From NCBI GenBank assembly GCA_965225945.1, contig CBDDBZ010000035.1, positions 256,001 to 320,000 on the forward strand: a DNA stretch of 64,000 bases. Direction: 5' to 3'. Position numbers and translations under genes: made by a program. Position 1 is the stretch's first letter. Every line of letters starts with the position of its first letter. The stretch comes from Alphaproteobacteria bacterium (lineage in GTDB: Bacteria; Pseudomonadota; Alphaproteobacteria; GCA-2731375). This document shows positions 1 to 64,000 of this stretch, one piece after another. Under the pieces are notes generated by a model that worked only from the letters and a program-made list of their open reading frames with translations, was not told where the DNA came from and ran no database searches.

Positions 1-82
1 CGATTCCGTCCACACCTGGTTCGAGCGCTGCCTCGACCTCCACGGCGGCATCGGGCGCGCCGAGCCGGCGAAGACGGCCTAG
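1..82 (+). CDS. 3' end of a gene running off the window, probably glutathione S-transferase (beta-etherase-like)
   Basis: Frame 2 reads DSVHTWFERCLDLHGGIGRAEPAKTA*; WFERCLDL-x-GG-x-GR resembles GST C-termini. Confidence 0.45.
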   Translation, partial: DSVHTWFERCLDLHGGIGRAEPAKTA

Positions 83-157
83 GCGCGAGCGAGCGACAGG
101 GCGCTATCATCGCCACCGCGTGATGGCGTATCAATGACCGGTCCCAGGGAGGTGGCG

Positions 158-1390
158 ATGACGACGACGCTATATTCGGGTGGCCGGCTGTTCGACGGCG
201 AGAACGCGCCCCTCGACGGTCAGGCGGTCTTGGTCGAGGACACAGCGATCCGCCGCGTCGCGCCGAGGCCTGAGTTCGACGGCTTCGCCGGCGAGGTGGT
301 GGACACTTCGGGCGCCACCTTGATGCCCGGCCTGATCGACTGCCACGTGCATCTCTGCCTCGGCGCCGAGGGCGATCCGGGCACCGCCGCCGACAAGCTG
401 CTGCCGGGCCAGACGACGATGAAGGCGCTCGAGCGGGCGCAGGCGACGCTCGCCGGCGGCATCACCGCGATCCGCGATTGCGGCGGCAAGGATTTTTTGG
501 AGTTCGCGGTCCGCGACGCCTGCAACGACGGCCGCCAGCTCGGCCCGACCATTCGCGCCGCCGGCCGGATGATCTGCATGACCGGCGGCCACGGCAACCG
601 AATGGGGCGGGTCGCCGACGGCCTCGACGAGGTGATCCGCGCCGTCCGCGAGCAGATCCAGGCCGGCAGCGATCTGATCAAGATCATGGCCACCGGGGGC
701 GTGATGACGCCCGGCGTCGACCCCGAAGATGCGCACTACACGGCGGAGGAAATGGCGGCCGGCGTCGCCGAGGGCCGCCGCTTCCACCGCCGGAGCGCCA
801 GCCACGCCCAGGGCTCCGAGGGGATCTTGAACGCCGTTCGCGCCGGCATCACCTCGATCGAGCACGGCATCTTCATGACCGACGAGTGCGTCGCCGAGAT
901 GCTGGACCAGGGCACATATCTCGTGCCGACGCTCGCCGCCGTCCACAATATCGTGCGCATGAAGGGGAGCGTGCCGGATTACGTGATCGAGAAGGCGGAG
1001 CGGGTGAGCGAGCGCCATCGCCAATCGATCGCCACCTTCTATGAGGCGGGCGGGCGGATCGCCATGGGCACCGACGCCGGCACGCCCTTCAACCAGCACG
1101 GCGAGAACGCGCAGGAACTGGCGCTGATGGTCGGAATCGCCATCCAGCCGCTGGACGCGCTCCGCTTCTCCACCAGCGCCGCCGCCGATCTGGTCGGCCT
1201 GGAGCAGGAAGGGCGGATCGCCGAGGGCCATTTCGCCGATCTTCTGGTGGTCGAGGGCGATCCGCTGGCCGACATCGCCATGGTGGCGGAATCGGTGAAC
1301 CATCGCCTGGTGGTCAAGCGCGGCCTCGCCGTCACCCGAAGCGCGAGCGGCCGGCTCGCCCCGCTCGCCAACCGCATGGCGGCGTTTTGA
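158..1390 (+). CDS. Metal-dependent amidohydrolase (prolidase-like group)
   Basis: PGLIDCHVH, IKIMATGG, SIEHG and MGTDAG motifs; GGAGG before ATG158. Confidence 0.9.
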   Translation: MTTTLYSGGRLFDGENAPLDGQAVLVEDTAIRRVAPRPEFDGFAGEVVDTSGATLMPGLIDCHVHLCLGAEGDPGTAADKLLPGQTTMKALERAQATLAGGITAIRDCGGKDFLEFAVRDACNDGRQLGPTIRAAGRMICMTGGHGNRMGRVADGLDEVIRAVREQIQAGSDLIKIMATGGVMTPGVDPEDAHYTAEEMAAGVAEGRRFHRRSASHAQGSEGILNAVRAGITSIEHGIFMTDECVAEMLDQGTYLVPTLAAVHNIVRMKGSVPDYVIEKAERVSERHRQSIATFYEAGGRIAMGTDAGTPFNQHGENAQELALMVGIAIQPLDALRFSTSAAADLVGLEQEGRIAEGHFADLLVVEGDPLADIAMVAESVNHRLVVKRGLAVTRSASGRLAPLANRMAAF

Positions 1391-1405
1391 AGGCGCGCTC
1401 GGAGT

Positions 1406-2278
1406 TCACTCTGTAGCGTTGCCGAAGACCCGGACGACGCCGCTGTCGTTGATCTCGCCGAGGCCACCTTCGACCATGCGGCGATAAAGGCCGACGGCGG
1501 TCGCGCCCAGCGGCGCCTCGATGGCGAGGCGATCGGCCAGGTCGACGCCATAGGCCGCGTCCTTCAGCCGCAGCCGCCCGGCGAACAGCACCGGGTCCTC
1601 GTGATCGTCGGCGAGCACGCGGCCGGCGGCGCGAACCACCTGGGGACTCGCCGCCTGGCCCTTACGAATCGCCTCCGCGACCAGGCTTAAATCGAGGCCG
1701 GCGCGCGCGGCCATCGCCATCCCCTCGGCGAGGCCGGCGATCTGCACCGCGCCCATCAGGTTGACGATCAGCTTGAAGGCGGTGCCGGCGCCAGTGGGGC
1801 CGAAATGGATGATCTCGCGCGAGACCGCGTCCAAAAGCGGCTTCGCCGCCGCCAGGGTTTCCGGCGCGGCGCCGACCAGGAGCGTCAGCTCGCCCGCCGC
1901 CGCGGCCGCCGGCAGGCCGGTCACCGGACAATCGACATAGCCGAGGCCGCGCGCGGCGGCGGCGCTCGCCAACTCGGCGACCCAACCGGCCGAAAGGGTC
2001 GAGCATTCGATGGCCAGCGCGCCGGCCGCCATGGCGGCGAGCGCGCCGTCGGCCCCGAGCCAGACCGCGCGGGAGGCCGCGTCGTCGGCCAGCATGGCGA
2101 AGACCGCCTCGGCGCCGGCCGCGGCTTCGCCAGGGCTCGCCACGAGGCTCGCGCCCGCCAGCGCCTCGGCCCGCGAGGCGGTGCGGTTCCAGACCCGGAC
2201 CTCGGCGCCCGCGCCGACCAGCCGGGCCGCCATGGGGCCACCCATGTTGCCGAGCCCGAGAAATCCCACCACCGCCAT
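1406..2278 (-). CDS. NAD(P)-dependent oxidoreductase, 3-hydroxyisobutyrate dehydrogenase family
   Basis: GFLGLGNMG, DCPVTG and FKLIVN motifs; GGAGG before ATG2278. Confidence 0.9.
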   Translation of the reverse strand: MAVVGFLGLGNMGGPMAARLVGAGAEVRVWNRTASRAEALAGASLVASPGEAAAGAEAVFAMLADDAASRAVWLGADGALAAMAAGALAIECSTLSAGWVAELASAAAARGLGYVDCPVTGLPAAAAAGELTLLVGAAPETLAAAKPLLDAVSREIIHFGPTGAGTAFKLIVNLMGAVQIAGLAEGMAMAARAGLDLSLVAEAIRKGQAASPQVVRAAGRVLADDHEDPVLFAGRLRLKDAAYGVDLADRLAIEAPLGATAVGLYRRMVEGGLGEINDSGVVRVFGNATE

Positions 2279-2390
2279 CGCCACCTCCCGCGTCGCCTCG
2301 CACGCGTTTATAACATCGACACTCCGAAATTCGTTTGGCCCGGGCCGCCGGCGCGCTCTACTCTCGCCGCGCCGAACCCGGAGTCGATCC

Positions 2391-3686
2391 ATGGCCGATC
2401 CCCGCTATCTGAAGCCGGAAACGCTGAGCCTGCACGCGGGCCAGAAGCCGGACCCGCTTTACGGCGCCCGGGCGGTGCCGATCTACCAGACCACCTCCTA
2501 CGTCTTTCCCGATACCGACCACGCCGCCGCGCTCTTCAACCTGGAGCGCGCGGGCCACATCTACAGCCGCATCTCCAACCCCACCGTGGCGGTGCTGGAG
2601 GAGCGGATCGCGGCGCTCGAAGGCGGCGTCGGCGCGGTCTGCACGGCGAGCGGCCAGGCGGCGCTGCATCTGGCGATCGTGACGCTGATCGGCCAGGGCG
2701 GCCACATCGTGTCCTCCGGCTCGATCTACGGCGGCAGCCACAACCTCTTCACCCACACGCTGCCGCGCTTCGGTATCACCACGAGTTTCGTCGATCCCCG
2801 CGACGCGAGTGCCTTCGCCCGGGCGATCCGGCCGGAAACGGGGCTCGTCTTCGTCGAGACGCTCGGCAATCCGGGCCTCGAGGTGGTGAACCTGCCGGAG
2901 CTGGCGGCCGTGGCGCACGCAGAGGGCGTGCCGGTGCTGGTCGACAATACCTTCGCGACGCCGGTGCTGTTCCGGCCCTTCGAGCACGGCGCCGACCTGG
3001 TGCTGCATTCCGCCACCAAATTCCTGGGCGGCCACGGCATCGCCATCGGCGGCGTCATCGTCGACGGCGGCAGCTTCGACTGGGAGGCCTCGGGCCGCTT
3101 CCCGACCTTGAGCGAGCCCTATGCCGGCTATCACGGCCTCGACTTCGCCGAGGAGTTCGGCCCCCAGGCCTTCATCATGCGGGCCAGGGCCGAGGGCTTG
3201 CGCGACTTCGGCGCCTCGATGAGCCCGGCCAACGCCTTCTACATCCTGCAGGGAGTCGAGACCCTGCCGCTCAGGATGGCTCGCCACGTCGCCAACGCAC
3301 GGCTGATCGTGCGCTTCCTCGACGACCACGAGGCGGTCGCCTGGGTCATTTGGCCGGAGCTTCCCGACCATCCCGACCACGACCTGGCGGCGAGGATGCT
3401 GCCCGACGGGCCGGGCGCGATCTTCAGCTTCGGAATCAGGGGCGGGCGCGAGGCGGGGGCCAAGTTCATCGAGGCGCTGACGCTCATCAGCCATCTCGCC
3501 AACGTGGGCGACGCCAAGAGCCTGGTGATCCACCCGGCCTCGACGACGCATCAGCAGATGGACGCAGACGCGCTCGAGGCCGCCGGCGTCGGCGAGGATC
3601 TGGTTCGCCTCTCGATCGGGCTGGAGGATCCGCGCGACCTCACCGACGACCTGGACCGCGCGCTCCGCGCCTCGCAGAAGGGCTGA
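2391..3686 (+). CDS. metY: O-acetylhomoserine aminocarboxypropyltransferase / sulfhydrylase
   Basis: PIYQTTSY, YSRISNPT, HSATKFLGGHG (PLP Lys), HLANVGDAKSL, RLSIGLED. Confidence 0.85.
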   Translation: MADPRYLKPETLSLHAGQKPDPLYGARAVPIYQTTSYVFPDTDHAAALFNLERAGHIYSRISNPTVAVLEERIAALEGGVGAVCTASGQAALHLAIVTLIGQGGHIVSSGSIYGGSHNLFTHTLPRFGITTSFVDPRDASAFARAIRPETGLVFVETLGNPGLEVVNLPELAAVAHAEGVPVLVDNTFATPVLFRPFEHGADLVLHSATKFLGGHGIAIGGVIVDGGSFDWEASGRFPTLSEPYAGYHGLDFAEEFGPQAFIMRARAEGLRDFGASMSPANAFYILQGVETLPLRMARHVANARLIVRFLDDHEAVAWVIWPELPDHPDHDLAARMLPDGPGAIFSFGIRGGREAGAKFIEALTLISHLANVGDAKSLVIHPASTTHQQMDADALEAAGVGEDLVRLSIGLEDPRDLTDDLDRALRASQKG

Positions 3687-3690
3687 AGCC

Positions 3691-4479
3691 ATGCGATTCC
3701 AGGTCGACGGCCACGAGGTCTTCGCCGCCACCGGCGGCCAACCGTTCGATTCCGCGAGGCCGGCAATCGTCTTCATCCACGGCGCGGCGCTCGACCGCAC
3801 GGTCTGGAAGCTGCAGACCCGCTACTTCGCCTGGCGCGGCCGGAGCGTGCTGGCGCTCGACCTGCCGGGGCATGGCCGCTCGGGCGGCGCGCCGCTCGAG
3901 ACCATTCCCGCCATGGCCGACTGGATCACCCGCCTGCTGGACGCGGCGGGGCTGGAGCGCGCCGCGCTGGTCGGCCATTCGATGGGTGCGCTGGTGGCGC
4001 TCGACGCGGCCGGCCGCCACGGTAATCGCGTCCGGGCGCTGGCGCTGCTCGGCCCCGGCTACCCGATGCGGGTGAGCGACGTCCTTCGAGACACCTCGAA
4101 GGCCAACGACCCGCTGGCCTTCGAGCTGATGAACGCTTGGGGTTACGGCGGCCCGGCGCAACTCGGCCGGCACCGGATGCCGGGCTTGTGGATGATGCGC
4201 GGCGGCTTGCGCCTCTGGCAACGGAGCGCGCCCGGCGTGCTGCATGGCGACCTGATGGCCTGTCACGACTACGACAGCGGCCATGACGCGGCCGACGCGG
4301 TTCGTTGCCCGACGCTGCTGGTGATGGGCCGCGAGGACATGATGGCGCCAGTGCGGCAGGGCCGCGCGATCGCCGAGCGGATCGCGGGCGCGCGCGAGGT
4401 CGTGCTGCCCGATTGCGGCCACATCATGATCGAGCAATACCCCGACGAGACCCTCGACGCGCTCAGGACGCTGCTGTAG
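3691..4479 (+). CDS. Alpha/beta hydrolase
   Basis: DLPGHGRS, GHSMG nucleophile elbow, C-terminal GH; 4 nt after metY stop. Confidence 0.9.
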   Translation: MRFQVDGHEVFAATGGQPFDSARPAIVFIHGAALDRTVWKLQTRYFAWRGRSVLALDLPGHGRSGGAPLETIPAMADWITRLLDAAGLERAALVGHSMGALVALDAAGRHGNRVRALALLGPGYPMRVSDVLRDTSKANDPLAFELMNAWGYGGPAQLGRHRMPGLWMMRGGLRLWQRSAPGVLHGDLMACHDYDSGHDAADAVRCPTLLVMGREDMMAPVRQGRAIAERIAGAREVVLPDCGHIMIEQYPDETLDALRTLL

Positions 4480-4788
4480 CGGGGGTCATCGGTCCGTCGG
4501 CGAAGGATAGCGATCGAACTCGATCACGTGGTCCGATCCGAGAGTAATCTCCAGAATTTCGTTGATCGGTTCCTTGTCCATCAACTAATCGATGGCGTAT
4601 TGGAAAAGCCGTCCTTGAGAATTTTGGCCCATGAGTTCCGATGCCACATTCAGACAGATCAACCCGGCATGCAACTCCTCTCGTCCGACGAGCGATGTGA
4701 AGTCGGTCGAATTGTTCGTTACTGAGTCGGACCCGATTTCCTTGGACACAGAATTGGCTTAATCGAAGTGTCCAAGGAGGACCGGAAC

Positions 4789-5199
4789 ATGACCGACAAT
4801 TTTGAGAACAAAGTTGCTGTTGATGGGCCTGTGGTAAACGAGGGCGAGCTTGGCTCGTCCACGTTTTCCCCGGGCCAGGTTTCGCCGGCAGGCCCGCTGG
4901 GACTTGGCCAGCGGTGGACGGTGACGCGCAAGCGTGAGGTTGCCCTGCGGCTTTTGCGTGGCGAGCCGGTGGAACTTTTGTCGCGGCAGTTGGGCGTGGA
5001 GATTTTCCGGCTCGAGCAGTGGCGTGAGAAGGCGATCGCCGGGATCGATGCCTCGCTCAAGGAACGCAAGGGCGATCCGGTAAAGGCGGAACTGGACATC
5101 GCCATGAAGCGGATCGGGGAGTTGATCATGCAGGTGGAACTGCTGGAGGCCAAGACGGAGACGTCCGGCCCTTTGGGGCGGCGGAGGTCGCGGCGATGA
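4789..5199 (+). CDS. IS OrfA (HTH DNA-binding protein)
   Basis: RWTVTRKREVALRLLRGE...LSRQLGV...LEQWRE; AAGGAGG before ATG4789. Confidence 0.85.
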   Translation: MTDNFENKVAVDGPVVNEGELGSSTFSPGQVSPAGPLGLGQRWTVTRKREVALRLLRGEPVELLSRQLGVEIFRLEQWREKAIAGIDASLKERKGDPVKAELDIAMKRIGELIMQVELLEAKTETSGPLGRRRSRR

Positions 5200-6107
5200 G
5201 TGCCGCCACCTCTCCCGGCACGGGTTTGGCCTACGGCCTCCAGCGGGTCTGTGCGGCCTGGGGTTTTGCCCGTTCCTCGTTCTACGCCATGAAATCCCGG
5301 CAGCAGGCCACCGCTGAGCGCCCACCAGCAAAGCGCCGGGGACCGAAGCCCTCGATCTCGGACGAGGCTCTGCTGGTGGCCATCGAGGCCGACCTGGAGG
5401 CATCCCCCTGGGAGGGCGAGGGACACCGCAAGGTCTGGGCTCGGCTTCGGGTCTGTCGTGGCATCCGTGTTTCCCGCAAGCGGGTGCTCCGGGTGATGCG
5501 CGAGAACAACCTGCTCTCGCCCCATCGCTGCCGCCGCCGTGGCGGAAATCCCCATGTCGGTGAGATCATCACCCATGCCCCCAACCTCATGTGGGGCACG
5601 GACGGCGTTCGGGTGTTCACGGTGGACGACGGCTGGGGCTGGATATTCACCGCCATCGAGCATTGGAACGCCGAGTGCGTCGGCTGGCATGTGTGCAAGC
5701 GAGGCGACCGCTTCGCCGCCCTTCAGCCGATCTCCATGGGGCTTGCGAGGCTGTATGCCTCGACCTCCGCCGGTGCGGCGCGGGGGCTGGCCTTGCGGAT
5801 GGATCACGGCTCCCAGTATCTGTCGGACCACTTCACCAACCAGATCAAGTTCTGGGGCATCCAGCCGTCCTACGCCTTCGTCGAACAGCCCCAGACCAAC
5901 GGCGTCGCCGAGAGGTTCAATCGCACGCTCAAGGAACAGATCATCCATGGCCGCATCTACCGCAACATCGCGGAGCTGCGGAACGCCGTCCGCGGGTTCG
6001 TCGAACAGTACAATGCCCAGTGGATCGTGGAGAAGAACGGCTACCTGAGCCCCGCTCAAGCTCGTCAGGCGTGGCACACCGCGATGTCACTCAGGCCCGC
6101 CGCATGA
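5196..6107 (+). CDS. IS OrfB, DDE (rve) transposase
   Basis: WGTDG, MDHGSQY, NGVAERFNRTLK; ATGA overlap with OrfA stop. Confidence 0.92.
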   Translation: MSAATSPGTGLAYGLQRVCAAWGFARSSFYAMKSRQQATAERPPAKRRGPKPSISDEALLVAIEADLEASPWEGEGHRKVWARLRVCRGIRVSRKRVLRVMRENNLLSPHRCRRRGGNPHVGEIITHAPNLMWGTDGVRVFTVDDGWGWIFTAIEHWNAECVGWHVCKRGDRFAALQPISMGLARLYASTSAGAARGLALRMDHGSQYLSDHFTNQIKFWGIQPSYAFVEQPQTNGVAERFNRTLKEQIIHGRIYRNIAELRNAVRGFVEQYNAQWIVEKNGYLSPAQARQAWHTAMSLRPAA

Positions 6108-6308
6108 GACAAACTTGTGTCCAAGGAACCGGGTGCGATACAGAATTGTTCGTTACGAACACATACCCATCGTCGACTGCTCGGCGCATGATGGTCCAAT
6201 CTTTCATCGATCCAAGGCCGAGCCAGTTGACGTGCATCGAAAGCGGGTATCCGCGAATTCGAGCGATATGAACGAGCGTCGGACTCAGGCACTCGTCGAC
6301 CAGAAACT

Positions 6309-6926
6309 TCAAGAGACCGGCGGTAGATCGTCAAAGTTGATTTTGATGGACTCTATGGGTTTCGTCTTTCGCCATGGAGGTTGCCGCCTCGGGCGGCCAC
6401 TGCGTGGATAGGCTCCGGCGTAGACCAACGCGGCTTCGATGTTCCGCGCCGACAATGCCGGATAAGCATGTAGGAGCACTTCTATATTGTCACCGTTGGC
6501 GAACATATTTGCAATGTCGTGAACGGGTATCCGGGTGCCTTTGAAGCAAGGCGCTCCAGACATCACCTCTTTGTCGATCGAAACCATTTCTCTTGCTTCC
6601 CGCAGCGTCGTCAGTCCACGTTGGACGCGGCGCCGCATCTCCCGCAGATCGACCGAGACGGCTTCTTCATGGACCGATTTTGCTTCCGGATCATCGAGGA
6701 GACGTCGGACCAGTCGACGACGCCCTTCAAGCGTCAGGATATCCGTGGTCTCATGCGCCAGCTTCAATCCGACGAGCGCCTCGATCGAAACGACACGTCC
6801 GCCATCCCGGGTCTTCACCGCATCACCCAGCAGACCGGCATCGATAATGCGATGCACCCGCTTCAGGGGGACATCGGTGACACAAGCCGCCGCGTTCGCG
6901 GACAGCGCCTGTTCTTGTCGTCGCAT
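6309..6926 (-). CDS. DUF433 antitoxin
   Basis: DKEVMSGAPCFKGTRIPV...YPALS...AALVYA; GAGGAAGG before ATG6926; directly upstream of the PIN toxin. Confidence 0.85.
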   Translation of the reverse strand: MRRQEQALSANAAACVTDVPLKRVHRIIDAGLLGDAVKTRDGGRVVSIEALVGLKLAHETTDILTLEGRRRLVRRLLDDPEAKSVHEEAVSVDLREMRRRVQRGLTTLREAREMVSIDKEVMSGAPCFKGTRIPVHDIANMFANGDNIEVLLHAYPALSARNIEAALVYAGAYPRSGRPRRQPPWRKTKPIESIKINFDDLPPVS

Positions 6927-7067
6927 CGACTTTAAACCTTCCTCTATCTTGGAAACAATATAAGAGGATTCTGATGACATTGCTAGCTCGTGGCGCCGAC
7001 CTTGCCGAACGACGACGGGCCCGCCCCCGGCGCGGGAGCGGGCCCTCGATCGCAACGCCGAGGCGCG

Positions 7068-7571
7068 TCAGCCCCGCGCGATCTCGATCCGTCGGACCTC
7101 GGGCTCGGCCTCGGCCGCCTTCGGCAGCACCAGCGTGATCACGCCATTCTCGAAGCGGGCGGAGATCGCCGCTTCCTCGACGCTCTCCGGCAGGCGGAAG
7201 GCCCGCTCGAAGCGGCCGACGGCGCGCTCGCGGACGTGGTAGCGCCGCTCGCCCTCGCCCTCGAGCGTCTCGCCCTCGGTCTCCTGGCACTTCTCGGCCC
7301 GGAGGCGAAGCACGCCGTCGCTCAGCGTCACCTCGACGTCGTCATCGGCGAAGCCCGCCGCCTCGGCCGTGATCACATAGGCCTCGGCCGTCTCCTCGAC
7401 GTCGACGCGGGGTCGGACCGCGACGGCACGGTTCTCGGCCACACGCCTCGGCGCCCAGACGGCGTCGAACAGTAAATCGAAATCACCCCAGGATTCGCCG
7501 AACAAGCTCGCCACGGCGCTCGGGTGGCGGCTCGGCCGCCAGGCTAGGAGTTTCTGGTTCATCGTCTTCAT
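7068..7571 (-). CDS. Hsp20/alpha-crystallin small heat-shock protein
   Basis: PRVDVEET, RERAVGRFERAFRLP, ARFENGVITLVLPK. Confidence 0.92.
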   Translation of the reverse strand: MKTMNQKLLAWRPSRHPSAVASLFGESWGDFDLLFDAVWAPRRVAENRAVAVRPRVDVEETAEAYVITAEAAGFADDDVEVTLSDGVLRLRAEKCQETEGETLEGEGERRYHVRERAVGRFERAFRLPESVEEAAISARFENGVITLVLPKAAEAEPEVRRIEIARG

Positions 7572-7659
7572 CCTCTCATCTGTTCGGTTTCCGGAGACAC
7601 GGGTCCCCGGCGCCGCGCCTCGAAAAGCGCGGGCAATCGTGTTCTCGCTTCGATGCGGG

Positions 7660-8103
7660 TCAGGCCGCTCGGGCGGTCGGCGCGTGATCGATCGGGATCC
7701 GCCGGGGCTTCAAATGCTCCGGCACCTCGTGCGCCAGATCGACGTGCAACAGGCCGTTCTCGAGCCGCGCGGCGGCGACCTCGACGTTGTCGGCGAGCTG
7801 GAAACGCCGCTCGAAGCCGCGCCGCGCGATGCCGCGGTGAAGGTAACGGGCGGCCTGGTCCTGGTCACTTCCCGCGCCCTTGATCACCAACACGCCGTCG
7901 GTGACGGTGAGGTCGAGATCGTCCTCGCCGAAGCCGGCGATCGCCATGGTGATGCGATAGCCGTTCTCGCCGGTCTTGACGATATCGTAGGGCGGATAGG
8001 TCGAGGCTGCGCCGTTCTGTCGGGCGAGGTCGTTGAACACGCGGTCCAGTCGGTCGAAGCCGATTCCGGAACGCAGGAGAGGGGTGAGATCATAGGTTCG
8101 CAT
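7660..8103 (-). CDS. ibpA: IbpA-type small heat-shock protein
   Basis: MRTYDLTPL...IGFDR, YPPYDIVK, YLHRGIARRGFERRFQLA, LENGLL. Confidence 0.9.
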   Translation of the reverse strand: MRTYDLTPLLRSGIGFDRLDRVFNDLARQNGAASTYPPYDIVKTGENGYRITMAIAGFGEDDLDLTVTDGVLVIKGAGSDQDQAARYLHRGIARRGFERRFQLADNVEVAAARLENGLLHVDLAHEVPEHLKPRRIPIDHAPTARAA

Positions 8104-8108
8104 GACGC

Positions 8109-8132
8109 GATATCCTCCTGTTGAGCAATATC
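8109..8132 (-). promoter_or_regulatory. ROSE-type RNA thermometer (SD-sequestering hairpin) of ibpA
   Basis: Minus strand GAUAUUGCUCAACAGGAGGAUAUC: UUGCU motif pairs with the AGGAGG SD; further hairpins upstream to about 8200. Confidence 0.75.
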
Positions 8133-8211
8133 ACCGTTTCAGATAGGCCCGCCGCAATCGGCCGGGCCCGCGAATGTCCGGACCCGATTCACGGCATCCA
8201 GAACACGTCAG

Positions 8212-8240
8212 ATATGGGATCGGGATGAAGACCGTTCAAG
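8212..8240 (-). promoter_or_regulatory. RpoH (sigma32) promoter
   Basis: Minus strand CTTGAA-N16-CCCATAT upstream of ibpA. Confidence 0.8.
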
Positions 8241-8259
8241 GGGAAGGCCGGCCGCCGTT

Positions 8260-8436
8260 AGAGCATGATCCGACCATATGGAAGCGTTTGATGGCGGCAA
8301 ATCGGCCTCTGGGGCAGGCGCGCCGCGCCGCGCGATGCGGGCCATCGGGCAAGCGGCGCAACGCACCCCAGAGGCCGATTTGCCCCACCGAAGGCCGGTC
8401 CCGGTCAAACGTTTCCATATGATCGGATCATGCTCT
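8260..8436. repeat. Long palindromic intergenic element with AGAGCA...TGCTCT ends
   Basis: AGAGCATGATCCGACCATATGGAAGCGTTTGA pairs with TCAAACGTTTCCATATGATCGGATCATGCTCT; inner GGCAAATCGGCCTCTGGGG / CCCCAGAGGCCGATTTGCC. Confidence 0.85.
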
Positions 8437-8508
8437 TAAGCGAGTATTTGTTAAGCTTTCCGCGCCACACTTGCGGGCTGGACCGGCGGCGCGGGGTCGA
8501 ATGCGAGA

Positions 8509-8940
8509 ATGAGCGAAGATGATGCGGTCATCGTCCACATGGCGCCGGCCTTTTTCCGCCGGACCTACGACGAGGCCTTTCGCCTGGTGCTGGAGACGCG
8601 ACACTATCTCTGTGAGCGCGGCAACAACGACGCGCGCGGCCTCGACGTGCCGGCGGCGCTCGCCTACAGCGTCGAGAGCATGCGGCTCACCGCACGACTG
8701 ACCCACATCATGGCCTGGTTGCTCGCCGTCCGCGCGCATCACGAAGGCGAACTCGACGCCGAGGCGCTGGCCGATCCCCGCTGGCGCCTCGCCGGACACG
8801 AGGTCTGCCTCGATGCGGCAGCCGGCGAGGGGGACGATATGCCGCGCCCGCTCGCCGAGCTCTTGCAGCGGAGCGAGACCCTCTATCGCCGGATCGATCG
8901 GCTCGACCGCATGATGGCGGGGGCGGCGGCGACCGGTTGA
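8509..8940 (+). CDS. DUF1465 family protein (RcdA-like regulator of CtrA degradation)
   Basis: FFRRTYDEA, ESMRLTARLTHIMAWLL, LYRRIDRLD. Confidence 0.8.
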   Translation: MSEDDAVIVHMAPAFFRRTYDEAFRLVLETRHYLCERGNNDARGLDVPAALAYSVESMRLTARLTHIMAWLLAVRAHHEGELDAEALADPRWRLAGHEVCLDAAAGEGDDMPRPLAELLQRSETLYRRIDRLDRMMAGAAATG

Positions 8941-9136
8941 CGACGGTGGGCCAAAGGCCCTTCGCGATCGCGCGGCCGCGAACCCCTGGTCGATGCGAGT
9001 CGCCGCTTCATGCGCAACCATCTCGACCTCGACGAAGCGGAGACGACCTCGCGCTTGCTCCGGGCCGAGAGTTGATCGCGCCTTGCCAAGGCCGGCGGCG
9101 GCGGCTACCTGATGGGGGAGCGGCGGAGGAAGCGGA

Positions 9137-10018
9137 ATGACTGAAGCGCGCCATGCCCGGCTGGCGGATCGGGCGATCCTGAGGCTCGCCGGTGGCGAGG
9201 TCCGAACCTTCCTGCAAGCTCTCGTCTCCAACGACGTCGAGCGTCTCGCGGGGAACCGCGCGATCTATGCCGCCTTGCTGACGCCGCAAGGCAAGTATCT
9301 CTTCGATTTCTTCCTCGGCCAGGCCGAGGGCGGCATTCTGCTGGACGGCGAGGCCTCGCGCCTTCCCGCGCTCGCCAAGCGGCTGGCCATGTATCGGCTC
9401 CGCGCCGATGTCGAGATCGAGACCGACGACAAGCTCGCCGTCCACGTCGGCTTCGGGCCGGGCGCGGCGGCGGCTCTGGGGTTGGCCGAGACGGCCGGCG
9501 CGGCCCGGCCGCTCGACGGCGGCGTCGTCTTCGTCGATTGCCGCGACCCGGCGGCCGGTGTCCGCGTGTTGGCGCCGGCCGACGTCGCGGCGGCGACGCT
9601 GGAGGCGGCGGGCCTGAGAGCGAGCGGGCCCGAGGATTACGATCGCCACCGCCTCGCCCTGGCGCTGCCCGACGGCAGCCGCGATCTGGAGGTCGAACGT
9701 TCGACCCTGCTGGAAGCCGACTTCGAGCGCCTGAACGGTGTCGATTTCCACAAGGGCTGCTACGTCGGCCAGGAGGTGACGGCCCGCACCAAGCATCGCG
9801 GTAAGTTGCGCAAGCGCCTGCTGGCGGTGGCGATCGAGGGCCCGCTGCCGGCGCCGGGCACGCCGATCCTGGCCGCGGGGCGGGAGGTGGGCGTCATCCG
9901 CTCCGGCCGCGACGAGCGGGCCTTGGCGCTGCTGCGCCTCGACGCGGTGGCGGATGACGCGCCGCCGATGACCGCCGCCCAGAGCCGGGTGCGGGCCACG
10001 GGCGCGGCGCCGCGATGA
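9137..10018 (+). CDS. ygfZ: Folate-binding Fe-S maturation protein YgfZ
   Basis: LLTPQGK and the KGCYVGQE signature. Confidence 0.93.
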   Translation: MTEARHARLADRAILRLAGGEVRTFLQALVSNDVERLAGNRAIYAALLTPQGKYLFDFFLGQAEGGILLDGEASRLPALAKRLAMYRLRADVEIETDDKLAVHVGFGPGAAAALGLAETAGAARPLDGGVVFVDCRDPAAGVRVLAPADVAAATLEAAGLRASGPEDYDRHRLALALPDGSRDLEVERSTLLEADFERLNGVDFHKGCYVGQEVTARTKHRGKLRKRLLAVAIEGPLPAPGTPILAAGREVGVIRSGRDERALALLRLDAVADDAPPMTAAQSRVRATGAAPR

Positions 10019-10611
10019 CGCGAGCGGACGGCCGCTGCGGCTGGTGCGGGGAGGATCCGCTCTACGTCGACTATCACGACACCGAGTGGGGCGTGGCGGA
10101 GTGGGACCACCGCGCGCTATTCGAGAAGCTGCTGCTGGACGGTTTCCAGGCCGGCCTCTCCTGGATCACGATTCTGCGCAAGCGAGAAAACTTCCGCGCC
10201 GCCTTCGACGGCTTCGTGCCCGAGGTGATGGTCCGCTACGACGCGGCCAAGCTGGCCTCGCTGATGGCCGACGCCGGCATCGTCCGCAACCGCCAGAAGA
10301 TCCAGGCGAGCCTCGACAACGCGCGGGCCTGGCTCGCCATCATGGAACGCGACGGCGGCTTCCGCGATTATCTGTGGCGCTTCGTCGACGGCCGGCCTCG
10401 GGTCAACCACTGGCGCTCGCTCGCCGAGGTGCCGGCGGAGACGGCGGAAAGCCGGGCGCTCTCCAAGGCGCTGAAAGGCGAAGGCTTCCGATTTTGCGGG
10501 CCGACCATCTGTTATGCGGTGATGCAGGCGACGGGGATGGTGAACGATCACCTGACCGGCTGCTTCCGCCACGCCGCGGTCCAGGCGCCGGCCGAGACGG
10601 AAAGGCCCTGA
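10015..10611 (+). CDS. tag: DNA-3-methyladenine glycosylase I
   Basis: RCGW, YHDTEWG, FQAGLSWITILRKR, GMVNDHLTGC. Confidence 0.95.
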   Translation: MTRADGRCGWCGEDPLYVDYHDTEWGVAEWDHRALFEKLLLDGFQAGLSWITILRKRENFRAAFDGFVPEVMVRYDAAKLASLMADAGIVRNRQKIQASLDNARAWLAIMERDGGFRDYLWRFVDGRPRVNHWRSLAEVPAETAESRALSKALKGEGFRFCGPTICYAVMQATGMVNDHLTGCFRHAAVQAPAETERP

Positions 10612-10617
10612 GGCGCC

Positions 10618-10953
10618 GTGGAAGCCCGGCTGAAGGCGGAGCTCTGGATCAAGGCCCACATCCGCCGGGTCGAGATCGAGGGCGCCATCGCCATGGTCGC
10701 CAGGCGTGGCGACGCGATGTCGGGCTCGGTCCTGGTCAAGCTCAACAATCTGGATGGCACGGCCCAGGTGCTGGCGCCGGCGCCGAACGCGGAGAAGGGC
10801 CGGGTCTGGCTTCGCGCCACCGGCCCGGCGCCGGTGGCCGACGGCGAGGCCGAGGCCTTCATCGAGCGCCAGCTCCGCTTCGATCCGGATCTCTGGGTGT
10901 TGGAGATCGAAGACCGCGAGGGCCGCCACTTTCTCGACGATCCGGTCGAGTGA
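10618..10953 (+). CDS. DUF1491 family protein
   Basis: RLKAELWIKAHIRR, RRGD..SG.VLVK, FDPDLWVLEIEDREGR. Confidence 0.88.
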   Translation: MEARLKAELWIKAHIRRVEIEGAIAMVARRGDAMSGSVLVKLNNLDGTAQVLAPAPNAEKGRVWLRATGPAPVADGEAEAFIERQLRFDPDLWVLEIEDREGRHFLDDPVE

Positions 10954-11775
10954 TCAGGCGGCCGGGTCGGCCCTGGCCCAACTCCGGAGCACCGCTTCGC
11001 TCCCGGCATCGGCGGGGAAGAAGTTCTCGATGCGGATCTCCTGCGCGGTGACGTCCATGGGCGTGCCGAGGGTGGCGATCGTGGTGAACAGGTTCAGCAC
11101 CGTGCCGCCCTTGGCGAAGGCGATGGTCAGCACCGGGGCTTGGTCCGGCGTCAGCTCGGAAAGCTCGGCCGGGCCCGGCACGTCGGGATAGGCGAGGACA
11201 CGCTCCAACAGCGCCGCCGTCTCCGCCGCGCCGTCGCCCGAGGCCTCGCTCCGCAGGTAGCCGACGAAGCCGAGCGCGACCTCCCGCCAATTTACGATGA
11301 GCGGGCGGAGCTGGTCGGGGGCGAGCACCGCGTCCACCAGGTTGACCTCGGGCGGGGTCGGGCTCGCCTCGGGCGCGCCGCCGGCGAGGAAGGCGAAGAG
11401 TCGCCCCGCCGCCCGGTTGACGCGGAGCAGGTTCCAGCATCGGTCGACCACGATCGCCGGATAGGGCTCCTGCCGGTCGAGCATGTGGTCGAGGGCGCGA
11501 TCGACGACGGCAAGCGCGTCGGTCCCGAGTCGTCCCTCCCGCCACAAGGGCGCGAAGCCCGCCGCCAGCAGCAACTGGTTCCGCTCGCGAAAGCGGAGGT
11601 CGAGGGCGGCGGCGAGGCGCAGCACCATGGCACGACTCGGCCGGGAGCGGTCGAGTTCCAGGAAGCTCAGGTGGCGTTGCGAGATCTCGGTCAGATGCGC
11701 CAGCGCCAGCTGCGAATGCCCGCGCCGCGCCCGCCACCAGCGGAGCCGCCGGGCGAAATCCGTCTTTTCGTCCAT
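10954..11775 (-). CDS. XRE HTH regulator with MmyB-like ligand-binding domain
   Basis: SQLALA...ISQRHLSFLE..RSRPSR, RERNQLLLAAGFAP, LGTPMDVTAQEIRIE. Confidence 0.9.
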   Translation of the reverse strand: MDEKTDFARRLRWWRARRGHSQLALAHLTEISQRHLSFLELDRSRPSRAMVLRLAAALDLRFRERNQLLLAAGFAPLWREGRLGTDALAVVDRALDHMLDRQEPYPAIVVDRCWNLLRVNRAAGRLFAFLAGGAPEASPTPPEVNLVDAVLAPDQLRPLIVNWREVALGFVGYLRSEASGDGAAETAALLERVLAYPDVPGPAELSELTPDQAPVLTIAFAKGGTVLNLFTTIATLGTPMDVTAQEIRIENFFPADAGSEAVLRSWARADPAA

Positions 11776-11868
11776 GGCATTACCTCCGAGGTAGTTGCAA
11801 CGATGACCACCCCGGAGGATATCATCCACCCCGCCACCACGGCGAACGCGACCCGCAAGGAGAACGAC

Positions 11869-12276
11869 ATGGACCTGCTCGCGCGGCTGAACGACGACCT
11901 CCTGCCCTTCGCCAAGCTGCTCGGCATGCGCTTCGTCGCCGCCGAGCTCGACCGCCTGGTCGCCGAGCTGGAGATCCGCGACGAGCTCTGCACCCGGCCC
12001 GCCGTGGCCCATGGCGGGCTCCTCATGGCCTTCGCCGACACCCTGGGCGGCACGGCGACCGCGCTCAACCTGCCGGAGGGCGCGGGCACCACGACACTCG
12101 AGAGCAAGACCAACTTCCTCGCCGCGGTTCCAGTCGGCACGCTGATCGTCGGCGAGACGACGCCGGTGCACCGGGGTCGCACCACGATGGTCTGGCAGAC
12201 TCGGATCAACGCCGATTCGGGCCGCCTCGCCGCCCTCGTGACCCAGACCCAGCTCGTCCTCGCGCCCCGCGCTTGA
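11869..12276 (+). CDS. PaaI family thioesterase
   Basis: HGGLLMAFADTLG, TTTLESKTNF, HRGRTTMVWQT; AAGGAG RBS. Confidence 0.9.
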   Translation: MDLLARLNDDLLPFAKLLGMRFVAAELDRLVAELEIRDELCTRPAVAHGGLLMAFADTLGGTATALNLPEGAGTTTLESKTNFLAAVPVGTLIVGETTPVHRGRTTMVWQTRINADSGRLAALVTQTQLVLAPRA

Positions 12277-12500
12277 GCCCGCAACCGGCGACCCCGGGCG
12301 CCACGGAGAGTCGCCGGCTGGGGCGATCAGGTCATCCAGAGGCCGGCGGCGATGTTGATCCCGTCGTTGTAGAGGCCCCCCGGGTTCGGCCCGTAGCGCG
12401 AAATCACCCGGCCCCGGACCGGCCAGGCGGGCGCAAACACTCGCGCTCGCCGCCGCTCGGCGCTACGCTCGGCCACGGCGTGGCGGGGAAGGAAACAGCG

Positions 12501-13676
12501 ATGGGAACGACCCACGACATCGTCATCGTCGGCGGTGCCCTGGTCGGCTCCAGCACGGCCTACCATCTGGTGGTGCGCGATTCCGCCCTCGACGTCGTGG
12601 TGGTCGAGCGCGACCCGAGCTACGAGTTCGCCGCGACCGGTCGCTCCTTCGGCGGCGTCAGGGTGCTGTTCTCCCAGGAGGAGAACATTTGGATGTCGCT
12701 TTACGGCCACGAGTTCTATGGCGACTTCGCCGCCCGGACGGCGGTGCACGGCGCGGAGACGGCGCTCGATTTTCGCCATCAGGGCTATCTCTTCCTCGCC
12801 CTGAACCGGGAGGAAGCGCGGATCATCGAGCTCAACCTCGAGGTCCAGCGCGGCCTCGGCTGCGAGGTCGAGATGCTGGACGCGGCCGGGCTCGCCCAGC
12901 GCTATCCCTCGATGACCACCGAGGATGTCCTCCTCGCGGTGCTGACGCCCAACGACGGCTGGATCGATCCGCACGGCGCGCTGATGGGCTTTCGGGCCAA
13001 GGCGCGAAGTCTGGGTGCCCGCTACGTCCACGGCGAGGTGTTCGAGATCGAGCACGATTCCACGGCCGCGCGGGCGGTCCTGCTGGCCGACGGCACGCGG
13101 CTCGCCGCGCGATGGGTCATCGACACGGCGGGCGCCTGGGCCGGCGAGATCGCCGCCATGGTGGGGATGGATATTCCCATGGTGCCGCTCGCGCGCACGA
13201 ACTTTCATTTCGAGACCCGCGAAAGCCTGGAACCGCTGCCGCTGTTCCGCGACCTGCCCGGTGTCGGCGCCCGCCCGGAAGGCAGCGGCTATATCACCGG
13301 CTACACCGATTTCGCCAACGCCGGCCGGTTCGACTTCGAGCCGCGCCACGAGGTCTTCGAGAGCCTGCTCTGGCCCAGCGTGGCCCGGCGCGTCAAGGCC
13401 TTCGAGGCGGTGAAGGTGACCAACGCCTGGGTCGGCCACTACGCCTACAATCATTTCGACGGTAATTTGGTGATCGGGGCTTGGCGCGAGGGTTGCGAGA
13501 ATTTTATCGTCGCCACCGGCTTTTCCGGCCACGGCTTGCAACACGCGCCGGCGGTCGGGCGGGCGCTCGCCGAGCTGGTAATCGACGGCGAATACCGCGC
13601 CATCGACCTCACGCGCTTCGATTATCAGCGCATCCTCGACGACCGGCCGGAACCCGAGCGCGGGATGAAGGCCTGA
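12501..13676 (+). CDS. FAD-dependent oxidoreductase (DAO / sarcosine oxidase beta-like)
   Basis: IVGGALVGSS, GFSGHGLQHAPAVG. Confidence 0.9.
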   Translation: MGTTHDIVIVGGALVGSSTAYHLVVRDSALDVVVVERDPSYEFAATGRSFGGVRVLFSQEENIWMSLYGHEFYGDFAARTAVHGAETALDFRHQGYLFLALNREEARIIELNLEVQRGLGCEVEMLDAAGLAQRYPSMTTEDVLLAVLTPNDGWIDPHGALMGFRAKARSLGARYVHGEVFEIEHDSTAARAVLLADGTRLAARWVIDTAGAWAGEIAAMVGMDIPMVPLARTNFHFETRESLEPLPLFRDLPGVGARPEGSGYITGYTDFANAGRFDFEPRHEVFESLLWPSVARRVKAFEAVKVTNAWVGHYAYNHFDGNLVIGAWREGCENFIVATGFSGHGLQHAPAVGRALAELVIDGEYRAIDLTRFDYQRILDDRPEPERGMKA

Positions 13677-13708
13677 TGGAGAGCGACAAATTGGGGAGTT
13701 TGCCCTGA

Positions 13709-14911
13709 ATGTTCACCCCCGCCGAACGCATGGGGCGGTTTCGCCCGTCCGCCAGCACGAGCGCCGCCGAGCATGCCCGCGCCCTCAAGGCCGAGGGACG
13801 CGACATCATCGACCTCTCGCAGGGCGAGCCCGACTTCCCGACGCCCGAGAACGTCAAGCGCGCGGCACTGGCGGCGATGAGCGCGGACCAGACCCACTAC
13901 ACCAACGTCGCGGGAACGCCGGCGCTGCTCGCGGCAATCGCGCACAAGCTGAAACGCGACAACGATCTGGAGTACGCGGCGGAGGAAATCATCGCGTCCA
14001 CCGGCGGCAAGCAGGCGATGTTCAACGCTTTCGCCGCCACCCTCGGCGCCGGCGACGAGGTCGTCGTGCCTCTGCCCTACTGGATCAGCTACCCCAACCT
14101 GGTGCTGCTGTCGGATGCGACGCCGGTCTTCGTCGAGGGGCGGGCCGAGAACGGCTACAAGCCCGCGCCGGAGGACCTGGCGGCGGCGGTGGGACCCCGG
14201 ACCCGGTGGCTGGTGCTGAATTCGCCCTGCAATCCGACCGGCGCGGTGTTCGATTCCGCCGAGCTCGAGGCGCTGGCCGAGATGCTGTTCGCCCACCCCG
14301 AGGTCTGGATCATGGCGGACGAGATCTACGAGCACCTAATTTACGGCACGGCCGAGCATGTCTCGATCCTGCAAGTGGCGCCCGGCCTTCGCGACCGCAC
14401 GCTGATCGTCAACGGGGTGTCCAAGGCCTATGCGATGACCGGCTGGCGGCTCGGCTTCGCGGCCGGACCAGCAGCCCTGATCGCCGCCATGACCAAGATC
14501 CAATCGCAGGTCACGGGCTGCCCCTCGTCGATCGCGCAAGCCGCGGCCGCCGAGGCGCTGGCCGGACCGCAAGAGGTGTTGGCGGAACGCCGCCGGATCA
14601 TGGCGGCGCGCCGCGATTCGATCCTGAGGGCGTTGAACCAGGTCGAGGGCCTGCGCGCGTCACGGCCCGACGGTGCGATGTATCTGTTTTGTGATTGCCG
14701 CGGGCTGCTCGGCCGCCGCCCGCCCGAGGGCTTGGCCCTGGCCGACGACCAGGCCGTCGTCGGCTATCTGCTGGAGGCGGCGGGCGTCGCCCTGGTGCCC
14801 GGCAGCGCCTACGGAATGGCGGGGCATTTCCGGCTCAGTTTCGCCGCCGACGAAACCGTGCTGGAGGCGGCGGGCCGGCGCCTCCACGCCGCCTGCGACA
14901 AACTGTCCTAA
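13709..14911 (+). CDS. Class I PLP aminotransferase (aspartate aminotransferase-like)
   Basis: GEPDFPTP, NSPCNPTG, DEIYE, SKAYAMTGWRLG. Confidence 0.93.
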   Translation: MFTPAERMGRFRPSASTSAAEHARALKAEGRDIIDLSQGEPDFPTPENVKRAALAAMSADQTHYTNVAGTPALLAAIAHKLKRDNDLEYAAEEIIASTGGKQAMFNAFAATLGAGDEVVVPLPYWISYPNLVLLSDATPVFVEGRAENGYKPAPEDLAAAVGPRTRWLVLNSPCNPTGAVFDSAELEALAEMLFAHPEVWIMADEIYEHLIYGTAEHVSILQVAPGLRDRTLIVNGVSKAYAMTGWRLGFAAGPAALIAAMTKIQSQVTGCPSSIAQAAAAEALAGPQEVLAERRRIMAARRDSILRALNQVEGLRASRPDGAMYLFCDCRGLLGRRPPEGLALADDQAVVGYLLEAAGVALVPGSAYGMAGHFRLSFAADETVLEAAGRRLHAACDKLS

Positions 14912-15573
14912 CGCGCGGAATTCTCGGGCTCGAGAGCAATATCCGAACGGATTGAACCACAGCGGTTCAATCCGTTCGGATTAAATTGCTCTCTTCTTCC
15001 ATGGTACACGACGGCATTTACGTAGGACGTTGAAAAGGTTGTAGGATTCCCGATTCACTCCACGACGAGTCAAGAGGGAAATCATGCGAGACAACCCGAT
15101 CAACGCCCTGCGTGAGACGCTACGATGCGGCTTCGCCTTTCGCAAGAGCCGTCTGGAGAGCCTTTGCGTCTTGGTCTTCGGCGTGTTCGTCGCCCGGACG
15201 GTGAACCTCTCTCACTTGGCCTGCCACTTTCCGGGGCGCGCGCGATCCAGCTCCAACTATCGGCGCCTGCAACGGTTTTTCGAGCAAGTCGATTTCGATT
15301 ACGATCGCCTCGCCGAGTTCCTGGTCGCGATGATGGGGCTCCAGGCGGGGCCGTGGCGGCTGACCATGGACCGGACCAACTGGCGGCTGGGTCGCCGCGA
15401 CGTCAACATCTTGATGATCGGCATCGTCAACCGCGCCATCGCCATTCCCGTGTGTGGAACGGCGTGCAAAGTTGACCCCTGTTGAGGGGTGATCGGCGTC
15501 CAAATTTTGAGTCGGACCCGATTTCCTTGGACACAGAATTGGTTTAATCGAAGTGTCCAAGGAGGACCGGAAC

Positions 15574-15984
15574 ATGACCGACAATTTTGAGAACAAAGTT
15601 GCTGTTGATGGGCCTGTGGTAAACGAGGGCGAGCTTGGCTCGTCCACGTTTTCCCCGGGCCAGGTTTCGCCGGCAGGCCCGCTGGGACTTGGCCAGCGGT
15701 GGACGGTGACGCGCAAGCGTGAGGTTGCCCTGCGGCTTTTGCGTGGCGAGCCGGTGGAACTTTTGTCGCGGCAGTTGGGCGTGGAGATTTTCCGGCTCGA
15801 GCAGTGGCGTGAGAAGGCGATCGCCGGGATCGATGCCTCGCTCAAGGAACGCAAGGGCGATCCGGTAAAGGCGGAACTGGACATCGCCATGAAGCGGATC
15901 GGGGAGTTGATCATGCAGGTGGAACTGCTGGAGGCCAAGACGGAGACGTCCGGCCCTTTGGGGCGGCGGAGGTCGCGGCGATGA
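15574..15984 (+). CDS. IS OrfA (HTH), copy 2
   Basis: Same protein as 4789-5199. Confidence 0.85.
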   Translation: MTDNFENKVAVDGPVVNEGELGSSTFSPGQVSPAGPLGLGQRWTVTRKREVALRLLRGEPVELLSRQLGVEIFRLEQWREKAIAGIDASLKERKGDPVKAELDIAMKRIGELIMQVELLEAKTETSGPLGRRRSRR

Positions 15985-16892
15985 GTGCCGCCACCTCTCC
16001 CGGCACGGGTTTGGCCTACGGCCTCCAGCGGGTCTGTGCGGCCTGGGGTTTTGCCCGTTCCTCGTTCTACGCCATGAAATCCCGGCAGCAGGCCACCGCT
16101 GAGCGCCCACCAGCAAAGCGCCGGGGACCGAAGCCCTCGATCTCGGACGAGGCTCTGCTGGTGGCCATCGAGGCCGACCTGGAGGCATCCCCCTGGGAGG
16201 GCGAGGGACACCGCAAGGTCTGGGCTCGGCTTCGGGTCTGTCGTGGCATCCGTGTTTCCCGCAAGCGGGTGCTCCGGGTGATGCGCGAGAACAACCTGCT
16301 CTCGCCCCATCGCTGCCGCCGCCGTGGCGGAAATCCCCATGTCGGTGAGATCATCACCCATGCCCCCAACCTCATGTGGGGCACGGACGGCGTTCGGGTG
16401 TTCACGGTGGACGACGGCTGGGGCTGGATATTCACCGCCATCGAGCATTGGAACGCCGAGTGCGTCGGCTGGCATGTGTGCAAGCGAGGCGACCGCTTCG
16501 CCGCCCTTCAGCCGATCTCCATGGGGCTTGCGAGGCTGTATGCCTCGACCTCCGCCGGTGCGGCGCGGGGGCTGGCCTTGCGGATGGATCACGGCTCCCA
16601 GTATCTGTCGGACCACTTCACCAACCAGATCAAGTTCTGGGGCATCCAGCCGTCCTACGCCTTCGTCGAACAGCCCCAGACCAACGGCGTCGCCGAGAGG
16701 TTCAATCGCACGCTCAAGGAACAGATCATCCATGGCCGCATCTACCGCAACATCGCGGAGCTGCGGAACGCCGTCCGCGGGTTCGTCGAACAGTACAATG
16801 CCCAGTGGATCGTGGAGAAGAACGGCTACCTGAGCCCCGCTCAAGCTCGTCAGGCGTGGCACACCGCGATGTCACTCAGGCCCGCCGCATGA
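15981..16892 (+). CDS. IS OrfB DDE transposase, copy 2
   Basis: Same protein as 5196-6107. Confidence 0.92.
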   Translation: MSAATSPGTGLAYGLQRVCAAWGFARSSFYAMKSRQQATAERPPAKRRGPKPSISDEALLVAIEADLEASPWEGEGHRKVWARLRVCRGIRVSRKRVLRVMRENNLLSPHRCRRRGGNPHVGEIITHAPNLMWGTDGVRVFTVDDGWGWIFTAIEHWNAECVGWHVCKRGDRFAALQPISMGLARLYASTSAGAARGLALRMDHGSQYLSDHFTNQIKFWGIQPSYAFVEQPQTNGVAERFNRTLKEQIIHGRIYRNIAELRNAVRGFVEQYNAQWIVEKNGYLSPAQARQAWHTAMSLRPAA

Positions 16893-17001
16893 GACAAACT
16901 TGTGTCCAAGGAACCGGGTGCGATACACGGCGTCCAAATTTGACCCCCTGAGCCTGGCTAGTCCAAGTCACCTCGTTTTTGGGCGGACGAGGTGGTGGGG
17001 G

Positions 17002-18513
17002 ATGTTGGTCGTGGAGACGATAGCGCGGATCCGGCGGGAGTATTTCGTCAAGGGGAAGCCGATCAAGGAGATCGTGCGGGACGTGAAGGTCTCGGGCAAC
17101 ACGGTGCGCAAGGTGATCCGTTCGCAGGCGACGGCGTTCACCTACGACCGGCGGGTCCAGCCGATGCCGAAGCTGGGGCCGTGGACGGCCGAGCTGGAGC
17201 GGATGCTGGAGGCCAACGAGACCAAGTCGAAGCGGGAGCGGCTGACGCTGCTACGGATCTCCGAAGCCCTCGAGGGTCTGGGCTATGGCGGCGGCTACGA
17301 CGCGGTGCGGCGCTACGCCAAGGCGTGGCGGTGGCGCCGTTCGGCATCGACGGCGCAGACCTATGTGCCGTTGGTGTTCTCGCCGGGCGAGGCCTATCAG
17401 TTCGACTGGAGCCACGAGTACGTGGTGCTGGCGGGGGTGACGACCAAGGTCAAGGTCGCGCACGTCCGGCTGTGCCACAGCCGAATGTTCTTCGTCCGCG
17501 CTTATCCGCGCGAGAGCCAGGAGATGGTGTTCGACGCCCACGACCGGGCATTCCGGCTGTTCCAGGGTGCCTGCCGGCGAGGCATCTACGACAACATGAA
17601 GACGGCGGTGCAGACCGTCCTCATCGGCAAGGAGCGCGCGTTCAACCGGCGCTTCGTGCAGATGTGTGGCCACTACCTGGTCGAACCGACAGCATGCACG
17701 CCGGGAGCGGGATGGGAGAAGGGGCAGGTCGAGAACCAGGTCGGGATCATCCGCGGTCGGTTCTTCACCCCGCGGCTGCGCTTCAAGACCTACGACGAGC
17801 TCAACGCCTGGCTCTTGGACCAGTGCGTCGCCTACGCCCGGCGTCATCCCCACCCGGTGTTCAAGGACAGGACTGTCTGGCAGGTGTTCGAGGACGAGCG
17901 TCCGTCCCTGGTCGGCTATCGCGGGCCGTTCGACGGCTTCCACGCGGTCCCGGCGTCGGTGTCGAAGACCTGCCTGGTGCGCTTCGACAGCAACAAGTAC
18001 AGCGTGGCGGCGCGCGCCGTCGGCCGTCCGGTCGAGGTCCATGCCTACGCCGATCGCATCGTCATCCGCCAGGACGGCGAGATCGTCGCCGAGCATGCCC
18101 GGCGCTTCGGCCGCGACCAGACCGTCTATGACCCGTGGCACTACGTGCCCGTGCTGGCGAGGAAGCCCGGTGCGCTTCGTAACGGCGCGCCGTTCAAGGA
18201 CTGGGCGCTGCCCGGCGCCCTGGGTCGCGTGCGCGTCCGGCTCGCCGGCCACGACGACGGCGACAGGCAGATGGTCGAGATCCTCACCGCCGTGCTGGCG
18301 GATGGGCTGGCGGCGGTGGAGGCCGCCTGTGCCGAGGCGCTCGCTGGCGGCGTGTGCAGCGCCGACGTCGTGCTCAACATCCTCAATCGTCGGCGCCAGC
18401 CGTCCGAGACGGCGCCGATCCCGACGCCCGCGAACCTGCGTCTTCGCTTTGAGCCGGTGGCCGATTGCACCCGCTACGACCGCTTGAGGGGGGTCGGCCA
18501 TGGAGCGCCATGA
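17002..18513 (+). CDS. istA: IS21 transposase IstA
   Basis: [26 protein letters not shown]; starts [12 protein letters not shown]. Confidence 0.95.
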
Positions 18514-19228
18514 GGTCCTGGAGATGATGGCCGCACTCAAGCTCGCCGGCATGCGCGACGCGTTCGACGAGGTGCTCGCCGACGGCCTCAAGCGCCAGCA
18601 TCCGATGCAGCGAATCATCGGCGAGCTGTTGAAGGCCGAGATCGCCGACAAGCAGGCGCGATCCATCAAGTACCAGATGAGTGGCGCCAAGCTGCCGCTG
18701 GCCAAGGAGCTGGCCGACTTCGACTTCACCGACACCCCGGTCAACGAGCCGCTGGTCCGCGAGTTGGCGGTCGGCGGCTTCCTGGCCAACCAGCGCAACG
18801 CCGTGCTGATCGGCGGCACCGGCACCGGCAAGAGCCATCTCGCCGTCGCCATCGCGCGGGCCTGCATCCGCGATGGCGCCCGGGGCCGCTTCTTCAACGT
18901 CGTCGACCTGGTCAACCGGCTCGAGGCCGAAGCCCGCGCCGGCCGCCAGGGCCGGCTCGCCGATCAGCTGGCCCGGCGCGACCTCGTCATCCTCGACGAG
19001 CTCGGCTACCTGCCCTTCGCCCAAACCGGAGGCCAGCTGCTGTTCCACCTCGTCAGCCGGCTCTACGAGCGCACCTCGATCATCGTCACCACCAACCTGA
19101 CCTTCGGCGAATGGCCGTCCGTCTTCGGCGACGCCAAGATGACCACCGCGCTCCTCGATCGTCTGACGCACCACTGCGAGATCATCGAGACCGGAAACGA
19201 CTCCTGGCGCTTCAAGAATCGGTCCTAA
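18500..19228 (+). CDS. istB: IS21 helper ATPase IstB
   Basis: [26 protein letters not shown]. Confidence 0.96.
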
Positions 19229-20326
19229 AGGCAACCGATCCACCTGCCGCCCGGTCGCCCAGGTGGGCCCACAGGAACCTCCCACGCGCGGTCCGCCGCC
19301 AGCCGCGTGGTGGGCGCGTCGGCCCGCGCGCGGGCCCCTCCTATGGACTACCTGTACGACCTCCGCCGTGCATCCCCAAAGGGGTCAACATTGCACGCCG
19401 ATAGGGGGTCAATGTTCAACGCCGATTGACACCGTGTGCTGGCGGGTGCTCGACAAGGCGGGCAATTCCAATACCAAGGAGCGGATCGCGATCCTCGAAC
19501 ACGTCCTCCGGCTCTTCGGGGTCGACAAGATCGCCAGCCTCCTGGCCGACCGGGAATTCATCGGCGACGCCTGGCTGGCATGGTTGCAGGAAAAGGCCAT
19601 CCCCTTTCACATCCGCATCCGATCCAACATCAAGATCGCCAACACGCGTGGTCGCATGGTCAAGGCGAGGGAGCTGTTTCGCGACCTCAAACCCGGGGAA
19701 AGCCGCATCCTCTCCAACGCCAGGCGCCTCTCGGAGGCCAGAAAACCCAAGGCCAGGCCCGTCTTCGTCGCCGCGCTCCATCTCAAGACCGGCGAACTGT
19801 TGATCGTCGTGACCAACGACGCGCCCGAGGAGGCCTTGGCCATCTACGCCCAGCGCTGGCAAATCGAGACCCTCTTCGCCGCCTTGAAAACCCGTGGCTT
19901 CAACCTCGAAGACACCCACATGACCGACCCGGAGCGCATCTCCAAGCTCACCGCCGTCCTTTCCATCACCTTCTGCTGGGCGCACAAAGTCGGCGATTGG
20001 CTCCACGAGGCCGAGCCGATCCGCCTCAAAACCCACAAAAGGATGGCAAAATCCATCTTCCGATACGGTTTCGAGTGGATAAGGCGACAGCTCGTCAATC
20101 CTATCGACAGGCGTCAAGCCATTGAGCTGATTCGTTTCCTCGTCCCCGGAAAACCACCAGTCCAGGTGCCCAGGCCAAAGCCAGCATGAACGAGTCGTGT
20201 ACTGTGCTCTTCTTCATAAAGATAGAGCAGCTTTATCCGCCAGTTGGATCGCTGAAAGCGATTCCAACTGGCGGATGCTGCTCTAGCGCTTCCTCGGCGT
20301 CGACCATGGGCGTATAAGAGGCCGCC

Positions 20327-21340
20327 ATGATTCACGGGTTATGGATAATCGCGACGACGTTGGCGCTGGTCCTCGGCCTCTCGGCCGCGCCCGGCGGCGC
20401 GCGGGCCGCGAGTATCGATTTCTTCCGCATCGCCACCGGTCCGACCGTCGGTACCTATTTCCCGATCGGCCGCCTGATCGCCAGCGCGATCACCAACCCG
20501 CCGGGCTCGCGGGCCTGCGACGATGGCGGCAGTTGCGGCGTGCCGGGGCTCATCGCGGTGGCACAGAGCACCGAGGGCGCGCGCCAGAATATCGAGCTGA
20601 TTGGGCGCGGGCTGGTCGAATCCGGCCTCGGCCAAGCCGACCTCGCCCATTGGGCCTTGGAAGGCACCGGCGCCTTCGAGGCGACGGGGCCGATCGACAA
20701 GCTCAGGCTGATCGCCAACCTCTATCTCGAGGGCGTGCAGATCGTGGTACGCCGCGACGCCGACATCACCAGCCCCGCCGACCTCAGGGGACGGCGCGTG
20801 TCCTACGGGGCGGCGGAAAGCGGCGTCGCCAGCCACAACCGCTTGATCCTCGCCGCTTACGGCGTCAACGAGGACGATCTGATTCGCGAGTACAACCCGC
20901 CGGCCGAGGCGGCCCGGCGGCTCCGCGAGGGCCAGGTCGAGGCGATGATCGTGATCGGCGGTCATCCGGTGCCGGTGATCGCCGAATTGGCCCGCGACGG
21001 GCTGATCGACGTCTTGGCGATCGACGACGCGCCGGCCCGCGATCTCATCGCCCGCAATCCCTACTTCCGCGCGCTCGAGATTCCCGAGGGAGTCTATCCA
21101 GGCGTGCCGGCGCGCCGCATCCTCGCCGTCGGCGCGCAGTGGCTCACCTCCTCCGACATCGACGCCGATCTGGTCTATCGCATCACCCGCTCGCTCTGGC
21201 ACGACGGCAATCGAAAGCTGCTCGACGGTGGCCATCCCCGGGGCCGCGAGATCCGGATGGCGACCGGGCTCGACGGCCTCTCGGTCCCGCTACACGAGGG
21301 CGCGCGGCGCTTTTACCAAGAGGTCGGGGCGCTGAAATAG
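20327..21340 (+). CDS. TAXI-family TRAP transporter solute-binding protein
   Basis: Signal peptide, IATGPTVGTYFPIG, PLHEGARRFYQE. Confidence 0.92.
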   Translation: MIHGLWIIATTLALVLGLSAAPGGARAASIDFFRIATGPTVGTYFPIGRLIASAITNPPGSRACDDGGSCGVPGLIAVAQSTEGARQNIELIGRGLVESGLGQADLAHWALEGTGAFEATGPIDKLRLIANLYLEGVQIVVRRDADITSPADLRGRRVSYGAAESGVASHNRLILAAYGVNEDDLIREYNPPAEAARRLREGQVEAMIVIGGHPVPVIAELARDGLIDVLAIDDAPARDLIARNPYFRALEIPEGVYPGVPARRILAVGAQWLTSSDIDADLVYRITRSLWHDGNRKLLDGGHPRGREIRMATGLDGLSVPLHEGARRFYQEVGALK

Positions 21341-21409
21341 CGCGCCTCGCGCGCCGGGCTCGCGAACCTGATAGGGTCCAGCCCTTTCCCCGACGCGGTG
21401 GAGCACGCC

Positions 21410-24091
21410 ATGAACGAGGGAGCGAGCCCGGAGCCCGAGGCGACCCGGCTGGAGGACTATCGAGCCCCGGCTTGGCGGGTGGAGGAAGTCGCGCTCGAAT
21501 TCGACCTGGCGCCATCCGCGACCCGCGTCACCAGTCGTCTCCGGCTGTCGCGAAACCCGGAACAGACGGCCGCGCCCCTCAGGCTCGACGGCGAGGAATT
21601 GCGTCTGCTCGGCGTCGCCCTCGACGGCAGGGCCCTCGGCCGGCACGAATATGCGCTCGACGACGAGGGGCTGACGCTCGACGAGGCGCCGGACGCCTTT
21701 ATGCTGGAAACGGTGGTGGAGATCGATCCCGCCGCCAACACCAAGCTCGAGGGCCTCTACCTCTCGAACGCCATCTATTGCACGCAGTGCGAGGCGGAGG
21801 GCTTCCGCCGCATCACCTTTTTCCCCGATCGCCCCGACGTGATGGCGACCTACCGGGTGCGCGTGCGAGCCGACGCCGAAGCTTGCCCGGTGCTGCTTTC
21901 CAACGGCAACCTGATCGAGGCCCGCGTGCTCGGGGACGGTCGCCACGAGGCCGTCTGGCATGATCCGTTCCCCAAGCCGTCCTACCTCTTCGCCCTGGTG
22001 GCGGGCAAACTGGGCCGGATCTCGGAGTCGTTCCAGACCGCGTCCGGCCGCGCGGTCGAGCTCAACATCTATGTCGATCCCGGCAACGAGGACCGCGCCG
22101 GTTATGCCATGGATTCCCTGCGGCGCGCGATGCGCTGGGACGAGGAGACCTACGGCCTCGAATACGACCTCGATCTGTTCAACATCGTCGCCATCAACGA
22201 CTTCAACATGGGGGCGATGGAGAACAAGAGCCTGAACGTCTTCAACGCCAAATACGTGCTGGCCGACCCGCAGACCGCGACCGACCGCGACTACGCTTCC
22301 ATCGAGGCGATCGTCGCGCACGAATACTTCCACAACTGGACCGGCAACCGCGTCACCTGCCGCGACTGGTTCCAGCTCAGCCTGAAGGAGGGCTTGACGG
22401 TCTTCCGCGACCAGCAGTTCTCGGCCGACATGCGCTCAGCTTCGGTGCAGCGGATCCAGGACGTCCGGGCGCTGCGCCAAAGCCAATTTCCCGAGGACGC
22501 GGGTCCCCTCGCCCATCCCGTGCGCCCCGCCTCCTACATCGAAATCAACAATTTCTACACCGCCACCGTGTACGAGAAGGGCGCCGAGGTGGTCCGCTTG
22601 CTGCACACGATCCTGGGCGCCGAGGGCTTTGGCCGGGGCATGCGGCTCTATTTTGAGCGCCACGACGGCCAGGCCGTCACCTGCGACGATTTCGTCGCCG
22701 CCATGGCGGACGCCAACGGCGTCGAGCTCGAAAATTTCAAGCTCTGGTATTCCCAGGCGGGAACGCCGGAGGTGACGGTGGAAGCACACCACGATGCAGG
22801 CGCCCGGCGGCTGGAACTGACGCTCGAGCAAAGCACCACGCCGACGCCGGGCCAGGCGGAAAAGGCAGCGCTGCACCTGCCGCTGGAGCTGGGCCTGATC
22901 GGGGCCGACGGCGCCGCCCTGCCACTCCGCCTGGAGGGCGAGACGGCGGCCGTCGGCACGTCCCGCCTGCTGGAGCTGACCGAGGCGCGGGCGCGCTTTT
23001 GTTTCGAGGACATCGCGGCAGCCCCGCTGGTCTCGCTCAATCGAAACTTCACCGCGCCGATCAAGCTCGCCGATCGGCTCGACGCGGCCGATCGCGCTTT
23101 CCTGATGAGGCACGACGGCGATCCCTTCAACCGCTGGGAGGCCGGGCAGCGGCTGGCGATCGAGGTCCTGCTGGAGCGCGCGCGGGCTTTCGCCGAGGGT
23201 GGCGCGGCGGCGCCGGCCGAGGCCTTCCTCGACGCCTTCGCCGCCTGCCTCGCGGACGATTCGCTCGACCCTGCGTTGCGCGCCGAGCTCCTGGCGCTGC
23301 CCTCCGAGAGCTATCTCGGCGAGCAGATGGCGGTGATCGACGTCGAGGCCGTGCATGGCGCGCGCGACGGCTTGGCGCGGGAGATCGCGGCGGCCCATGG
23401 CCCGGCGTTGGGGCAACTCCACGACGGGCTCCGCGACAACCAGCCCTATAGCCCCGATGCCGCGGCCGCCGGCCGGCGGGCGTTGCGCAACATCGCCCTC
23501 GGCTACCTCGCCATGGGCGAGGCGACGGCGGCCGAGAAGCTGCTTCGTGGCCGTTACCTGGACGCCGACAACATGACCGACCGGATGGCCGCGCTCGGCC
23601 TGCTCAGCCACCGCGACGGCGCGACCTCGGAGGAAGCGCTTGGCGATTTCCACGACCGCTACCGCGACGATTCCCTGGTGATCGACAAATGGTTCGCCGT
23701 GCAGGCGATGTCGTCGCTGCCGGGGACGCTTCCCCGGGTCGAGAGCCTGCTCGGCCACGCCGCCTTCTCGCTCCGCAAGCCCAATCGGGTGCGGGCGCTG
23801 ATCGGCGCCTTCGTCGCCGGCAATCAGCTCCGCTTCCACGCCGCCGACGGCGCCGGCTACGATTTCCTGGCCCGCCGCGTGCTGGAGCTCGACCCGCTCA
23901 ACCCCCAGGTCGCGGCTCGGTTGCTGACGCCGCTCGGCCGCTGGCGGCGCTTCGACACCGACCGCCAGGCGCTGATGAAGGCCGCGCTCGAGCGCGTGCT
24001 GGCGGCGCCGAGCCTGTCCAGGGACGCCTACGAGATCGCCTCCAAGTCGCTTGCCCGAGAGCAGGGCGCGAACGGAGAGGACGCGACATGA
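21410..24091 (+). CDS. pepN: Aminopeptidase N
   Basis: TQCEAEGFRRIT, GAMENK, HEYFH, NFYTATVYEKG, PNRVRAL. Confidence 0.96.
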   Translation: MNEGASPEPEATRLEDYRAPAWRVEEVALEFDLAPSATRVTSRLRLSRNPEQTAAPLRLDGEELRLLGVALDGRALGRHEYALDDEGLTLDEAPDAFMLETVVEIDPAANTKLEGLYLSNAIYCTQCEAEGFRRITFFPDRPDVMATYRVRVRADAEACPVLLSNGNLIEARVLGDGRHEAVWHDPFPKPSYLFALVAGKLGRISESFQTASGRAVELNIYVDPGNEDRAGYAMDSLRRAMRWDEETYGLEYDLDLFNIVAINDFNMGAMENKSLNVFNAKYVLADPQTATDRDYASIEAIVAHEYFHNWTGNRVTCRDWFQLSLKEGLTVFRDQQFSADMRSASVQRIQDVRALRQSQFPEDAGPLAHPVRPASYIEINNFYTATVYEKGAEVVRLLHTILGAEGFGRGMRLYFERHDGQAVTCDDFVAAMADANGVELENFKLWYSQAGTPEVTVEAHHDAGARRLELTLEQSTTPTPGQAEKAALHLPLELGLIGADGAALPLRLEGETAAVGTSRLLELTEARARFCFEDIAAAPLVSLNRNFTAPIKLADRLDAADRAFLMRHDGDPFNRWEAGQRLAIEVLLERARAFAEGGAAAPAEAFLDAFAACLADDSLDPALRAELLALPSESYLGEQMAVIDVEAVHGARDGLAREIAAAHGPALGQLHDGLRDNQPYSPDAAAAGRRALRNIALGYLAMGEATAAEKLLRGRYLDADNMTDRMAALGLLSHRDGATSEEALGDFHDRYRDDSLVIDKWFAVQAMSSLPGTLPRVESLLGHAAFSLRKPNRVRALIGAFVAGNQLRFHAADGAGYDFLARRVLELDPLNPQVAARLLTPLGRWRRFDTDRQALMKAALERVLAAPSLSRDAYEIASKSLAREQGANGEDAT

Positions 24092-25056
24092 CCACGGCAA
24101 TCGCGATCCTCGACGACTATCAGAACGTGGCGCTCGAAATGGCCGACTGGTCGGTGCTGCCGGCGGACGTGGAGATCACCGTCTTCGACGACCATGAGGC
24201 CGACGTCACCAGGCTGGCGGAACGTCTGGCCGACTTCGATGTCGTCGCCATCATGCGCGAGCGCACGCCCTTCCCCCGGGAATTGATCGAGCGGCTGCCC
24301 CACCTCCGCCTCTTGGTCACGACGGGCGGGCGCAACGCCTCGATCGACCTGGCGGCCGCGGCCGAGCACGGCGTCACCGTCTGCGGCACCGGCGTGGGCG
24401 CAGGGGCCACGGCGGAACTCACCTGGGGCCTGATCCTCTCGCTCCTCAGGCGAATTCACGACAACCAGGCGGTGCTGCGGGCGGGCGGCTGGCAGGACCA
24501 CATCGGTCTGGATCTCGCGGGCAAGACGCTCGGAATTCTGGGGCTCGGGCGGCTCGGCGCGCAGGTGGCGCGGGTCGGCGTCGCCTTCGCCATGGAGGTG
24601 CTGGCCTGGAGCCAAAATTTGGACGATGCCCGGGCGGCGGCGTGCGGCGCGAGTCGGGTCGAATTGGAGGCGCTGCTGGCGGCGGCCGACGTGGTCACTA
24701 TCCACTTGGTCCTGAGCGAGCGGACCCGGGGCCTGATCGGCGCGGGCGAACTCGCGCGCATGGGCAATCACGCCTACCTCGTCAACACCTCGCGCGGGCC
24801 GATCGTCGACGAGGCGGCACTGATCCGGGCGCTCGAATCGGGCGCCATCGCCGGCGCCGCGCTCGACGTCTACGACACCGAGCCGCTGCCGGCCGGCCAT
24901 CCGCTCCGTCGAACGCCCAACCTCCTACTCTCGCCCCATGTCGGCTATGTGACAAGAGAGACCTACGAGATCTTCTATGCCCACACGGTGGAAGCCATCG
25001 CCGCCTTCCTGGCCGGGACGCCGACGCGTGTCATCGCCCAGCCCGAGAGTGCTTGA
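24088..25056 (+). CDS. D-2-hydroxyacid dehydrogenase family protein
   Basis: AILDDYQ, MRERTPF, GLGRLG, NTSRGP, SPHVGY; ATGA overlap with pepN. Confidence 0.92.
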   Translation: MTTAIAILDDYQNVALEMADWSVLPADVEITVFDDHEADVTRLAERLADFDVVAIMRERTPFPRELIERLPHLRLLVTTGGRNASIDLAAAAEHGVTVCGTGVGAGATAELTWGLILSLLRRIHDNQAVLRAGGWQDHIGLDLAGKTLGILGLGRLGAQVARVGVAFAMEVLAWSQNLDDARAAACGASRVELEALLAAADVVTIHLVLSERTRGLIGAGELARMGNHAYLVNTSRGPIVDEAALIRALESGAIAGAALDVYDTEPLPAGHPLRRTPNLLLSPHVGYVTRETYEIFYAHTVEAIAAFLAGTPTRVIAQPESA

Positions 25057-25153
25057 ATGGCGGTGAATCGTGCGACCAAAGCCCGAGAGGCGTTGCATTG
25101 AACGCGCGTTCGGGCAAACTCGCCCACGATTCGACTTAACCAGGATCGCGACC

Positions 25154-25938
25154 ATGCCTGATCGGGTGTTCACCGACGACCAACTCGATTGCTTCCGCCG
25201 CGAGGGCTTCGTCGTGGCCCCCGGCCTGCTCGATCGCGAGGCGACCGAGGCCTTGATCCGAGCCGCCCGGGAGGTCGAGACGATGCCCGAGGTTCCCGGC
25301 CGGCAGATGGTCTATTGGGAGACCAGCCAGCGCGGCGACGGGACCCGGATGATCCAGCGGATCGAGAACTTCTATCCCTATCACGAGTGGTTCCAAGAGC
25401 TCTTCGACGGGCCGTTGCTCAAGGGCGCGTTGGACCAGCTGTTCGCCGAGCCGTCGGTCCTCTACAAGGACAAGATCAACCTCAAGCTTCCCGGCGGCGG
25501 CGGCTTCGAGCCGCACCAGGATCAGCAGGCCGGCTGGAGCGTCTATGCGCCGATCTTCATCACCGCCCTGGTCTGCATCGATCCCGCGACGGTCGAGAAC
25601 GGCTGTCTGGAGCTCGCCGCCGGCCAGCACGACAAGGGGCTGATCGGGCCCGAATGGGAACCGTTGAGCGACGAGGCCATGGCCGACGTCGCGTTCGTGC
25701 CGGTGCCGACGGCGCCGGGCGACGCGATCTTCTTCGATTCCTATACCCCGCACGGCTCGCAACCGAACCTGACCGACAAAGCGCGCCGGGTGCTCTGCCC
25801 AAAAGCCGGCTGATCCACGTCACCTACAACCGGGTCCGCGACGGCGGCCACCGCGAACGCTACTTCGCCGACAAGCGGGCGAGCTTCCCGCCCGACATCG
25901 AGCGCGACCCGGACAAGGTTTATCGCTACCGGGTTTGA
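25154..25938 (+). pseudogene. PhyH-family Fe(II)/2OG dioxygenase, frameshifted near the 3' end
   Basis: KDKIN.K.PGG.GF.PHQD and PHGS motifs; C-terminus VTYN...RYFADKRASFPPDIER lies in another frame after a 20-nt insert at about 25797-25816. Confidence 0.8.
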
Positions 25939-26121
25939 TCGCTCTCGCCGAGCTTGGCGGCGCGAGGCACGAAACAGCTCCGATCATCACGAGGCCAACC
26001 AGCAACCAATTCTCCTTGGTCGTGGTCGTCGGTCCCGGCTTCCCTGTGCTTCGCGTTGGTGCTGTCCTAAATAGGGGCGGAATTTCCCAAAATTGGTTTA
26101 TCTCGTATGGGGAGTTCATTC

Positions 26122-26866
26122 CTTGCCTATCCGGTTTCACCCACACCCACTATATTGTGTGCACCCATTTTCCTGAGTAAAGCTCGGTGCAGGTCGAGCG
26201 GAGATATCTCCGGCGATGCCGAGCAGGGACCCGGACGGCAGCGCCTTTTAGGCGACACTTTAGCGTGGTGGAAATCCTAATCATTGAGTCGGATTTGGCA
26301 AAACGCCACGTTCATAAAGGACCGTCACTTCATTGAAATTTATCTGAAATCGGAGGTGAACGACACCGATGGAATATTCCAGGAAATCAGAGCTTCATTG
26401 AATTGTAGGATTCGAGTGCCGGATTATTCACAAATAGCTCTGTGAACTGGTTTTCAAGTTCGCTCAATACGTCATATGAAGTAAACGGATTGAGGATCAC
26501 GTTCTTGCGTGTCGCTTCGTCTTCGCTGCGACTCAAAACGCGCAGGAGACTAACAGGCGCGGACGGGTTCTTCGCAACGATTCGTGCCAGCGCGTCGCTT
26601 TCTTCGACTAGTGCCGTCAATCGCTCAGACGATGTCGTTTCATCAGCAGCTTCCCGTCTGGCCGTGGGTTTCTTCGTTTTTCCCTTGGTCGCCACCGTTC
26701 CGTCCCCCGATGTTAAGTACGTGACGTGAATTAAACTCCGGTTCGGTTTTCAGAACAATCAAGAATTAGCCGGATCGCCTCCTCAATGCGCCTGCGCCGG
26801 CCCTTGCCCGCAGTCCAAGGAGACACACTACATATAGTGGGTGTGGGTGATAACCGGATAGGCAAG
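26122..26866. mobile_element. Non-autonomous cassette (745 bp) with ~40-bp TIRs and 8-bp duplication
   Basis: CTTGCCTATCCGGTT(A)TCACCCACACCCACTATAT inverted at both ends; GTTCATTC at 26114-26121 and 26867-26874; no transposase. Confidence 0.8.
26387..26695 (-). CDS. Small helical-repeat (leucine-rich-variant-like) passenger protein
   Basis: Repeated VAKNPSAP / VILNPFTS / FVNNPA units; GGGGA upstream of GTG. Confidence 0.55.
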   Translation of the reverse strand: MATKGKTKKPTARREAADETTSSERLTALVEESDALARIVAKNPSAPVSLLRVLSRSEDEATRKNVILNPFTSYDVLSELENQFTELFVNNPALESYNSMKL

Positions 26867-26928
26867 GTTCATTCTTGGTGTTGTTTGAGAAGTAACCGCC
26901 TCAAACCTTGTGTTCGTTTAATCTGGCA

Positions 26929-29418
26929 TCAGCCGAATGGTTTCCACAGTAAAATCAACTTCGGCAGCACCGTGAGTGCTGCCAAAAGGGCGATGAACAT
27001 TGCCGACGCGATTAATACACCAAAATATATAGTGGGGATGAAGTTGGAAAACACCAAGATGGAAAAGCCGAAGATGATGGTCATGGTCGTGTAGAACACC
27101 GCTTTGCCGATATTGGAATGGCAAACATGCAGGGTCTCCACATAACTGTGAGTAAGTGCATACTCTTCTCTGAAGCGGTAGATATAGTGAATGCCATTGT
27201 CTACCGCGATACCGATGGTGATGGCGGCGATCGTGATGGTCATCATGTCCAGGGGGATTCCCGCCCATCCCATTACACCCAAAACCACCCCGGCACCTAG
27301 CAAGTTTGGCAGAATGCCGATAATCGACAAAGTGATTGACCGGAACAACACTAGGAACATGATCGCAATACCCAGCATCACTACACCTATGGTTTTGATC
27401 TGTGATTTGAATAAGCTTTGCAGCATATTGTTGTAGAGCACTAGCAGCCCACTCACGATCACGTCCTGCTCCTCAAATCCGAGCTTCTCCACTAAATCAC
27501 GGTGCACTGTCTCCAGCAACTCCTTGCGGCGCAAATCCGGTTTCGAATCCAACACACGCGCAAGGAGCCGTGCCTCGTTGTCATCGATGGAAACATAAGG
27601 GTCCATGAGATCCTTTCTTACCTCGGGGGGGATTTTGGTATAAAGGAGTGCCAGCTGCATTCCGTCCAGCTCCTCTTCGGCTAAGTCTTCGGCAACCCGC
27701 ACCGGCGAAGCGAGCGAGAGCACCTTGCCGATCTCGGGAAGTCCATCGAGGTAGTCGTGTACCGCTTTGATGCGCTGGATCCTGTGGACGGTAAACCAAT
27801 ACTCCGGTGAGTTAGCTAATGTTTCCGCGTACTCACGCTCCATTCGTATCTCTTGCTCGGTCAATCCTTCAAGGTCCTCGGGTTTCAGCAAGTCGTCAGA
27901 GATATCTCCGAATTTTATCAATATTTCCAGTGGAGTCGTGCCACCGAGCTTCTCATCGATGAGCTTGAGACCTTGATAAATTTCCGTGTCGTCGCTGAAG
28001 TAGTTGATGAAACTGTTCTCGACACGCAGCCGGGTGATTCCCGCTACACTCACGACGGTCAAAATTACCACCAACACCAGGATCTTGTTGCCTTGAGTCT
28101 CGGTCAGACGGGCCAGATATGCAGGTAAGAGAAACCGGTCACTGTCGAAGGTGGGTTTGGATCCAGTTTTCCCCAGTACCATCAGCAACGTGGGGAACAG
28201 TAAAAACGAGGTGACAAATGTTACCGCCAAACCGGCGCTCATCATCCACCCGAAGTCGATGACCGGCTTAATGTCGCTCACGACCAGGGAGCTAAAACCC
28301 ATGATGGTGGTCAGCGCGGTGTATAGACAGGGTTTCACCATCTTATGCGTGGTGGTTCTGACCAGCGCCAACTGATCGTCACCAGGATGATCTCGATTGA
28401 GCTGCCGGTAACGCACGATCAAATGAATGTTCATCGAGATGGTGATGATCAGCATAAGAGCAAGAAAATTGGATGAGATGACGGTGACCTTCCAACCGAT
28501 CAATCCCAGTACACCCACCATGATTATTCCGGCGTAAAAGCAGCTGAGCAGCGGGAGCACGATCCAGCGAAATTCCCGGAAGATGGCGGCGAGAACAATG
28601 ATGAGAAACACCAGAACGCTACCACCAAAGACGATCAGGTCGTTGCGCACGAATGTCACCATGTCGTCGGTAATCATCGGCACGCCGCCGAGATATAAAA
28701 CGCCATGCTGGCGGTACGGCTCGATGATGTCTCTGATATGTCCAACGTCAAGGTGGCGTTGCCTATTTAACGCTTCATGAGTCTGATCGTATTCGGTGGT
28801 GATGCGTTCCAGAGCTTGCGTTTCTTTAACGGAGAGACCGGAATTTCGTTGTTTGGCACGCAGCTCATTTCGAGATTGGCGCAGGCCGTTGTACTTCGGA
28901 TCCTCGACTAGCCTCAACAGCAAAGCGGTAGTTTGACCATCTACGCTGACGATGAGCTGCCGATATATAGGGCTATTGAGCAGCTCGTCTTTGGCCTTGC
29001 CTCGGTCGACACCGGGTTTCCCCAGGCTTGGTAAATCTTTGATGACTTCCGTGAGAGGTTCGTCCGAGTTTTTTAATAGGGGGGCATCGAGTATCGTGAA
29101 CACCGTGTCCACGCTGGTGACTTTCTCGAGTTCTTCACGGAGTTGCTTCAAAGACTCTAAGGCTTGGTCCGAGAAGAGATCTATGTCGGGGGTGTAGGTC
29201 ACAACGAGTAAGTCGGTACTCGGATATCGCTCGTGAATATTGCGGTACACCTTGAGGTCCACGTCGTCTTCCAGCAACAAAGAGTCGGCCGATGCGTCCA
29301 ACTTGAAGTTTTTTGTGTGATAACCGAAAAAAACCAGAATTGAGAGCAGCACGACCAGAACTGACTTAGGATTGTGGAGCACCAGAGTGTCATAGGCCTG
29401 TACGGTACGAGACGTCAT
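26929..29418 (-). CDS. MMPL/RND-family transporter
   Basis: Two 6-TM halves, GGVPMI.DD, GIAVDNGIHY; lower GC than flanks. Confidence 0.9.
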   Translation of the reverse strand: MTSRTVQAYDTLVLHNPKSVLVVLLSILVFFGYHTKNFKLDASADSLLLEDDVDLKVYRNIHERYPSTDLLVVTYTPDIDLFSDQALESLKQLREELEKVTSVDTVFTILDAPLLKNSDEPLTEVIKDLPSLGKPGVDRGKAKDELLNSPIYRQLIVSVDGQTTALLLRLVEDPKYNGLRQSRNELRAKQRNSGLSVKETQALERITTEYDQTHEALNRQRHLDVGHIRDIIEPYRQHGVLYLGGVPMITDDMVTFVRNDLIVFGGSVLVFLIIVLAAIFREFRWIVLPLLSCFYAGIIMVGVLGLIGWKVTVISSNFLALMLIITISMNIHLIVRYRQLNRDHPGDDQLALVRTTTHKMVKPCLYTALTTIMGFSSLVVSDIKPVIDFGWMMSAGLAVTFVTSFLLFPTLLMVLGKTGSKPTFDSDRFLLPAYLARLTETQGNKILVLVVILTVVSVAGITRLRVENSFINYFSDDTEIYQGLKLIDEKLGGTTPLEILIKFGDISDDLLKPEDLEGLTEQEIRMEREYAETLANSPEYWFTVHRIQRIKAVHDYLDGLPEIGKVLSLASPVRVAEDLAEEELDGMQLALLYTKIPPEVRKDLMDPYVSIDDNEARLLARVLDSKPDLRRKELLETVHRDLVEKLGFEEQDVIVSGLLVLYNNMLQSLFKSQIKTIGVVMLGIAIMFLVLFRSITLSIIGILPNLLGAGVVLGVMGWAGIPLDMMTITIAAITIGIAVDNGIHYIYRFREEYALTHSYVETLHVCHSNIGKAVFYTTMTIIFGFSILVFSNFIPTIYFGVLIASAMFIALLAALTVLPKLILLWKPFG

Positions 29419-29545
29419 GGAGTTTTCTCTTTGAGCAATGCCAATTCAGCCAGGGGAACAATGGTATCGGCCCATGGCGTGTACACTTGTCCAGAGGGGT
29501 GAAGGTTATCGTCGGCCATCAGGGTCGGATCGCCGCCTGCCCGTT
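29415..29545 (-). pseudogene. 3' remnant of an SGNH/GDSL hydrolase
   Basis: LMADDNLHPSGQVYTPWA matches the DxxHP block V; overlaps MMPL start; no GDS block upstream. Confidence 0.5.
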
Positions 29546-29711
29546 TGAACCGAGATTTCCCAGATGGCCACTTTAGTCGACATTCCCCAGATGACATCCA
29601 AATTCGAGAAAATCGTACTACCATTCCACCGCCAAGGGAACTGCATCTCTTCGGCAGCCACGCCATGACGTCGAGTTTACGGCATCTCGATGCCGTCCGC
29701 GCCGGATCGCC

Positions 29712-30542
29712 CTACAGCGCGTGGCGGACGACGCCGTTCTTGGCGACGAGAAAATCGCCGCCGCCGTAGCCGGCCTCGGGCGGAATGCGCAACCGACGCC
29801 CTTCCGCGTGGGCCACGGCCTCCGGGCGAACGGTCACCACCGCGTGCGCCCGCGCCGCCGCCAGGGCCTCGGCGACGCTTCGGGAACGGGCGAGCTTCAA
29901 CAGGTTGAGACGGGTCGGGAAGATCACCATGTGCTCGCCCGCGTCGGCCCGGGCCACCGCGTCGGCCGGTCGTGCCCAGGCGGACTCCACGCCCTCCCCG
30001 CCGTCGTGGCGCGCCTCGACCCCGGCAGGCGCCGGCGCCAGGAAGAAATGCGTATCGAAGATCCGGGGTGCCTCCTCGGGCGTGATCCAATGGGCGAAGG
30101 GGACCAGCGCATCGGTCTCCAGAACCACGTCCTCCGCCCGGCAGAGCTCGGCCAACGCGGCCTCCTCGGCCAACAGCGGCCGGCGCCAGCGGGCGACGAT
30201 CGCCTCGTGGCGCGCCGGCGGCAGGGGCCGGCCATCGGCCGCACGGGCCAGCAGCACGCCGCATTCCTCGAAGGCCTCGCGGATCGCCGCGACCCGGAGC
30301 GCGCGGGCTTTCCTGTCGAGCGCCGCCACGCCCAGGCAGCGCGCGGCCAAATCCACCTCGCCATCCCCCGCCTCGACCTTGCCGCCCGGAAAGACGACGG
30401 CGCCGGAAAAGCTCCGCGTCGCCTCGTGGCGAACCATCAGGAAGACCTCGAGGCCTGCCGCACGATCGCGGATCAGCAGCGTCGTCGCCGCCTCGATCCA
30501 AGGCAACTCCCCCGCCGCAGCGCCCGACTCGCTCCCGCTCAC
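29712..30542 (-). CDS. NUDIX hydrolase (NUDT19-like)
   Basis: AATTLLIRD, VFPGGKV, AAIREAFEECG, HWITP...FDTHFF; start approximate. Confidence 0.88.
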   Translation of the reverse strand: MSGSESGAAAGELPWIEAATTLLIRDRAAGLEVFLMVRHEATRSFSGAVVFPGGKVEAGDGEVDLAARCLGVAALDRKARALRVAAIREAFEECGVLLARAADGRPLPPARHEAIVARWRRPLLAEEAALAELCRAEDVVLETDALVPFAHWITPEEAPRIFDTHFFLAPAPAGVEARHDGGEGVESAWARPADAVARADAGEHMVIFPTRLNLLKLARSRSVAEALAAARAHAVVTVRPEAVAHAEGRRLRIPPEAGYGGGDFLVAKNGVVRHAL

Positions 30543-30630
30543 GCTCGCTCTCCCGCCGCTTTTTCGCGCGGCAACAGGCCACAGCCCCGCCCGATTGGCA
30601 AGTTCGCCCGCTTCGGCCAGAATGCGCCCC

Positions 30631-30765
30631 AGAGCAATATTCGAACGTATTGAACCGGTGCGGTTCAATACGTTCGGATAAAATTGCTCTATTCTTCCAA
30701 GTTGGCAGAGCAGCATCCACCAGTTGGATCGCTGAAAGCGATTTCCTTCTGGTGGATGCTGCTCT
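30631..30765. repeat. Double-hairpin intergenic repeat, copy B (intact)
   Basis: AGAGCAAT..GAACGTATTGAACC / GGTTCAATACGTTC..ATTGCTCT, then AGAGCAGCATCCACCAG..CTGGTGGATGCTGCTCT. Confidence 0.85.
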
Positions 30766-30789
30766 GACGAGAGGCGGGCGGCACGGCCC

Positions 30790-31734
30790 ATGAAGGCAAT
30801 CTTTCACCATGCGACCAGCCCGGGCCTGGTTACGCGGCTCCGGGCGGCGTTGCCCGAGTGGCTCCAGGTCGAGACCTGCGACGAGGCCGACGAGGCGCGC
30901 CTGTTTCGCCTGCTGCCCGGGACGGACGTGCTGTGGCATGTGCTGAAGCCGGCGACGGCCGAGGTGATCGATGCCGCGCCCGCCCTGCGGCTGATCCAGA
31001 AGATCGGCGTCGGCGTCAACACCATCGATCTGGCGCGGGCGGCGGCGCGCGACATCGCGGTCTGCAACATGCCCGGCACCAACAGCCAGGCGGTGGCCGA
31101 AGCGACGCTGATGTTGATGCTGGCGGCGCTGCGCCGTGCCGTCCCCTTCGACCGGGCGACGCGGGAGGGGCGCGGCTGGGCGCTCGAGCCCGAGGATTTT
31201 GACAAGGTCGGCGAGATCGCCGGCAAGACGGTGGGGCTGATCGGCTATGGCGCGGTGGCACGCCGAGTGGAGCCGGCGCTCCGCGCGCTCGGCGCCCGGG
31301 TGCTCTACCTCGCGACGGCGGTCAAGGCCGACGCCACGGCGGAATGGCGGGAGCTGCCGGCGCTGCTGGCGGAATCCGACATCGTCTCGCTGCACGTGCC
31401 TCTGACGGCGGAGACCGAAGGCATGCTGGACCGGGCCGCATTCGCCCTCATGAAGCCCGGCGCGGTGCTGATCAACGGCGCCCGGGGCGGGCTGGTGGAC
31501 GAGGCGGCCCTGCTCGAGGCGCTGGGCGACGGCCGGCTCGCCGCCGCCGGCCTCGACGTCTATGCGAGCGAGCCGGTGGCGCCCGACAATCCGCTGCTGG
31601 GGCTCGACAACGTGGTATTGAGCCCGCATATCGCCTGGCTGACGCCGGAGACCCTGGACCGCAGCCTCGGCGTCGCGATCGAGAACTGCCGCCGGCTTCG
31701 CGACGGCGAGGCGCTGTTGCACCGCGTCGTCTGA
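30790..31734 (+). CDS. 2-hydroxyacid dehydrogenase
   Basis: GVGVNTID, GYGAVA, INGARGGLVDE, SPHIAW. Confidence 0.92.
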   Translation: MKAIFHHATSPGLVTRLRAALPEWLQVETCDEADEARLFRLLPGTDVLWHVLKPATAEVIDAAPALRLIQKIGVGVNTIDLARAAARDIAVCNMPGTNSQAVAEATLMLMLAALRRAVPFDRATREGRGWALEPEDFDKVGEIAGKTVGLIGYGAVARRVEPALRALGARVLYLATAVKADATAEWRELPALLAESDIVSLHVPLTAETEGMLDRAAFALMKPGAVLINGARGGLVDEAALLEALGDGRLAAAGLDVYASEPVAPDNPLLGLDNVVLSPHIAWLTPETLDRSLGVAIENCRRLRDGEALLHRVV

Positions 31735-31771
31735 CGCGGGGCGGCACGGGGGGAGGGGGAAGAGAGCGGGC

Positions 31772-33238
31772 ATGGGCGAGACCACCTGCATTCGCGCCGC
31801 CGAATGGGTCGTCGCCTGGGACGATACGGTCGGCCGCCACGGCTATCTGCGCGGCGCCGACGTCGTCTTCACGGGCGAGACCATCGACTTCGTCGGCGGC
31901 CACTACGAGGGGCCGGTGGCCCGCGAGATCGACGGCCGCGACCGCCTGGTGATGCCGGGCCTGGTGGACATCCATTCCCATGCCATGTCGGAGCCGATGA
32001 ACAAGGGCTTCACCGACGAGGCGGGGAGCCCGAGGCTCGGCATGAGCGGGCTCTACGAATACATGCCCGCCTTCCGCCCGGACGCGGAAGGGGTCGCCGC
32101 CTGCGCCGAGCTGGCCTATGCCGAGCTGCTGCTCTCGGGCGTCACCACGCTGGTCGACCTCTCAGCTCCCTGGCCGGGCTGGGCCGACCTGATGGCCCGA
32201 AGCGGGCTTCGCGGCGTGCTGGCGCCGATGTACCGCTCCGCCCGCTGGTACACGGCCAACGGCCACGAAGTGCGCTACGAATGGGACGAAGCGGCGGGGC
32301 GCGAGGGCCTGGAGGCCGCACTTTCGGTGATCGAGGCGGCCCGCCAGCACCCCTCGGGCCGGCTTTCCGGCATGCTGTGCCCAAGCCAGATCGACACCTG
32401 CACGGAAGAATTGCTCCGCGACAGCGTCGCCGCGGCCGAGGAGCGGGGATTGGCGATCCAGATCCATGCGGCGCAGTCGGTCGTGGAGTTCCAGGAGATG
32501 ACCCGGCGCCACGGGATCACGCCGATCCAGTGGCTGGACGAAATCGGCTTCCTCGGCCCCGGGGCCATCGTCGGCCACGCGATCTTCCTCGACCACCATT
32601 CCTGGGTCCGCTGGCATGGGCGGCGCGATCTCGACCTGCTGGCGAATAGCGGGACCTCGGTGGCGCATTGCCCGACCGTGTTCCTGCGCCGCGGCATCCT
32701 GCTGGAGAGCCTGGGCGCATACCTCCGCGCCGGGGTCAATTGCGGCCTCGGCACCGACACCTTCCCGCACAACTTCCTGGAGGAGATGCGCCATGCCGCG
32801 ACGATGTCGCGCGTCGCCTCGGGCGACGTGACCGACCTCGGCGCCGGCGACGTGCTGGATACCGCCACCCTCGGCGGCGCCAGGGCGCTGAAGCGCGACG
32901 ACATTGGCCGGCTCGCACCTGGGGCCAAGGCCGATATCGTGCTGGTCGACGTCGCCCATCCGGCGATGCGCCCGGCCCGCGATCCCCTGAAGAGCCTGAT
33001 CTACGCCGCTTGCGATCGCGCCGTCAGCGAGGTCTATATCGGCGGGACGCGCGTGGTGGCCGACGGCGAGGTGCTGACCCTGGACCGGGCCGATGCGGCG
33101 CGCCGCGTACACGAGGCGCAGGCCCGCGCCGAAACCCGCGTCCCCGGGCTCGACTACGCCGGGCGCACGGCCGAGGAACTGGTGCCGCCGAGCCTGCCGC
33201 CGGCGCGACTGTCTCGAGGGGAGGAAAGCAAGCCATGA
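31772..33238 (+). CDS. Amidohydrolase (TRZ/ATZ deaminase-like)
   Basis: PGLVDIHSH, IHAAQS..E, AHCP, LGTD, GAKADIV. Confidence 0.9.
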   Translation: MGETTCIRAAEWVVAWDDTVGRHGYLRGADVVFTGETIDFVGGHYEGPVAREIDGRDRLVMPGLVDIHSHAMSEPMNKGFTDEAGSPRLGMSGLYEYMPAFRPDAEGVAACAELAYAELLLSGVTTLVDLSAPWPGWADLMARSGLRGVLAPMYRSARWYTANGHEVRYEWDEAAGREGLEAALSVIEAARQHPSGRLSGMLCPSQIDTCTEELLRDSVAAAEERGLAIQIHAAQSVVEFQEMTRRHGITPIQWLDEIGFLGPGAIVGHAIFLDHHSWVRWHGRRDLDLLANSGTSVAHCPTVFLRRGILLESLGAYLRAGVNCGLGTDTFPHNFLEEMRHAATMSRVASGDVTDLGAGDVLDTATLGGARALKRDDIGRLAPGAKADIVLVDVAHPAMRPARDPLKSLIYAACDRAVSEVYIGGTRVVADGEVLTLDRADAARRVHEAQARAETRVPGLDYAGRTAEELVPPSLPPARLSRGEESKP

Positions 33239-34281
33239 GCGAAACAATCGTCGATCTCTATAGCGACACCGTCTCCCGGCCGACGCCGGCGATGCGCAGG
33301 GCAATCGCCGAGGCCGAGGTCGGCAACGAGCAGGCCTTCGACGATCCGACCGTCAACAAGCTCTGCGCCATGACGGCGGCGCTGCTCGGCACCGAGGACG
33401 CGGTGTTCCTGCCGTCCGGCACCATGTGCAACCAGATCGCCTTCCGGGTTTATTGCAAAGCCGGCGACGAGATCATCCTCGATAAGACGGCGCACCCCTT
33501 GAATTCGGAATCGGGGGGGCCCGCGGCGCTCTCGTCTTGCGCGACCCGGCCCTTGGATGGCGTACGCGGCATCTACACCGCCGAACAAGTCCGCGAGGCG
33601 ATTGCCGATCCCGGCCGCCGCCACGCGCCGCGCAGCCGGGTGCTCTCGGTGGAGAACACGTCCAATTCCGGCGGCGGCAAGATCTGGCCCGTCGAACGGG
33701 TGCGCGAGGTGACGGCGGTGGCCCATGAGCATGGTTTGAAGACTCACATGGACGGTGCCCGGCTGCTGAACGCGGTGGTCGAGACGGGCACGCCGGCGGC
33801 CGAGTATGGCGCCTGCTTCGATTCGCTCTGGATCGATCTCTCGAAGGGGCTCGGCTGTCCGGTCGGCGGCGTGCTCGCCGGCTCCAAGGGCTTCATCGAA
33901 GAGGCCTGGTTCTACAAGCAGCAGCTCGGCGGCGCCATGCGCCAGGCCGGCATCATCGCCGCCGCCGGCGTCCATGCGCTGGACCACCATGTCGAGCGCC
34001 TGGCCGAGGATCACGTCAACGCGCGCCGCCTGGCGACGCGCATTCGCGAGATCGAGGGCGTGGCGCTGGTCTATGACGAGATCGAGACCAACATGGTCTA
34101 TTTCGACGTCGCCGGCCTCAACCTGACGGCGGCCCAGACCCGCGACCGGCTGCGCGAGCACGGCGTTCACATCGGCGCCACCGGCCGGACGGTGATGCGC
34201 GCGGTGACCCACATCGACGTCGACGCCGCCGGCATCGAGACGGCGGGCGACGCGCTGGCGGCGGTGGCGGGGGAAGCCTAA
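33235..34281 (+). CDS. ltaE: Low-specificity L-threonine aldolase family
   Basis: DLYSDTVSRPT, SGTMCNQ, HMDGARL, LSKGLGCPVG, GGAMRQAG. Confidence 0.85.
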   Translation: MSETIVDLYSDTVSRPTPAMRRAIAEAEVGNEQAFDDPTVNKLCAMTAALLGTEDAVFLPSGTMCNQIAFRVYCKAGDEIILDKTAHPLNSESGGPAALSSCATRPLDGVRGIYTAEQVREAIADPGRRHAPRSRVLSVENTSNSGGGKIWPVERVREVTAVAHEHGLKTHMDGARLLNAVVETGTPAAEYGACFDSLWIDLSKGLGCPVGGVLAGSKGFIEEAWFYKQQLGGAMRQAGIIAAAGVHALDHHVERLAEDHVNARRLATRIREIEGVALVYDEIETNMVYFDVAGLNLTAAQTRDRLREHGVHIGATGRTVMRAVTHIDVDAAGIETAGDALAAVAGEA

Positions 34282-34297
34282 GGGGTGCCGGACGGGT

Positions 34298-35443
34298 CTA
34301 CTCCAAGGTCTCGAACAGGCGGATCATCAGGGCGGCCCGCTCCTCCAGCGAGCTGAAGGTGATGTATTCCCAGTCGGCGTGCGCGCCGGCCCCGTCGGCG
34401 CCGAGGCCGTCGAGCGTCGGCACGCCGAGGGCGGCGGTGAAATTGCCGTCGCTGCCGCCACCGGTATAGGTGTCCTCCAGTTCGAAGCCGATCTCGGCGG
34501 CGAGGCCCTTGGCGTGCTCGAACAGCGCCTCGATCCCGGCATTCTTGACGAAGGGCGGCCGGTTCATGCCGCCGCTGATCTCCAGCGTCACGTCCGGATC
34601 GACGGCCTCCAGCGCCAACATCCGCCGGCACATCTCCTCGCCGCTCAGGGCGTCAGGCACCCGCATGTCGATCTCGGCCCGGCAATGGTGCGGCACCACG
34701 TTGACCATGGTCCCGCCCTGAACGAAGCCGACGTTGGTGGTGACGCCGGTCGCGAAATCGGTCATCGCCTCGATCGCCAGGATCTGCTGCGCCATCTCGC
34801 GCACCGCGCTGCGCCCGTCCTGGGGGCGGGAGCCGGAATGGGCCGACTGGCCGGTGATCGTCAGGTCGAAGCGCGCCACCCCCTTGCGCCCGGTGACGAT
34901 CTTGCCGCCGTCGCGCGCCGGCTCGGCCACCAGAACATACTTGTTGCGCAGCGCCTCGGCCTCGATCACCGCCCGGCTGGTGGGGCTGCCGATCTCCTCC
35001 TCCGGTATGAAGAGGAAGGTGATCGGCAGCGCCGAGGGGCGGCCCTCGCGCACCAGATGACGATAGGCGTAGTAGCCCAGATAGCCGCCCGCCTTCATGT
35101 CGTAGATGCCGGGGCCGTGCACCTTGTCGCCGTCGCGGCGCACCGGGTTGATATCGGCCAGCGAGCCGATTCGGTGCACCGTGTCGAGATGGGCGAGGAA
35201 GAGGATCCCCGGCCGCTGGCCGCCCCAGGGGCTGCGGCCCTTGAGGATATCGCCGTAGCCGTCCCGCCCCGGGGTCCGCTCGACCTCGGCGCCGAGCAGG
35301 CGCAACTCCGCCTCGACGTGGTCGACCATCGCGTTGACCGCCGCCGCGTCGTCGGTCGGGCTCTCGATCCGGACCCAACGGAGGAGCCCCTCGAGAATTT
35401 CCTCGCCGTTCACCACCGGGCGATTGCCGCTCTCGGCCATCAT
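34298..35443 (-). CDS. M20 metallopeptidase (glutamate carboxypeptidase-like)
   Basis: HLDTV, GPGIYDMKAG, EEEIGS, GGGSDGN, DGLG..G.GAH. Confidence 0.92.
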   Translation of the reverse strand: MMAESGNRPVVNGEEILEGLLRWVRIESPTDDAAAVNAMVDHVEAELRLLGAEVERTPGRDGYGDILKGRSPWGGQRPGILFLAHLDTVHRIGSLADINPVRRDGDKVHGPGIYDMKAGGYLGYYAYRHLVREGRPSALPITFLFIPEEEIGSPTSRAVIEAEALRNKYVLVAEPARDGGKIVTGRKGVARFDLTITGQSAHSGSRPQDGRSAVREMAQQILAIEAMTDFATGVTTNVGFVQGGTMVNVVPHHCRAEIDMRVPDALSGEEMCRRMLALEAVDPDVTLEISGGMNRPPFVKNAGIEALFEHAKGLAAEIGFELEDTYTGGGSDGNFTAALGVPTLDGLGADGAGAHADWEYITFSSLEERAALMIRLFETLE

Positions 35444-35618
35444 CGCTTCTCCTTCGATGGGCCCATGATCCGCGTGCCTGGAATTGCGCGGCCCCGGTTC
35501 CCTCTCGGGCCCACGACGGGCGGTTCCGGAGCTTCGGAGACCACGAGAAAAAAACTTCGCCAACTGAGGTGATGACAATGAGGAGCGCCCGGACGCTTCG
35601 CAATCGCCATCCGAACCC

Positions 35619-37283
35619 TCAATCGTCGTCCGCCGCTTCCGCCGTCGTCGTGCCGTCATAGCCCCGGCGCCGATCCAACTCGATGCGGGCCGGGTCGCGC
35701 TCGCCCGGCGGCCCATAACCACCGCCACCCGGCGTCTTCACGTCCACCCAATCACCTGGCCGCAGCACATAGCCCTCGCCCTTGGAAAGGTGTTCCGGCA
35801 CCGTGCGGCGATTGCCTTGGCCGATCTCGATCTCGTTCACGGCGCCGGCCTCGCCGCCCAGCATGCCCGGCGGGCCGAAGCGACCGTGGTCCATCAAAAA
35901 CGACGCCTTGCCCTCGCCGCGCAACAGGCGGATCCGATAATCGACGCCGAAGCCGCCGCGATGGCGCCCCTGGCCGCCCGAGCCCTCGCGCAGCGCATAG
36001 CGCTCGAACAACAAGGGATAGTGCTGCTCCAGGATCTCGATCGGCTGGGTCTTGGAGATGCCGACCGAGGAGCAGCCGTTGGTCAGCCCGTCGGTCTCCC
36101 ACCAGCCGCCGTAGCCGCCGCCGGAGAAGAAATACATGATGTAGTCGCGATTCCCCTCGGGGTCGTGGCCGCCGAGTGCCAGGTTGCCGCTGGTGCCGGC
36201 GGGTGCTGCGAACATCCGCTCCGGGATCGCCTGGCCCATGGCACCGAACACCGCCTCCATGATCCGTTGCGCCACCTCCGCCGCGCAGCCGGCTACCGGG
36301 CGGGGATATTGGGCGTAGAGGAAGGTTGTGTCGGGCACCGGGATATGCAGCGGCTCGAAACAGCCGGCGTTGATCGGCACCTCGGGGAAGATGTGCTTGA
36401 TGGCGACGTAGACCGAGGACTGCGTCGTCGCCCAGACCGAGTTCATCGGCCCCCGGCAGGGCGGGCTGGAGCGGGAGAAGTCGAAGGTGATCTCGCCGCC
36501 CTCGATCCTCATGTCGAGGGCGATGTCGAGCGGCTCGTTCACCACGCCGTCGCTGTCGATATGGGCGGTGAAGGAATAGGTGCCGTCCGGCACCTCCGCG
36601 ATCCGCGCCCGCATCATTATGGCGGAGCGGGTCTTCAATTCCACGATTCCGGCGTCCACCGTCTCGGCGCCATGGCGGTCCAGAAGCGCGGTCAGCCGCT
36701 TCTCGCCGGTCTTGAGGGCGCCGATCTGGGCCCGGATGTCGCCGATCCGCTCCTCCGGCACGCGGATGTTGTTGAGGATGATGTCGACAATGTCCTGCAC
36801 GATTTCGCCGCGCCGCATCAGCTTCACCGGCGGCAGCCGGAGGCCTTCCTGCTGGATCTCCGTCGCCGTGGAGTTGAAGCCGCCGGGCACCATGCCGCCG
36901 GTATCCGGCCAGTGCCCAGTGTTCGAGAGCCAGCACCAGAGCCGGCCCCGGTAATAAAACGGCATCACCATCTTGACGTCCATCAGGTGGGTGCCGCCGA
37001 GATAGGGATCGTTCTGGATGATGATGTCGCCCGGCTCCAGGTCCCTCCGCCGCTCGATCACCGCTTGCGTCGCGAACTGCATGACGCCGAGGAAGATCGG
37101 CAGGCCCAGCTCGCCCTGGCTGATCATCTCGCCGGTGTCGCGGTGATAGATGCCGTTGGAGCGGTCGTAGGCCTCCGAGATCACCGGCGAAAACGACGTC
37201 TTCTCGTGCACCAGGTCCATCTCGCTGCAGACCTGGCGCAGGCCGTTCTCAATGACGGCGAGCGTGACCGGATCGAGTTCCAT
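35619..37283 (-). CDS. hyuB: Hydantoinase B / oxoprolinase subunit
   Basis: NDPYLGGTHL.D, QEGLRLPP, GSGG.GRHRGG.G, TPGGGGYG. Confidence 0.9.
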   Translation of the reverse strand: MELDPVTLAVIENGLRQVCSEMDLVHEKTSFSPVISEAYDRSNGIYHRDTGEMISQGELGLPIFLGVMQFATQAVIERRRDLEPGDIIIQNDPYLGGTHLMDVKMVMPFYYRGRLWCWLSNTGHWPDTGGMVPGGFNSTATEIQQEGLRLPPVKLMRRGEIVQDIVDIILNNIRVPEERIGDIRAQIGALKTGEKRLTALLDRHGAETVDAGIVELKTRSAIMMRARIAEVPDGTYSFTAHIDSDGVVNEPLDIALDMRIEGGEITFDFSRSSPPCRGPMNSVWATTQSSVYVAIKHIFPEVPINAGCFEPLHIPVPDTTFLYAQYPRPVAGCAAEVAQRIMEAVFGAMGQAIPERMFAAPAGTSGNLALGGHDPEGNRDYIMYFFSGGGYGGWWETDGLTNGCSSVGISKTQPIEILEQHYPLLFERYALREGSGGQGRHRGGFGVDYRIRLLRGEGKASFLMDHGRFGPPGMLGGEAGAVNEIEIGQGNRRTVPEHLSKGEGYVLRPGDWVDVKTPGGGGYGPPGERDPARIELDRRRGYDGTTTAEAADDD

Positions 37284-37451
37284 GTTCTCTTACCTATCGG
37301 CTTGGGAGCGACAAGGCGCTTCGCATCGAACGTAGACGGCCCGGGAGTTTCGTCGATCGCCGGAGGGCGCCGGGCCGGGCGGGGCGTGGCGATCTAGCCG
37401 GTGTCGAGGGCGGGCACTTTCCTCGGAGTACCGGGCGAGCGGTCCCACATT

Positions 37452-37561
37452 CGTCATCGCGAGGTGCTGCGCGCCGTGGCGATCCAGGGGGGGTGCCTCC
37501 GTCGTCGATGCCGAGAGCGCGGCGCGACCGCCTGGATCGCCACGCTTCGCTCGCGATGACG
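37452..37561. repeat. REP-like palindromic element between hyuA and hyuB
   Basis: CGTCATCGCGAG...GTGGCGATCCAGG / CCTGGATCGCCAC...CTCGCGATGACG; half copy at 53006-53042. Confidence 0.75.
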
Positions 37562-37635
37562 GGGCTTTTTTCGGCATTGCACTTACCTTGCGACGGCTTT
37601 GACGTATCTGCGTTTCCATATGGCGCCACCGTGCC

Positions 37636-39687
37636 TCAGCCGCCGTCGACGGCGATGATCATGTTGCCGAATTCGTCGATAGCAGCGCTGGCGCCGGGGT
37701 CGACGAGGATGGTGGTGTCCGCCTGGACGACGATGGCGGGACCCTCGATTTCGTCGCCGGCCGCCAAACCGTCGCGCGCCAGGATCGGGGTCTCGACGAA
37801 GCCGTCCTCGAAATAGACCGGCCGAGTCGTGCCTGTGCCCGAGCCGCCGCCCGATTGGCCGCCCGCGCCGCCGCCGAGGCGGGCCAGGTCCAGCGCCGGG
37901 CGGCGGCCGAACACCGTGGTCCGGAGGTTGGCCAGGACCGGCACCATGTCCTCCAGCACGATCTCGAAGCGCTCCCGGTAGCGTTCCGCCAGACGCGCGG
38001 CGATTCGCTCGGGCGAAACGCCGGGGCCATCGATCACCATGCGAAAAACGTGGCTCTGGCCGCGGTAGAGCAGGTCCGCCTCGAACACCACCTCCACCGC
38101 TTCCGTCGCCACGCCCTCGGCGGCGATGGTCGCCCGCCCGCGCTCCGCCTGCTCGGCGAGGATGGCTTCGGCCTCGCCCGTGTCGACCTCGGCCAGCGGA
38201 CGCCAGAGGGTGGCGACATAGTCGTGGCGCAGGTCCGCCAGCACGCACCCCAAGGCCGAGGTGATGCCGGGAAAGCGCGGCACCAGCACCCTCGGGATGG
38301 CGAGCTCGCGGGCCAGCGCCACGGCATGCAGCGGCCCCGCGCCGCCGAAGGCGAAGAGGGCGAAGTCGCGCGGATCGTAGCCCTTCTCGATCGAGACCAG
38401 GCGGATCGCGGAGGCGAGCCGGTTGCCGGCGACGGCGAGGATGGCGGCGGCCGCGGCCACGGCGTCGAGGCCGAGGGGCGAGCCGACCTGGGCCAGCAGT
38501 GCCGCCTCGACCGCCCCCCCCGCCGCGCCGCCCTCGAGGCCGGCGAAGCCGGTCGGATCGACCCGCCCGAGAGCCAAGTTGGCGTCGGTCACCGTCACCC
38601 TATTCCCGCCCTTGGCGTAGCAGATCGGGCCCGGCTGGGCGCCCGCGCTCTCGGGCCCGACGCGGAGGATGCCGCCCTCGTCGACATGGGCGATCGAGCC
38701 GCCGCCGGCGCCGATGGTGTGGATGTCGACCATCGGCACCCTGACCGGCACGCCGTAGGCCAGGTCCTTCTCGGCCGAGATGGCGGGCTCGCCGCCCCGG
38801 ATCAGGCTGACGTCGAAGCTGGTGCCGCCCATGTCGCAGGCGATGAGGTCGGGGAAGCCGGATTGCGCGCCGATCCGGGCCGCCGCGATGGCGCCCGCGG
38901 CCGGGCCCGACATCACCGTCTGCACCGGCTGGCGGGCCGCCGCCGGCGCCGTCATGGTGCCGCCGTTGCCCTGCATCACCAGCAGCTCCCGGCCGTAGCC
39001 GGCAGCGTCCAGCCGTTCCGCGATACGGCCCAGATAGCGCGCCAGCACCGGCTGCACATAGGCGTTGACGGCGGCGGTGCTGCCGCGCTCGAACTCGCGA
39101 ACCTCGCTCAGAATCTCGCCGCTGGCGGTGACATAGTCGTTGGGCCAGACCTCGCGGGCGATGGCGTACGCGCGGCGCTCGTGCGCCGGGTTGGCGTAGG
39201 CGTGGAGGAAATGGATCACCACGGCCTCGGCGCCGAGCCGGATCAAGGTGCGAAGCGCGTCGCGCACCTCGTCCTCGTCGAGCGGCGTCACGATCCGGCC
39301 CTTGGCGTCCATCCGTTCCGCCACCTCGAGGCGGAGCTCGCGGTCGACCAAAGCCTCGAAGTGGCCGAACATGCCGTAATTGTTGGGCCGGGTGCGGCGG
39401 CCGAGTTCCAGGATGTCGCGGAAGCCCCGGGTGGTGATCAGGCCGACGCGGGCCCCCTTGCGCTCCAGCACCGAATTGGTGGCGATGGTGGTGCCGTGGA
39501 CGATCGCCGAAAGCTCGGGAAGTGCTGCCTGGGCGGCCTCCAGCGCGGCCATCACGCCCAACGATTGGTCCTCCGGCGTCGTCGCCACCTTGGCGACGCG
39601 GAAGCGGTCCGTCGTCGTATCGAGCACCACGAGATCGGTGTTGGTGCCGCCGACGTCGATTCCCGCCTGCCAATCGGTATCGCTCAC
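37636..39687 (-). CDS. hyuA: Hydantoinase A / oxoprolinase subunit
   Basis: IDVGGTNTD, HGTTIATN, DMGGTSFD, IGAGGGS, GGAGPLH. Confidence 0.9.
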   Translation of the reverse strand: MSDTDWQAGIDVGGTNTDLVVLDTTTDRFRVAKVATTPEDQSLGVMAALEAAQAALPELSAIVHGTTIATNSVLERKGARVGLITTRGFRDILELGRRTRPNNYGMFGHFEALVDRELRLEVAERMDAKGRIVTPLDEDEVRDALRTLIRLGAEAVVIHFLHAYANPAHERRAYAIAREVWPNDYVTASGEILSEVREFERGSTAAVNAYVQPVLARYLGRIAERLDAAGYGRELLVMQGNGGTMTAPAAARQPVQTVMSGPAAGAIAAARIGAQSGFPDLIACDMGGTSFDVSLIRGGEPAISAEKDLAYGVPVRVPMVDIHTIGAGGGSIAHVDEGGILRVGPESAGAQPGPICYAKGGNRVTVTDANLALGRVDPTGFAGLEGGAAGGAVEAALLAQVGSPLGLDAVAAAAAILAVAGNRLASAIRLVSIEKGYDPRDFALFAFGGAGPLHAVALARELAIPRVLVPRFPGITSALGCVLADLRHDYVATLWRPLAEVDTGEAEAILAEQAERGRATIAAEGVATEAVEVVFEADLLYRGQSHVFRMVIDGPGVSPERIAARLAERYRERFEIVLEDMVPVLANLRTTVFGRRPALDLARLGGGAGGQSGGGSGTGTTRPVYFEDGFVETPILARDGLAAGDEIEGPAIVVQADTTILVDPGASAAIDEFGNMIIAVDGG

Positions 39688-40115
39688 GCGTCTCTCCCGC
39701 TTCGTGGTGGGCGCATTCTGGCACCCGCGCGGCCCGCGCACCACCCGGCGGGCGCCGATGCCGAGGTGATCTTGGCCGACGTGAGTCGGGGCTCGGCGGT
39801 TTCCGCCGGCGGGCGGGTGGTAGCACCTCTCATGTCGGGAGCCGGGGGTGGAGTGGCCGTCGCCGGGCCCTGCCGGCCACGAGCGGGTGTCGCCAAATTT
39901 GACCGTTCAGGTTTCCCCAATATGTCGGCGGATCAGAGCAACTGAGCGACGATTCCAGCACCTCGAAGGCTTCGCTAGACTTCGACCCTGTCGGTGGGCA
40001 CGCGGAAATGTCCGGCGGCGATCGTCCCGGCGGACGTTGTCGATTGGCCAATGGCGACGATCTGGCAATCAGCACCACCCTGCGTTAATCTCATAGCGGT
40101 CAGGCGAGGGATGAC

Positions 40116-41906
40116 ATGGAGTTGCTCGCGCGCTTGGGACTCGAGCCCAACATATTCGACGGCCGCGTGGCCGTCGTCACGGGAGCGGCGCGCGGCATTG
40201 GTGAACAAGTGGCGCGTGGCCTGGCCAACCTCGGCGCCGACGTCGTCGTTCTCGATATTCTGCAGGAAGGCGAAGGGGTTGCCGCACAGATTCGGGGCAA
40301 TTCCCGCAACGCGACCTTCAAGCAGGTCGATCTCCGCGACATAGACGCTTTGGAACGCTTTCAAGACGAAGTCCTGTCCGAGCACGGCGCGGTCGACATC
40401 CTGGTAAACAACGCCTCCAAATTGCACTATGAGTATTTCCTAAACGCGCCCATCGATCTATGGGACGATCTGCACAATACCACGGTTCGTGCATCGACCT
40501 TTCTGATCCAGAAGTTTCTGCCGAAAATGCTCGAAAACCGCTTCGGCGTAATTTGCAACACCATCGCCGTCGATGTGTTGTCGCACGGCGCCCATTTCGC
40601 GGCCGCCATGGCGGGGCAAAAATCGATGGCCCTTTCGTTAGCCGGCGAAATTGGTAGCGAGAGCGGTGTCAGCGTATTCGGCTTCGCGCCAGGCGTTGTC
40701 GACACACCTCTGGTCCGCGACCTCGCGCCATTAGTGCCAAAATTCAGAGGCGTGACGCAGGAGGAATATATCAAGCATTTCGTGCAGAACCCGGGCTATG
40801 AAGGCTTGATGCCGGCGGAACACTGCGGTGCCAGTTACGTCTATTGCCTCGCGCATGCCAAAGCCTATCAAGGCCAGATCGCCGATGCTTTTCACCCCCT
40901 GATCAACCACGGAATCATTACGCCTGGGAATGACGAGGAGGAACTGCTCCGGGTCTCCGATAACGTCGATCCCTCGATCTGGCAAATTCACGACTACGTT
41001 CATGGCTTCTCGAACTTGAACCGAAATCTGGAGACGCGGATCGTCGAACGGACCAAGGAGCTGGAGGCGGCCAATCAAAAACTGGCTCAACAAAAACAGC
41101 ATATAGAGGATGTATCCACCAAGATATCCCGCTATTTGCCACGGCAGATCTATGAATCCATTTTTGCCGGAGAGATCGACACCGACATTGCGTCTCGGCG
41201 CCGAAACCTGACCATTTTCTTCTCCGACATCTGCGACTTTTCCCGCAAGACCGAACGGTTGGAGCCGGAGGCGTTGTCGGAGATTCTCAATAACTATTTC
41301 TCGGAGATGACCGAGATCGCTCGCGCCTACGGCGCGACCATCGACAAGTTCATTGGCGATGCGATTCTCATTTTTTTCGGCGACCCGAACACCGAGGGTC
41401 CAGTGAAAGATGGCGAAGCTTGCGTGGCCATGGCTATCGACATGCAACGCCGCATGGGCGCGTTACGGGACAGCTACGACCATCTTGGCTTGAACGAACC
41501 GCTGGAAATGCGCATTGGCATCAACAGCGGTTATTGCACGGTCGGAAACTTCGGTAGTTTCGAGCGCATCGACTACACAATCGTCGGCACCCCCGTGAAC
41601 ATCGCCTCGAGGCTGCAGGACGCCGGCGAGCCGGGTACGATCACAGTCTCTCGAAACACTCATGCGCTCGTCGCCGATCGGTTCGAGTTCGCTTCTCTGG
41701 GGCGTTTGCAGCTCAAGGGCATCGTGGACGAGGTCGATGCTTATCGAGTTCTGTTCGAGGCCGTGGAGGGCGCCGACGCGGCGACGACACCGGAGGGGCA
41801 GATGAGGGCATTGAAGGAGCGCCTCCGACGGCTCGACATCGACAAGCTTGGAGACGCGGAAAAGGATGAGTTGTTGAAATCCATGTCCAAGCTGCTCGGT
41901 CGTTGA
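40116..41906 (+). CDS. SDR-fold / coiled coil / class III adenylate cyclase fusion
   Basis: N-term VTGAARGIG, DILVNNA, PGVVDT; linker LETRIVERTKELE; cyclase FSDICDFS, DKFIGDA, DYTIVG.PVNIASRL. Confidence 0.88.
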   Translation: MELLARLGLEPNIFDGRVAVVTGAARGIGEQVARGLANLGADVVVLDILQEGEGVAAQIRGNSRNATFKQVDLRDIDALERFQDEVLSEHGAVDILVNNASKLHYEYFLNAPIDLWDDLHNTTVRASTFLIQKFLPKMLENRFGVICNTIAVDVLSHGAHFAAAMAGQKSMALSLAGEIGSESGVSVFGFAPGVVDTPLVRDLAPLVPKFRGVTQEEYIKHFVQNPGYEGLMPAEHCGASYVYCLAHAKAYQGQIADAFHPLINHGIITPGNDEEELLRVSDNVDPSIWQIHDYVHGFSNLNRNLETRIVERTKELEAANQKLAQQKQHIEDVSTKISRYLPRQIYESIFAGEIDTDIASRRRNLTIFFSDICDFSRKTERLEPEALSEILNNYFSEMTEIARAYGATIDKFIGDAILIFFGDPNTEGPVKDGEACVAMAIDMQRRMGALRDSYDHLGLNEPLEMRIGINSGYCTVGNFGSFERIDYTIVGTPVNIASRLQDAGEPGTITVSRNTHALVADRFEFASLGRLQLKGIVDEVDAYRVLFEAVEGADAATTPEGQMRALKERLRRLDIDKLGDAEKDELLKSMSKLLGR

Positions 41907-42291
41907 ACCCGCCGGGCCAAAGCTTGCCCGGAATACTCCCGCGCCAAGTGTCGCCTCGGTCGGGGATCGCCTGTCGGCCCCCTCTCGGGAAACGCCCGGA
42001 CCCGGAGGCGTTCTCGACCTCGATCGGGTGATTCCAGGTCTCGAACCGGCGGACGTTGGGCGTCGGTGGTGAACGCCCCGTCCCGCCGGGGCAGCCCTGG
42101 TCGATGCCGGTGTGGATGGTGGGGGGCGAGGGGTGCGCGAGGCGATAGGGTTGTGGGCTTCGAGCCGGCGCGCGCGCTCGTTTTGGCGAGCGACCGCGTT
42201 CATAATATGAACATCGAGGAGTTGCGCCATCGGCTTCGAGGCTGGAGAAGCCGGTGGCGGCGGGGGAATCGATGAAGCGCGGCGCCCTATC

Positions 42292-42432
42292 GTCGATTCG
42301 CGCGCCGCGTGAGAGGGTTTGGGGGCGGTGGACGCCTCGATCATGCCGGCGATTGTCGCCGGCAACACCAACGCGCCGGCGATCATGATCGGCGAGAAGG
42401 CGGCGGCGATGATCCTGGAGGACGCGGGGTAG
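42292..42432 (+). pseudogene. 3' remnant of a GMC oxidoreductase (choline dehydrogenase-like)
   Basis: 42328-42432 reads [34 protein letters not shown], the GMC C-terminal signature. Confidence 0.8.
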
Positions 42433-42517
42433 GGGGTGGTGCTCCGCGCAATCTACAAGATAGCATAGGGCCGCGCGCCGCATCGGCTGCGCATCGCGAC
42501 GGGATCAGGGAGCATCG

Positions 42518-44506
42518 ATGCCCGACCACAGTGATTTTGCGAACCTGATCTGGCAGATCGCCGATCTGCTGCGCGGCCCATACCGACCGCCGCAGTACGA
42601 GCGCGTCATGTTGCCGATGACCGTGCTGCGTCGCTTCGACTGCGTGCTGGCACCCACCAAGGCGAAGGTGCTGGCCGAACACGAGCGACGGAGAGGCGGA
42701 CGGCTCAACGACGAAGCGCTCGACCAAATGCTGAATCGGAGGGCCGAACAGCGCTTCCACAACCACTCGCCGCTCGACTTCGAGAAGCTGAAGGGCGACC
42801 CCGACAACATCGCGCCGCATCTGGTCAGCTACATCAAGGGTTTCTCGGCCAACGTCCGCACCATCTTTGACTTCTTCGAGTTCGAGAACGAAATCGAGCG
42901 GATGCGCGAGTCGAATATTCTCTATCTCGTCGTCTCGAATTTCTGCGACGTGAATTTGCACCCGGATGAGGTGCCAAACGAGCAAATGGGACTGATCTTC
43001 GAGAACCTGATCCGCCGGTTCAACGAGCTAGCCAACGAGACCGCCGGCGACCATTTCACACCCCGCGAGGTGATCCGGCTGATGGTCAACTTGTTGTTCA
43101 TCCAAGATGACGAACTGCTGGCGACGCCGGGCGCCGTACGCAAGCTGCTGGACCCCGCGTGCGGCACTGGCGGCATGCTGGCCGAGGCGCAGAGCTATCT
43201 GCGTGATCACCATGCGGCGGCCCAGTTATACGTCTACGGCCAGGATTACAACAAGCGCGCCTACGCCACCGCAGCCTCCGACATGCTGATGAAGCAAGTA
43301 GACCACAACGGGGGCGACAACAACGTGCGCTTCGGCGACAGCTTCACGGACGACAAATTTGCGCCGGAGACCTTCGACTACCTGCTGACCAACCCGCCGT
43401 TCGGCGTCGATTGGAAACGGCAGCGAAAGGAACTCCGCAACGAGCACGAACGGCTCGGCTTCGCCGGCCGCTTCGGTGCCGGGTTGCCACGCATCAACGA
43501 CGGATCGCTGCTGTTCCTTCTGCACATGATCAGCAAGTTCGAGCCGGTGCTGCCCGATCAGCACAAGCACGGATCGCGGCTCGCCATCGTCTTCAGCGGC
43601 TCGCCGCTATTCACCGGCGGTCCCGGCTCCGGTGAGAGCGACATCCGCAAGTGGATCATCGAAAACGACTGGCTCGAAGCCATCGTCGCCCTGCCGGAGC
43701 AGATGTTCTATAATACCGGCATCGGCACCTATGTCTGGATTGTCGCCAACCGCAAGGAACGGAATCGCAAGGGTAACATTCAGCTCGTCGACGCGCGCGA
43801 ATGCTACGTGGCGATGCGCCGTAGCCTCGGCAACAAGCGCCGCAAGATCGGCGAGAAGGAGGACCAGTGCGACCAGATAGCCGAGATCGTGCGGACCTAT
43901 GGTGGCTTCGCGCACGGCGACACCTCGAAAATATTCGACAACGCCGCTTTCGGCTACACCCGCGTCACCGTCGAGCGCCCGCTACGCCTCTGCTATCGGA
44001 TGACGGTCGACGATAAAGCACGCTCCCTCGACGCCTGCCCGCACCTCCTCGACGACGTTCAGGCAATCGACGAAGCGCTAGGCCGCGAGCCGCAACACGA
44101 CTGGAACGCCCTCTGGACGGGCATCGCCAACTTGCTGCGTAAACGTGGATCGCGTTGGAAAGCGCCGGAGCAGAGCCTCTTCCGCAGTGTTTTCACGCAT
44201 AAGGACCCGGAGGCGGAACCCGTCGACAAAGGGGGCCGAGACGGAGGCTACGAGCCCGATCCCGACCTGCGCGACTTCGAGAATGTGCCACTCAAAGACG
44301 GCATCGAGGCCTATTTCGAGCGCGAGGTGCTGCCTCACGTGCCCGACGCCTGGATGGACCGCGGTAAGGACAAGGTCGGGTACGAGATCAACTTCAATCG
44401 TCACTTCTACAAGTACACGCCGCCGCGGCCATTGGAGAAGATTGACGCGGACCTGAAGCGGGCGGAGGAGACAATTATGCGACTCTTACGTGAGGTTACG
44501 GAGTGA
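42518..44506 (+). CDS. hsdM: Type I R-M methyltransferase subunit
   Basis: IWQIADLLRG, FTPREVI, DPACGTGGML, NPPF, FYNTGI.TY, GYEINF.RHFY. Confidence 0.95.
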   Translation: MPDHSDFANLIWQIADLLRGPYRPPQYERVMLPMTVLRRFDCVLAPTKAKVLAEHERRRGGRLNDEALDQMLNRRAEQRFHNHSPLDFEKLKGDPDNIAPHLVSYIKGFSANVRTIFDFFEFENEIERMRESNILYLVVSNFCDVNLHPDEVPNEQMGLIFENLIRRFNELANETAGDHFTPREVIRLMVNLLFIQDDELLATPGAVRKLLDPACGTGGMLAEAQSYLRDHHAAAQLYVYGQDYNKRAYATAASDMLMKQVDHNGGDNNVRFGDSFTDDKFAPETFDYLLTNPPFGVDWKRQRKELRNEHERLGFAGRFGAGLPRINDGSLLFLLHMISKFEPVLPDQHKHGSRLAIVFSGSPLFTGGPGSGESDIRKWIIENDWLEAIVALPEQMFYNTGIGTYVWIVANRKERNRKGNIQLVDARECYVAMRRSLGNKRRKIGEKEDQCDQIAEIVRTYGGFAHGDTSKIFDNAAFGYTRVTVERPLRLCYRMTVDDKARSLDACPHLLDDVQAIDEALGREPQHDWNALWTGIANLLRKRGSRWKAPEQSLFRSVFTHKDPEAEPVDKGGRDGGYEPDPDLRDFENVPLKDGIEAYFEREVLPHVPDAWMDRGKDKVGYEINFNRHFYKYTPPRPLEKIDADLKRAEETIMRLLREVTE

Positions 44507-45773
44507 ACGTGCTCAATAACGTTCAGCGACTTCGGCTCAAGTACGCCGCGACCATCAACGATGACGTACTGGGTGAAGAGACAGAGTCCGACTACGAGCT
44601 ACAGTATGTTGACATCGGCAACGTCGATTCCTCTGGCACAATCGATGAAATCGTAACGTATCGCTTCGCCGATGCACCCAGTCGAGCTCGGAGGCGAGTT
44701 CGTGATGGCGACGTCGTTGTTTCTTGCGTGCGAACCTACCTCCAAGCAATTGCACCGATTCAGACTCCCCCAAAAAACCTGATCGTATCAACCGGGTTCG
44801 CCGTAGTGCGTCCACGCGGTGACGTATTTGATGCTGGCTACTGTAAATATGCGTTGCGTGAACCCGCTTCCCTAGCGGAAGTGGAGATGCCCTCTGTCGG
44901 AGTCAGCTACCCAGCAATCAATGCTTCCGACCTCGCTGATATTGCGGTTTATTTGCCGCCGGTTCACCGCCAGTGTAGCATTGCCGACTTCCTCGACCGC
45001 GAGACGACTCTGCTGGATGCGCTAATGGCAGCGAAGGAACGACTACTTGAGATATTGGTTGAGAAGCGTCGGGCGCTCATCACACGCGCCCTTACCCGCG
45101 GCCTTGATCCCGACGTCCCTCTACGAGACTCCGGCAATCTCTCGCTCGGCGAAATTCCAAAGCATTGGAAAGCAACCCGGTTAAAGTTTTTCACCGAGGT
45201 TCGTGGCGGTTTGACTCTTGGTAAGAACTATAGCGCGGCAGAACTTGTTGAGTTTCCATACTTGCGTGTGGCCAATGTCCAGGACGGACACGTCGATCTC
45301 TCCGATGTCGCAACCGTTATGATCCCGCAATCGGAAGCAGATTCATGTTTATTGGCCGTCGGAGATGTTCTGATGAACGAAGGTGGAGACGCTGACAAGT
45401 TGCGCCGTGGCTGCATTTGGTACGGTAAAATTACCCCGTGTCTTCACCAGAATCACGTTTTCACGGTTCGTCCAAGGCACGTTCGATTCGATTGGCTGAA
45501 CGCATGGATTTTCACGAACGTTCCGAAGGTTTTTTTCAATCCCGAGCAAAACAATCGACGAATTTAGCATCGATTTCAGCGACCAACCTCAAAGAACTAC
45601 CGATACTACTCCCTACTGAAAATGAGCAACCCGCGATCCTCCAGCACATCGATGCGGAAACGACGAAGCTCGACACGTTGTACACTACAACAGAACGTGC
45701 CCTGGCACTGCTCAAGGAACGCCGCTTCGCCATCATCGCTGCGGCTGTTACTGGGCAGTTGGAGATTACGTGA
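44503..45773 (+). pseudogene. hsdS: Type I R-M specificity subunit, frameshifted at a T7 tract
   Basis: TRD1, central IADFLD...EKRRALITRALTRGL, GEIPKHW, TRD2; tail QSRAKQSTNLASI...LKERRFAIIAAAVTGQ is in another frame after T7 at 45530-45536. Confidence 0.88.
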
Positions 45774-45777
45774 CGCA

Positions 45778-47266
45778 ATGAGAATCCGTGAAACTCACTC
45801 TTCGCAACTATCGGGTCCATGCTGATCCCCAACCCTTTCAGTTCGCGGACCGCTTCACTGTCGTCGCCGGCGTCAACGGAACCGGCTGTGGCGGCTGTTC
45901 ACCGTCTGCACATGCAGATCGCCCCGAACCCGTTCCCCCATCGAAGGCTCACCCCGAGCGCGGCGGCGCACGGTGGGTAGCTCGCGCCGCCGTCGGAGAC
46001 CAAACCACCGGGTCGAGGGCAGCTGAGCGCCGCCGCATCGACCCTGGGCAGCACCGCGCTGACATGAGAACCGGTACCTGCTCGCGCACGTGCCTTGCGC
46101 CCCAGCCCGCGCGCGCCCTTGCTCTCCAGGACGTAGTCTCGTCCGCTTTCCCCAAAAGTGTCGCCGGCGCGCAGCGGCTATCGTTCAATAAAGACCTCGG
46201 ACGTGAATTTTGGCGCAACGTTCGCCGAGTTAGGCATGAAACCCTTGCCGTAAATTGCGCCGGGATTCCGCTTGAATATAAGCTGATCTACGATCCGGAG
46301 CGCCACCGGGTCTCGCCGACCAAACTACCAGCTGCGGTCATGCGCGAGGTAAGGAACGCTTACGGCGACCCTACCCGCGCCGACGACGCGGCGGCGCTGG
46401 CGGTCTATTATACGACGGATCGAGCGGGGTACCGACTTCCCAAGAAGCTACCGGTGGAGGTGCCGCACGGGCAGGCCGCCGCCTATACGGGCGCGCTCTT
46501 AAATCGCACCGTTAATTTTCGCGACTTTATGGCGCGATACCGAAGCGCGATTGTACTCGAACGTGAGACGCTCCGAGACAACCCGAGCTATCTCGGGGGC
46601 CACGCCGTCGAAGCAATATCGAGAGCCCTCACCACATTTCTCGGCGGATTCGAGAATCTACGTATTGAGGAAGAGCCGCTTCGCCTCTTGGTCGACAAAG
46701 CAGGAGTACCGCTAGATCTCTCTCAATTGTCAGAAGGGAAGCGCTCGTTTCTGGCGCTGGTGTGCGACTTGGGGCGGCGGCTGGCACTCGCAAATCCAAT
46801 GCTCGACAATCCGCTGCACGGCGCCGGCGTAGTTCTGATCGATGAACTGGAGTTGCACCTACATCCCGAGTGGCAACGCGAGGCCCGCGAGAAACTCCAC
46901 GAGGCATTCCCCAACATCCAGTTCATTGCGACCACTCACTCACCGTTCGTAATTCAGTCCCTACGACCGGGTGAGCTGATCAACCTCGACCCGGACGAAT
47001 TTAGCGAGTACGCAGACAAGAGCATCGAGGATATCGCCGAGAACGTGATGGGTGTGGATTTGCCACAAAAGAGCGAACGTTACCTCCAGATGATGAATGC
47101 GGCTGAGGCGTATTTTCGTCTGCTTCGAGAACCAGGCGCATTGACCGAAACCGCGGAGCAACGACTGAATGAGCTTGCGGCGCCGTTCAGCGACGACCCA
47201 GCGTTCCAGGCACTACTAAAACTTGAGCGCGAAGCACGGCGCGGAGGCGGCGATGGGACCCGTTGA
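45778..47266 (+). pseudogene. ABC/AAA ATPase (PtuA/Septu-like) with degraded 5' half
   Basis: LSQLSEG, VVLIDELELHLHP and ATTHSP intact; Walker A ends at GVNGTG with no K; frameshift after ATG45778. Confidence 0.8.
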
Positions 47267-47936
47267 CAAAGGGGCGGCACCTCGTGTGTACGCAAATTAC
47301 CAAGATGCTGGGTCGGACCTTCAAAAACGGCTCGGCGACTACTGCAGCTATTGCGAGTGGCAGATCGAGACCTACCTCGCCGTCGAGCACATCCAGCCAA
47401 AGTCACACATGCTCCTCCTGGGCACGAGTTGGTCGAACTTTCTCTTGGCATGCGTCAACTACAATTCGAACAAAGGCAGCACCCCGGTCAACTTGTCGGA
47501 CTACTTCTGGCCCGACGTAGACAATACTCTACGCGCGTTCGAGCACGTCCCCGGTGGCTTGATTCGGCCACATCCGACCTTGGAGCCTCACTTGACGGCG
47601 AAGGCTCATGCAACAATCAGTTTGGTTGGGCTCGATCGTGATCCGGGCAATCCAGGAAGAGACCCCACGTTGCGCGACAATCGCTGGTATCGGCGACTTC
47701 GGGCCTGGCAGGTGGCCCAAAGATGTCGGAACAATGTCGCTGCGCAAGACACGGCTGAGATGCGTGACACTGTTGTGATGGTAGCGACCGGTCGTGGCAT
47801 TTTCTCGATTTGGTGCACCGTGTTTGCCGGCGACGCCGACATGCGCCGACGATTGCGGGAGGCGTTTGTAGGTACTCACGGAGGATCATTCGATGCGAAC
47901 GAAGACCTTGTACCCCGCGATGGGGGACAGGTGTAG
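47253..47936 (+). CDS. HNH endonuclease (PtuB-like)
   Basis: RLGDYCSYCE, VEHIQPK, WSNFLLACVNYNSNK; second CxxC reads CxxY; overlaps ATPase stop. Confidence 0.82.
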   Translation: MGPVDKGAAPRVYANYQDAGSDLQKRLGDYCSYCEWQIETYLAVEHIQPKSHMLLLGTSWSNFLLACVNYNSNKGSTPVNLSDYFWPDVDNTLRAFEHVPGGLIRPHPTLEPHLTAKAHATISLVGLDRDPGNPGRDPTLRDNRWYRRLRAWQVAQRCRNNVAAQDTAEMRDTVVMVATGRGIFSIWCTVFAGDADMRRRLREAFVGTHGGSFDANEDLVPRDGGQV

Positions 47937-47938
47937 CT

Positions 47939-50900
47939 ATGAGCGCGCCTAGACGCAACGAAGCGGCCTTCGAGACCGTTATCGAAGCGTACCTGTTACA
48001 AAACGGGTACGTGCCTGTCGCCCGCGAAGTTTTCGACCGCGAACGCGCGATCTTTCCGGAGACGGTACTCGCCTTCATCCGCGAGACCCAGCCCAGGGAG
48101 TGGGCCAAGCTGGAGGCCCTGCACGGTGACGGGACCGGCGCGCAGATACTGACGGATCTCTGCAAGTGGATGGACGCAAACGGCTCGCTCACCACGCTCC
48201 GCCACGGCTTCAAGTGCTATGGCCGCACGCTTCACTTGGGATTCTTCAAGGCGGCGCACGAGCTGAACCCCGATCTGGAGGCGCGCTACGCCGCGAACCG
48301 CTTGGGGATTACCCGACAATTGCGCTTCTCGCCGCGCTCTCGAAAGTCGCTCGACGTTGCGTTGAGCCTGAACGGTATCCCGATCGCCACTCTGGAGCTG
48401 AAGAACCAGCTCACGGGCCAGACGATCGAGGACGCGCGCCGACAATACAAGCAGGACCGCGACCCGCGTGAGCCGATCTTCGAGTTCAAGCGACGGTCGC
48501 TCGTGCATTTCGCTGTCGACACCGACGCGGTGCTAATGACGACGCGGCTGGCCGGCCCGGCGACCCACTTCCTGCCGTTCAACAAGGGCCATGACGGTGG
48601 TGCGGGCAACCCGCCCGACCCGGAGGGGCGCGGCTATCGCACGGCCTATCTCTGGGAGGACGTCTTGGAGCGCGACAGTTTGCTGGAGCTGCTTGCGCGC
48701 TTCATTCACTTGCAGACCGAGGAAAGGCGCGACGACCAGGGCCGCAAGGTGAAGAAGGAAAGCATGATCCTCCCGCGTTACCACCAGCTGGTGGCCGTGG
48801 GCACACTGGTGGACTCGGCGCGGCGTGAGGGTGTTGGGCACAACTACCTAATCGAGCACTCCGCGGGCAGTGGCAAAAGCAACACCATCGGTTGGATGAC
48901 TCATCGGCTGGCATCGCTGCACGACGCTGCGAACCAACGGGTGTTCGACAGCGTGATCGTGACCACCGACCGCGTCGTGCTGGACCAGCAATTGCAGGAC
49001 ACGATCTATCAGTTCGAGCACAAGCGCGGCGTGGTCCAGCGGATCGACGAAAGCTCGCGACAATTGGCGGAGGCGCTGGAAAGCGCGGTGCCGGTGATCG
49101 TCACCACCCTGCAGAAGTTTCCGTTCGTCTCGAAGCATCTGGCCAAGATGGCCGAGGAGCGCGGCGCGGGCGGCGACGGCACCTTGCCGACACGCCGGTG
49201 CGCGGTGGTCATTGATGAGGCGCACAGCTCACAAGGCGGCGAGACGGCCACGGACCTGAAGGAGGTCCTCGGAGGGAAGGGGCTGAGGGAGGAGGCCGTG
49301 CGTTACGCGGTGGAAGAAGATCTCGAAGACATGGAGGAGCTGTTCCGCAGCATGGCTAAGCGCGGCCGGCAAGCGAACCTGAGTTTCTTCGCGTTCACCG
49401 CAACGCCGAAACACAAGACACTTGCCGTATTCGGCCGCGATGGAGAGCCCGTGCATCGGTACACGATGCGTCAAGCCATCGAGGAAGAGTTCATCCACGA
49501 CGTCCTCAAGCACTACACGACCTTCGAAACGTATTTTCGATTGCTCAAGGCGTGCGAAGACGATCCCAACGTAGAACGAAAGAAAGGCGCGAAAGCGCTG
49601 GCGCGCTTCATGAAGTTGAACCCACATAATATCGCCCAAAAGACCGAGGTGATAGTAGAGCATTTCAACACGATGACGCGTCACAAGATCGGCGGTCGTG
49701 CGAAAGCGATGGTCGTGACCGGTTCGCGCCTTGAAGCAGTGCGCTACAAGCAGAGCATCGACCAGTACATCCGGCGAAAGGGATATCCGATCAAGACGCT
49801 TGTGGCCTTCTCCGGCATCGTGCAGGACGACAAGCTCGCCGGCGTGGCCTACACCGAAGAAGGCATGAACCAAGGCATCCGAGAGAAGGAGCTGCCGGAG
49901 AAGTTCGCCACCCCGGAGTATCAGGTACTGCTCGTGGCCGAGAAGTACCAGACCGGCTTCGACCAGCCGCTCTTGCACACGATGTACGTGGACAAACGGC
50001 TCGCCGGCATCCAGGCGGTGCAAACTCTGTCGCGGTTGAATCGCACCCACCCACTCAAGGAAGACACCTTCGTCCTCGACTTCGTGAACGACCGCGAGGA
50101 TATCCGCGACGCCTTCAAGACCTATTACGAAGGCGCCGAGATGGGTGACGAGGTCGACCCGGCGCGCATGTATCAAGTCAAGGGCGAGCTGGACGCGTCG
50201 GGCATTTACCTCGCAGAGGAGGTGGAGCGGTTCTGCTCGATCTATTTCAAGCCCAAGCAGCGGCAGAGCCCGGCCGACCACCAGGCGATGAACGCGATGC
50301 TCGATCCAGGGGTCGCCCGTTTCGCCAAGTTCCAGATCGAGGAAGAGGAGGAGGCGGAGCTATGGCGCGGCAAAGCGCGGGCTTTTCATAACCTTTATGG
50401 CTTCCTGAGCCAGGTGATCCCGTATCAGGACTCGGACCTGGAGAGACTTTACGTGTTCCTCCGCTATCTAGCCGCGAAACTGCCCAAACGGCGCGATGGC
50501 CCCGCCTACCAGTTCGATGACGAGGTTAGGCTCGAATACTACCGCTTGCAAAAGATCAGCGAAGGTTCGATCGGCCTCGGCGACGGCCGGGCTCGACCGC
50601 TCGACGGCCCGACCGAGGTAGGTTCTGGCCTAGCGCGTGAGCAACCGGTTCCCTTGTCACAGCTAATCGACCTGGTGAACGAGCGTTTCGGCACGGACTT
50701 CAATCAGGCAGATCAACTTTTCTTCGATCAGATCGTCGAAGCGGCAATGGCGGACGACGGTCTGCGGCAGGCGGCATCCGTAAATCCGGGCGACAAGTTC
50801 GAGCTTGTCTTCAAAAACCTGCTTCAGACACTATTCGTCGAGCGGATCGATCAGAACGAGGAAATATTCATCCGTTTCATGAACGATTCGTCGTTTCGTG

Positions 50901-50980
50901 AACTGGTTACATCCTGGCTAGCATCCGAGGCGTATCGCAAGCTACGCGAGGACCAACGTCAGGATGAACCGGTAGATTGA
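47939..50980 (+). CDS. hsdR: Type I R-M restriction subunit
   Basis: D..LSLNGIPIATLELK nuclease motif, GSGKS, DEAH, FTATP, TGFDQP, QTLSRLNR. Confidence 0.95.
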   Translation: MSAPRRNEAAFETVIEAYLLQNGYVPVAREVFDRERAIFPETVLAFIRETQPREWAKLEALHGDGTGAQILTDLCKWMDANGSLTTLRHGFKCYGRTLHLGFFKAAHELNPDLEARYAANRLGITRQLRFSPRSRKSLDVALSLNGIPIATLELKNQLTGQTIEDARRQYKQDRDPREPIFEFKRRSLVHFAVDTDAVLMTTRLAGPATHFLPFNKGHDGGAGNPPDPEGRGYRTAYLWEDVLERDSLLELLARFIHLQTEERRDDQGRKVKKESMILPRYHQLVAVGTLVDSARREGVGHNYLIEHSAGSGKSNTIGWMTHRLASLHDAANQRVFDSVIVTTDRVVLDQQLQDTIYQFEHKRGVVQRIDESSRQLAEALESAVPVIVTTLQKFPFVSKHLAKMAEERGAGGDGTLPTRRCAVVIDEAHSSQGGETATDLKEVLGGKGLREEAVRYAVEEDLEDMEELFRSMAKRGRQANLSFFAFTATPKHKTLAVFGRDGEPVHRYTMRQAIEEEFIHDVLKHYTTFETYFRLLKACEDDPNVERKKGAKALARFMKLNPHNIAQKTEVIVEHFNTMTRHKIGGRAKAMVVTGSRLEAVRYKQSIDQYIRRKGYPIKTLVAFSGIVQDDKLAGVAYTEEGMNQGIREKELPEKFATPEYQVLLVAEKYQTGFDQPLLHTMYVDKRLAGIQAVQTLSRLNRTHPLKEDTFVLDFVNDREDIRDAFKTYYEGAEMGDEVDPARMYQVKGELDASGIYLAEEVERFCSIYFKPKQRQSPADHQAMNAMLDPGVARFAKFQIEEEEEAELWRGKARAFHNLYGFLSQVIPYQDSDLERLYVFLRYLAAKLPKRRDGPAYQFDDEVRLEYYRLQKISEGSIGLGDGRARPLDGPTEVGSGLAREQPVPLSQLIDLVNERFGTDFNQADQLFFDQIVEAAMADDGLRQAASVNPGDKFELVFKNLLQTLFVERIDQNEEIFIRFMNDSSFRELVTSWLASEAYRKLREDQRQDEPVD

Positions 50981-51122
50981 GTAATCGCAACAGACGCCAT
51001 AAAGCGCAATATGTGGGATGGAATGTGGGGTATTGCGCCTTGGAAGGAGCATGAAGTTTGGTGGCCGTTGGACCCACCGCCACGCCGCACATCCCATCGC
51101 CCCAAACCAAGGGAGCCCCCCC

Positions 51123-51320
51123 ATGACCGACCGCTACACAAAAACCGTGCTGACCGTGATCGCCGCCGCGCTGGTGTGGCTCGCCGCCGGCCTCCCCGCC
51201 GCCGGCGCCTCGGGCGCGCAAGACGTCGTCGTCACCGAGATTACCTATAGCGCCGCCTCCACCCTCAGTAGCGTCGCCCACACCCTCGCGCGCAAAATCA
51301 ACGACGGGCGCTGCCGATAG
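51123..51320 (+). CDS. Small exported/membrane-anchored hypothetical protein
   Basis: GGGAG RBS; MTDRYTKTVLTVIAAALVWLA hydrophobic leader. Confidence 0.5.
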   Translation: MTDRYTKTVLTVIAAALVWLAAGLPAAGASGAQDVVVTEITYSAASTLSSVAHTLARKINDGRCR

Positions 51321-51403
51321 GACCCCGCCCGGCCTCGCGCGCCCCGCGCAAATCGCGCCCGCCCTCGACGTCACCGCGATCAGCCATGCCGCTCCGCTCC
51401 GCC

Positions 51404-51616
51404 CGGTGATCACCGTGTTCATATATTGAACATGGGAGTTGCGCGCGGGCGCGCCGTGGGGGGGATCGAGGACGAGACGCTCGGGGGGGAGAGCGACCCC
51501 GGCACCCGAGCTTCGCGGCCCGCTCCCGAGCGAGACGCCCGAGCCCGCGTCCAACCGCCACGGCCTCGCGAATCCGCGCCGCTCGGTGATCACCGTGTTC
51601 AAATTTTGAACATGGG
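51404..51616. repeat. Two 33-bp direct repeats, 180 bp apart, with dyad TGTTCA-N5-TGAACA
   Basis: CGGTGATCACCGTGTTCA(TATAT/AATTT)TGAACATGGG at 51404-51436 and 51584-51616; related site at 42193-42214. Confidence 0.8.
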
Positions 51617-51689
51617 CATCAGGCGCGAGAACCGCCCGCCGCGCGCCGCGAGAAACACGCCGCGGGGGGAGTGATTTTGTAACGGCTCG

Positions 51690-52912
51690 CACAGTACACG
51701 ACTCGTTCATGCTGGCTTTGGCCTGGGCACCTGGACTGGTGGTTTTCCGGGGACGAGGAAACGAATCAGCTCAATGGCTTGACGCCTGTCGATAGGATTG
51801 ACGAGCTGTCGCCTTATCCACTCGAAACCGTATCGGAAGATGGATTTTGCCATCCTTTTGTGGGTTTTGAGGCGGATCGGCTCGGCCTCGTGGAGCCAAT
51901 CGCCGACTTTGTGCGCCCAGCAGAAGGTGATGGAAAGGACGGCGGTGAGCTTGGAGATGCGCTCCGGGTCGGTCATGTGGGTGTCTTCGAGGTTGAAGCC
52001 ACGGGTTTTCAAGGCGGCGAAGAGGGTCTCGATTTGCCAGCGCTGGGCGTAGATGGCCAAGGCCTCCTCGGGCGCGTCGTTGGTCACGACGATCAACAGT
52101 TCGCCGGTCTTGAGATGGAGCGCGGCGACGAAGACGGGCCTGGCCTTGGGTTTTCTGGCCTCCGAGAGGCGCCTGGCGTTGGAGAGGATGCGGCTTTCCC
52201 CGGGTTTGAGGTCGCGAAACAGCTCCCTCGCCTTGACCATGCGACCACGCGTGTTGGCGATCTTGATGTTGGATCGGATGCGGATGTGAAAGGGGATGGC
52301 CTTTTCCTGCAACCATGCCAGCCAGGCGTCGCCGATGAATTCCCGGTCGGCCAGGAGGCTGGCGATCTTGTCGACCCCGAAGAGCCGGAGGACGTGTTCG
52401 AGGATCGCGATCCGCTCCTTGGTATTGGAATTGCCCGCCTTGTCGAGCACCCGCCAGCACACGGGAATGGCGATGGCGCGGTTGACGATGCCGATCATCA
52501 AGATGTTGACGTCGCGGCGACCCAGCCGCCAGTTGGTCCGGTCCATGGTCAGCCGCCACGGCCCCGCCTGGAGCCCCATCATCGCGACCAGGAACTCGGC
52601 GAGGCGATCGTAATCGAAATCGACTTGCTCGAAAAACCGTTGCAGGCGCCGATAGTTGGAGCTGGATCGCGCGCGCCCCGGAAAGTGGCAGGCCAAGTGA
52701 GAGAGGTTCACCGTCCGGGCGACGAACACGCCGAAGACCAAGACGCAAAGGCTCTCCAGACGGCTCTTGCGAAAGGCGAAGCCGCATCGTAGCGTCTCAC
52801 GCAGGGCGTTGATCGGGTTGTCTCGCATGATTTCCCTCTTGACTCGTCGTGGAGTGAATCGGGAATCCTACAACCTTTTCAACGTCCTACGTAAATGCCG
52901 TCGTGTACCATG
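51690..52912 (-). mobile_element. IS4-family element, copy 2 (intact, 1223 bp)
   Basis: Ends CACAGTACACGAC / GTCGTGTACCATG; 9-bp duplication AACGGCTCG (51681-51689, 52913-52921). Confidence 0.95.
51707..52828 (-). CDS. IS4-family DDE transposase
   Basis: MDRTNW, LADREF, YAQRWQIETLFAALK (YREK motif). Confidence 0.95.
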   Translation of the reverse strand: MRDNPINALRETLRCGFAFRKSRLESLCVLVFGVFVARTVNLSHLACHFPGRARSSSNYRRLQRFFEQVDFDYDRLAEFLVAMMGLQAGPWRLTMDRTNWRLGRRDVNILMIGIVNRAIAIPVCWRVLDKAGNSNTKERIAILEHVLRLFGVDKIASLLADREFIGDAWLAWLQEKAIPFHIRIRSNIKIANTRGRMVKARELFRDLKPGESRILSNARRLSEARKPKARPVFVAALHLKTGELLIVVTNDAPEEALAIYAQRWQIETLFAALKTRGFNLEDTHMTDPERISKLTAVLSITFCWAHKVGDWLHEAEPIRLKTHKRMAKSIFRYGFEWIRRQLVNPIDRRQAIELIRFLVPGKPPVQVPRPKPA

Positions 52913-53098
52913 AACGGCTCGATCAAAAGCCTTCATTTTCGGGCGATTTTGAGCGATTTTGAGGCCATAATGAGGCAACATGAGTACCCCTTTTCGCCGC
53001 CGCCCGGATCGCCGCGCTTCGCTCCGCTCGCTCGCGATGACGATTTCGGCGACGATCGGCCCCGTGAGCCGGCGTCGAATTCGGGAAGGAACACCCCC

Positions 53099-54043
53099 AT
53101 GACCACCCGCCCTCGCCACACCATCCACGCCCACCAGCACCATTTCGGCTGGGACAACGCCTTCCCGCCGGTGGCCACGATCGCGCCAGGGGACGAGATG
53201 ACCTTCGAGACCGTGGACGCCTCGGGCGGGCAGCTCTCGATGGACTCCACCGTGGCCGACGTCGCCGCGCTGGATTTCGCCAAGATCAATCCCGTCTCCG
53301 GCCCGGTCCGGATCGATGGCGCCGAGCCGGGCGACGCGCTGGTGGTCACGATGCTCGACTTCTCAGCTTCCGGTTGGGGCTGGACCGCGCTGATTCCGGG
53401 CTTCGGCCTGTTGGCCGACCAGTTCCCCGACCCGGCGCTGCAACTGTGGACCTACGATACCGAAAGCCTCGCGCCGGCGGCTTACGGCCCCGGCGGGCGG
53501 GTGCCCTTGAAGCCCTTGTGCGGCACCATCGGCGTGGCGCCGGCGGAGGCGGGGCCGCATTCGATCGTGCCCCCGAGGCGCGTCGGCGGCAACATGGACA
53601 TCCGCGATCTCGCCCGAGGCACCGTGCTGTATCTCCCTGTCGAGGTCAGCGGCGCGCTCTTCTCCGTCGGCGACACCCACGCGGCGCAGGGCGACGGCGA
53701 GGTCTGCGGCACCGCGCTCGAGAACCCGATGGCGGTCGCACTCCGCTTCGAGCTGGAGAAGGGGGCGGCGCCGGCCTTCCCGCGCTTCGAGACCCCCGGG
53801 CCGGTCAGCCGGCATCTGGACGCCGAGGGCTATCACGTCACCACCGGAATAGCACCCGACCTGATGGCGGCGACCCGCGATGCCGTCGCCGGGATGATCG
53901 ATCTGGTCTGCCGCCTGCACGGCCTTTCGGCGGCGCACGCCTACATGCTATGCAGCGTGGTCGCCGATCTCAGGATCTCGGAAGTGGTCGACCAGCCGAA
54001 TTGGGTGGTCGCCTTTTATTTCCCCAAGATCGTGTTCGAGTGA
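53099..54043 (+). CDS. Acetamidase/formamidase family protein
   Basis: NPVSGPV.IDGAEPGD, GGNMD, GDTHAAQGDGEVCGTALE. Confidence 0.93.
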   Translation: MTTRPRHTIHAHQHHFGWDNAFPPVATIAPGDEMTFETVDASGGQLSMDSTVADVAALDFAKINPVSGPVRIDGAEPGDALVVTMLDFSASGWGWTALIPGFGLLADQFPDPALQLWTYDTESLAPAAYGPGGRVPLKPLCGTIGVAPAEAGPHSIVPPRRVGGNMDIRDLARGTVLYLPVEVSGALFSVGDTHAAQGDGEVCGTALENPMAVALRFELEKGAAPAFPRFETPGPVSRHLDAEGYHVTTGIAPDLMAATRDAVAGMIDLVCRLHGLSAAHAYMLCSVVADLRISEVVDQPNWVVAFYFPKIVFE

Positions 54044-54092
54044 CGATGGCGCCGGCCGGGCGCTCGCCGGCCGCCACCCGGAGTATCTCGCC

Positions 54093-55298
54093 ATGACGCG
54101 AACGAGCGAGCGTTGGCCGGTGATGCTGATCGCCGCGGCCGGCCTGATCACCCTGATCTCGGTCGGCACGCGGGCGAGCTTCGGCGTCTACCTGGGGCCG
54201 GTCACCGCCGACCTCGGTTGGGGCCGGGAGGTCTTCGCCATCGGCATTGCGTTGCAACAGTTGGTCTGGGGGCTGGCCCAGCCGCTCGCCGGCATGGTGG
54301 CCGACAAGTTCGGCGGCGCGCGGGTGATCGCCGCCGGCGCGGCCTGCTACGTCCTCGGTCTCTATCTCATGAGCTCGACCGATTCGGTGACGCATTTCAA
54401 CGTCTCGGCCGGGCTCTTGGTGGGGCTCGGGCTCGGCGGCACCGGCTATGGCATCGTGCTGGCGACCTTGGCGAAGGCGGTCTCGGAGGCGCGCCGCTCT
54501 CTCGTCATCGGCATCGGCGCGGCGGCGGGAAGCTTCGGCCAGTTCTTCATGGTGCCGGTAGGCCAAGCCTTTCTCGAGATGTTCGGTTGGCAGAACACCT
54601 TCCTCTGCCTGGCGGGAATAGCCCTACTGATGCTACCGGCCGCGATGGCGCTTCGGACCTCGCCCGCCGGCGCGAGCGGCGAGGGGTCGAGCCCGCAGAC
54701 CTTGCGGGCCGCGCTGCGCGAGGCGGTCGGCCATCGCGGCTACGTGTTGCTGACCTGCGGCTATTTCGTCTGCGGCTTTCATGTGGCGTTCATCGCGGTT
54801 CATTTTCCCTCCTATGTCGCCGACCGGGGGCTCACCAGCGGGCACGGCGCCTGGGCGATCTCGATCATGGGGCTGGTCAACATCCTGGGTGCCTTCCTCG
54901 CCGGCGCGCTCGGCGGTCGCTACAGCAAGAAGAACATTCTCTCGCTCTTATACCTGACGCGCTCGATCGTCATCACCGCGCTTATCCTCGCGCCGATGAC
55001 GGAGGCCGGCCTCTGGCTCTTCGCCGTCGTCTTCGGCTTCCTCTGGCTCTCGACGGTGCCGCTGACCACGGCGCTGGTCGGCGATATCTTCGGGCCCCGC
55101 TACATGGCGACGCTGGTCGGCATCGTCTTTCTCTCGCACCAGCTCGGCAGCGCCACCGGCGTCTGGTTCGGCGGCTATGCCTTTGACCTGACCGGCTCCT
55201 ACGATGTGATGTGGTGGTTCGCCGTGGCGCTCGGGCTGGTCGCGACGCTGCTGCACTGGCCGATCGACGAGCGCCGCGTGCGCCCCGCGACGGCCTGA
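54093..55298 (+). CDS. MFS transporter
   Basis: 12 hydrophobic segments, GMVADKFG, FVCGFH, SHQLG. Confidence 0.92.
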   Translation: MTRTSERWPVMLIAAAGLITLISVGTRASFGVYLGPVTADLGWGREVFAIGIALQQLVWGLAQPLAGMVADKFGGARVIAAGAACYVLGLYLMSSTDSVTHFNVSAGLLVGLGLGGTGYGIVLATLAKAVSEARRSLVIGIGAAAGSFGQFFMVPVGQAFLEMFGWQNTFLCLAGIALLMLPAAMALRTSPAGASGEGSSPQTLRAALREAVGHRGYVLLTCGYFVCGFHVAFIAVHFPSYVADRGLTSGHGAWAISIMGLVNILGAFLAGALGGRYSKKNILSLLYLTRSIVITALILAPMTEAGLWLFAVVFGFLWLSTVPLTTALVGDIFGPRYMATLVGIVFLSHQLGSATGVWFGGYAFDLTGSYDVMWWFAVALGLVATLLHWPIDERRVRPATA

Positions 55299-55310
55299 GT
55301 TGCCTTCGTA

Positions 55311-56700
55311 TTACCGGCGCGGCTCCGGGGCCCGTTCGGCGGTGAACTTCAGCGGCGGATTGCCGAGCGTGTCCTGCACGAAGAAGCGGAGACGACCGCC
55401 CTTGGCCGCACCGGTAAAGTCGCGGGCGTGGCGCTCGGTCGCGCTGCCCAGCATGACCTTGAAGCTCTCCTTGAAGCTCACCACGCCGTCCTCGATCCGC
55501 CCGTCCTCGATCGCCCGGGTGGTCGCCGGATAACGCCGCTTGCTGTCCTTGGTGGAGCGCCGGGTGATCTGGCCGAGGAGCTTCGCGCCGATCACCTCGA
55601 ATTCGAAGTGGAGCCGGTAGCGCTCGTTCTTATCGAAGCGGTTGACCAGCACCTCGCTCTTCCAGCGCCCCTCGATCGCCGCGCCCGCGGCCTTGGGTGC
55701 CGGCGCCGGCTTCGAGAGTGCGGCGAGCCGCGATTTCGCCAGCGGTGCGAAGGTGCCCTTGGGAAACTGGTCCAGATAGGCCTGGAAGTTGGCGGCGGTC
55801 TCGCTCTTCTCGATCGCCTTCCAGAAGGCGAGTTCCATTTCGCGATCGGCCTTCACGCTTTCTTTCCCGGCTTTCTCTTGCCCGCCGCGCATGGCCTTGG
55901 ACGCGGGTTTGGGTCGCAAGACCACGGGCACGAAGATAAATTCGCCGCCCTCGTGCCCGGCCTTCTTGATGTCGGCGTATTGCGGCGTCTGGTCGGCGTT
56001 GACCACCACGGGCCGGCTGATCCGCTTGAACAGCGCGGTCCCTTCCAGCGGCTCGCCGTTATCGGCCAGCGCGGCGAGGAAGGCGTTGGCGAAGACCGAG
56101 TGGCCGCCCGGGCCCGCATCGGCCACCGGCTCCAGCCCACCCGAGACGATGGCGGTGCGCGAGCGCTTGGAGGCGATCCGTTTCAGCCAGGCGTCGCGCG
56201 CCTCGCCCGTGGGAAGCTCGCTCCTGGCCGACCTGACCAGGGTGCCGGAATAGCAGCTGTCGGCGATGATCATGACATGGCGTGCGTTCATCGCGTTGAG
56301 CCGCCGGGTCAGGTCCTCGTTGGCGATCCAGTTGAGGTCGTCTTCCAGCTCGGCGTCGATCGGCTGCCAGAAGCCGGTATTGGTCTGGCGGTCGAGCCAG
56401 CCGTGCCCGGCGCGGGGCGAAGCCAAATTTCCAGACCTCACGCTACACAAGCAGGATGTCCGCGCGGGTGGCGTTGCGAAGCAGGCGAACCTCGAAGCCG
56501 TAATGGGTCCGCAGCAGTTCGGCCACCGCCTCCGCGTCGCCGACGGCGGTTTCCAGCTTCGGCAGCAACAGGTAATCGTTGTTGCCGATCACCAGCGCGT
56601 GATAGCGCCCGAACTTCACTTCACCCGCGTTTCCCGGCGGGGCCAGCAGCACGCAGGCCAGAACGAGCCATCGCCCGATTTCGCGCAGTCGTCGGGTCAC
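55311..56700 (-). pseudogene. Secreted caspase-like (C14) protease, broken near 56413-56447
   Basis: Signal peptide and YHALVIGNNDY...NATRADIL in one frame; AGHG (His), ADSCYSG (Cys) and YLDQFPKG.FA.LA in another. Confidence 0.82.
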
Positions 56701-56836
56701 ACCGTGTCTCCTCGTCGGTGGCGGAACGCGCGACGTGTAAAGTGTGCGACCGGCGCCGCGAACTTACAAGCTCGCGCCAGGCGGCTGGTCGATCCGAATT
56801 CCCGTCGAGCCCGCCACCGATGGCAAGAATGCGCCA

Positions 56837-56864
56837 TTGACATACTCCGCCAATGAACTACATT
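56837..56864 (+). promoter_or_regulatory. Sigma70-type promoter of the TA operon
   Basis: TTGACA-N16-TACATT just upstream of the toxin ATG. Confidence 0.55.
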
Positions 56865-56872
56865 TTGGAGGC

Positions 56873-57223
56873 ATGGGCGAAGCGCTTCAGACCGTCGTCG
56901 AAACGCCGGAGTTCATATCGCAGGCGAAGCGACTCCTGTCGGAGGCTCAGAGTGACGAGCTGCTGTATCACCTGGCGGCCAATCCGACCGCTGGGGACGT
57001 CATACCCGGCACTGGCGGTGCCCGCAAATTGCGTTGGGCGCTTTCGGGTCGAGGCAAAAGCGGTGGCGTCAGAGTGATTACGTTCTATTCGGGCGCCACG
57101 ATCCCGGTGTTCTTGCTGGGTGTCTTTGCAAAGAACAGGAAGATCGACCTGAGCCAGGCGGAGAGAAACCAGTTGCGGGCTACGTTGAGCCAAATCGTGG
57201 CCGAGTATCGGAAGCGGAGATGA
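56873..57223 (+). CDS. higB: RelE/HigB-family toxin
   Basis: [27 protein letters not shown]...[13 protein letters not shown]. Confidence 0.88.
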
Positions 57224-57528
57224 CGAGAATGAGCAGAGTTGGAGAAAGTATTCTTCGCGGTGCCCGAGAGGCCCTGGCTTATGCGCGTGGCGAGGAAACC
57301 GGTGCCGTCGTGCACCGGATCGCCGTGGTTCCCGCCGAGGTCGATGTCAAGCGGATCCGCGAGGCGAGCGGCCTGTCGCAGGTCCGCTTCGCCGCCACCT
57401 ACGGCTTTACCGTCGATGCGGTGCGAAACTGGGAGCAGGGACGCCGCAAGCCGGACCTCGCCGCCCGCACGCTCCTCACCGTCATCGAGCGCGAGCCGGA
57501 AGCGGTTCTGCGCGCGCTTGCGCGTTAG
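57220..57528 (+). CDS. higA: HigA-type HTH antitoxin
   Basis: DVKRIRE..GLSQ..FA...[11 protein letters not shown]; ATGA overlap, toxin-first order. Confidence 0.88.
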
Positions 57529-57541
57529 TGGATAGAATCCA

Positions 57542-58441
57542 CTAGCTTCGCGCGGGGCCGGGCCGGCCGGCGGTGAGGTAGACGCCGAGCAGGATCAGCG
57601 CCAGCGCGGCGAGGCCGTTCCAACTCGGCGCCTCCCCCAGCAGGACGCCGCCGAGACCGAGGGCGATCAGCGGCACCATGTAGTTGGCGAGACTGACGAA
57701 GGTCGCGCCCACCCGAGCGATGAGGGTGAAATAGATCGCCGTCGCCGCCGCCGTGGAGACGGCGCCGAGCCAGACCACCGCCGCGACCGCCAGCCATCCC
57801 GGCGCCGCCCGGGCGAAATCGGCTTCCTCGGCCATGGCCAGCGGGAACAGGTAGGCGGTGGCCAGCGCCGTGGTCGCGAGCGCGCTCGCCACCGGCGGCG
57901 TCTCGGGCATGCGCCGCGCGACGAGGGTGCAGACGGCATAGCTCAGGGCCGCGGCCAGCAACGCCAGTTGTGCCACCAGATCGGCGCCGAGACCGCCGAA
58001 CGCCTCGACGCCGACCAGCAGCACCACGCCGAGGAAGCCGAGTCCGACGCCGAGCAATCGCCGCGCCGAGAGCTTCTCGTCGCGGGTGACGAGGTGGGCC
58101 AACGGCAGCGTTATCAACGGCGTCGCGGCGATCAGGATCGCGGCGAGCTGGCTGGTCAGCCGCACCTCGCCCCAGGCGATCAGGGTGTAGGGCAGCGCGT
58201 TGGCCAAGAGCGCCACCAATGCGATCATCGCCCAGCGCCGCGCGCCCGCCGGCCAGGCGAGCTTGCGCGCCTTCATGACCACCAGCAGCACGGCGGCACC
58301 GATCGCGAGCCGGCCGAGCGTCAGCGTCGCCGGAGCGATCTCCACCACGGCGAGCTTGATCGCCAGAAAATTGCTGCCCCAGCAGGCGCCGAGCACGCCC
58401 AGCAGCAGATAGTCGCGCCCGCTCGCCCGGGGCGCGCTCAA
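57542..58441 (-). CDS. DMT/EamA transporter
   Basis: 10 TM segments, WGSNF, LLGE. Confidence 0.9.
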   Translation of the reverse strand: MSAPRASGRDYLLLGVLGACWGSNFLAIKLAVVEIAPATLTLGRLAIGAAVLLVVMKARKLAWPAGARRWAMIALVALLANALPYTLIAWGEVRLTSQLAAILIAATPLITLPLAHLVTRDEKLSARRLLGVGLGFLGVVLLVGVEAFGGLGADLVAQLALLAAALSYAVCTLVARRMPETPPVASALATTALATAYLFPLAMAEEADFARAAPGWLAVAAVVWLGAVSTAAATAIYFTLIARVGATFVSLANYMVPLIALGLGGVLLGEAPSWNGLAALALILLGVYLTAGRPGPARS

Positions 58442-58725
58442 CGGCCGGTGAACTCGGGCTCAGCCTTGGCCAGGGCGCGGGTGCCGAGCTGGAAATCCTC
58501 CGTGGCGAAGAGGAAGCTGGCGTCCCGGCGCATGGCGAAGCCGTTCGGCTTGAAGCGGCGCTCGCCCGGTGGCTCCGGCCGGCCGACGAAACGCCGGGCG
58601 CCGGTGGCCGAGATATCGGTGATCGCGCCGCGAATGTCGGAGACGTAGAGCGCGCCGCGGGCGGTCGCCAGAATGCATTCCGGGCGATAGAGGCCGCCCT
58701 CGCCGAAACTGATTTCGCCACCCAT
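58438..58725 (-). pseudogene. Chimeric remnant: SMP-30 5' duplicate fused to an enoyl-CoA hydratase-like tail
   Basis: First ~74 aa nearly identical to the N-terminus of 58749-59738, then TEDFQLGTRALAKAEPEFTGR*. Confidence 0.7.
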
Positions 58726-58748
58726 CGCCGTTCCCTCCCTTCGCCCCC

Positions 58749-59738
58749 TCACCAGTGCCAATGGACCATCGGCTGGCCGGCGACGGGGCTCGGGAAGCTG
58801 GCGATCGCGTCGCCGGCGATGAAGCCGAGATAGGCCGTCCGCAAATCCGCGCCGCCGAAGGCGAGGCTGGTGAGGTTTCGCAGCGTCGTGCCGTGCACCT
58901 CGTGCACCTTGGGGCCCGTCAGCTCGCCCGCCGCCAGCAGGCGCTCGACCTCGGCGATATGGGCCTCGTCGCCGTCCTCGAACACCAGGTGCTTCTCGCC
59001 CTCAGGCGTCACCCGCCAGATCCGGTTGGAGACCGGGCTGGTGATCCACATGCCGCCCTCCGCGTCGAGCGCGAGGCCGTCGGGAAAATCGCCCGGACCA
59101 AAGCTCGCCACCCTCTCGCGCCCGCCCAGCAGCCCATCGGCGCCGAGCCTGAAACGCGTCAGGCGCTTGCCCATGGTCTCGCAGACATAGAGCCACTCTC
59201 CAGCGGCGTCGATGCGGAACTCGTTGGTCCACACGAAGCCGTCGCCGACGATCCGCGCACCCCGGCCGCCCCGGCCGTCGACCAGGATGATGATCCCGTC
59301 GGCGCTATCGGCGCGAAAGCTGTGGCGCTCGCGCCGCCGCGTGGAGAGCGAGATCCAGACCCGATCGTCGCCGTCGAGCAGCACGAAGTTTGCCGGCGGC
59401 AGGGCCCAGCCGTCGAGTTCCACCAGGTAGGGCTCGGCCTCGCCGTCGGGGGAGAGCGCGAAGACCCCGCCCTCGGCCCCCTGGTTGGCGAACAGAAAGC
59501 TGCCGTCCCGACGCATGGCGAAGCCGTTCGGCTTGAAGCGGCCCTCGCCCGCCGGCTCCGGCCGGCCGATGAACCGCCGGGCGCCGGTGGCCGAGATCTC
59601 GGTGATCCCGCCGCGAATGTCGGAGACGTAGAGCGCGCCCCGGGCGGTCGCCAGAATGCATTCCGGGCGATGGAGGCCGCCCTCGCCGAAAGTGACGTCG
59701 TCGAGGCTCAGGCGAAAATCCACCGCGGCACTCGCCAT
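58749..59738 (-). CDS. SMP-30/gluconolactonase/LRE family protein
   Basis: RPEC, PNG, ANFV, FPDGLALDAEG, TSLAFGGADL. Confidence 0.9.
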   Translation of the reverse strand: MASAAVDFRLSLDDVTFGEGGLHRPECILATARGALYVSDIRGGITEISATGARRFIGRPEPAGEGRFKPNGFAMRRDGSFLFANQGAEGGVFALSPDGEAEPYLVELDGWALPPANFVLLDGDDRVWISLSTRRRERHSFRADSADGIIILVDGRGGRGARIVGDGFVWTNEFRIDAAGEWLYVCETMGKRLTRFRLGADGLLGGRERVASFGPGDFPDGLALDAEGGMWITSPVSNRIWRVTPEGEKHLVFEDGDEAHIAEVERLLAAGELTGPKVHEVHGTTLRNLTSLAFGGADLRTAYLGFIAGDAIASFPSPVAGQPMVHWHW

Positions 59739-59748
59739 GGCCTCGCCC

Positions 59749-60639
59749 TCACGCCTCGACCAGGGGCACGATCAAGGCCGCCGCCGCCGCGCGAAATTCA
59801 TCCGCCATCGCCTCGGGCCGGCGGCGATCCAGGTTCAGCAGCACGCCATACTGGCTGAGCTCCGCCGACAGCACCCCGCTCCGTCGGTTGTAGAGTCGGT
59901 GGACGACGCGGATCGAGGAGCGGCCCAGATGCGCGAGCCCGCTCCTGACCTCGACCAGGTCGCCGGCCGAGAGCTCGGCGAAGAAGCCGAGCTGGAATTC
60001 GAAGGTCGAGAAGCCCAGCCGGCCCTCCCGCATCATCGTCGGCGTCATGCCCATATGTGCCAGGATATGGCCCAGCGCCGCCGTGAAGCGATGGACGTAG
60101 AACTGGAAGCCGACATGGCCGATGACGTCGACCTCCCAGGGTTTGGTCGTGTCGCGACCCGTCAGCACCAGCTCCGCATCCGCGCTCGGGGAGGGCCGAG
60201 GCTCCCTCGGATCGCCGTCCCAATCGATCTGGCGCGCGCGCAGGCGGTCCAGGTCGGCCATTGCGATCGGCTCCGATTTGCGCTTGGCCATGTCGAAGTG
60301 GATCATGGTCTGTTCCATCGTCGCGGCGAGCTCGCCGGTGGCCGAGTTGAACAGCTTGTGGCCGAGCTTGATCCGCTTGCCCTCGGCCTCGATCAGGCCG
60401 CTCGCGATCTGGAAGACGTCGCCGCCGCGCAACTCCGAGGCGTAGCGGACGTAGGCATCGACGGTGGCCAAGCCACGGCCCTCGCGTTCCATGTAGCTCT
60501 TGCCGAGGTCCAGCGCCTCGTTGCAGGCGAGGGAGGCATCCGAAAAGCGCTCGAAATAGTAGGCGACGGTGAAGTGCTCCACCGTGTCGCATTCCCACGC
60601 CGCCACCTGGCCGCGCACGGTCTCGATCATCTCGCCCAT
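59749..60639 (-). CDS. Double hot-dog acyl-CoA thioesterase
   Basis: Two domains: WECDTVEHF...Y..RF and WEVDVIGHV...Y.HRF. Confidence 0.85.
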   Translation of the reverse strand: MGEMIETVRGQVAAWECDTVEHFTVAYYFERFSDASLACNEALDLGKSYMEREGRGLATVDAYVRYASELRGGDVFQIASGLIEAEGKRIKLGHKLFNSATGELAATMEQTMIHFDMAKRKSEPIAMADLDRLRARQIDWDGDPREPRPSPSADAELVLTGRDTTKPWEVDVIGHVGFQFYVHRFTAALGHILAHMGMTPTMMREGRLGFSTFEFQLGFFAELSAGDLVEVRSGLAHLGRSSIRVVHRLYNRRSGVLSAELSQYGVLLNLDRRRPEAMADEFRAAAAALIVPLVEA

Positions 60640-60751
60640 CACCCCTCCTCGTCTCGGCCGCGCCGTTTCCGGGCCGCCACCTTGCCTTCCCGCCCCGCTC
60701 CGGCGCAAGCCTCGGTGGGCGGGAATGCCCCAAGCGCGGCCCTCCGGCGCG

Positions 60752-61135
60752 ATGATCCGAAAGCGCGAGGTCGGCTTCCTCGACCGTGTCGACGGCCGAA
60801 GCGTGGAAGCCAGGCGGTACCGCGAAGTGTATCGACACCTGGTGTTCGCCATCGATGGCGACGCCGAACTCTACGAGGCCCAACGTCAGCTCGTCCGCAG
60901 GGCGTGCACCCTAATAGTGGAATCGGAGCGCATGGAGACGGCTCAGGCCAAGGGCGAGCAAATCGACTTCGAGACCTACCGCAAGCTCACCAACACCCTG
61001 TCACGGCTCTTCCGCGCCCTGGGCATCGAGACCACGGGTGTTGCCTCCACATCACCGGTCATGGCCCTGGACGAATATGTGGCCAGGCAGCAGCCGGAAG
61101 CCGGGGATCTGGGGGAGGGCGACGAGGCGGCATAG
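60752..61135 (+). CDS. Hypothetical protein, possibly phage-derived
   Basis: VDGRSVEARRYRE...LVRRA..L....E.ME...GE.ID...Y..LT..L.R....LG; recalled pattern, not searched. Confidence 0.5.
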   Translation: MIRKREVGFLDRVDGRSVEARRYREVYRHLVFAIDGDAELYEAQRQLVRRACTLIVESERMETAQAKGEQIDFETYRKLTNTLSRLFRALGIETTGVASTSPVMALDEYVARQQPEAGDLGEGDEAA

Positions 61136-61461
61136 GGGGCAAATGGCGGAATGTCCGGCATCGCCGGTCTACGTCCGGTTGACCCCCAACAGTTGCCGTT
61201 ATATTAGGGAGCGCTAACAGGCGACTCCTTGACCCAAACCGGAAATCTGTGGACCCCTTTTCTTGAAGGGGCTAGCCTTAGCCTGAGGCGCCGCCAAGGG
61301 CAGAGGGGTCGTGTCTAGCTAGTTGGGCATTCGCCTCAACACGCCTACGCGGCCAAAGTAGTGGAGCTGCAGGCTCATGGTAAATCTGCTAACATCGTCG
61401 CTCGTACCGTAGGAGAGAAGAATCGGTCGAGCGAGCACCGTGCTGATCGTTCAATGTACTA

Positions 61462-62673
61462 GTGTCCCGATTCCGAAGTTCGCATGATTTTCGCCTGCTG
61501 TTCAGCGATTTCGATTGTTCGGAGGCAGAAGCGCTGATCCTCAATCAATGAAGTGACGGTTTACTTCATGATGGCGCCGAGGATGTCATCGGCGGATTTG
61601 GTCCATTTGAAGGGTTTGGGGTTCTGGTTTGTCGTGTCGATGTAGTCGAGGATGGTGCGCTCCAACTCCTTGGTGGAGCGATGGACGCCGCGCCTGATCT
61701 GCTTGTCGGTCAGCAGCCCGAACCAGCGCTCGACCTGGTTGAGCCAGGAGGCGCTGGTGGGTGTGAAATGGGCCTGCCAGCGCGGCCGTTTGGCGAACCA
61801 GTCGCGGATCGCCTTGGTCTTGTGGGTCCCGTAGTTGTCCATGACGATGTGGATGTCGAGATCAGCAGGGACGTTCGCCTCGACGAGGTCGAGGAATTTG
61901 CGGAACTCTCGGGCCCGATGGCGCGGGAAACATTTGCCGATGATCTCTCCCGTGGCGATGTCGAGGGCCGCGAAGAGAGAGGTCGTGCCGTGGCGCTTGT
62001 AGTCGTGGCTGCGCCGCTCCGCCTGCCCGGGGCGCATCGGCAAGAGGGGCTGGGAACGGTCCAAGGCCTGGATCTGGCTCTTTTCGTCGACACAGAGAAC
62101 CAGGGCACGATCCGGCGGCGCCAAATACAGACCGACGATGTCGCGGACCTTCTCCACGAAGAAGGGATCGCTCGACAGCTTGAAGGTCTCCGAGCGATGC
62201 GGCTGCAAGCCGAAGGCCCGCCAGATGCGATGAATGGTCGAGGGCGCGTGGCCGCTCGCCCGCGCCATCGAGCGAAGGCTCCAATGGGTCGCGTCCGGCG
62301 GCGTCTCTTCCAGCGTCAGCCGGACCGCTTCCGCGATGGCGTCATCGCCGATTTGACGCGGCGCGCCGGGGCGGGGTTCGTCGTACAGACCGTCGAGGCC
62401 CTCCGCCGCATAGCGGCGACGCCACTTGCCCACGGTGTCCGCGCTCGCCTCGAGACGAACGGCGATCTCCTTGTTCTCCAACCCTTCCGCCGCCGCCAAG
62501 ACGATCCGAGCCCGCCGCGCAAGCCCCTGCGACGTCTTGCGACGACGAGACAGCGCCTCCAATTCGGCGCGCTCGTCATCGCTCAAAGAGATCGTCACCG
62601 CCACTCTCGCCATCAATCGCGCCTCCTGAAAACAAATAGAGATATAATCATATCAATTTATCGATCAGGACAC
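61462..62673 (-). mobile_element. IS630-family element
   Basis: Ends GTGTCCCGAT / ATCAGGACAC with TA (CTAG context) on both sides. Confidence 0.92.
61561..62616 (-). CDS. IS630 transposase, C-terminally truncated by a 33-nt insert
   Basis: [28 protein letters not shown]; tail QRFCLRTIE...SESGH* resumes in frame at 61536. Confidence 0.9.
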
Positions 62674-62735
62674 TAGGCCTGAATATTACCGGTTATCCAA
62701 GCAAGGCGGCGTTGCCAGTAGGAAGGAACCAAAAC

Positions 62736-63938
62736 ATGTACAGCAGACTAATCAGCCTCTTTTTCGGGTTTTGGCTTGCGCAAGCATTAATGCCGGGCCA
62801 AGTATTTGCCGATCACAGGCCGAACAACATCGCCGTCATGGGCGGCTCGTGGTCTGTGACCGGGAAATACTTAGGAGCAGGCGACAGCTTCCTCAAGGGA
62901 CGAGAATTGTACGTCGAACAGCTGAATGCCAGGGGTGGCCTATTGGGTCACAAGGTCGAACTCAAAATCCTTGACGACAAGTCCGAACGGCGGAACGCTA
63001 TCAAACTGTACGAGAAGCTCATCACGGAAAACTCGGTAGACATTATCCTGGGGCCGTATACCAGTCACATAGCCGACGCTGTGGCGAATGTCATGGAACT
63101 CCATAAACGGCCGTTCATAGCTCTTGGGGCAGTTTCCCCGGTAATTTTTCAGAGAGGACGAAAATATGTTTTCAGACCGGTTAGTGTAGTCTCGCAAGAT
63201 TATCAGAAAGGCACACTTCTTCTCGCGAAACAGACGGGGGTATCGCATATCGCAGTTATCGGCATGGAGCACAAATTTCCCCGACAGGTTACCGAAGGTA
63301 CCTTGAAGTGGGCGCGAAAATATGGACTAGAGGTCGTTTTGCTCGAAATTTATCGGTGGGATGAAAAAGAATTCGTGGATTTGATACGAAGAATCGCGGC
63401 AAGCGGGGCGGAGGCGATATTTTCAAATGGCCAGTTTTTCGATTCGGTGTATCAGATCCGTCAGCTCCAGGAACAGAACATCGATCTAAGACTATTTTCG
63501 TCTGCCCTCGCGCCAGCCACCCCAGAATTCATTGACGAATTGGGGTCGTTAGCCGAATACGTTCTCGGATTCAGCCAGTGGCAGCCCAATCCAGAGCAAG
63601 GCTTTTCGAACATCGAAAATTTCATCGCGACATACAAAGACCGCTATGGCGCCGTGCCCAATTATCGTGCGGCTCGCGCGTATGCGGCGATGCAGGTATT
63701 GGAGGCAGCGGCAAAGCGGGCGGGAAGTTTCGATCCGCAGAAGCTGCGCGATGCGTTATCCTCTATCAGGGTTGACACTGTTATGGGGCCTTGGGAGGTA
63801 GACGATACCGGCTTCATGAGCACGCAGCCAACGATAATTCAGATCCAAAAGGGCCGGCGTGTGATCGTTTGGCCATCGCACTTGGCAGAGGCTCAGTTCT
63901 TACCGATGCCTAAATGGAAAGACAGGATCAAGAATTAG
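62736..63938 (+). CDS. LivJ/LivK-type ABC substrate-binding protein
   Basis: Signal peptide, LNARGGLLG.KVEL..LDDKS, LGPYTS, QIQKG...IVWP; lower GC. Confidence 0.88.
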   Translation: MYSRLISLFFGFWLAQALMPGQVFADHRPNNIAVMGGSWSVTGKYLGAGDSFLKGRELYVEQLNARGGLLGHKVELKILDDKSERRNAIKLYEKLITENSVDIILGPYTSHIADAVANVMELHKRPFIALGAVSPVIFQRGRKYVFRPVSVVSQDYQKGTLLLAKQTGVSHIAVIGMEHKFPRQVTEGTLKWARKYGLEVVLLEIYRWDEKEFVDLIRRIAASGAEAIFSNGQFFDSVYQIRQLQEQNIDLRLFSSALAPATPEFIDELGSLAEYVLGFSQWQPNPEQGFSNIENFIATYKDRYGAVPNYRAARAYAAMQVLEAAAKRAGSFDPQKLRDALSSIRVDTVMGPWEVDDTGFMSTQPTIIQIQKGRRVIVWPSHLAEAQFLPMPKWKDRIKN

Positions 63939-64000
63939 GTCAAGTTCGACATGCCAAGAATCATAATGGCAACGTGCAACGGGCACAATTAACAGGCAAG

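Follow-up and report, generated by a model that had tools for sequence, protein, structure and literature searches.

An apparently catalytically dead SDR fold as the putative sensor of a soluble class IIIb adenylate cyclase

Why should an adenylate cyclase carry a complete dehydrogenase fold that lacks the catalytic residues of a dehydrogenase? The question is raised by one gene in the 64,000-nucleotide alphaproteobacterial stretch analysed here (the window), which a sequence-only reading had described as one uninterrupted 596-aa frame joining an SDR Rossmann fold to a class III cyclase. Our reading of the frame and the Pfam matches agree with that description: the gene is a single unbroken ORF with an ATG start; adh_short matches residues 17-203 (E 7e-33, 114 bits) and Guanylate_cyc residues 361-543 (E 3.1e-26); and the gene product shares with its homologues an N-terminus of the form MELLxRLxL, which supports the start (Table 1). 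The protein is also free of transmembrane segments, as had been claimed, the highest 19-residue Kyte-Doolittle mean being 1.19. Databases name it only ‘SDR family NAD(P)-dependent oxidoreductase’ or by the names of both domains. The reading that we prefer, with a probability of about 0.6, is of a soluble class IIIb adenylate cyclase that works as a homodimer and is controlled by its N-terminal domain, a pseudo-enzyme of the classical SDR type predicted to bind NAD(H).

Table 1. Features of the predicted pseudo-SDR adenylate cyclase gene (positions are those of the window)
Feature	Residues	Position	Strand	Basis
Whole gene: putative pseudo-SDR sensor, S-helix and class IIIb adenylate cyclase	596 aa	40116..41906	+	
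Shine-Dalgarno-like GAGGGA, 6 nt 5' of the ATG		40104..40109	+	read from sequence
Classical SDR fold	15-268	40158..40919	+	Pfam adh_short; AF2 pLDDT ~84-98; Foldseek
Gly-rich dinucleotide-binding motif TGAARGIG	22-29	40179..40202	+	G23, G27 and G29 invariant, 58/58
Thr at the catalytic Asn position	T123	40482..40484	+	FabG alignment
Ala at the catalytic Ser position	A151	40566..40568	+	3ftp alignment; Ala 50, Gly 8 (n=58)
F-A-A-A-M replacing YxxxK	F161-M165	40596..40610	+	FabG alignment; homologue counts
Variable, low-confidence connector	269-290	40920..40985	+	clade-1 pairwise identity 0.24; pLDDT <50 at 275-279
Signalling helix with E311-R312-T313	286-338	40971..41129	+	AF2 helix; ERT signature (PMC1592074)
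Class IIIb cyclase catalytic domain	361-546	41196..41753	+	3r5g CyaB match; invariant residues
Two C-terminal helices	559-595	41790..41900	+	AF2; weakly conserved, identity 0.38

The SDR half and its missing tetrad

In the AF2 model, the front half superimposes on 3-hydroxybutyrate dehydrogenase, alcohol dehydrogenase and FabG with Foldseek TM scores of 0.83-0.87 over about 250-260 columns. The motifs that had been claimed for it (TGAARGIG, DL, NNA and PGVVDT) were all located in the translation, the last three at D72-L73, residues 98-100 (the start of NNAS) and residues 192-197. All 58 sequences of the family alignment keep G23, G27, G29, D47, D72, N98, N99, A100, P192, G193 and T197, and 169 of 186 modules have GGG[D/E]DNNA. 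With a Rossmann fold that carries TGxxxGxG and NNAG-type motifs, the domain falls within PF00106, and the conservation supports the view that its dinucleotide-binding motifs have been retained. Finer assignment gave little: none of the 25 best NCBIfam SDR models reached its cut-off (the top one scored 104 bits vs 303), and the protein atlas returned generic SDR clusters only (score 0.90).

The Asn-Ser-Tyr-Lys tetrad of classical SDRs (PF00106), by contrast with these motifs, is absent; the four positions read T123, A151, F161 and M165. The substitution of Phe for Tyr and Met for Lys in HFAAAM (residues 160-165) had been noticed from the letters alone, and alignment to solved FabG chains bears it out: AHFAAAMAG lies opposite ANYAAAKAG of 1i01, so that F161 takes the place of the Tyr and M165 that of the Lys. 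Beyond that earlier observation, the catalytic Asn and Ser positions are replaced as well, the Ser position falling on A151 by alignment to 3ftp and on I150 by alignment to 1i01; at the Asn position, all 54 Lys-less cyclase fusions have Thr, Val or Ala. The four replacements support the conclusion that the SDR half is, by canonical catalytic criteria, probably dead.

NAD(H) is favoured over NADP(H) as a ligand on a single basis, the acidic D47, an acidic residue after strand 2 of an SDR being the rule for preference of NAD over NADP. In active SDRs the Lys of YxxxK also holds the nicotinamide ribose, so the NAD affinity of this SDR half may be reduced or changed; its ligand could also be something else entirely. 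The sequence-only reading had compared the domain to the NmrA/HSCARG fold, a comparison that fails at the level of structure: PF05368 is absent from the Pfam matches (E up to 0.1) and the top structural matches are classical SDRs, so NmrA and HSCARG, which belong to an atypical NmrA-like group, are functional analogues only. As such they are instructive. NmrA, HSCARG/NMRAL1, CtBP and MAT2B also keep a dehydrogenase fold for dinucleotide binding in a regulatory rather than catalytic role, and a passage of PMC3793261 names NAD(P) sensing via the Rossmann fold as the unifying feature of regulators of this type; however, these are separate proteins that bind partner proteins, whereas here the fold is covalently fused to an enzymatic output via a signalling helix. 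FabG and 3-hydroxybutyrate dehydrogenase share with the SDR half the complete fold, TGxxxGxG, NNA, PGxxxT and the predicted alpha4/alpha5 dimer, but have Asn-Ser-Tyr-Lys where it has Thr-Ala-Phe-Met.

The cyclase half, the signalling helix and a predicted relay

The back half matches the class III cyclase profile (PF00211; Guanylate_cyc, 92.5 bits vs a cut-off of 21.9), and its closest solved chain is Pseudomonas aeruginosa CyaB (3r5g; E 2.7e-58; 48% identity across the catalytic domain; TM 0.95 and rmsd 1.2 over 190 columns). The metal-binding Asp residues, the Lys and the NxxxR motif claimed for it are sound: D371 in FFSD, K411 and D415 in DKFIGD, and the transition-state residues N495 and R499 in NIASR are invariant in 58 of 58 sequences. 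The substrate-selecting Asp claimed in RIDY has to be given up. That residue (D486) varies among the 44 close, clade-1 homologues (Asp 38, Glu 5, His 1), and the canonical substrate position is T488, which aligns with a Thr of both CyaC and CyaB and is Thr in all 44; the pair K411/T488 makes the protein a class IIIb Lys/Thr cyclase, and the assignment of an ‘ATP-selecting Asp’ was therefore wrong. [quoted passage not shown] CyaB differs in its input, a membrane MASE2 domain in place of the soluble pseudo-SDR. Where the helix-plus-cyclase cassette recurs in other cyclases, its inputs are HAMP, PAS_7 or PF11845, and cyclases with other N-termini also match through residues 594-596.

The two halves are joined by a predicted helix. 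The coiled coil LNRNLETRIVERTKELEAANQKL, which had been seen to lead into the cyclase, was located at residues 300-322, within a segment that has the make-up of an S-helix: a helix of about 40 residues with a central ERT, set between an input and an output. In S-helix proteins, the same ERT helix connects inputs to cyclase, kinase, PP2C or GGDEF outputs at fixed spacing (Anantharaman, Balaji and Aravind 2006, PMC1592074); the terms ‘dehydrogenase’ and ‘Rossmann’ do not occur in that paper, so no such input domain is named there. The ERT Thr (T313) and the first metal Asp (D371) are 58 residues apart in 47 of the 47 IIIb fusions with a recognised motif; in the Lys/Asp cyclase fusions, whose linker is shorter, the distance is 46 residues in 53 of 57. 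The segment preceding the helix varies in length among the fusions. Strictly fixed spacing of the ERT helix has been described as a mark of regulated coupling (PMC1592074).

A dimer model of residues 1-345, with NAD riding along unscored, reached a score of 0.85 (best of three controls, 0.00) and so passed a mark attained by 20 of 30 proteins whose solved structure is a pair and by 1 of 23 whose solved structure is a single chain; as SDR dimers of this type have been solved many times, the pass may reflect likeness to known structures. Three runs agreed in at least 70% of contacts, with a partner pLDDT of at least 86. The predicted interface comprises residues 107-136, 153-180 and 285-290, so that M165 and the first residues of the signalling helix lie within it.

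We propose the following relay. The SDR domain, no longer able to carry out hydride transfer, would still bind a nicotinamide dinucleotide, more probably NAD(H) than NADP(H), perhaps together with a substrate-like metabolite in the old active site; ligand occupancy or redox state would alter the SDR dimer, whose interface is predicted to consist of the long helices alpha4 and alpha5, the latter bearing the former Tyr/Lys positions; the change would be relayed along a parallel signalling helix of fixed length; and the helix would determine how the two cyclase domains lie to each other, and thereby the rate of cAMP synthesis. What the sequences show is the domain make-up, the replaced tetrad, the retained cofactor and cyclase motifs, the use of the module with other outputs and the fixed linker; NAD(H) binding, the nature of the signal and the direction of regulation are inferred. 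A soluble cyclase gated by NAD(P)(H) or a metabolite was already the suggestion of the sequence-only reading, and that part of it fits the apparently dead SDR, the retained motifs, the helix, the intact cyclase and the recurrence of the module described below; the defence role attached to it is not supported.

It is also conceivable, though unlikely, that the SDR half is a mere dimerisation scaffold that senses nothing, and that regulation, if any, acts on the catalytic domain itself, perhaps through CO2 or bicarbonate as in other class IIIb cyclases. Class III cyclases work only as dimers, the classical helix interface is predicted to pair the SDR halves, and, according to a passage of PMC2613629, the prokaryotic class IIIb cyclases tested by 2009 were all responsive to inorganic carbon. 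A scaffold, however, would have no need for the full set of cofactor-binding motifs kept in every aligned sequence; it would leave the PGxxxT and NPGY loops, retained across all fusion types, without a reason; and both the strict spacing of the ERT helix and the four kinds of output served by the same module speak against it.

Reuse of the module and graded loss of the tetrad

The reading of the SDR half as an input domain fits the finding that it recurs with other kinds of signalling output. Over some 320 residues, at 37-46% identity and via the same helix, the module is fused to SpoIIE/PP2C (P0193, P0299), to histidine kinases, some with REC or PAS (P0245, P0249, P0281, P0285, P0292), to a kinase of which only the ATPase domain is present (P0286) and to GGDEF (P0289); a further output is the Lys/Asp cyclase subclass. 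One domain is thus found with several unrelated outputs, as is typical of sensor domains: class IIIb cyclase, Lys/Asp cyclase, HisKA-HATPase(-REC), PAS-kinase, SpoIIE and GGDEF. Among 79 metagenome ORFs with the module, 32 have a cyclase, one a kinase with REC, one a SpoIIE domain and 45 no known output.

Loss of YxxxK, which the sequence-only reading had made the touchstone among homologues, holds for the close ones (43 of 44 without Tyr, 44 of 44 without Lys) and breaks down in a distant cyclase clade, where Asn, Tyr and Lys are present in 14 of 14 and Ala stands at the Ser position; with these residues kept, turnover might be part of the signal there. Counted over 186 non-identical modules, [N/D]-S-Y-K is kept in 53 of 62 stand-alone or cut forms; 54 of 112 cyclase fusions lack the Lys, and all 51 of these that are readable at the cyclase (three are cut short there) have a Lys/Thr cyclase; Ser to Ala is the sole change in 57 of the cyclase fusions; and Tyr has become Met in 6 of 7 kinase fusions. 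A tree of 183 modules, with an assumed root, places the Lys-less (58 tips, support 1.0), Tyr-to-Met (6, 0.975) and Ser-less (60+1, 0.985) modules in separate clades. Catalytic decay appears to track signalling use, by a different route in each clade, which favours a sensor, and the predicted dead state has become fixed in a single monophyletic clade, which numbers 58 sequences. To judge from clade-1 pairwise identity (0.61-0.67 in the SDR half vs 0.67 in the cyclase), the SDR half is not itself decaying.

These comparisons also bear on whether the protein might be a bifunctional enzyme, in which the SDR half performs redox chemistry by way of non-canonical residues and the fusion does no more than bring two activities together. 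In favour of this are the complete, well-conserved fold, the invariant Y228 of the NPGY loop and a Tyr or His at position 160 in 38 of 58 sequences; but NPGY is equally invariant in relatives with a normal tetrad and is therefore no replacement for it, no Lys lies at +4 of Y/H160, the Thr, Ala, Phe and Met at the tetrad positions are unable to act as acid/base or to polarise a carbonyl, and metabolic enzymes are not joined via an ERT signalling helix. We consider a bifunctional enzyme very improbable.

Most likely, the dead-SDR front half represents a type of intracellular sensor domain that has yet to be described. A full-text search of open-access literature found no paper on an SDR-cyclase or SDR-kinase sensor, and a term search found the classical SDR absent from the inputs named in two censuses or reviews and in the S-helix paper. 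More tentatively, and with the odds somewhat against it, the SDR-like module as a whole may be an undescribed cytoplasmic sensor family, derived from classical SDRs, that reads NADH/NAD+ or a cofactor-adjacent metabolite and acts via the S-helix on outputs of several kinds (cAMP, phosphorelay, PP2C and c-di-GMP), having become a pure ligand sensor in the Lys-less clade. On that reading, cAMP would report the cellular redox state directly in these marine and sponge-associated bacteria.

Many input domains are already known for class III cyclases, histidine kinases and diguanylate cyclases. Should NAD(H) prove to be a ligand of the module, bacteria would have in it a modular sensor of redox state or of a metabolite, with a role like that of Rex or NmrA but with second-messenger synthesis as its direct output, and it would be a candidate part for NADH-responsive cAMP switches. 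The modules, from an intact tetrad through loss of Ser and change of Tyr to Met to loss of all four residues, would offer a natural enzyme-to-sensor series.

Distribution, neighbourhood and transcripts

The gene is rare and patchy. It is present in 1 of 40 relatives, where the copy has an in-frame TAA, and the module was detected in 0 of 400 genomes of a class-wide sample (E up to 1e-45), which, with only five candidates scored per genome, shows rarity, not absence. Of 75 plasmid matches none spans at least 80% of the protein, the cyclase cassette alone matching, and no relatives were found among viral contigs. A scan of genome contigs with generic patterns matched SDR motifs before residue 244 at 0 of 78 loci; 77 of the 78 begin at residue 270 or later, and the scan gave no usable contexts.

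The lower GC that had been pointed out is real (0.57 vs 0.65 for the window and 0.67-0.72 for the genes of a hydantoinase operon, which lies upstream on the opposite strand; GC3 0.71 vs 0.89-0.92), and so is the defence operon at 0.6 kb, hsdM starting at 42518, 611 bp downstream, in a type I R-M/Septu island of HsdM, HsdS, PtuA, PtuB and HsdR. Neither ties the gene to the island. A paralogue elsewhere in the same genome, between transposases, has a GC of 0.565, so low GC is no sign of belonging to the island, and between the cyclase gene and hsdM lies a 39-aa ORF, a GMC-oxidoreductase remnant identified through the paralogue (Pfam on the ORF alone gave no match). A tRNA scan of the window found none, and the island therefore has no boundary linked to a tRNA. 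The six other clade-1 loci examined have no R-M or defence gene next to them. At five metagenome loci and G019, the neighbours are unrelated: FlhA/FlhF, solute-binding proteins with a kinase and a receiver, a TPR protein, another cyclase, a PAS protein and an amidohydrolase. Least probable of all, then, is a defence-linked cyclase, whether of the Pycsar type or a sensor of phage-induced NAD+ depletion working with the adjoining island, given that the PADLOC PycC models that match residues 313-520 (best E 1.3e-27) do so through the shared class III fold and the cyclase part only, that no cyclic-nucleotide-binding effector gene lies within the flanks, that the Lys/Thr pair is typical of ATP-using class IIIb cyclases, and that neither a conserved neighbourhood nor viral relatives accompany it. 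The island adjoins the cyclase gene by accident.

A promoter scan found no sigma-70-like site, and the sole terminator-like site lies inside the gene on the opposite strand, both scans being uninformative in a high-GC genome. Contigs with 0-1 differences from the gene, assembled from three RNA-labelled metatranscriptome runs of two studies and a fourth run guessed as RNA, fall at 40442-40683, 40654-40816, 40904-41054, 41062-41212 and 41549-41743; since such libraries may hold DNA and the contigs carry neither strand nor level, these matches are compatible with transcription and give weak evidence of expression. Most of the R-M island is without contig cover in the same runs, an observation to which we attach no weight.

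Among the neighbours of stand-alone relatives of the module no clue to a substrate was found; a divergent TetR gene is present at 5 of 5 low-GC loci.

Active site and cofactor site of the SDR half

The SDR-cyclase is encoded by one uninterrupted ORF of 596 codons, with an ATG start and GAGGGA 6 nt upstream of it (coordinates and domain boundaries are listed in the table). The sequence-only reading, of an SDR and a cyclase in one ORF with SDR catalytic residues lost, is borne out, with one residue assignment corrected in the cyclase half; it also claimed the absence of a membrane segment, which agrees with the highest 19-residue hydropathy mean of 1.19. The AlphaFold2 model, made with 58 homologues as input, has a mean pLDDT of 84.4 and a pTM of 0.56. 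Foldseek matches of the N-terminal half (3-hydroxybutyrate dehydrogenase 6zzs, alcohol dehydrogenase 6qhe and FabG; TM 0.83-0.87 over ~250-260 columns) indicate that it is a complete classical SDR rather than an NmrA-type one, and the 25 best NCBIfam SDR models all fall far from their curated cut-offs (top, 104 bits vs. 303).

HMMER alignments to solved FabG chains place the query AHFAAAMAG on ANYAAAKAG of E. coli FabG, so that F161 stands at the Tyr position and M165 at the Lys position, as had been proposed; T123 occupies the catalytic Asn position, and the Ser position is A151 (3ftp alignment) or I150 (1i01). The catalytic tetrad is therefore replaced at all four residues. All 58 aligned cyclase fusions share G23, G27, G29, D47, D72, L73, N98, N99, A100, P192, G193 and T197; by these residues, the cofactor-binding side is untouched. 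SDRs with an acidic residue behind strand 2 favour NAD(H) over NADP(H), and D47 suggests that preference here. The nicotinamide carboxamide is held in SDRs by the Thr of PGxxxT.

Among 5.8 billion clustered proteins, two groups of fusions were recovered, named in databases only as “SDR family NAD(P)-dependent oxidoreductase” or “class 3 adenylate cyclase/NAD(P)-dependent dehydrogenase”. The loss of YxxxK holds throughout the first group (44 full-length homologues; 592-602 aa; 49-80% identity), where Met, Leu or Ile replaces the Lys in 44/44 and Phe replaces the Tyr in 43/44 (Tyr in the exception, P0026), but not in the second (14 homologues; 533-593 aa; 35-43% identity), which keeps Asn, Tyr and Lys in 14/14 and has Ala at the Ser position in all. 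Thirteen of these 14 carry the Lys/Asp cyclase subclass and a linker shorter by 12 residues; the remaining one, P0061, retains YxxxK yet has a IIIb (Lys/Thr) cyclase. Pairwise identities within the first group (SDR core, 0.61; SDR C-terminal part, 0.67; cyclase, 0.67; connector, 0.24) indicate that the SDR half is conserved as much as the cyclase; a relic would not be so kept. The catalytically dead state is, by the same alignment, fixed across this group. Of the earlier proposal of a cyclase gated by NAD(P)(H) or a metabolite, the putative sensor role of the SDR half is well supported by comparison; the identity of its ligand we infer.

Features of the window (nucleotide positions) and of the SDR-cyclase (residues)
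Feature	Position	Strand	Remark
rve_3	5196-6107		transposase/IS-type
IS21-like Mu-transposase/IstB pair	16900-19228		transposase/IS-type
DDE_Tnp_1	19263-20189		transposase/IS-type
Hydantoinase B	35619-37283	opposite	upstream of cyclase
Hydantoinase A	37636-39744	opposite	upstream of cyclase
SDR-cyclase	40116-41906	+	596 codons
GMC oxidoreductase 3' remnant	42289-42441	+	between cyclase and hsdM
HsdM	42518-44506	+	downstream
HsdS	44503-45567	+	downstream
PtuA	45788-47266	+	downstream
PtuB	47223-47936	+	downstream
HsdR	47810-50980	+	downstream
DDE transposase (DDE_Tnp_1)	51707-52828	-	after HsdR
DDE_3	61561-62616		transposase/IS-type
adh_short	residues 17-203		Pfam, E 7e-33
SDR fold	to ~residue 268		confident in AlphaFold2 model
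Connector	after SDR fold		AlphaFold2 poor; pLDDT <50 at 275-279
Single long helix	residues 286-338		AlphaFold2
Guanylate_cyc	residues 361-543		Pfam, E 3.1e-26
Cyclase fold	residues 361-546		AlphaFold2
Two C-terminal helices	residues 559-595		AlphaFold2

The cyclase half and its proposed coupling to the SDR half

The cyclase half superposes on P. aeruginosa CyaB (3r5g; TM 0.95, rmsd 1.2, 48% identity), and its metal ligands (D371 and D415), substrate lysine (K411) and transition-state residues (N495 and R499) are invariant in 58/58 fusions. The second substrate residue had been assigned to D486, an assignment that we revise: the canonical position is T488, which aligns with the Thr of CyaC and CyaB and is Thr in 44/44 close homologues, whereas D486 varies. 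Passages of PMC2613629 define class IIIb by a Thr replacing the substrate Asp and report that every prokaryotic enzyme of this class examined up to 2009 responded to inorganic carbon. Given these residues and that record, the SDR-cyclase should make cAMP and, by analogy, may respond to CO2 or bicarbonate.

The connecting helix contains the ERT signature by which PMC1592074 defines S-helices in signalling proteins; searching the same paper by term returned neither “dehydrogenase” nor “Rossmann”. The distance from the ERT Thr to the first metal Asp is exactly 58 residues in all 47 IIIb fusions in which the motif was found (five others did not match the pattern and lie outside this count) and 46 residues in 53 of 57 Lys/Asp fusions; the stretch preceding the helix varies in length by up to 11 residues. 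Residues 1-345 were also modelled as a dimer in the presence of NAD, itself unscored. The score was 0.85 vs. 0.00 for the best of three controls; among proteins of known structure, 20 of 30 pairs and 1 of 23 single chains attain this mark. Contact agreement between runs was at least 70% and partner pLDDT at least 86. Because many such SDR dimers have been solved, the pass may reflect likeness to them, and the model supports but does not show a dimeric SDR half. The predicted interface comprises two long SDR helices (107-136 and 153-180, the latter including M165) and the start of the signalling helix (285-290). A ligand in the former active site could thus, by its state, alter the helix that lines this site and also forms the dimer interface; the altered interface helix would then move the signalling helices.

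The module on other outputs and the course of catalytic decay

Exhaustive HMMER searching of 1.84 billion representatives, together with a separate search using residues 1-320 alone, retrieved proteins that match just the SDR half and helix (37-46% identity). Their Pfam outputs are SpoIIE/PP2C (P0193, P0299), HisKA-HATPase alone (P0292) or with REC domains (P0245, P0249, P0281), PAS-kinase-REC (P0285), GHKL ATPase (P0286) and GGDEF (P0289). In P0303 (399 aa), the module and S-helix lead into a short Cys-rich tail (LPICSSCKKIRDD...HGLCPDC) with no known output domain. Common to all these proteins are an NPGYEGLMP loop and a YHGQxADPFxPL segment, followed by NRxLExRIxxRTxEL. A scan with the region around NPGY yielded 80 metagenome loci; the 79 host ORFs scanned carry a cyclase (32), a kinase with REC (1), SpoIIE (1) or no known output (45, five of them cut at a contig end).

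Pooling stored proteins and metagenome ORFs on the module HMM gave 206 matches; the tetrad is covered in 190 of these, which leave 186 once identical sequences are removed. Output-less or cut-short forms read [N/D]-S-Y-K in 53 of 62, and the other nine are fragments of fusion-type sequences. Among 112 cyclase fusions, 54 lack the Lys (TAFM 38, TGFM 8, TAFL 3; TAYM, TAFI, TALM, VAFM and AAFM 1 each), and all 51 that are readable at the substrate position have a Lys/Thr cyclase, the other three being cut short before it. The remaining 58 read NAYK (57) or NSYK (1). In 57 of these 58 the substrate position is Asp; the Lys/Asp pair is complete in 55, and in two Arg stands at the Lys position. Six of seven histidine-kinase fusions (P0245, P0249, P0281, P0285, P0292 and locus L117 5003-7264) have Met at the catalytic Tyr with the Lys kept (MSASK), a decay route separate from that of the cyclase clade. 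The tetrad is kept in four of five SpoIIE, GGDEF and Cys-tail forms. Across these sequences, catalytic-site decay follows signalling use.

A FastTree phylogeny of 183 modules (three of the 186 were dropped for gaps) separates the Lys-less clade (58 tips, support 1.0), the Tyr-to-Met clade (6 tips, 0.975) and the Ser-less clade (60 tips plus one intact, 0.985). One clade of 129 tips (support 0.787) takes in all fusion types; on the assumption that P0312 is the root, this clade lies within the intact stand-alone forms. Stand-alone 428-aa relatives at five loci (L111, L124, L130, L136, L142) keep Ser-Tyr-Lys intact and are extended by helical sequence at the C terminus; their contigs are low-GC (0.28-0.34), with a divergent TetR-family gene adjoining in 5/5.

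The closest concept is that of the SDR/Rossmann-type regulators NmrA, HSCARG, CtBP and MAT2B, whose common feature, according to PMC3793261, is NAD(P) sensing via the Rossmann fold. These are stand-alone and act on partner proteins, whereas the SDR-cyclase is one fused chain; NmrA and HSCARG, moreover, belong to another SDR group than its classical N-terminal half. SDR input domains are not described in the full-text literature searched, which takes in few subscription journals, nor did term look-up in a signal-transduction census (PMC1183210) and a c-di-GMP sensory-input review (PMC8846402) bring one up. The SDR-cyclase adds a new kind of input domain to the class III cyclases, whose modular make-up is well known, and points to a wider, undescribed family of putative pseudo-SDR sensors.

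Occurrence and genomic surroundings

Among 40 related genomes, one carries the fusion (73% identity), and two of the same genus lack it. A single in-frame TAA splits the copy in that genome (L088 1498-3336, minus strand) into ORFs of 232 and 361 aa, so that it is a pseudogene unless the assembly is wrong there. The gene occurs in DNA-type runs of four coded organisms and in runs labelled sponge metagenome and marine sediment metagenome; contigs inside it with 0-1 differences come from three RNA-labelled metatranscriptome runs (two studies), as transcription would allow but without demonstrating it.

Downstream lies a type I R-M operon (42518-50980, plus strand; GC 0.53-0.61) with a Septu pair, PtuA and PtuB, between hsdS and hsdR, and a defence role had been raised as speculation from this proximity and from low GC. 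The source genome has a second full-length copy on another contig (C31, 78722-80518, = L087 9714-11519, minus strand; 60% identical), sitting between genes for Mutator-family and Mu/rve transposases, with the same low GC of 0.565; the low GC thus belongs to the gene and is not a sign of membership of the R-M island. Neighbours of the first group at five metagenome loci and in the related genome are mixed (FlhA/FlhF, solute-binding proteins with PAS/GAF kinase and receiver, a TPR protein, another cyclase, a PAS protein, an amidohydrolase), and equally so at 10 second-group loci. Relatives were not found on viral contigs, nor a full-length copy on plasmids (at least 80% coverage in 0/75 matches). 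PADLOC matched PycC (residues 313-520, E 1.3e-27); we attribute this to the common cyclase fold rather than to Pycsar, and there is no neighbouring effector gene. We conclude that the nearness to the defence operon is coincidental; the defence reading finds no support.

Contig C25 (L182) carries an intact GMC gene of 592 codons, whose C-terminal 50 residues are matched by positions 42289-42429 of the GMC remnant (72% aa), and 42316-42441 has 93.7% nucleotide identity to the end of that gene; the remnant looks like a recombination scar. With five transposase/IS-type genes, the window is rich in mobile elements. Another class III cyclase lies just past its end (contig C35, 320745-321469; 46-49% identity to residues 300-545), and ~20 places in the genome match the cyclase domain.
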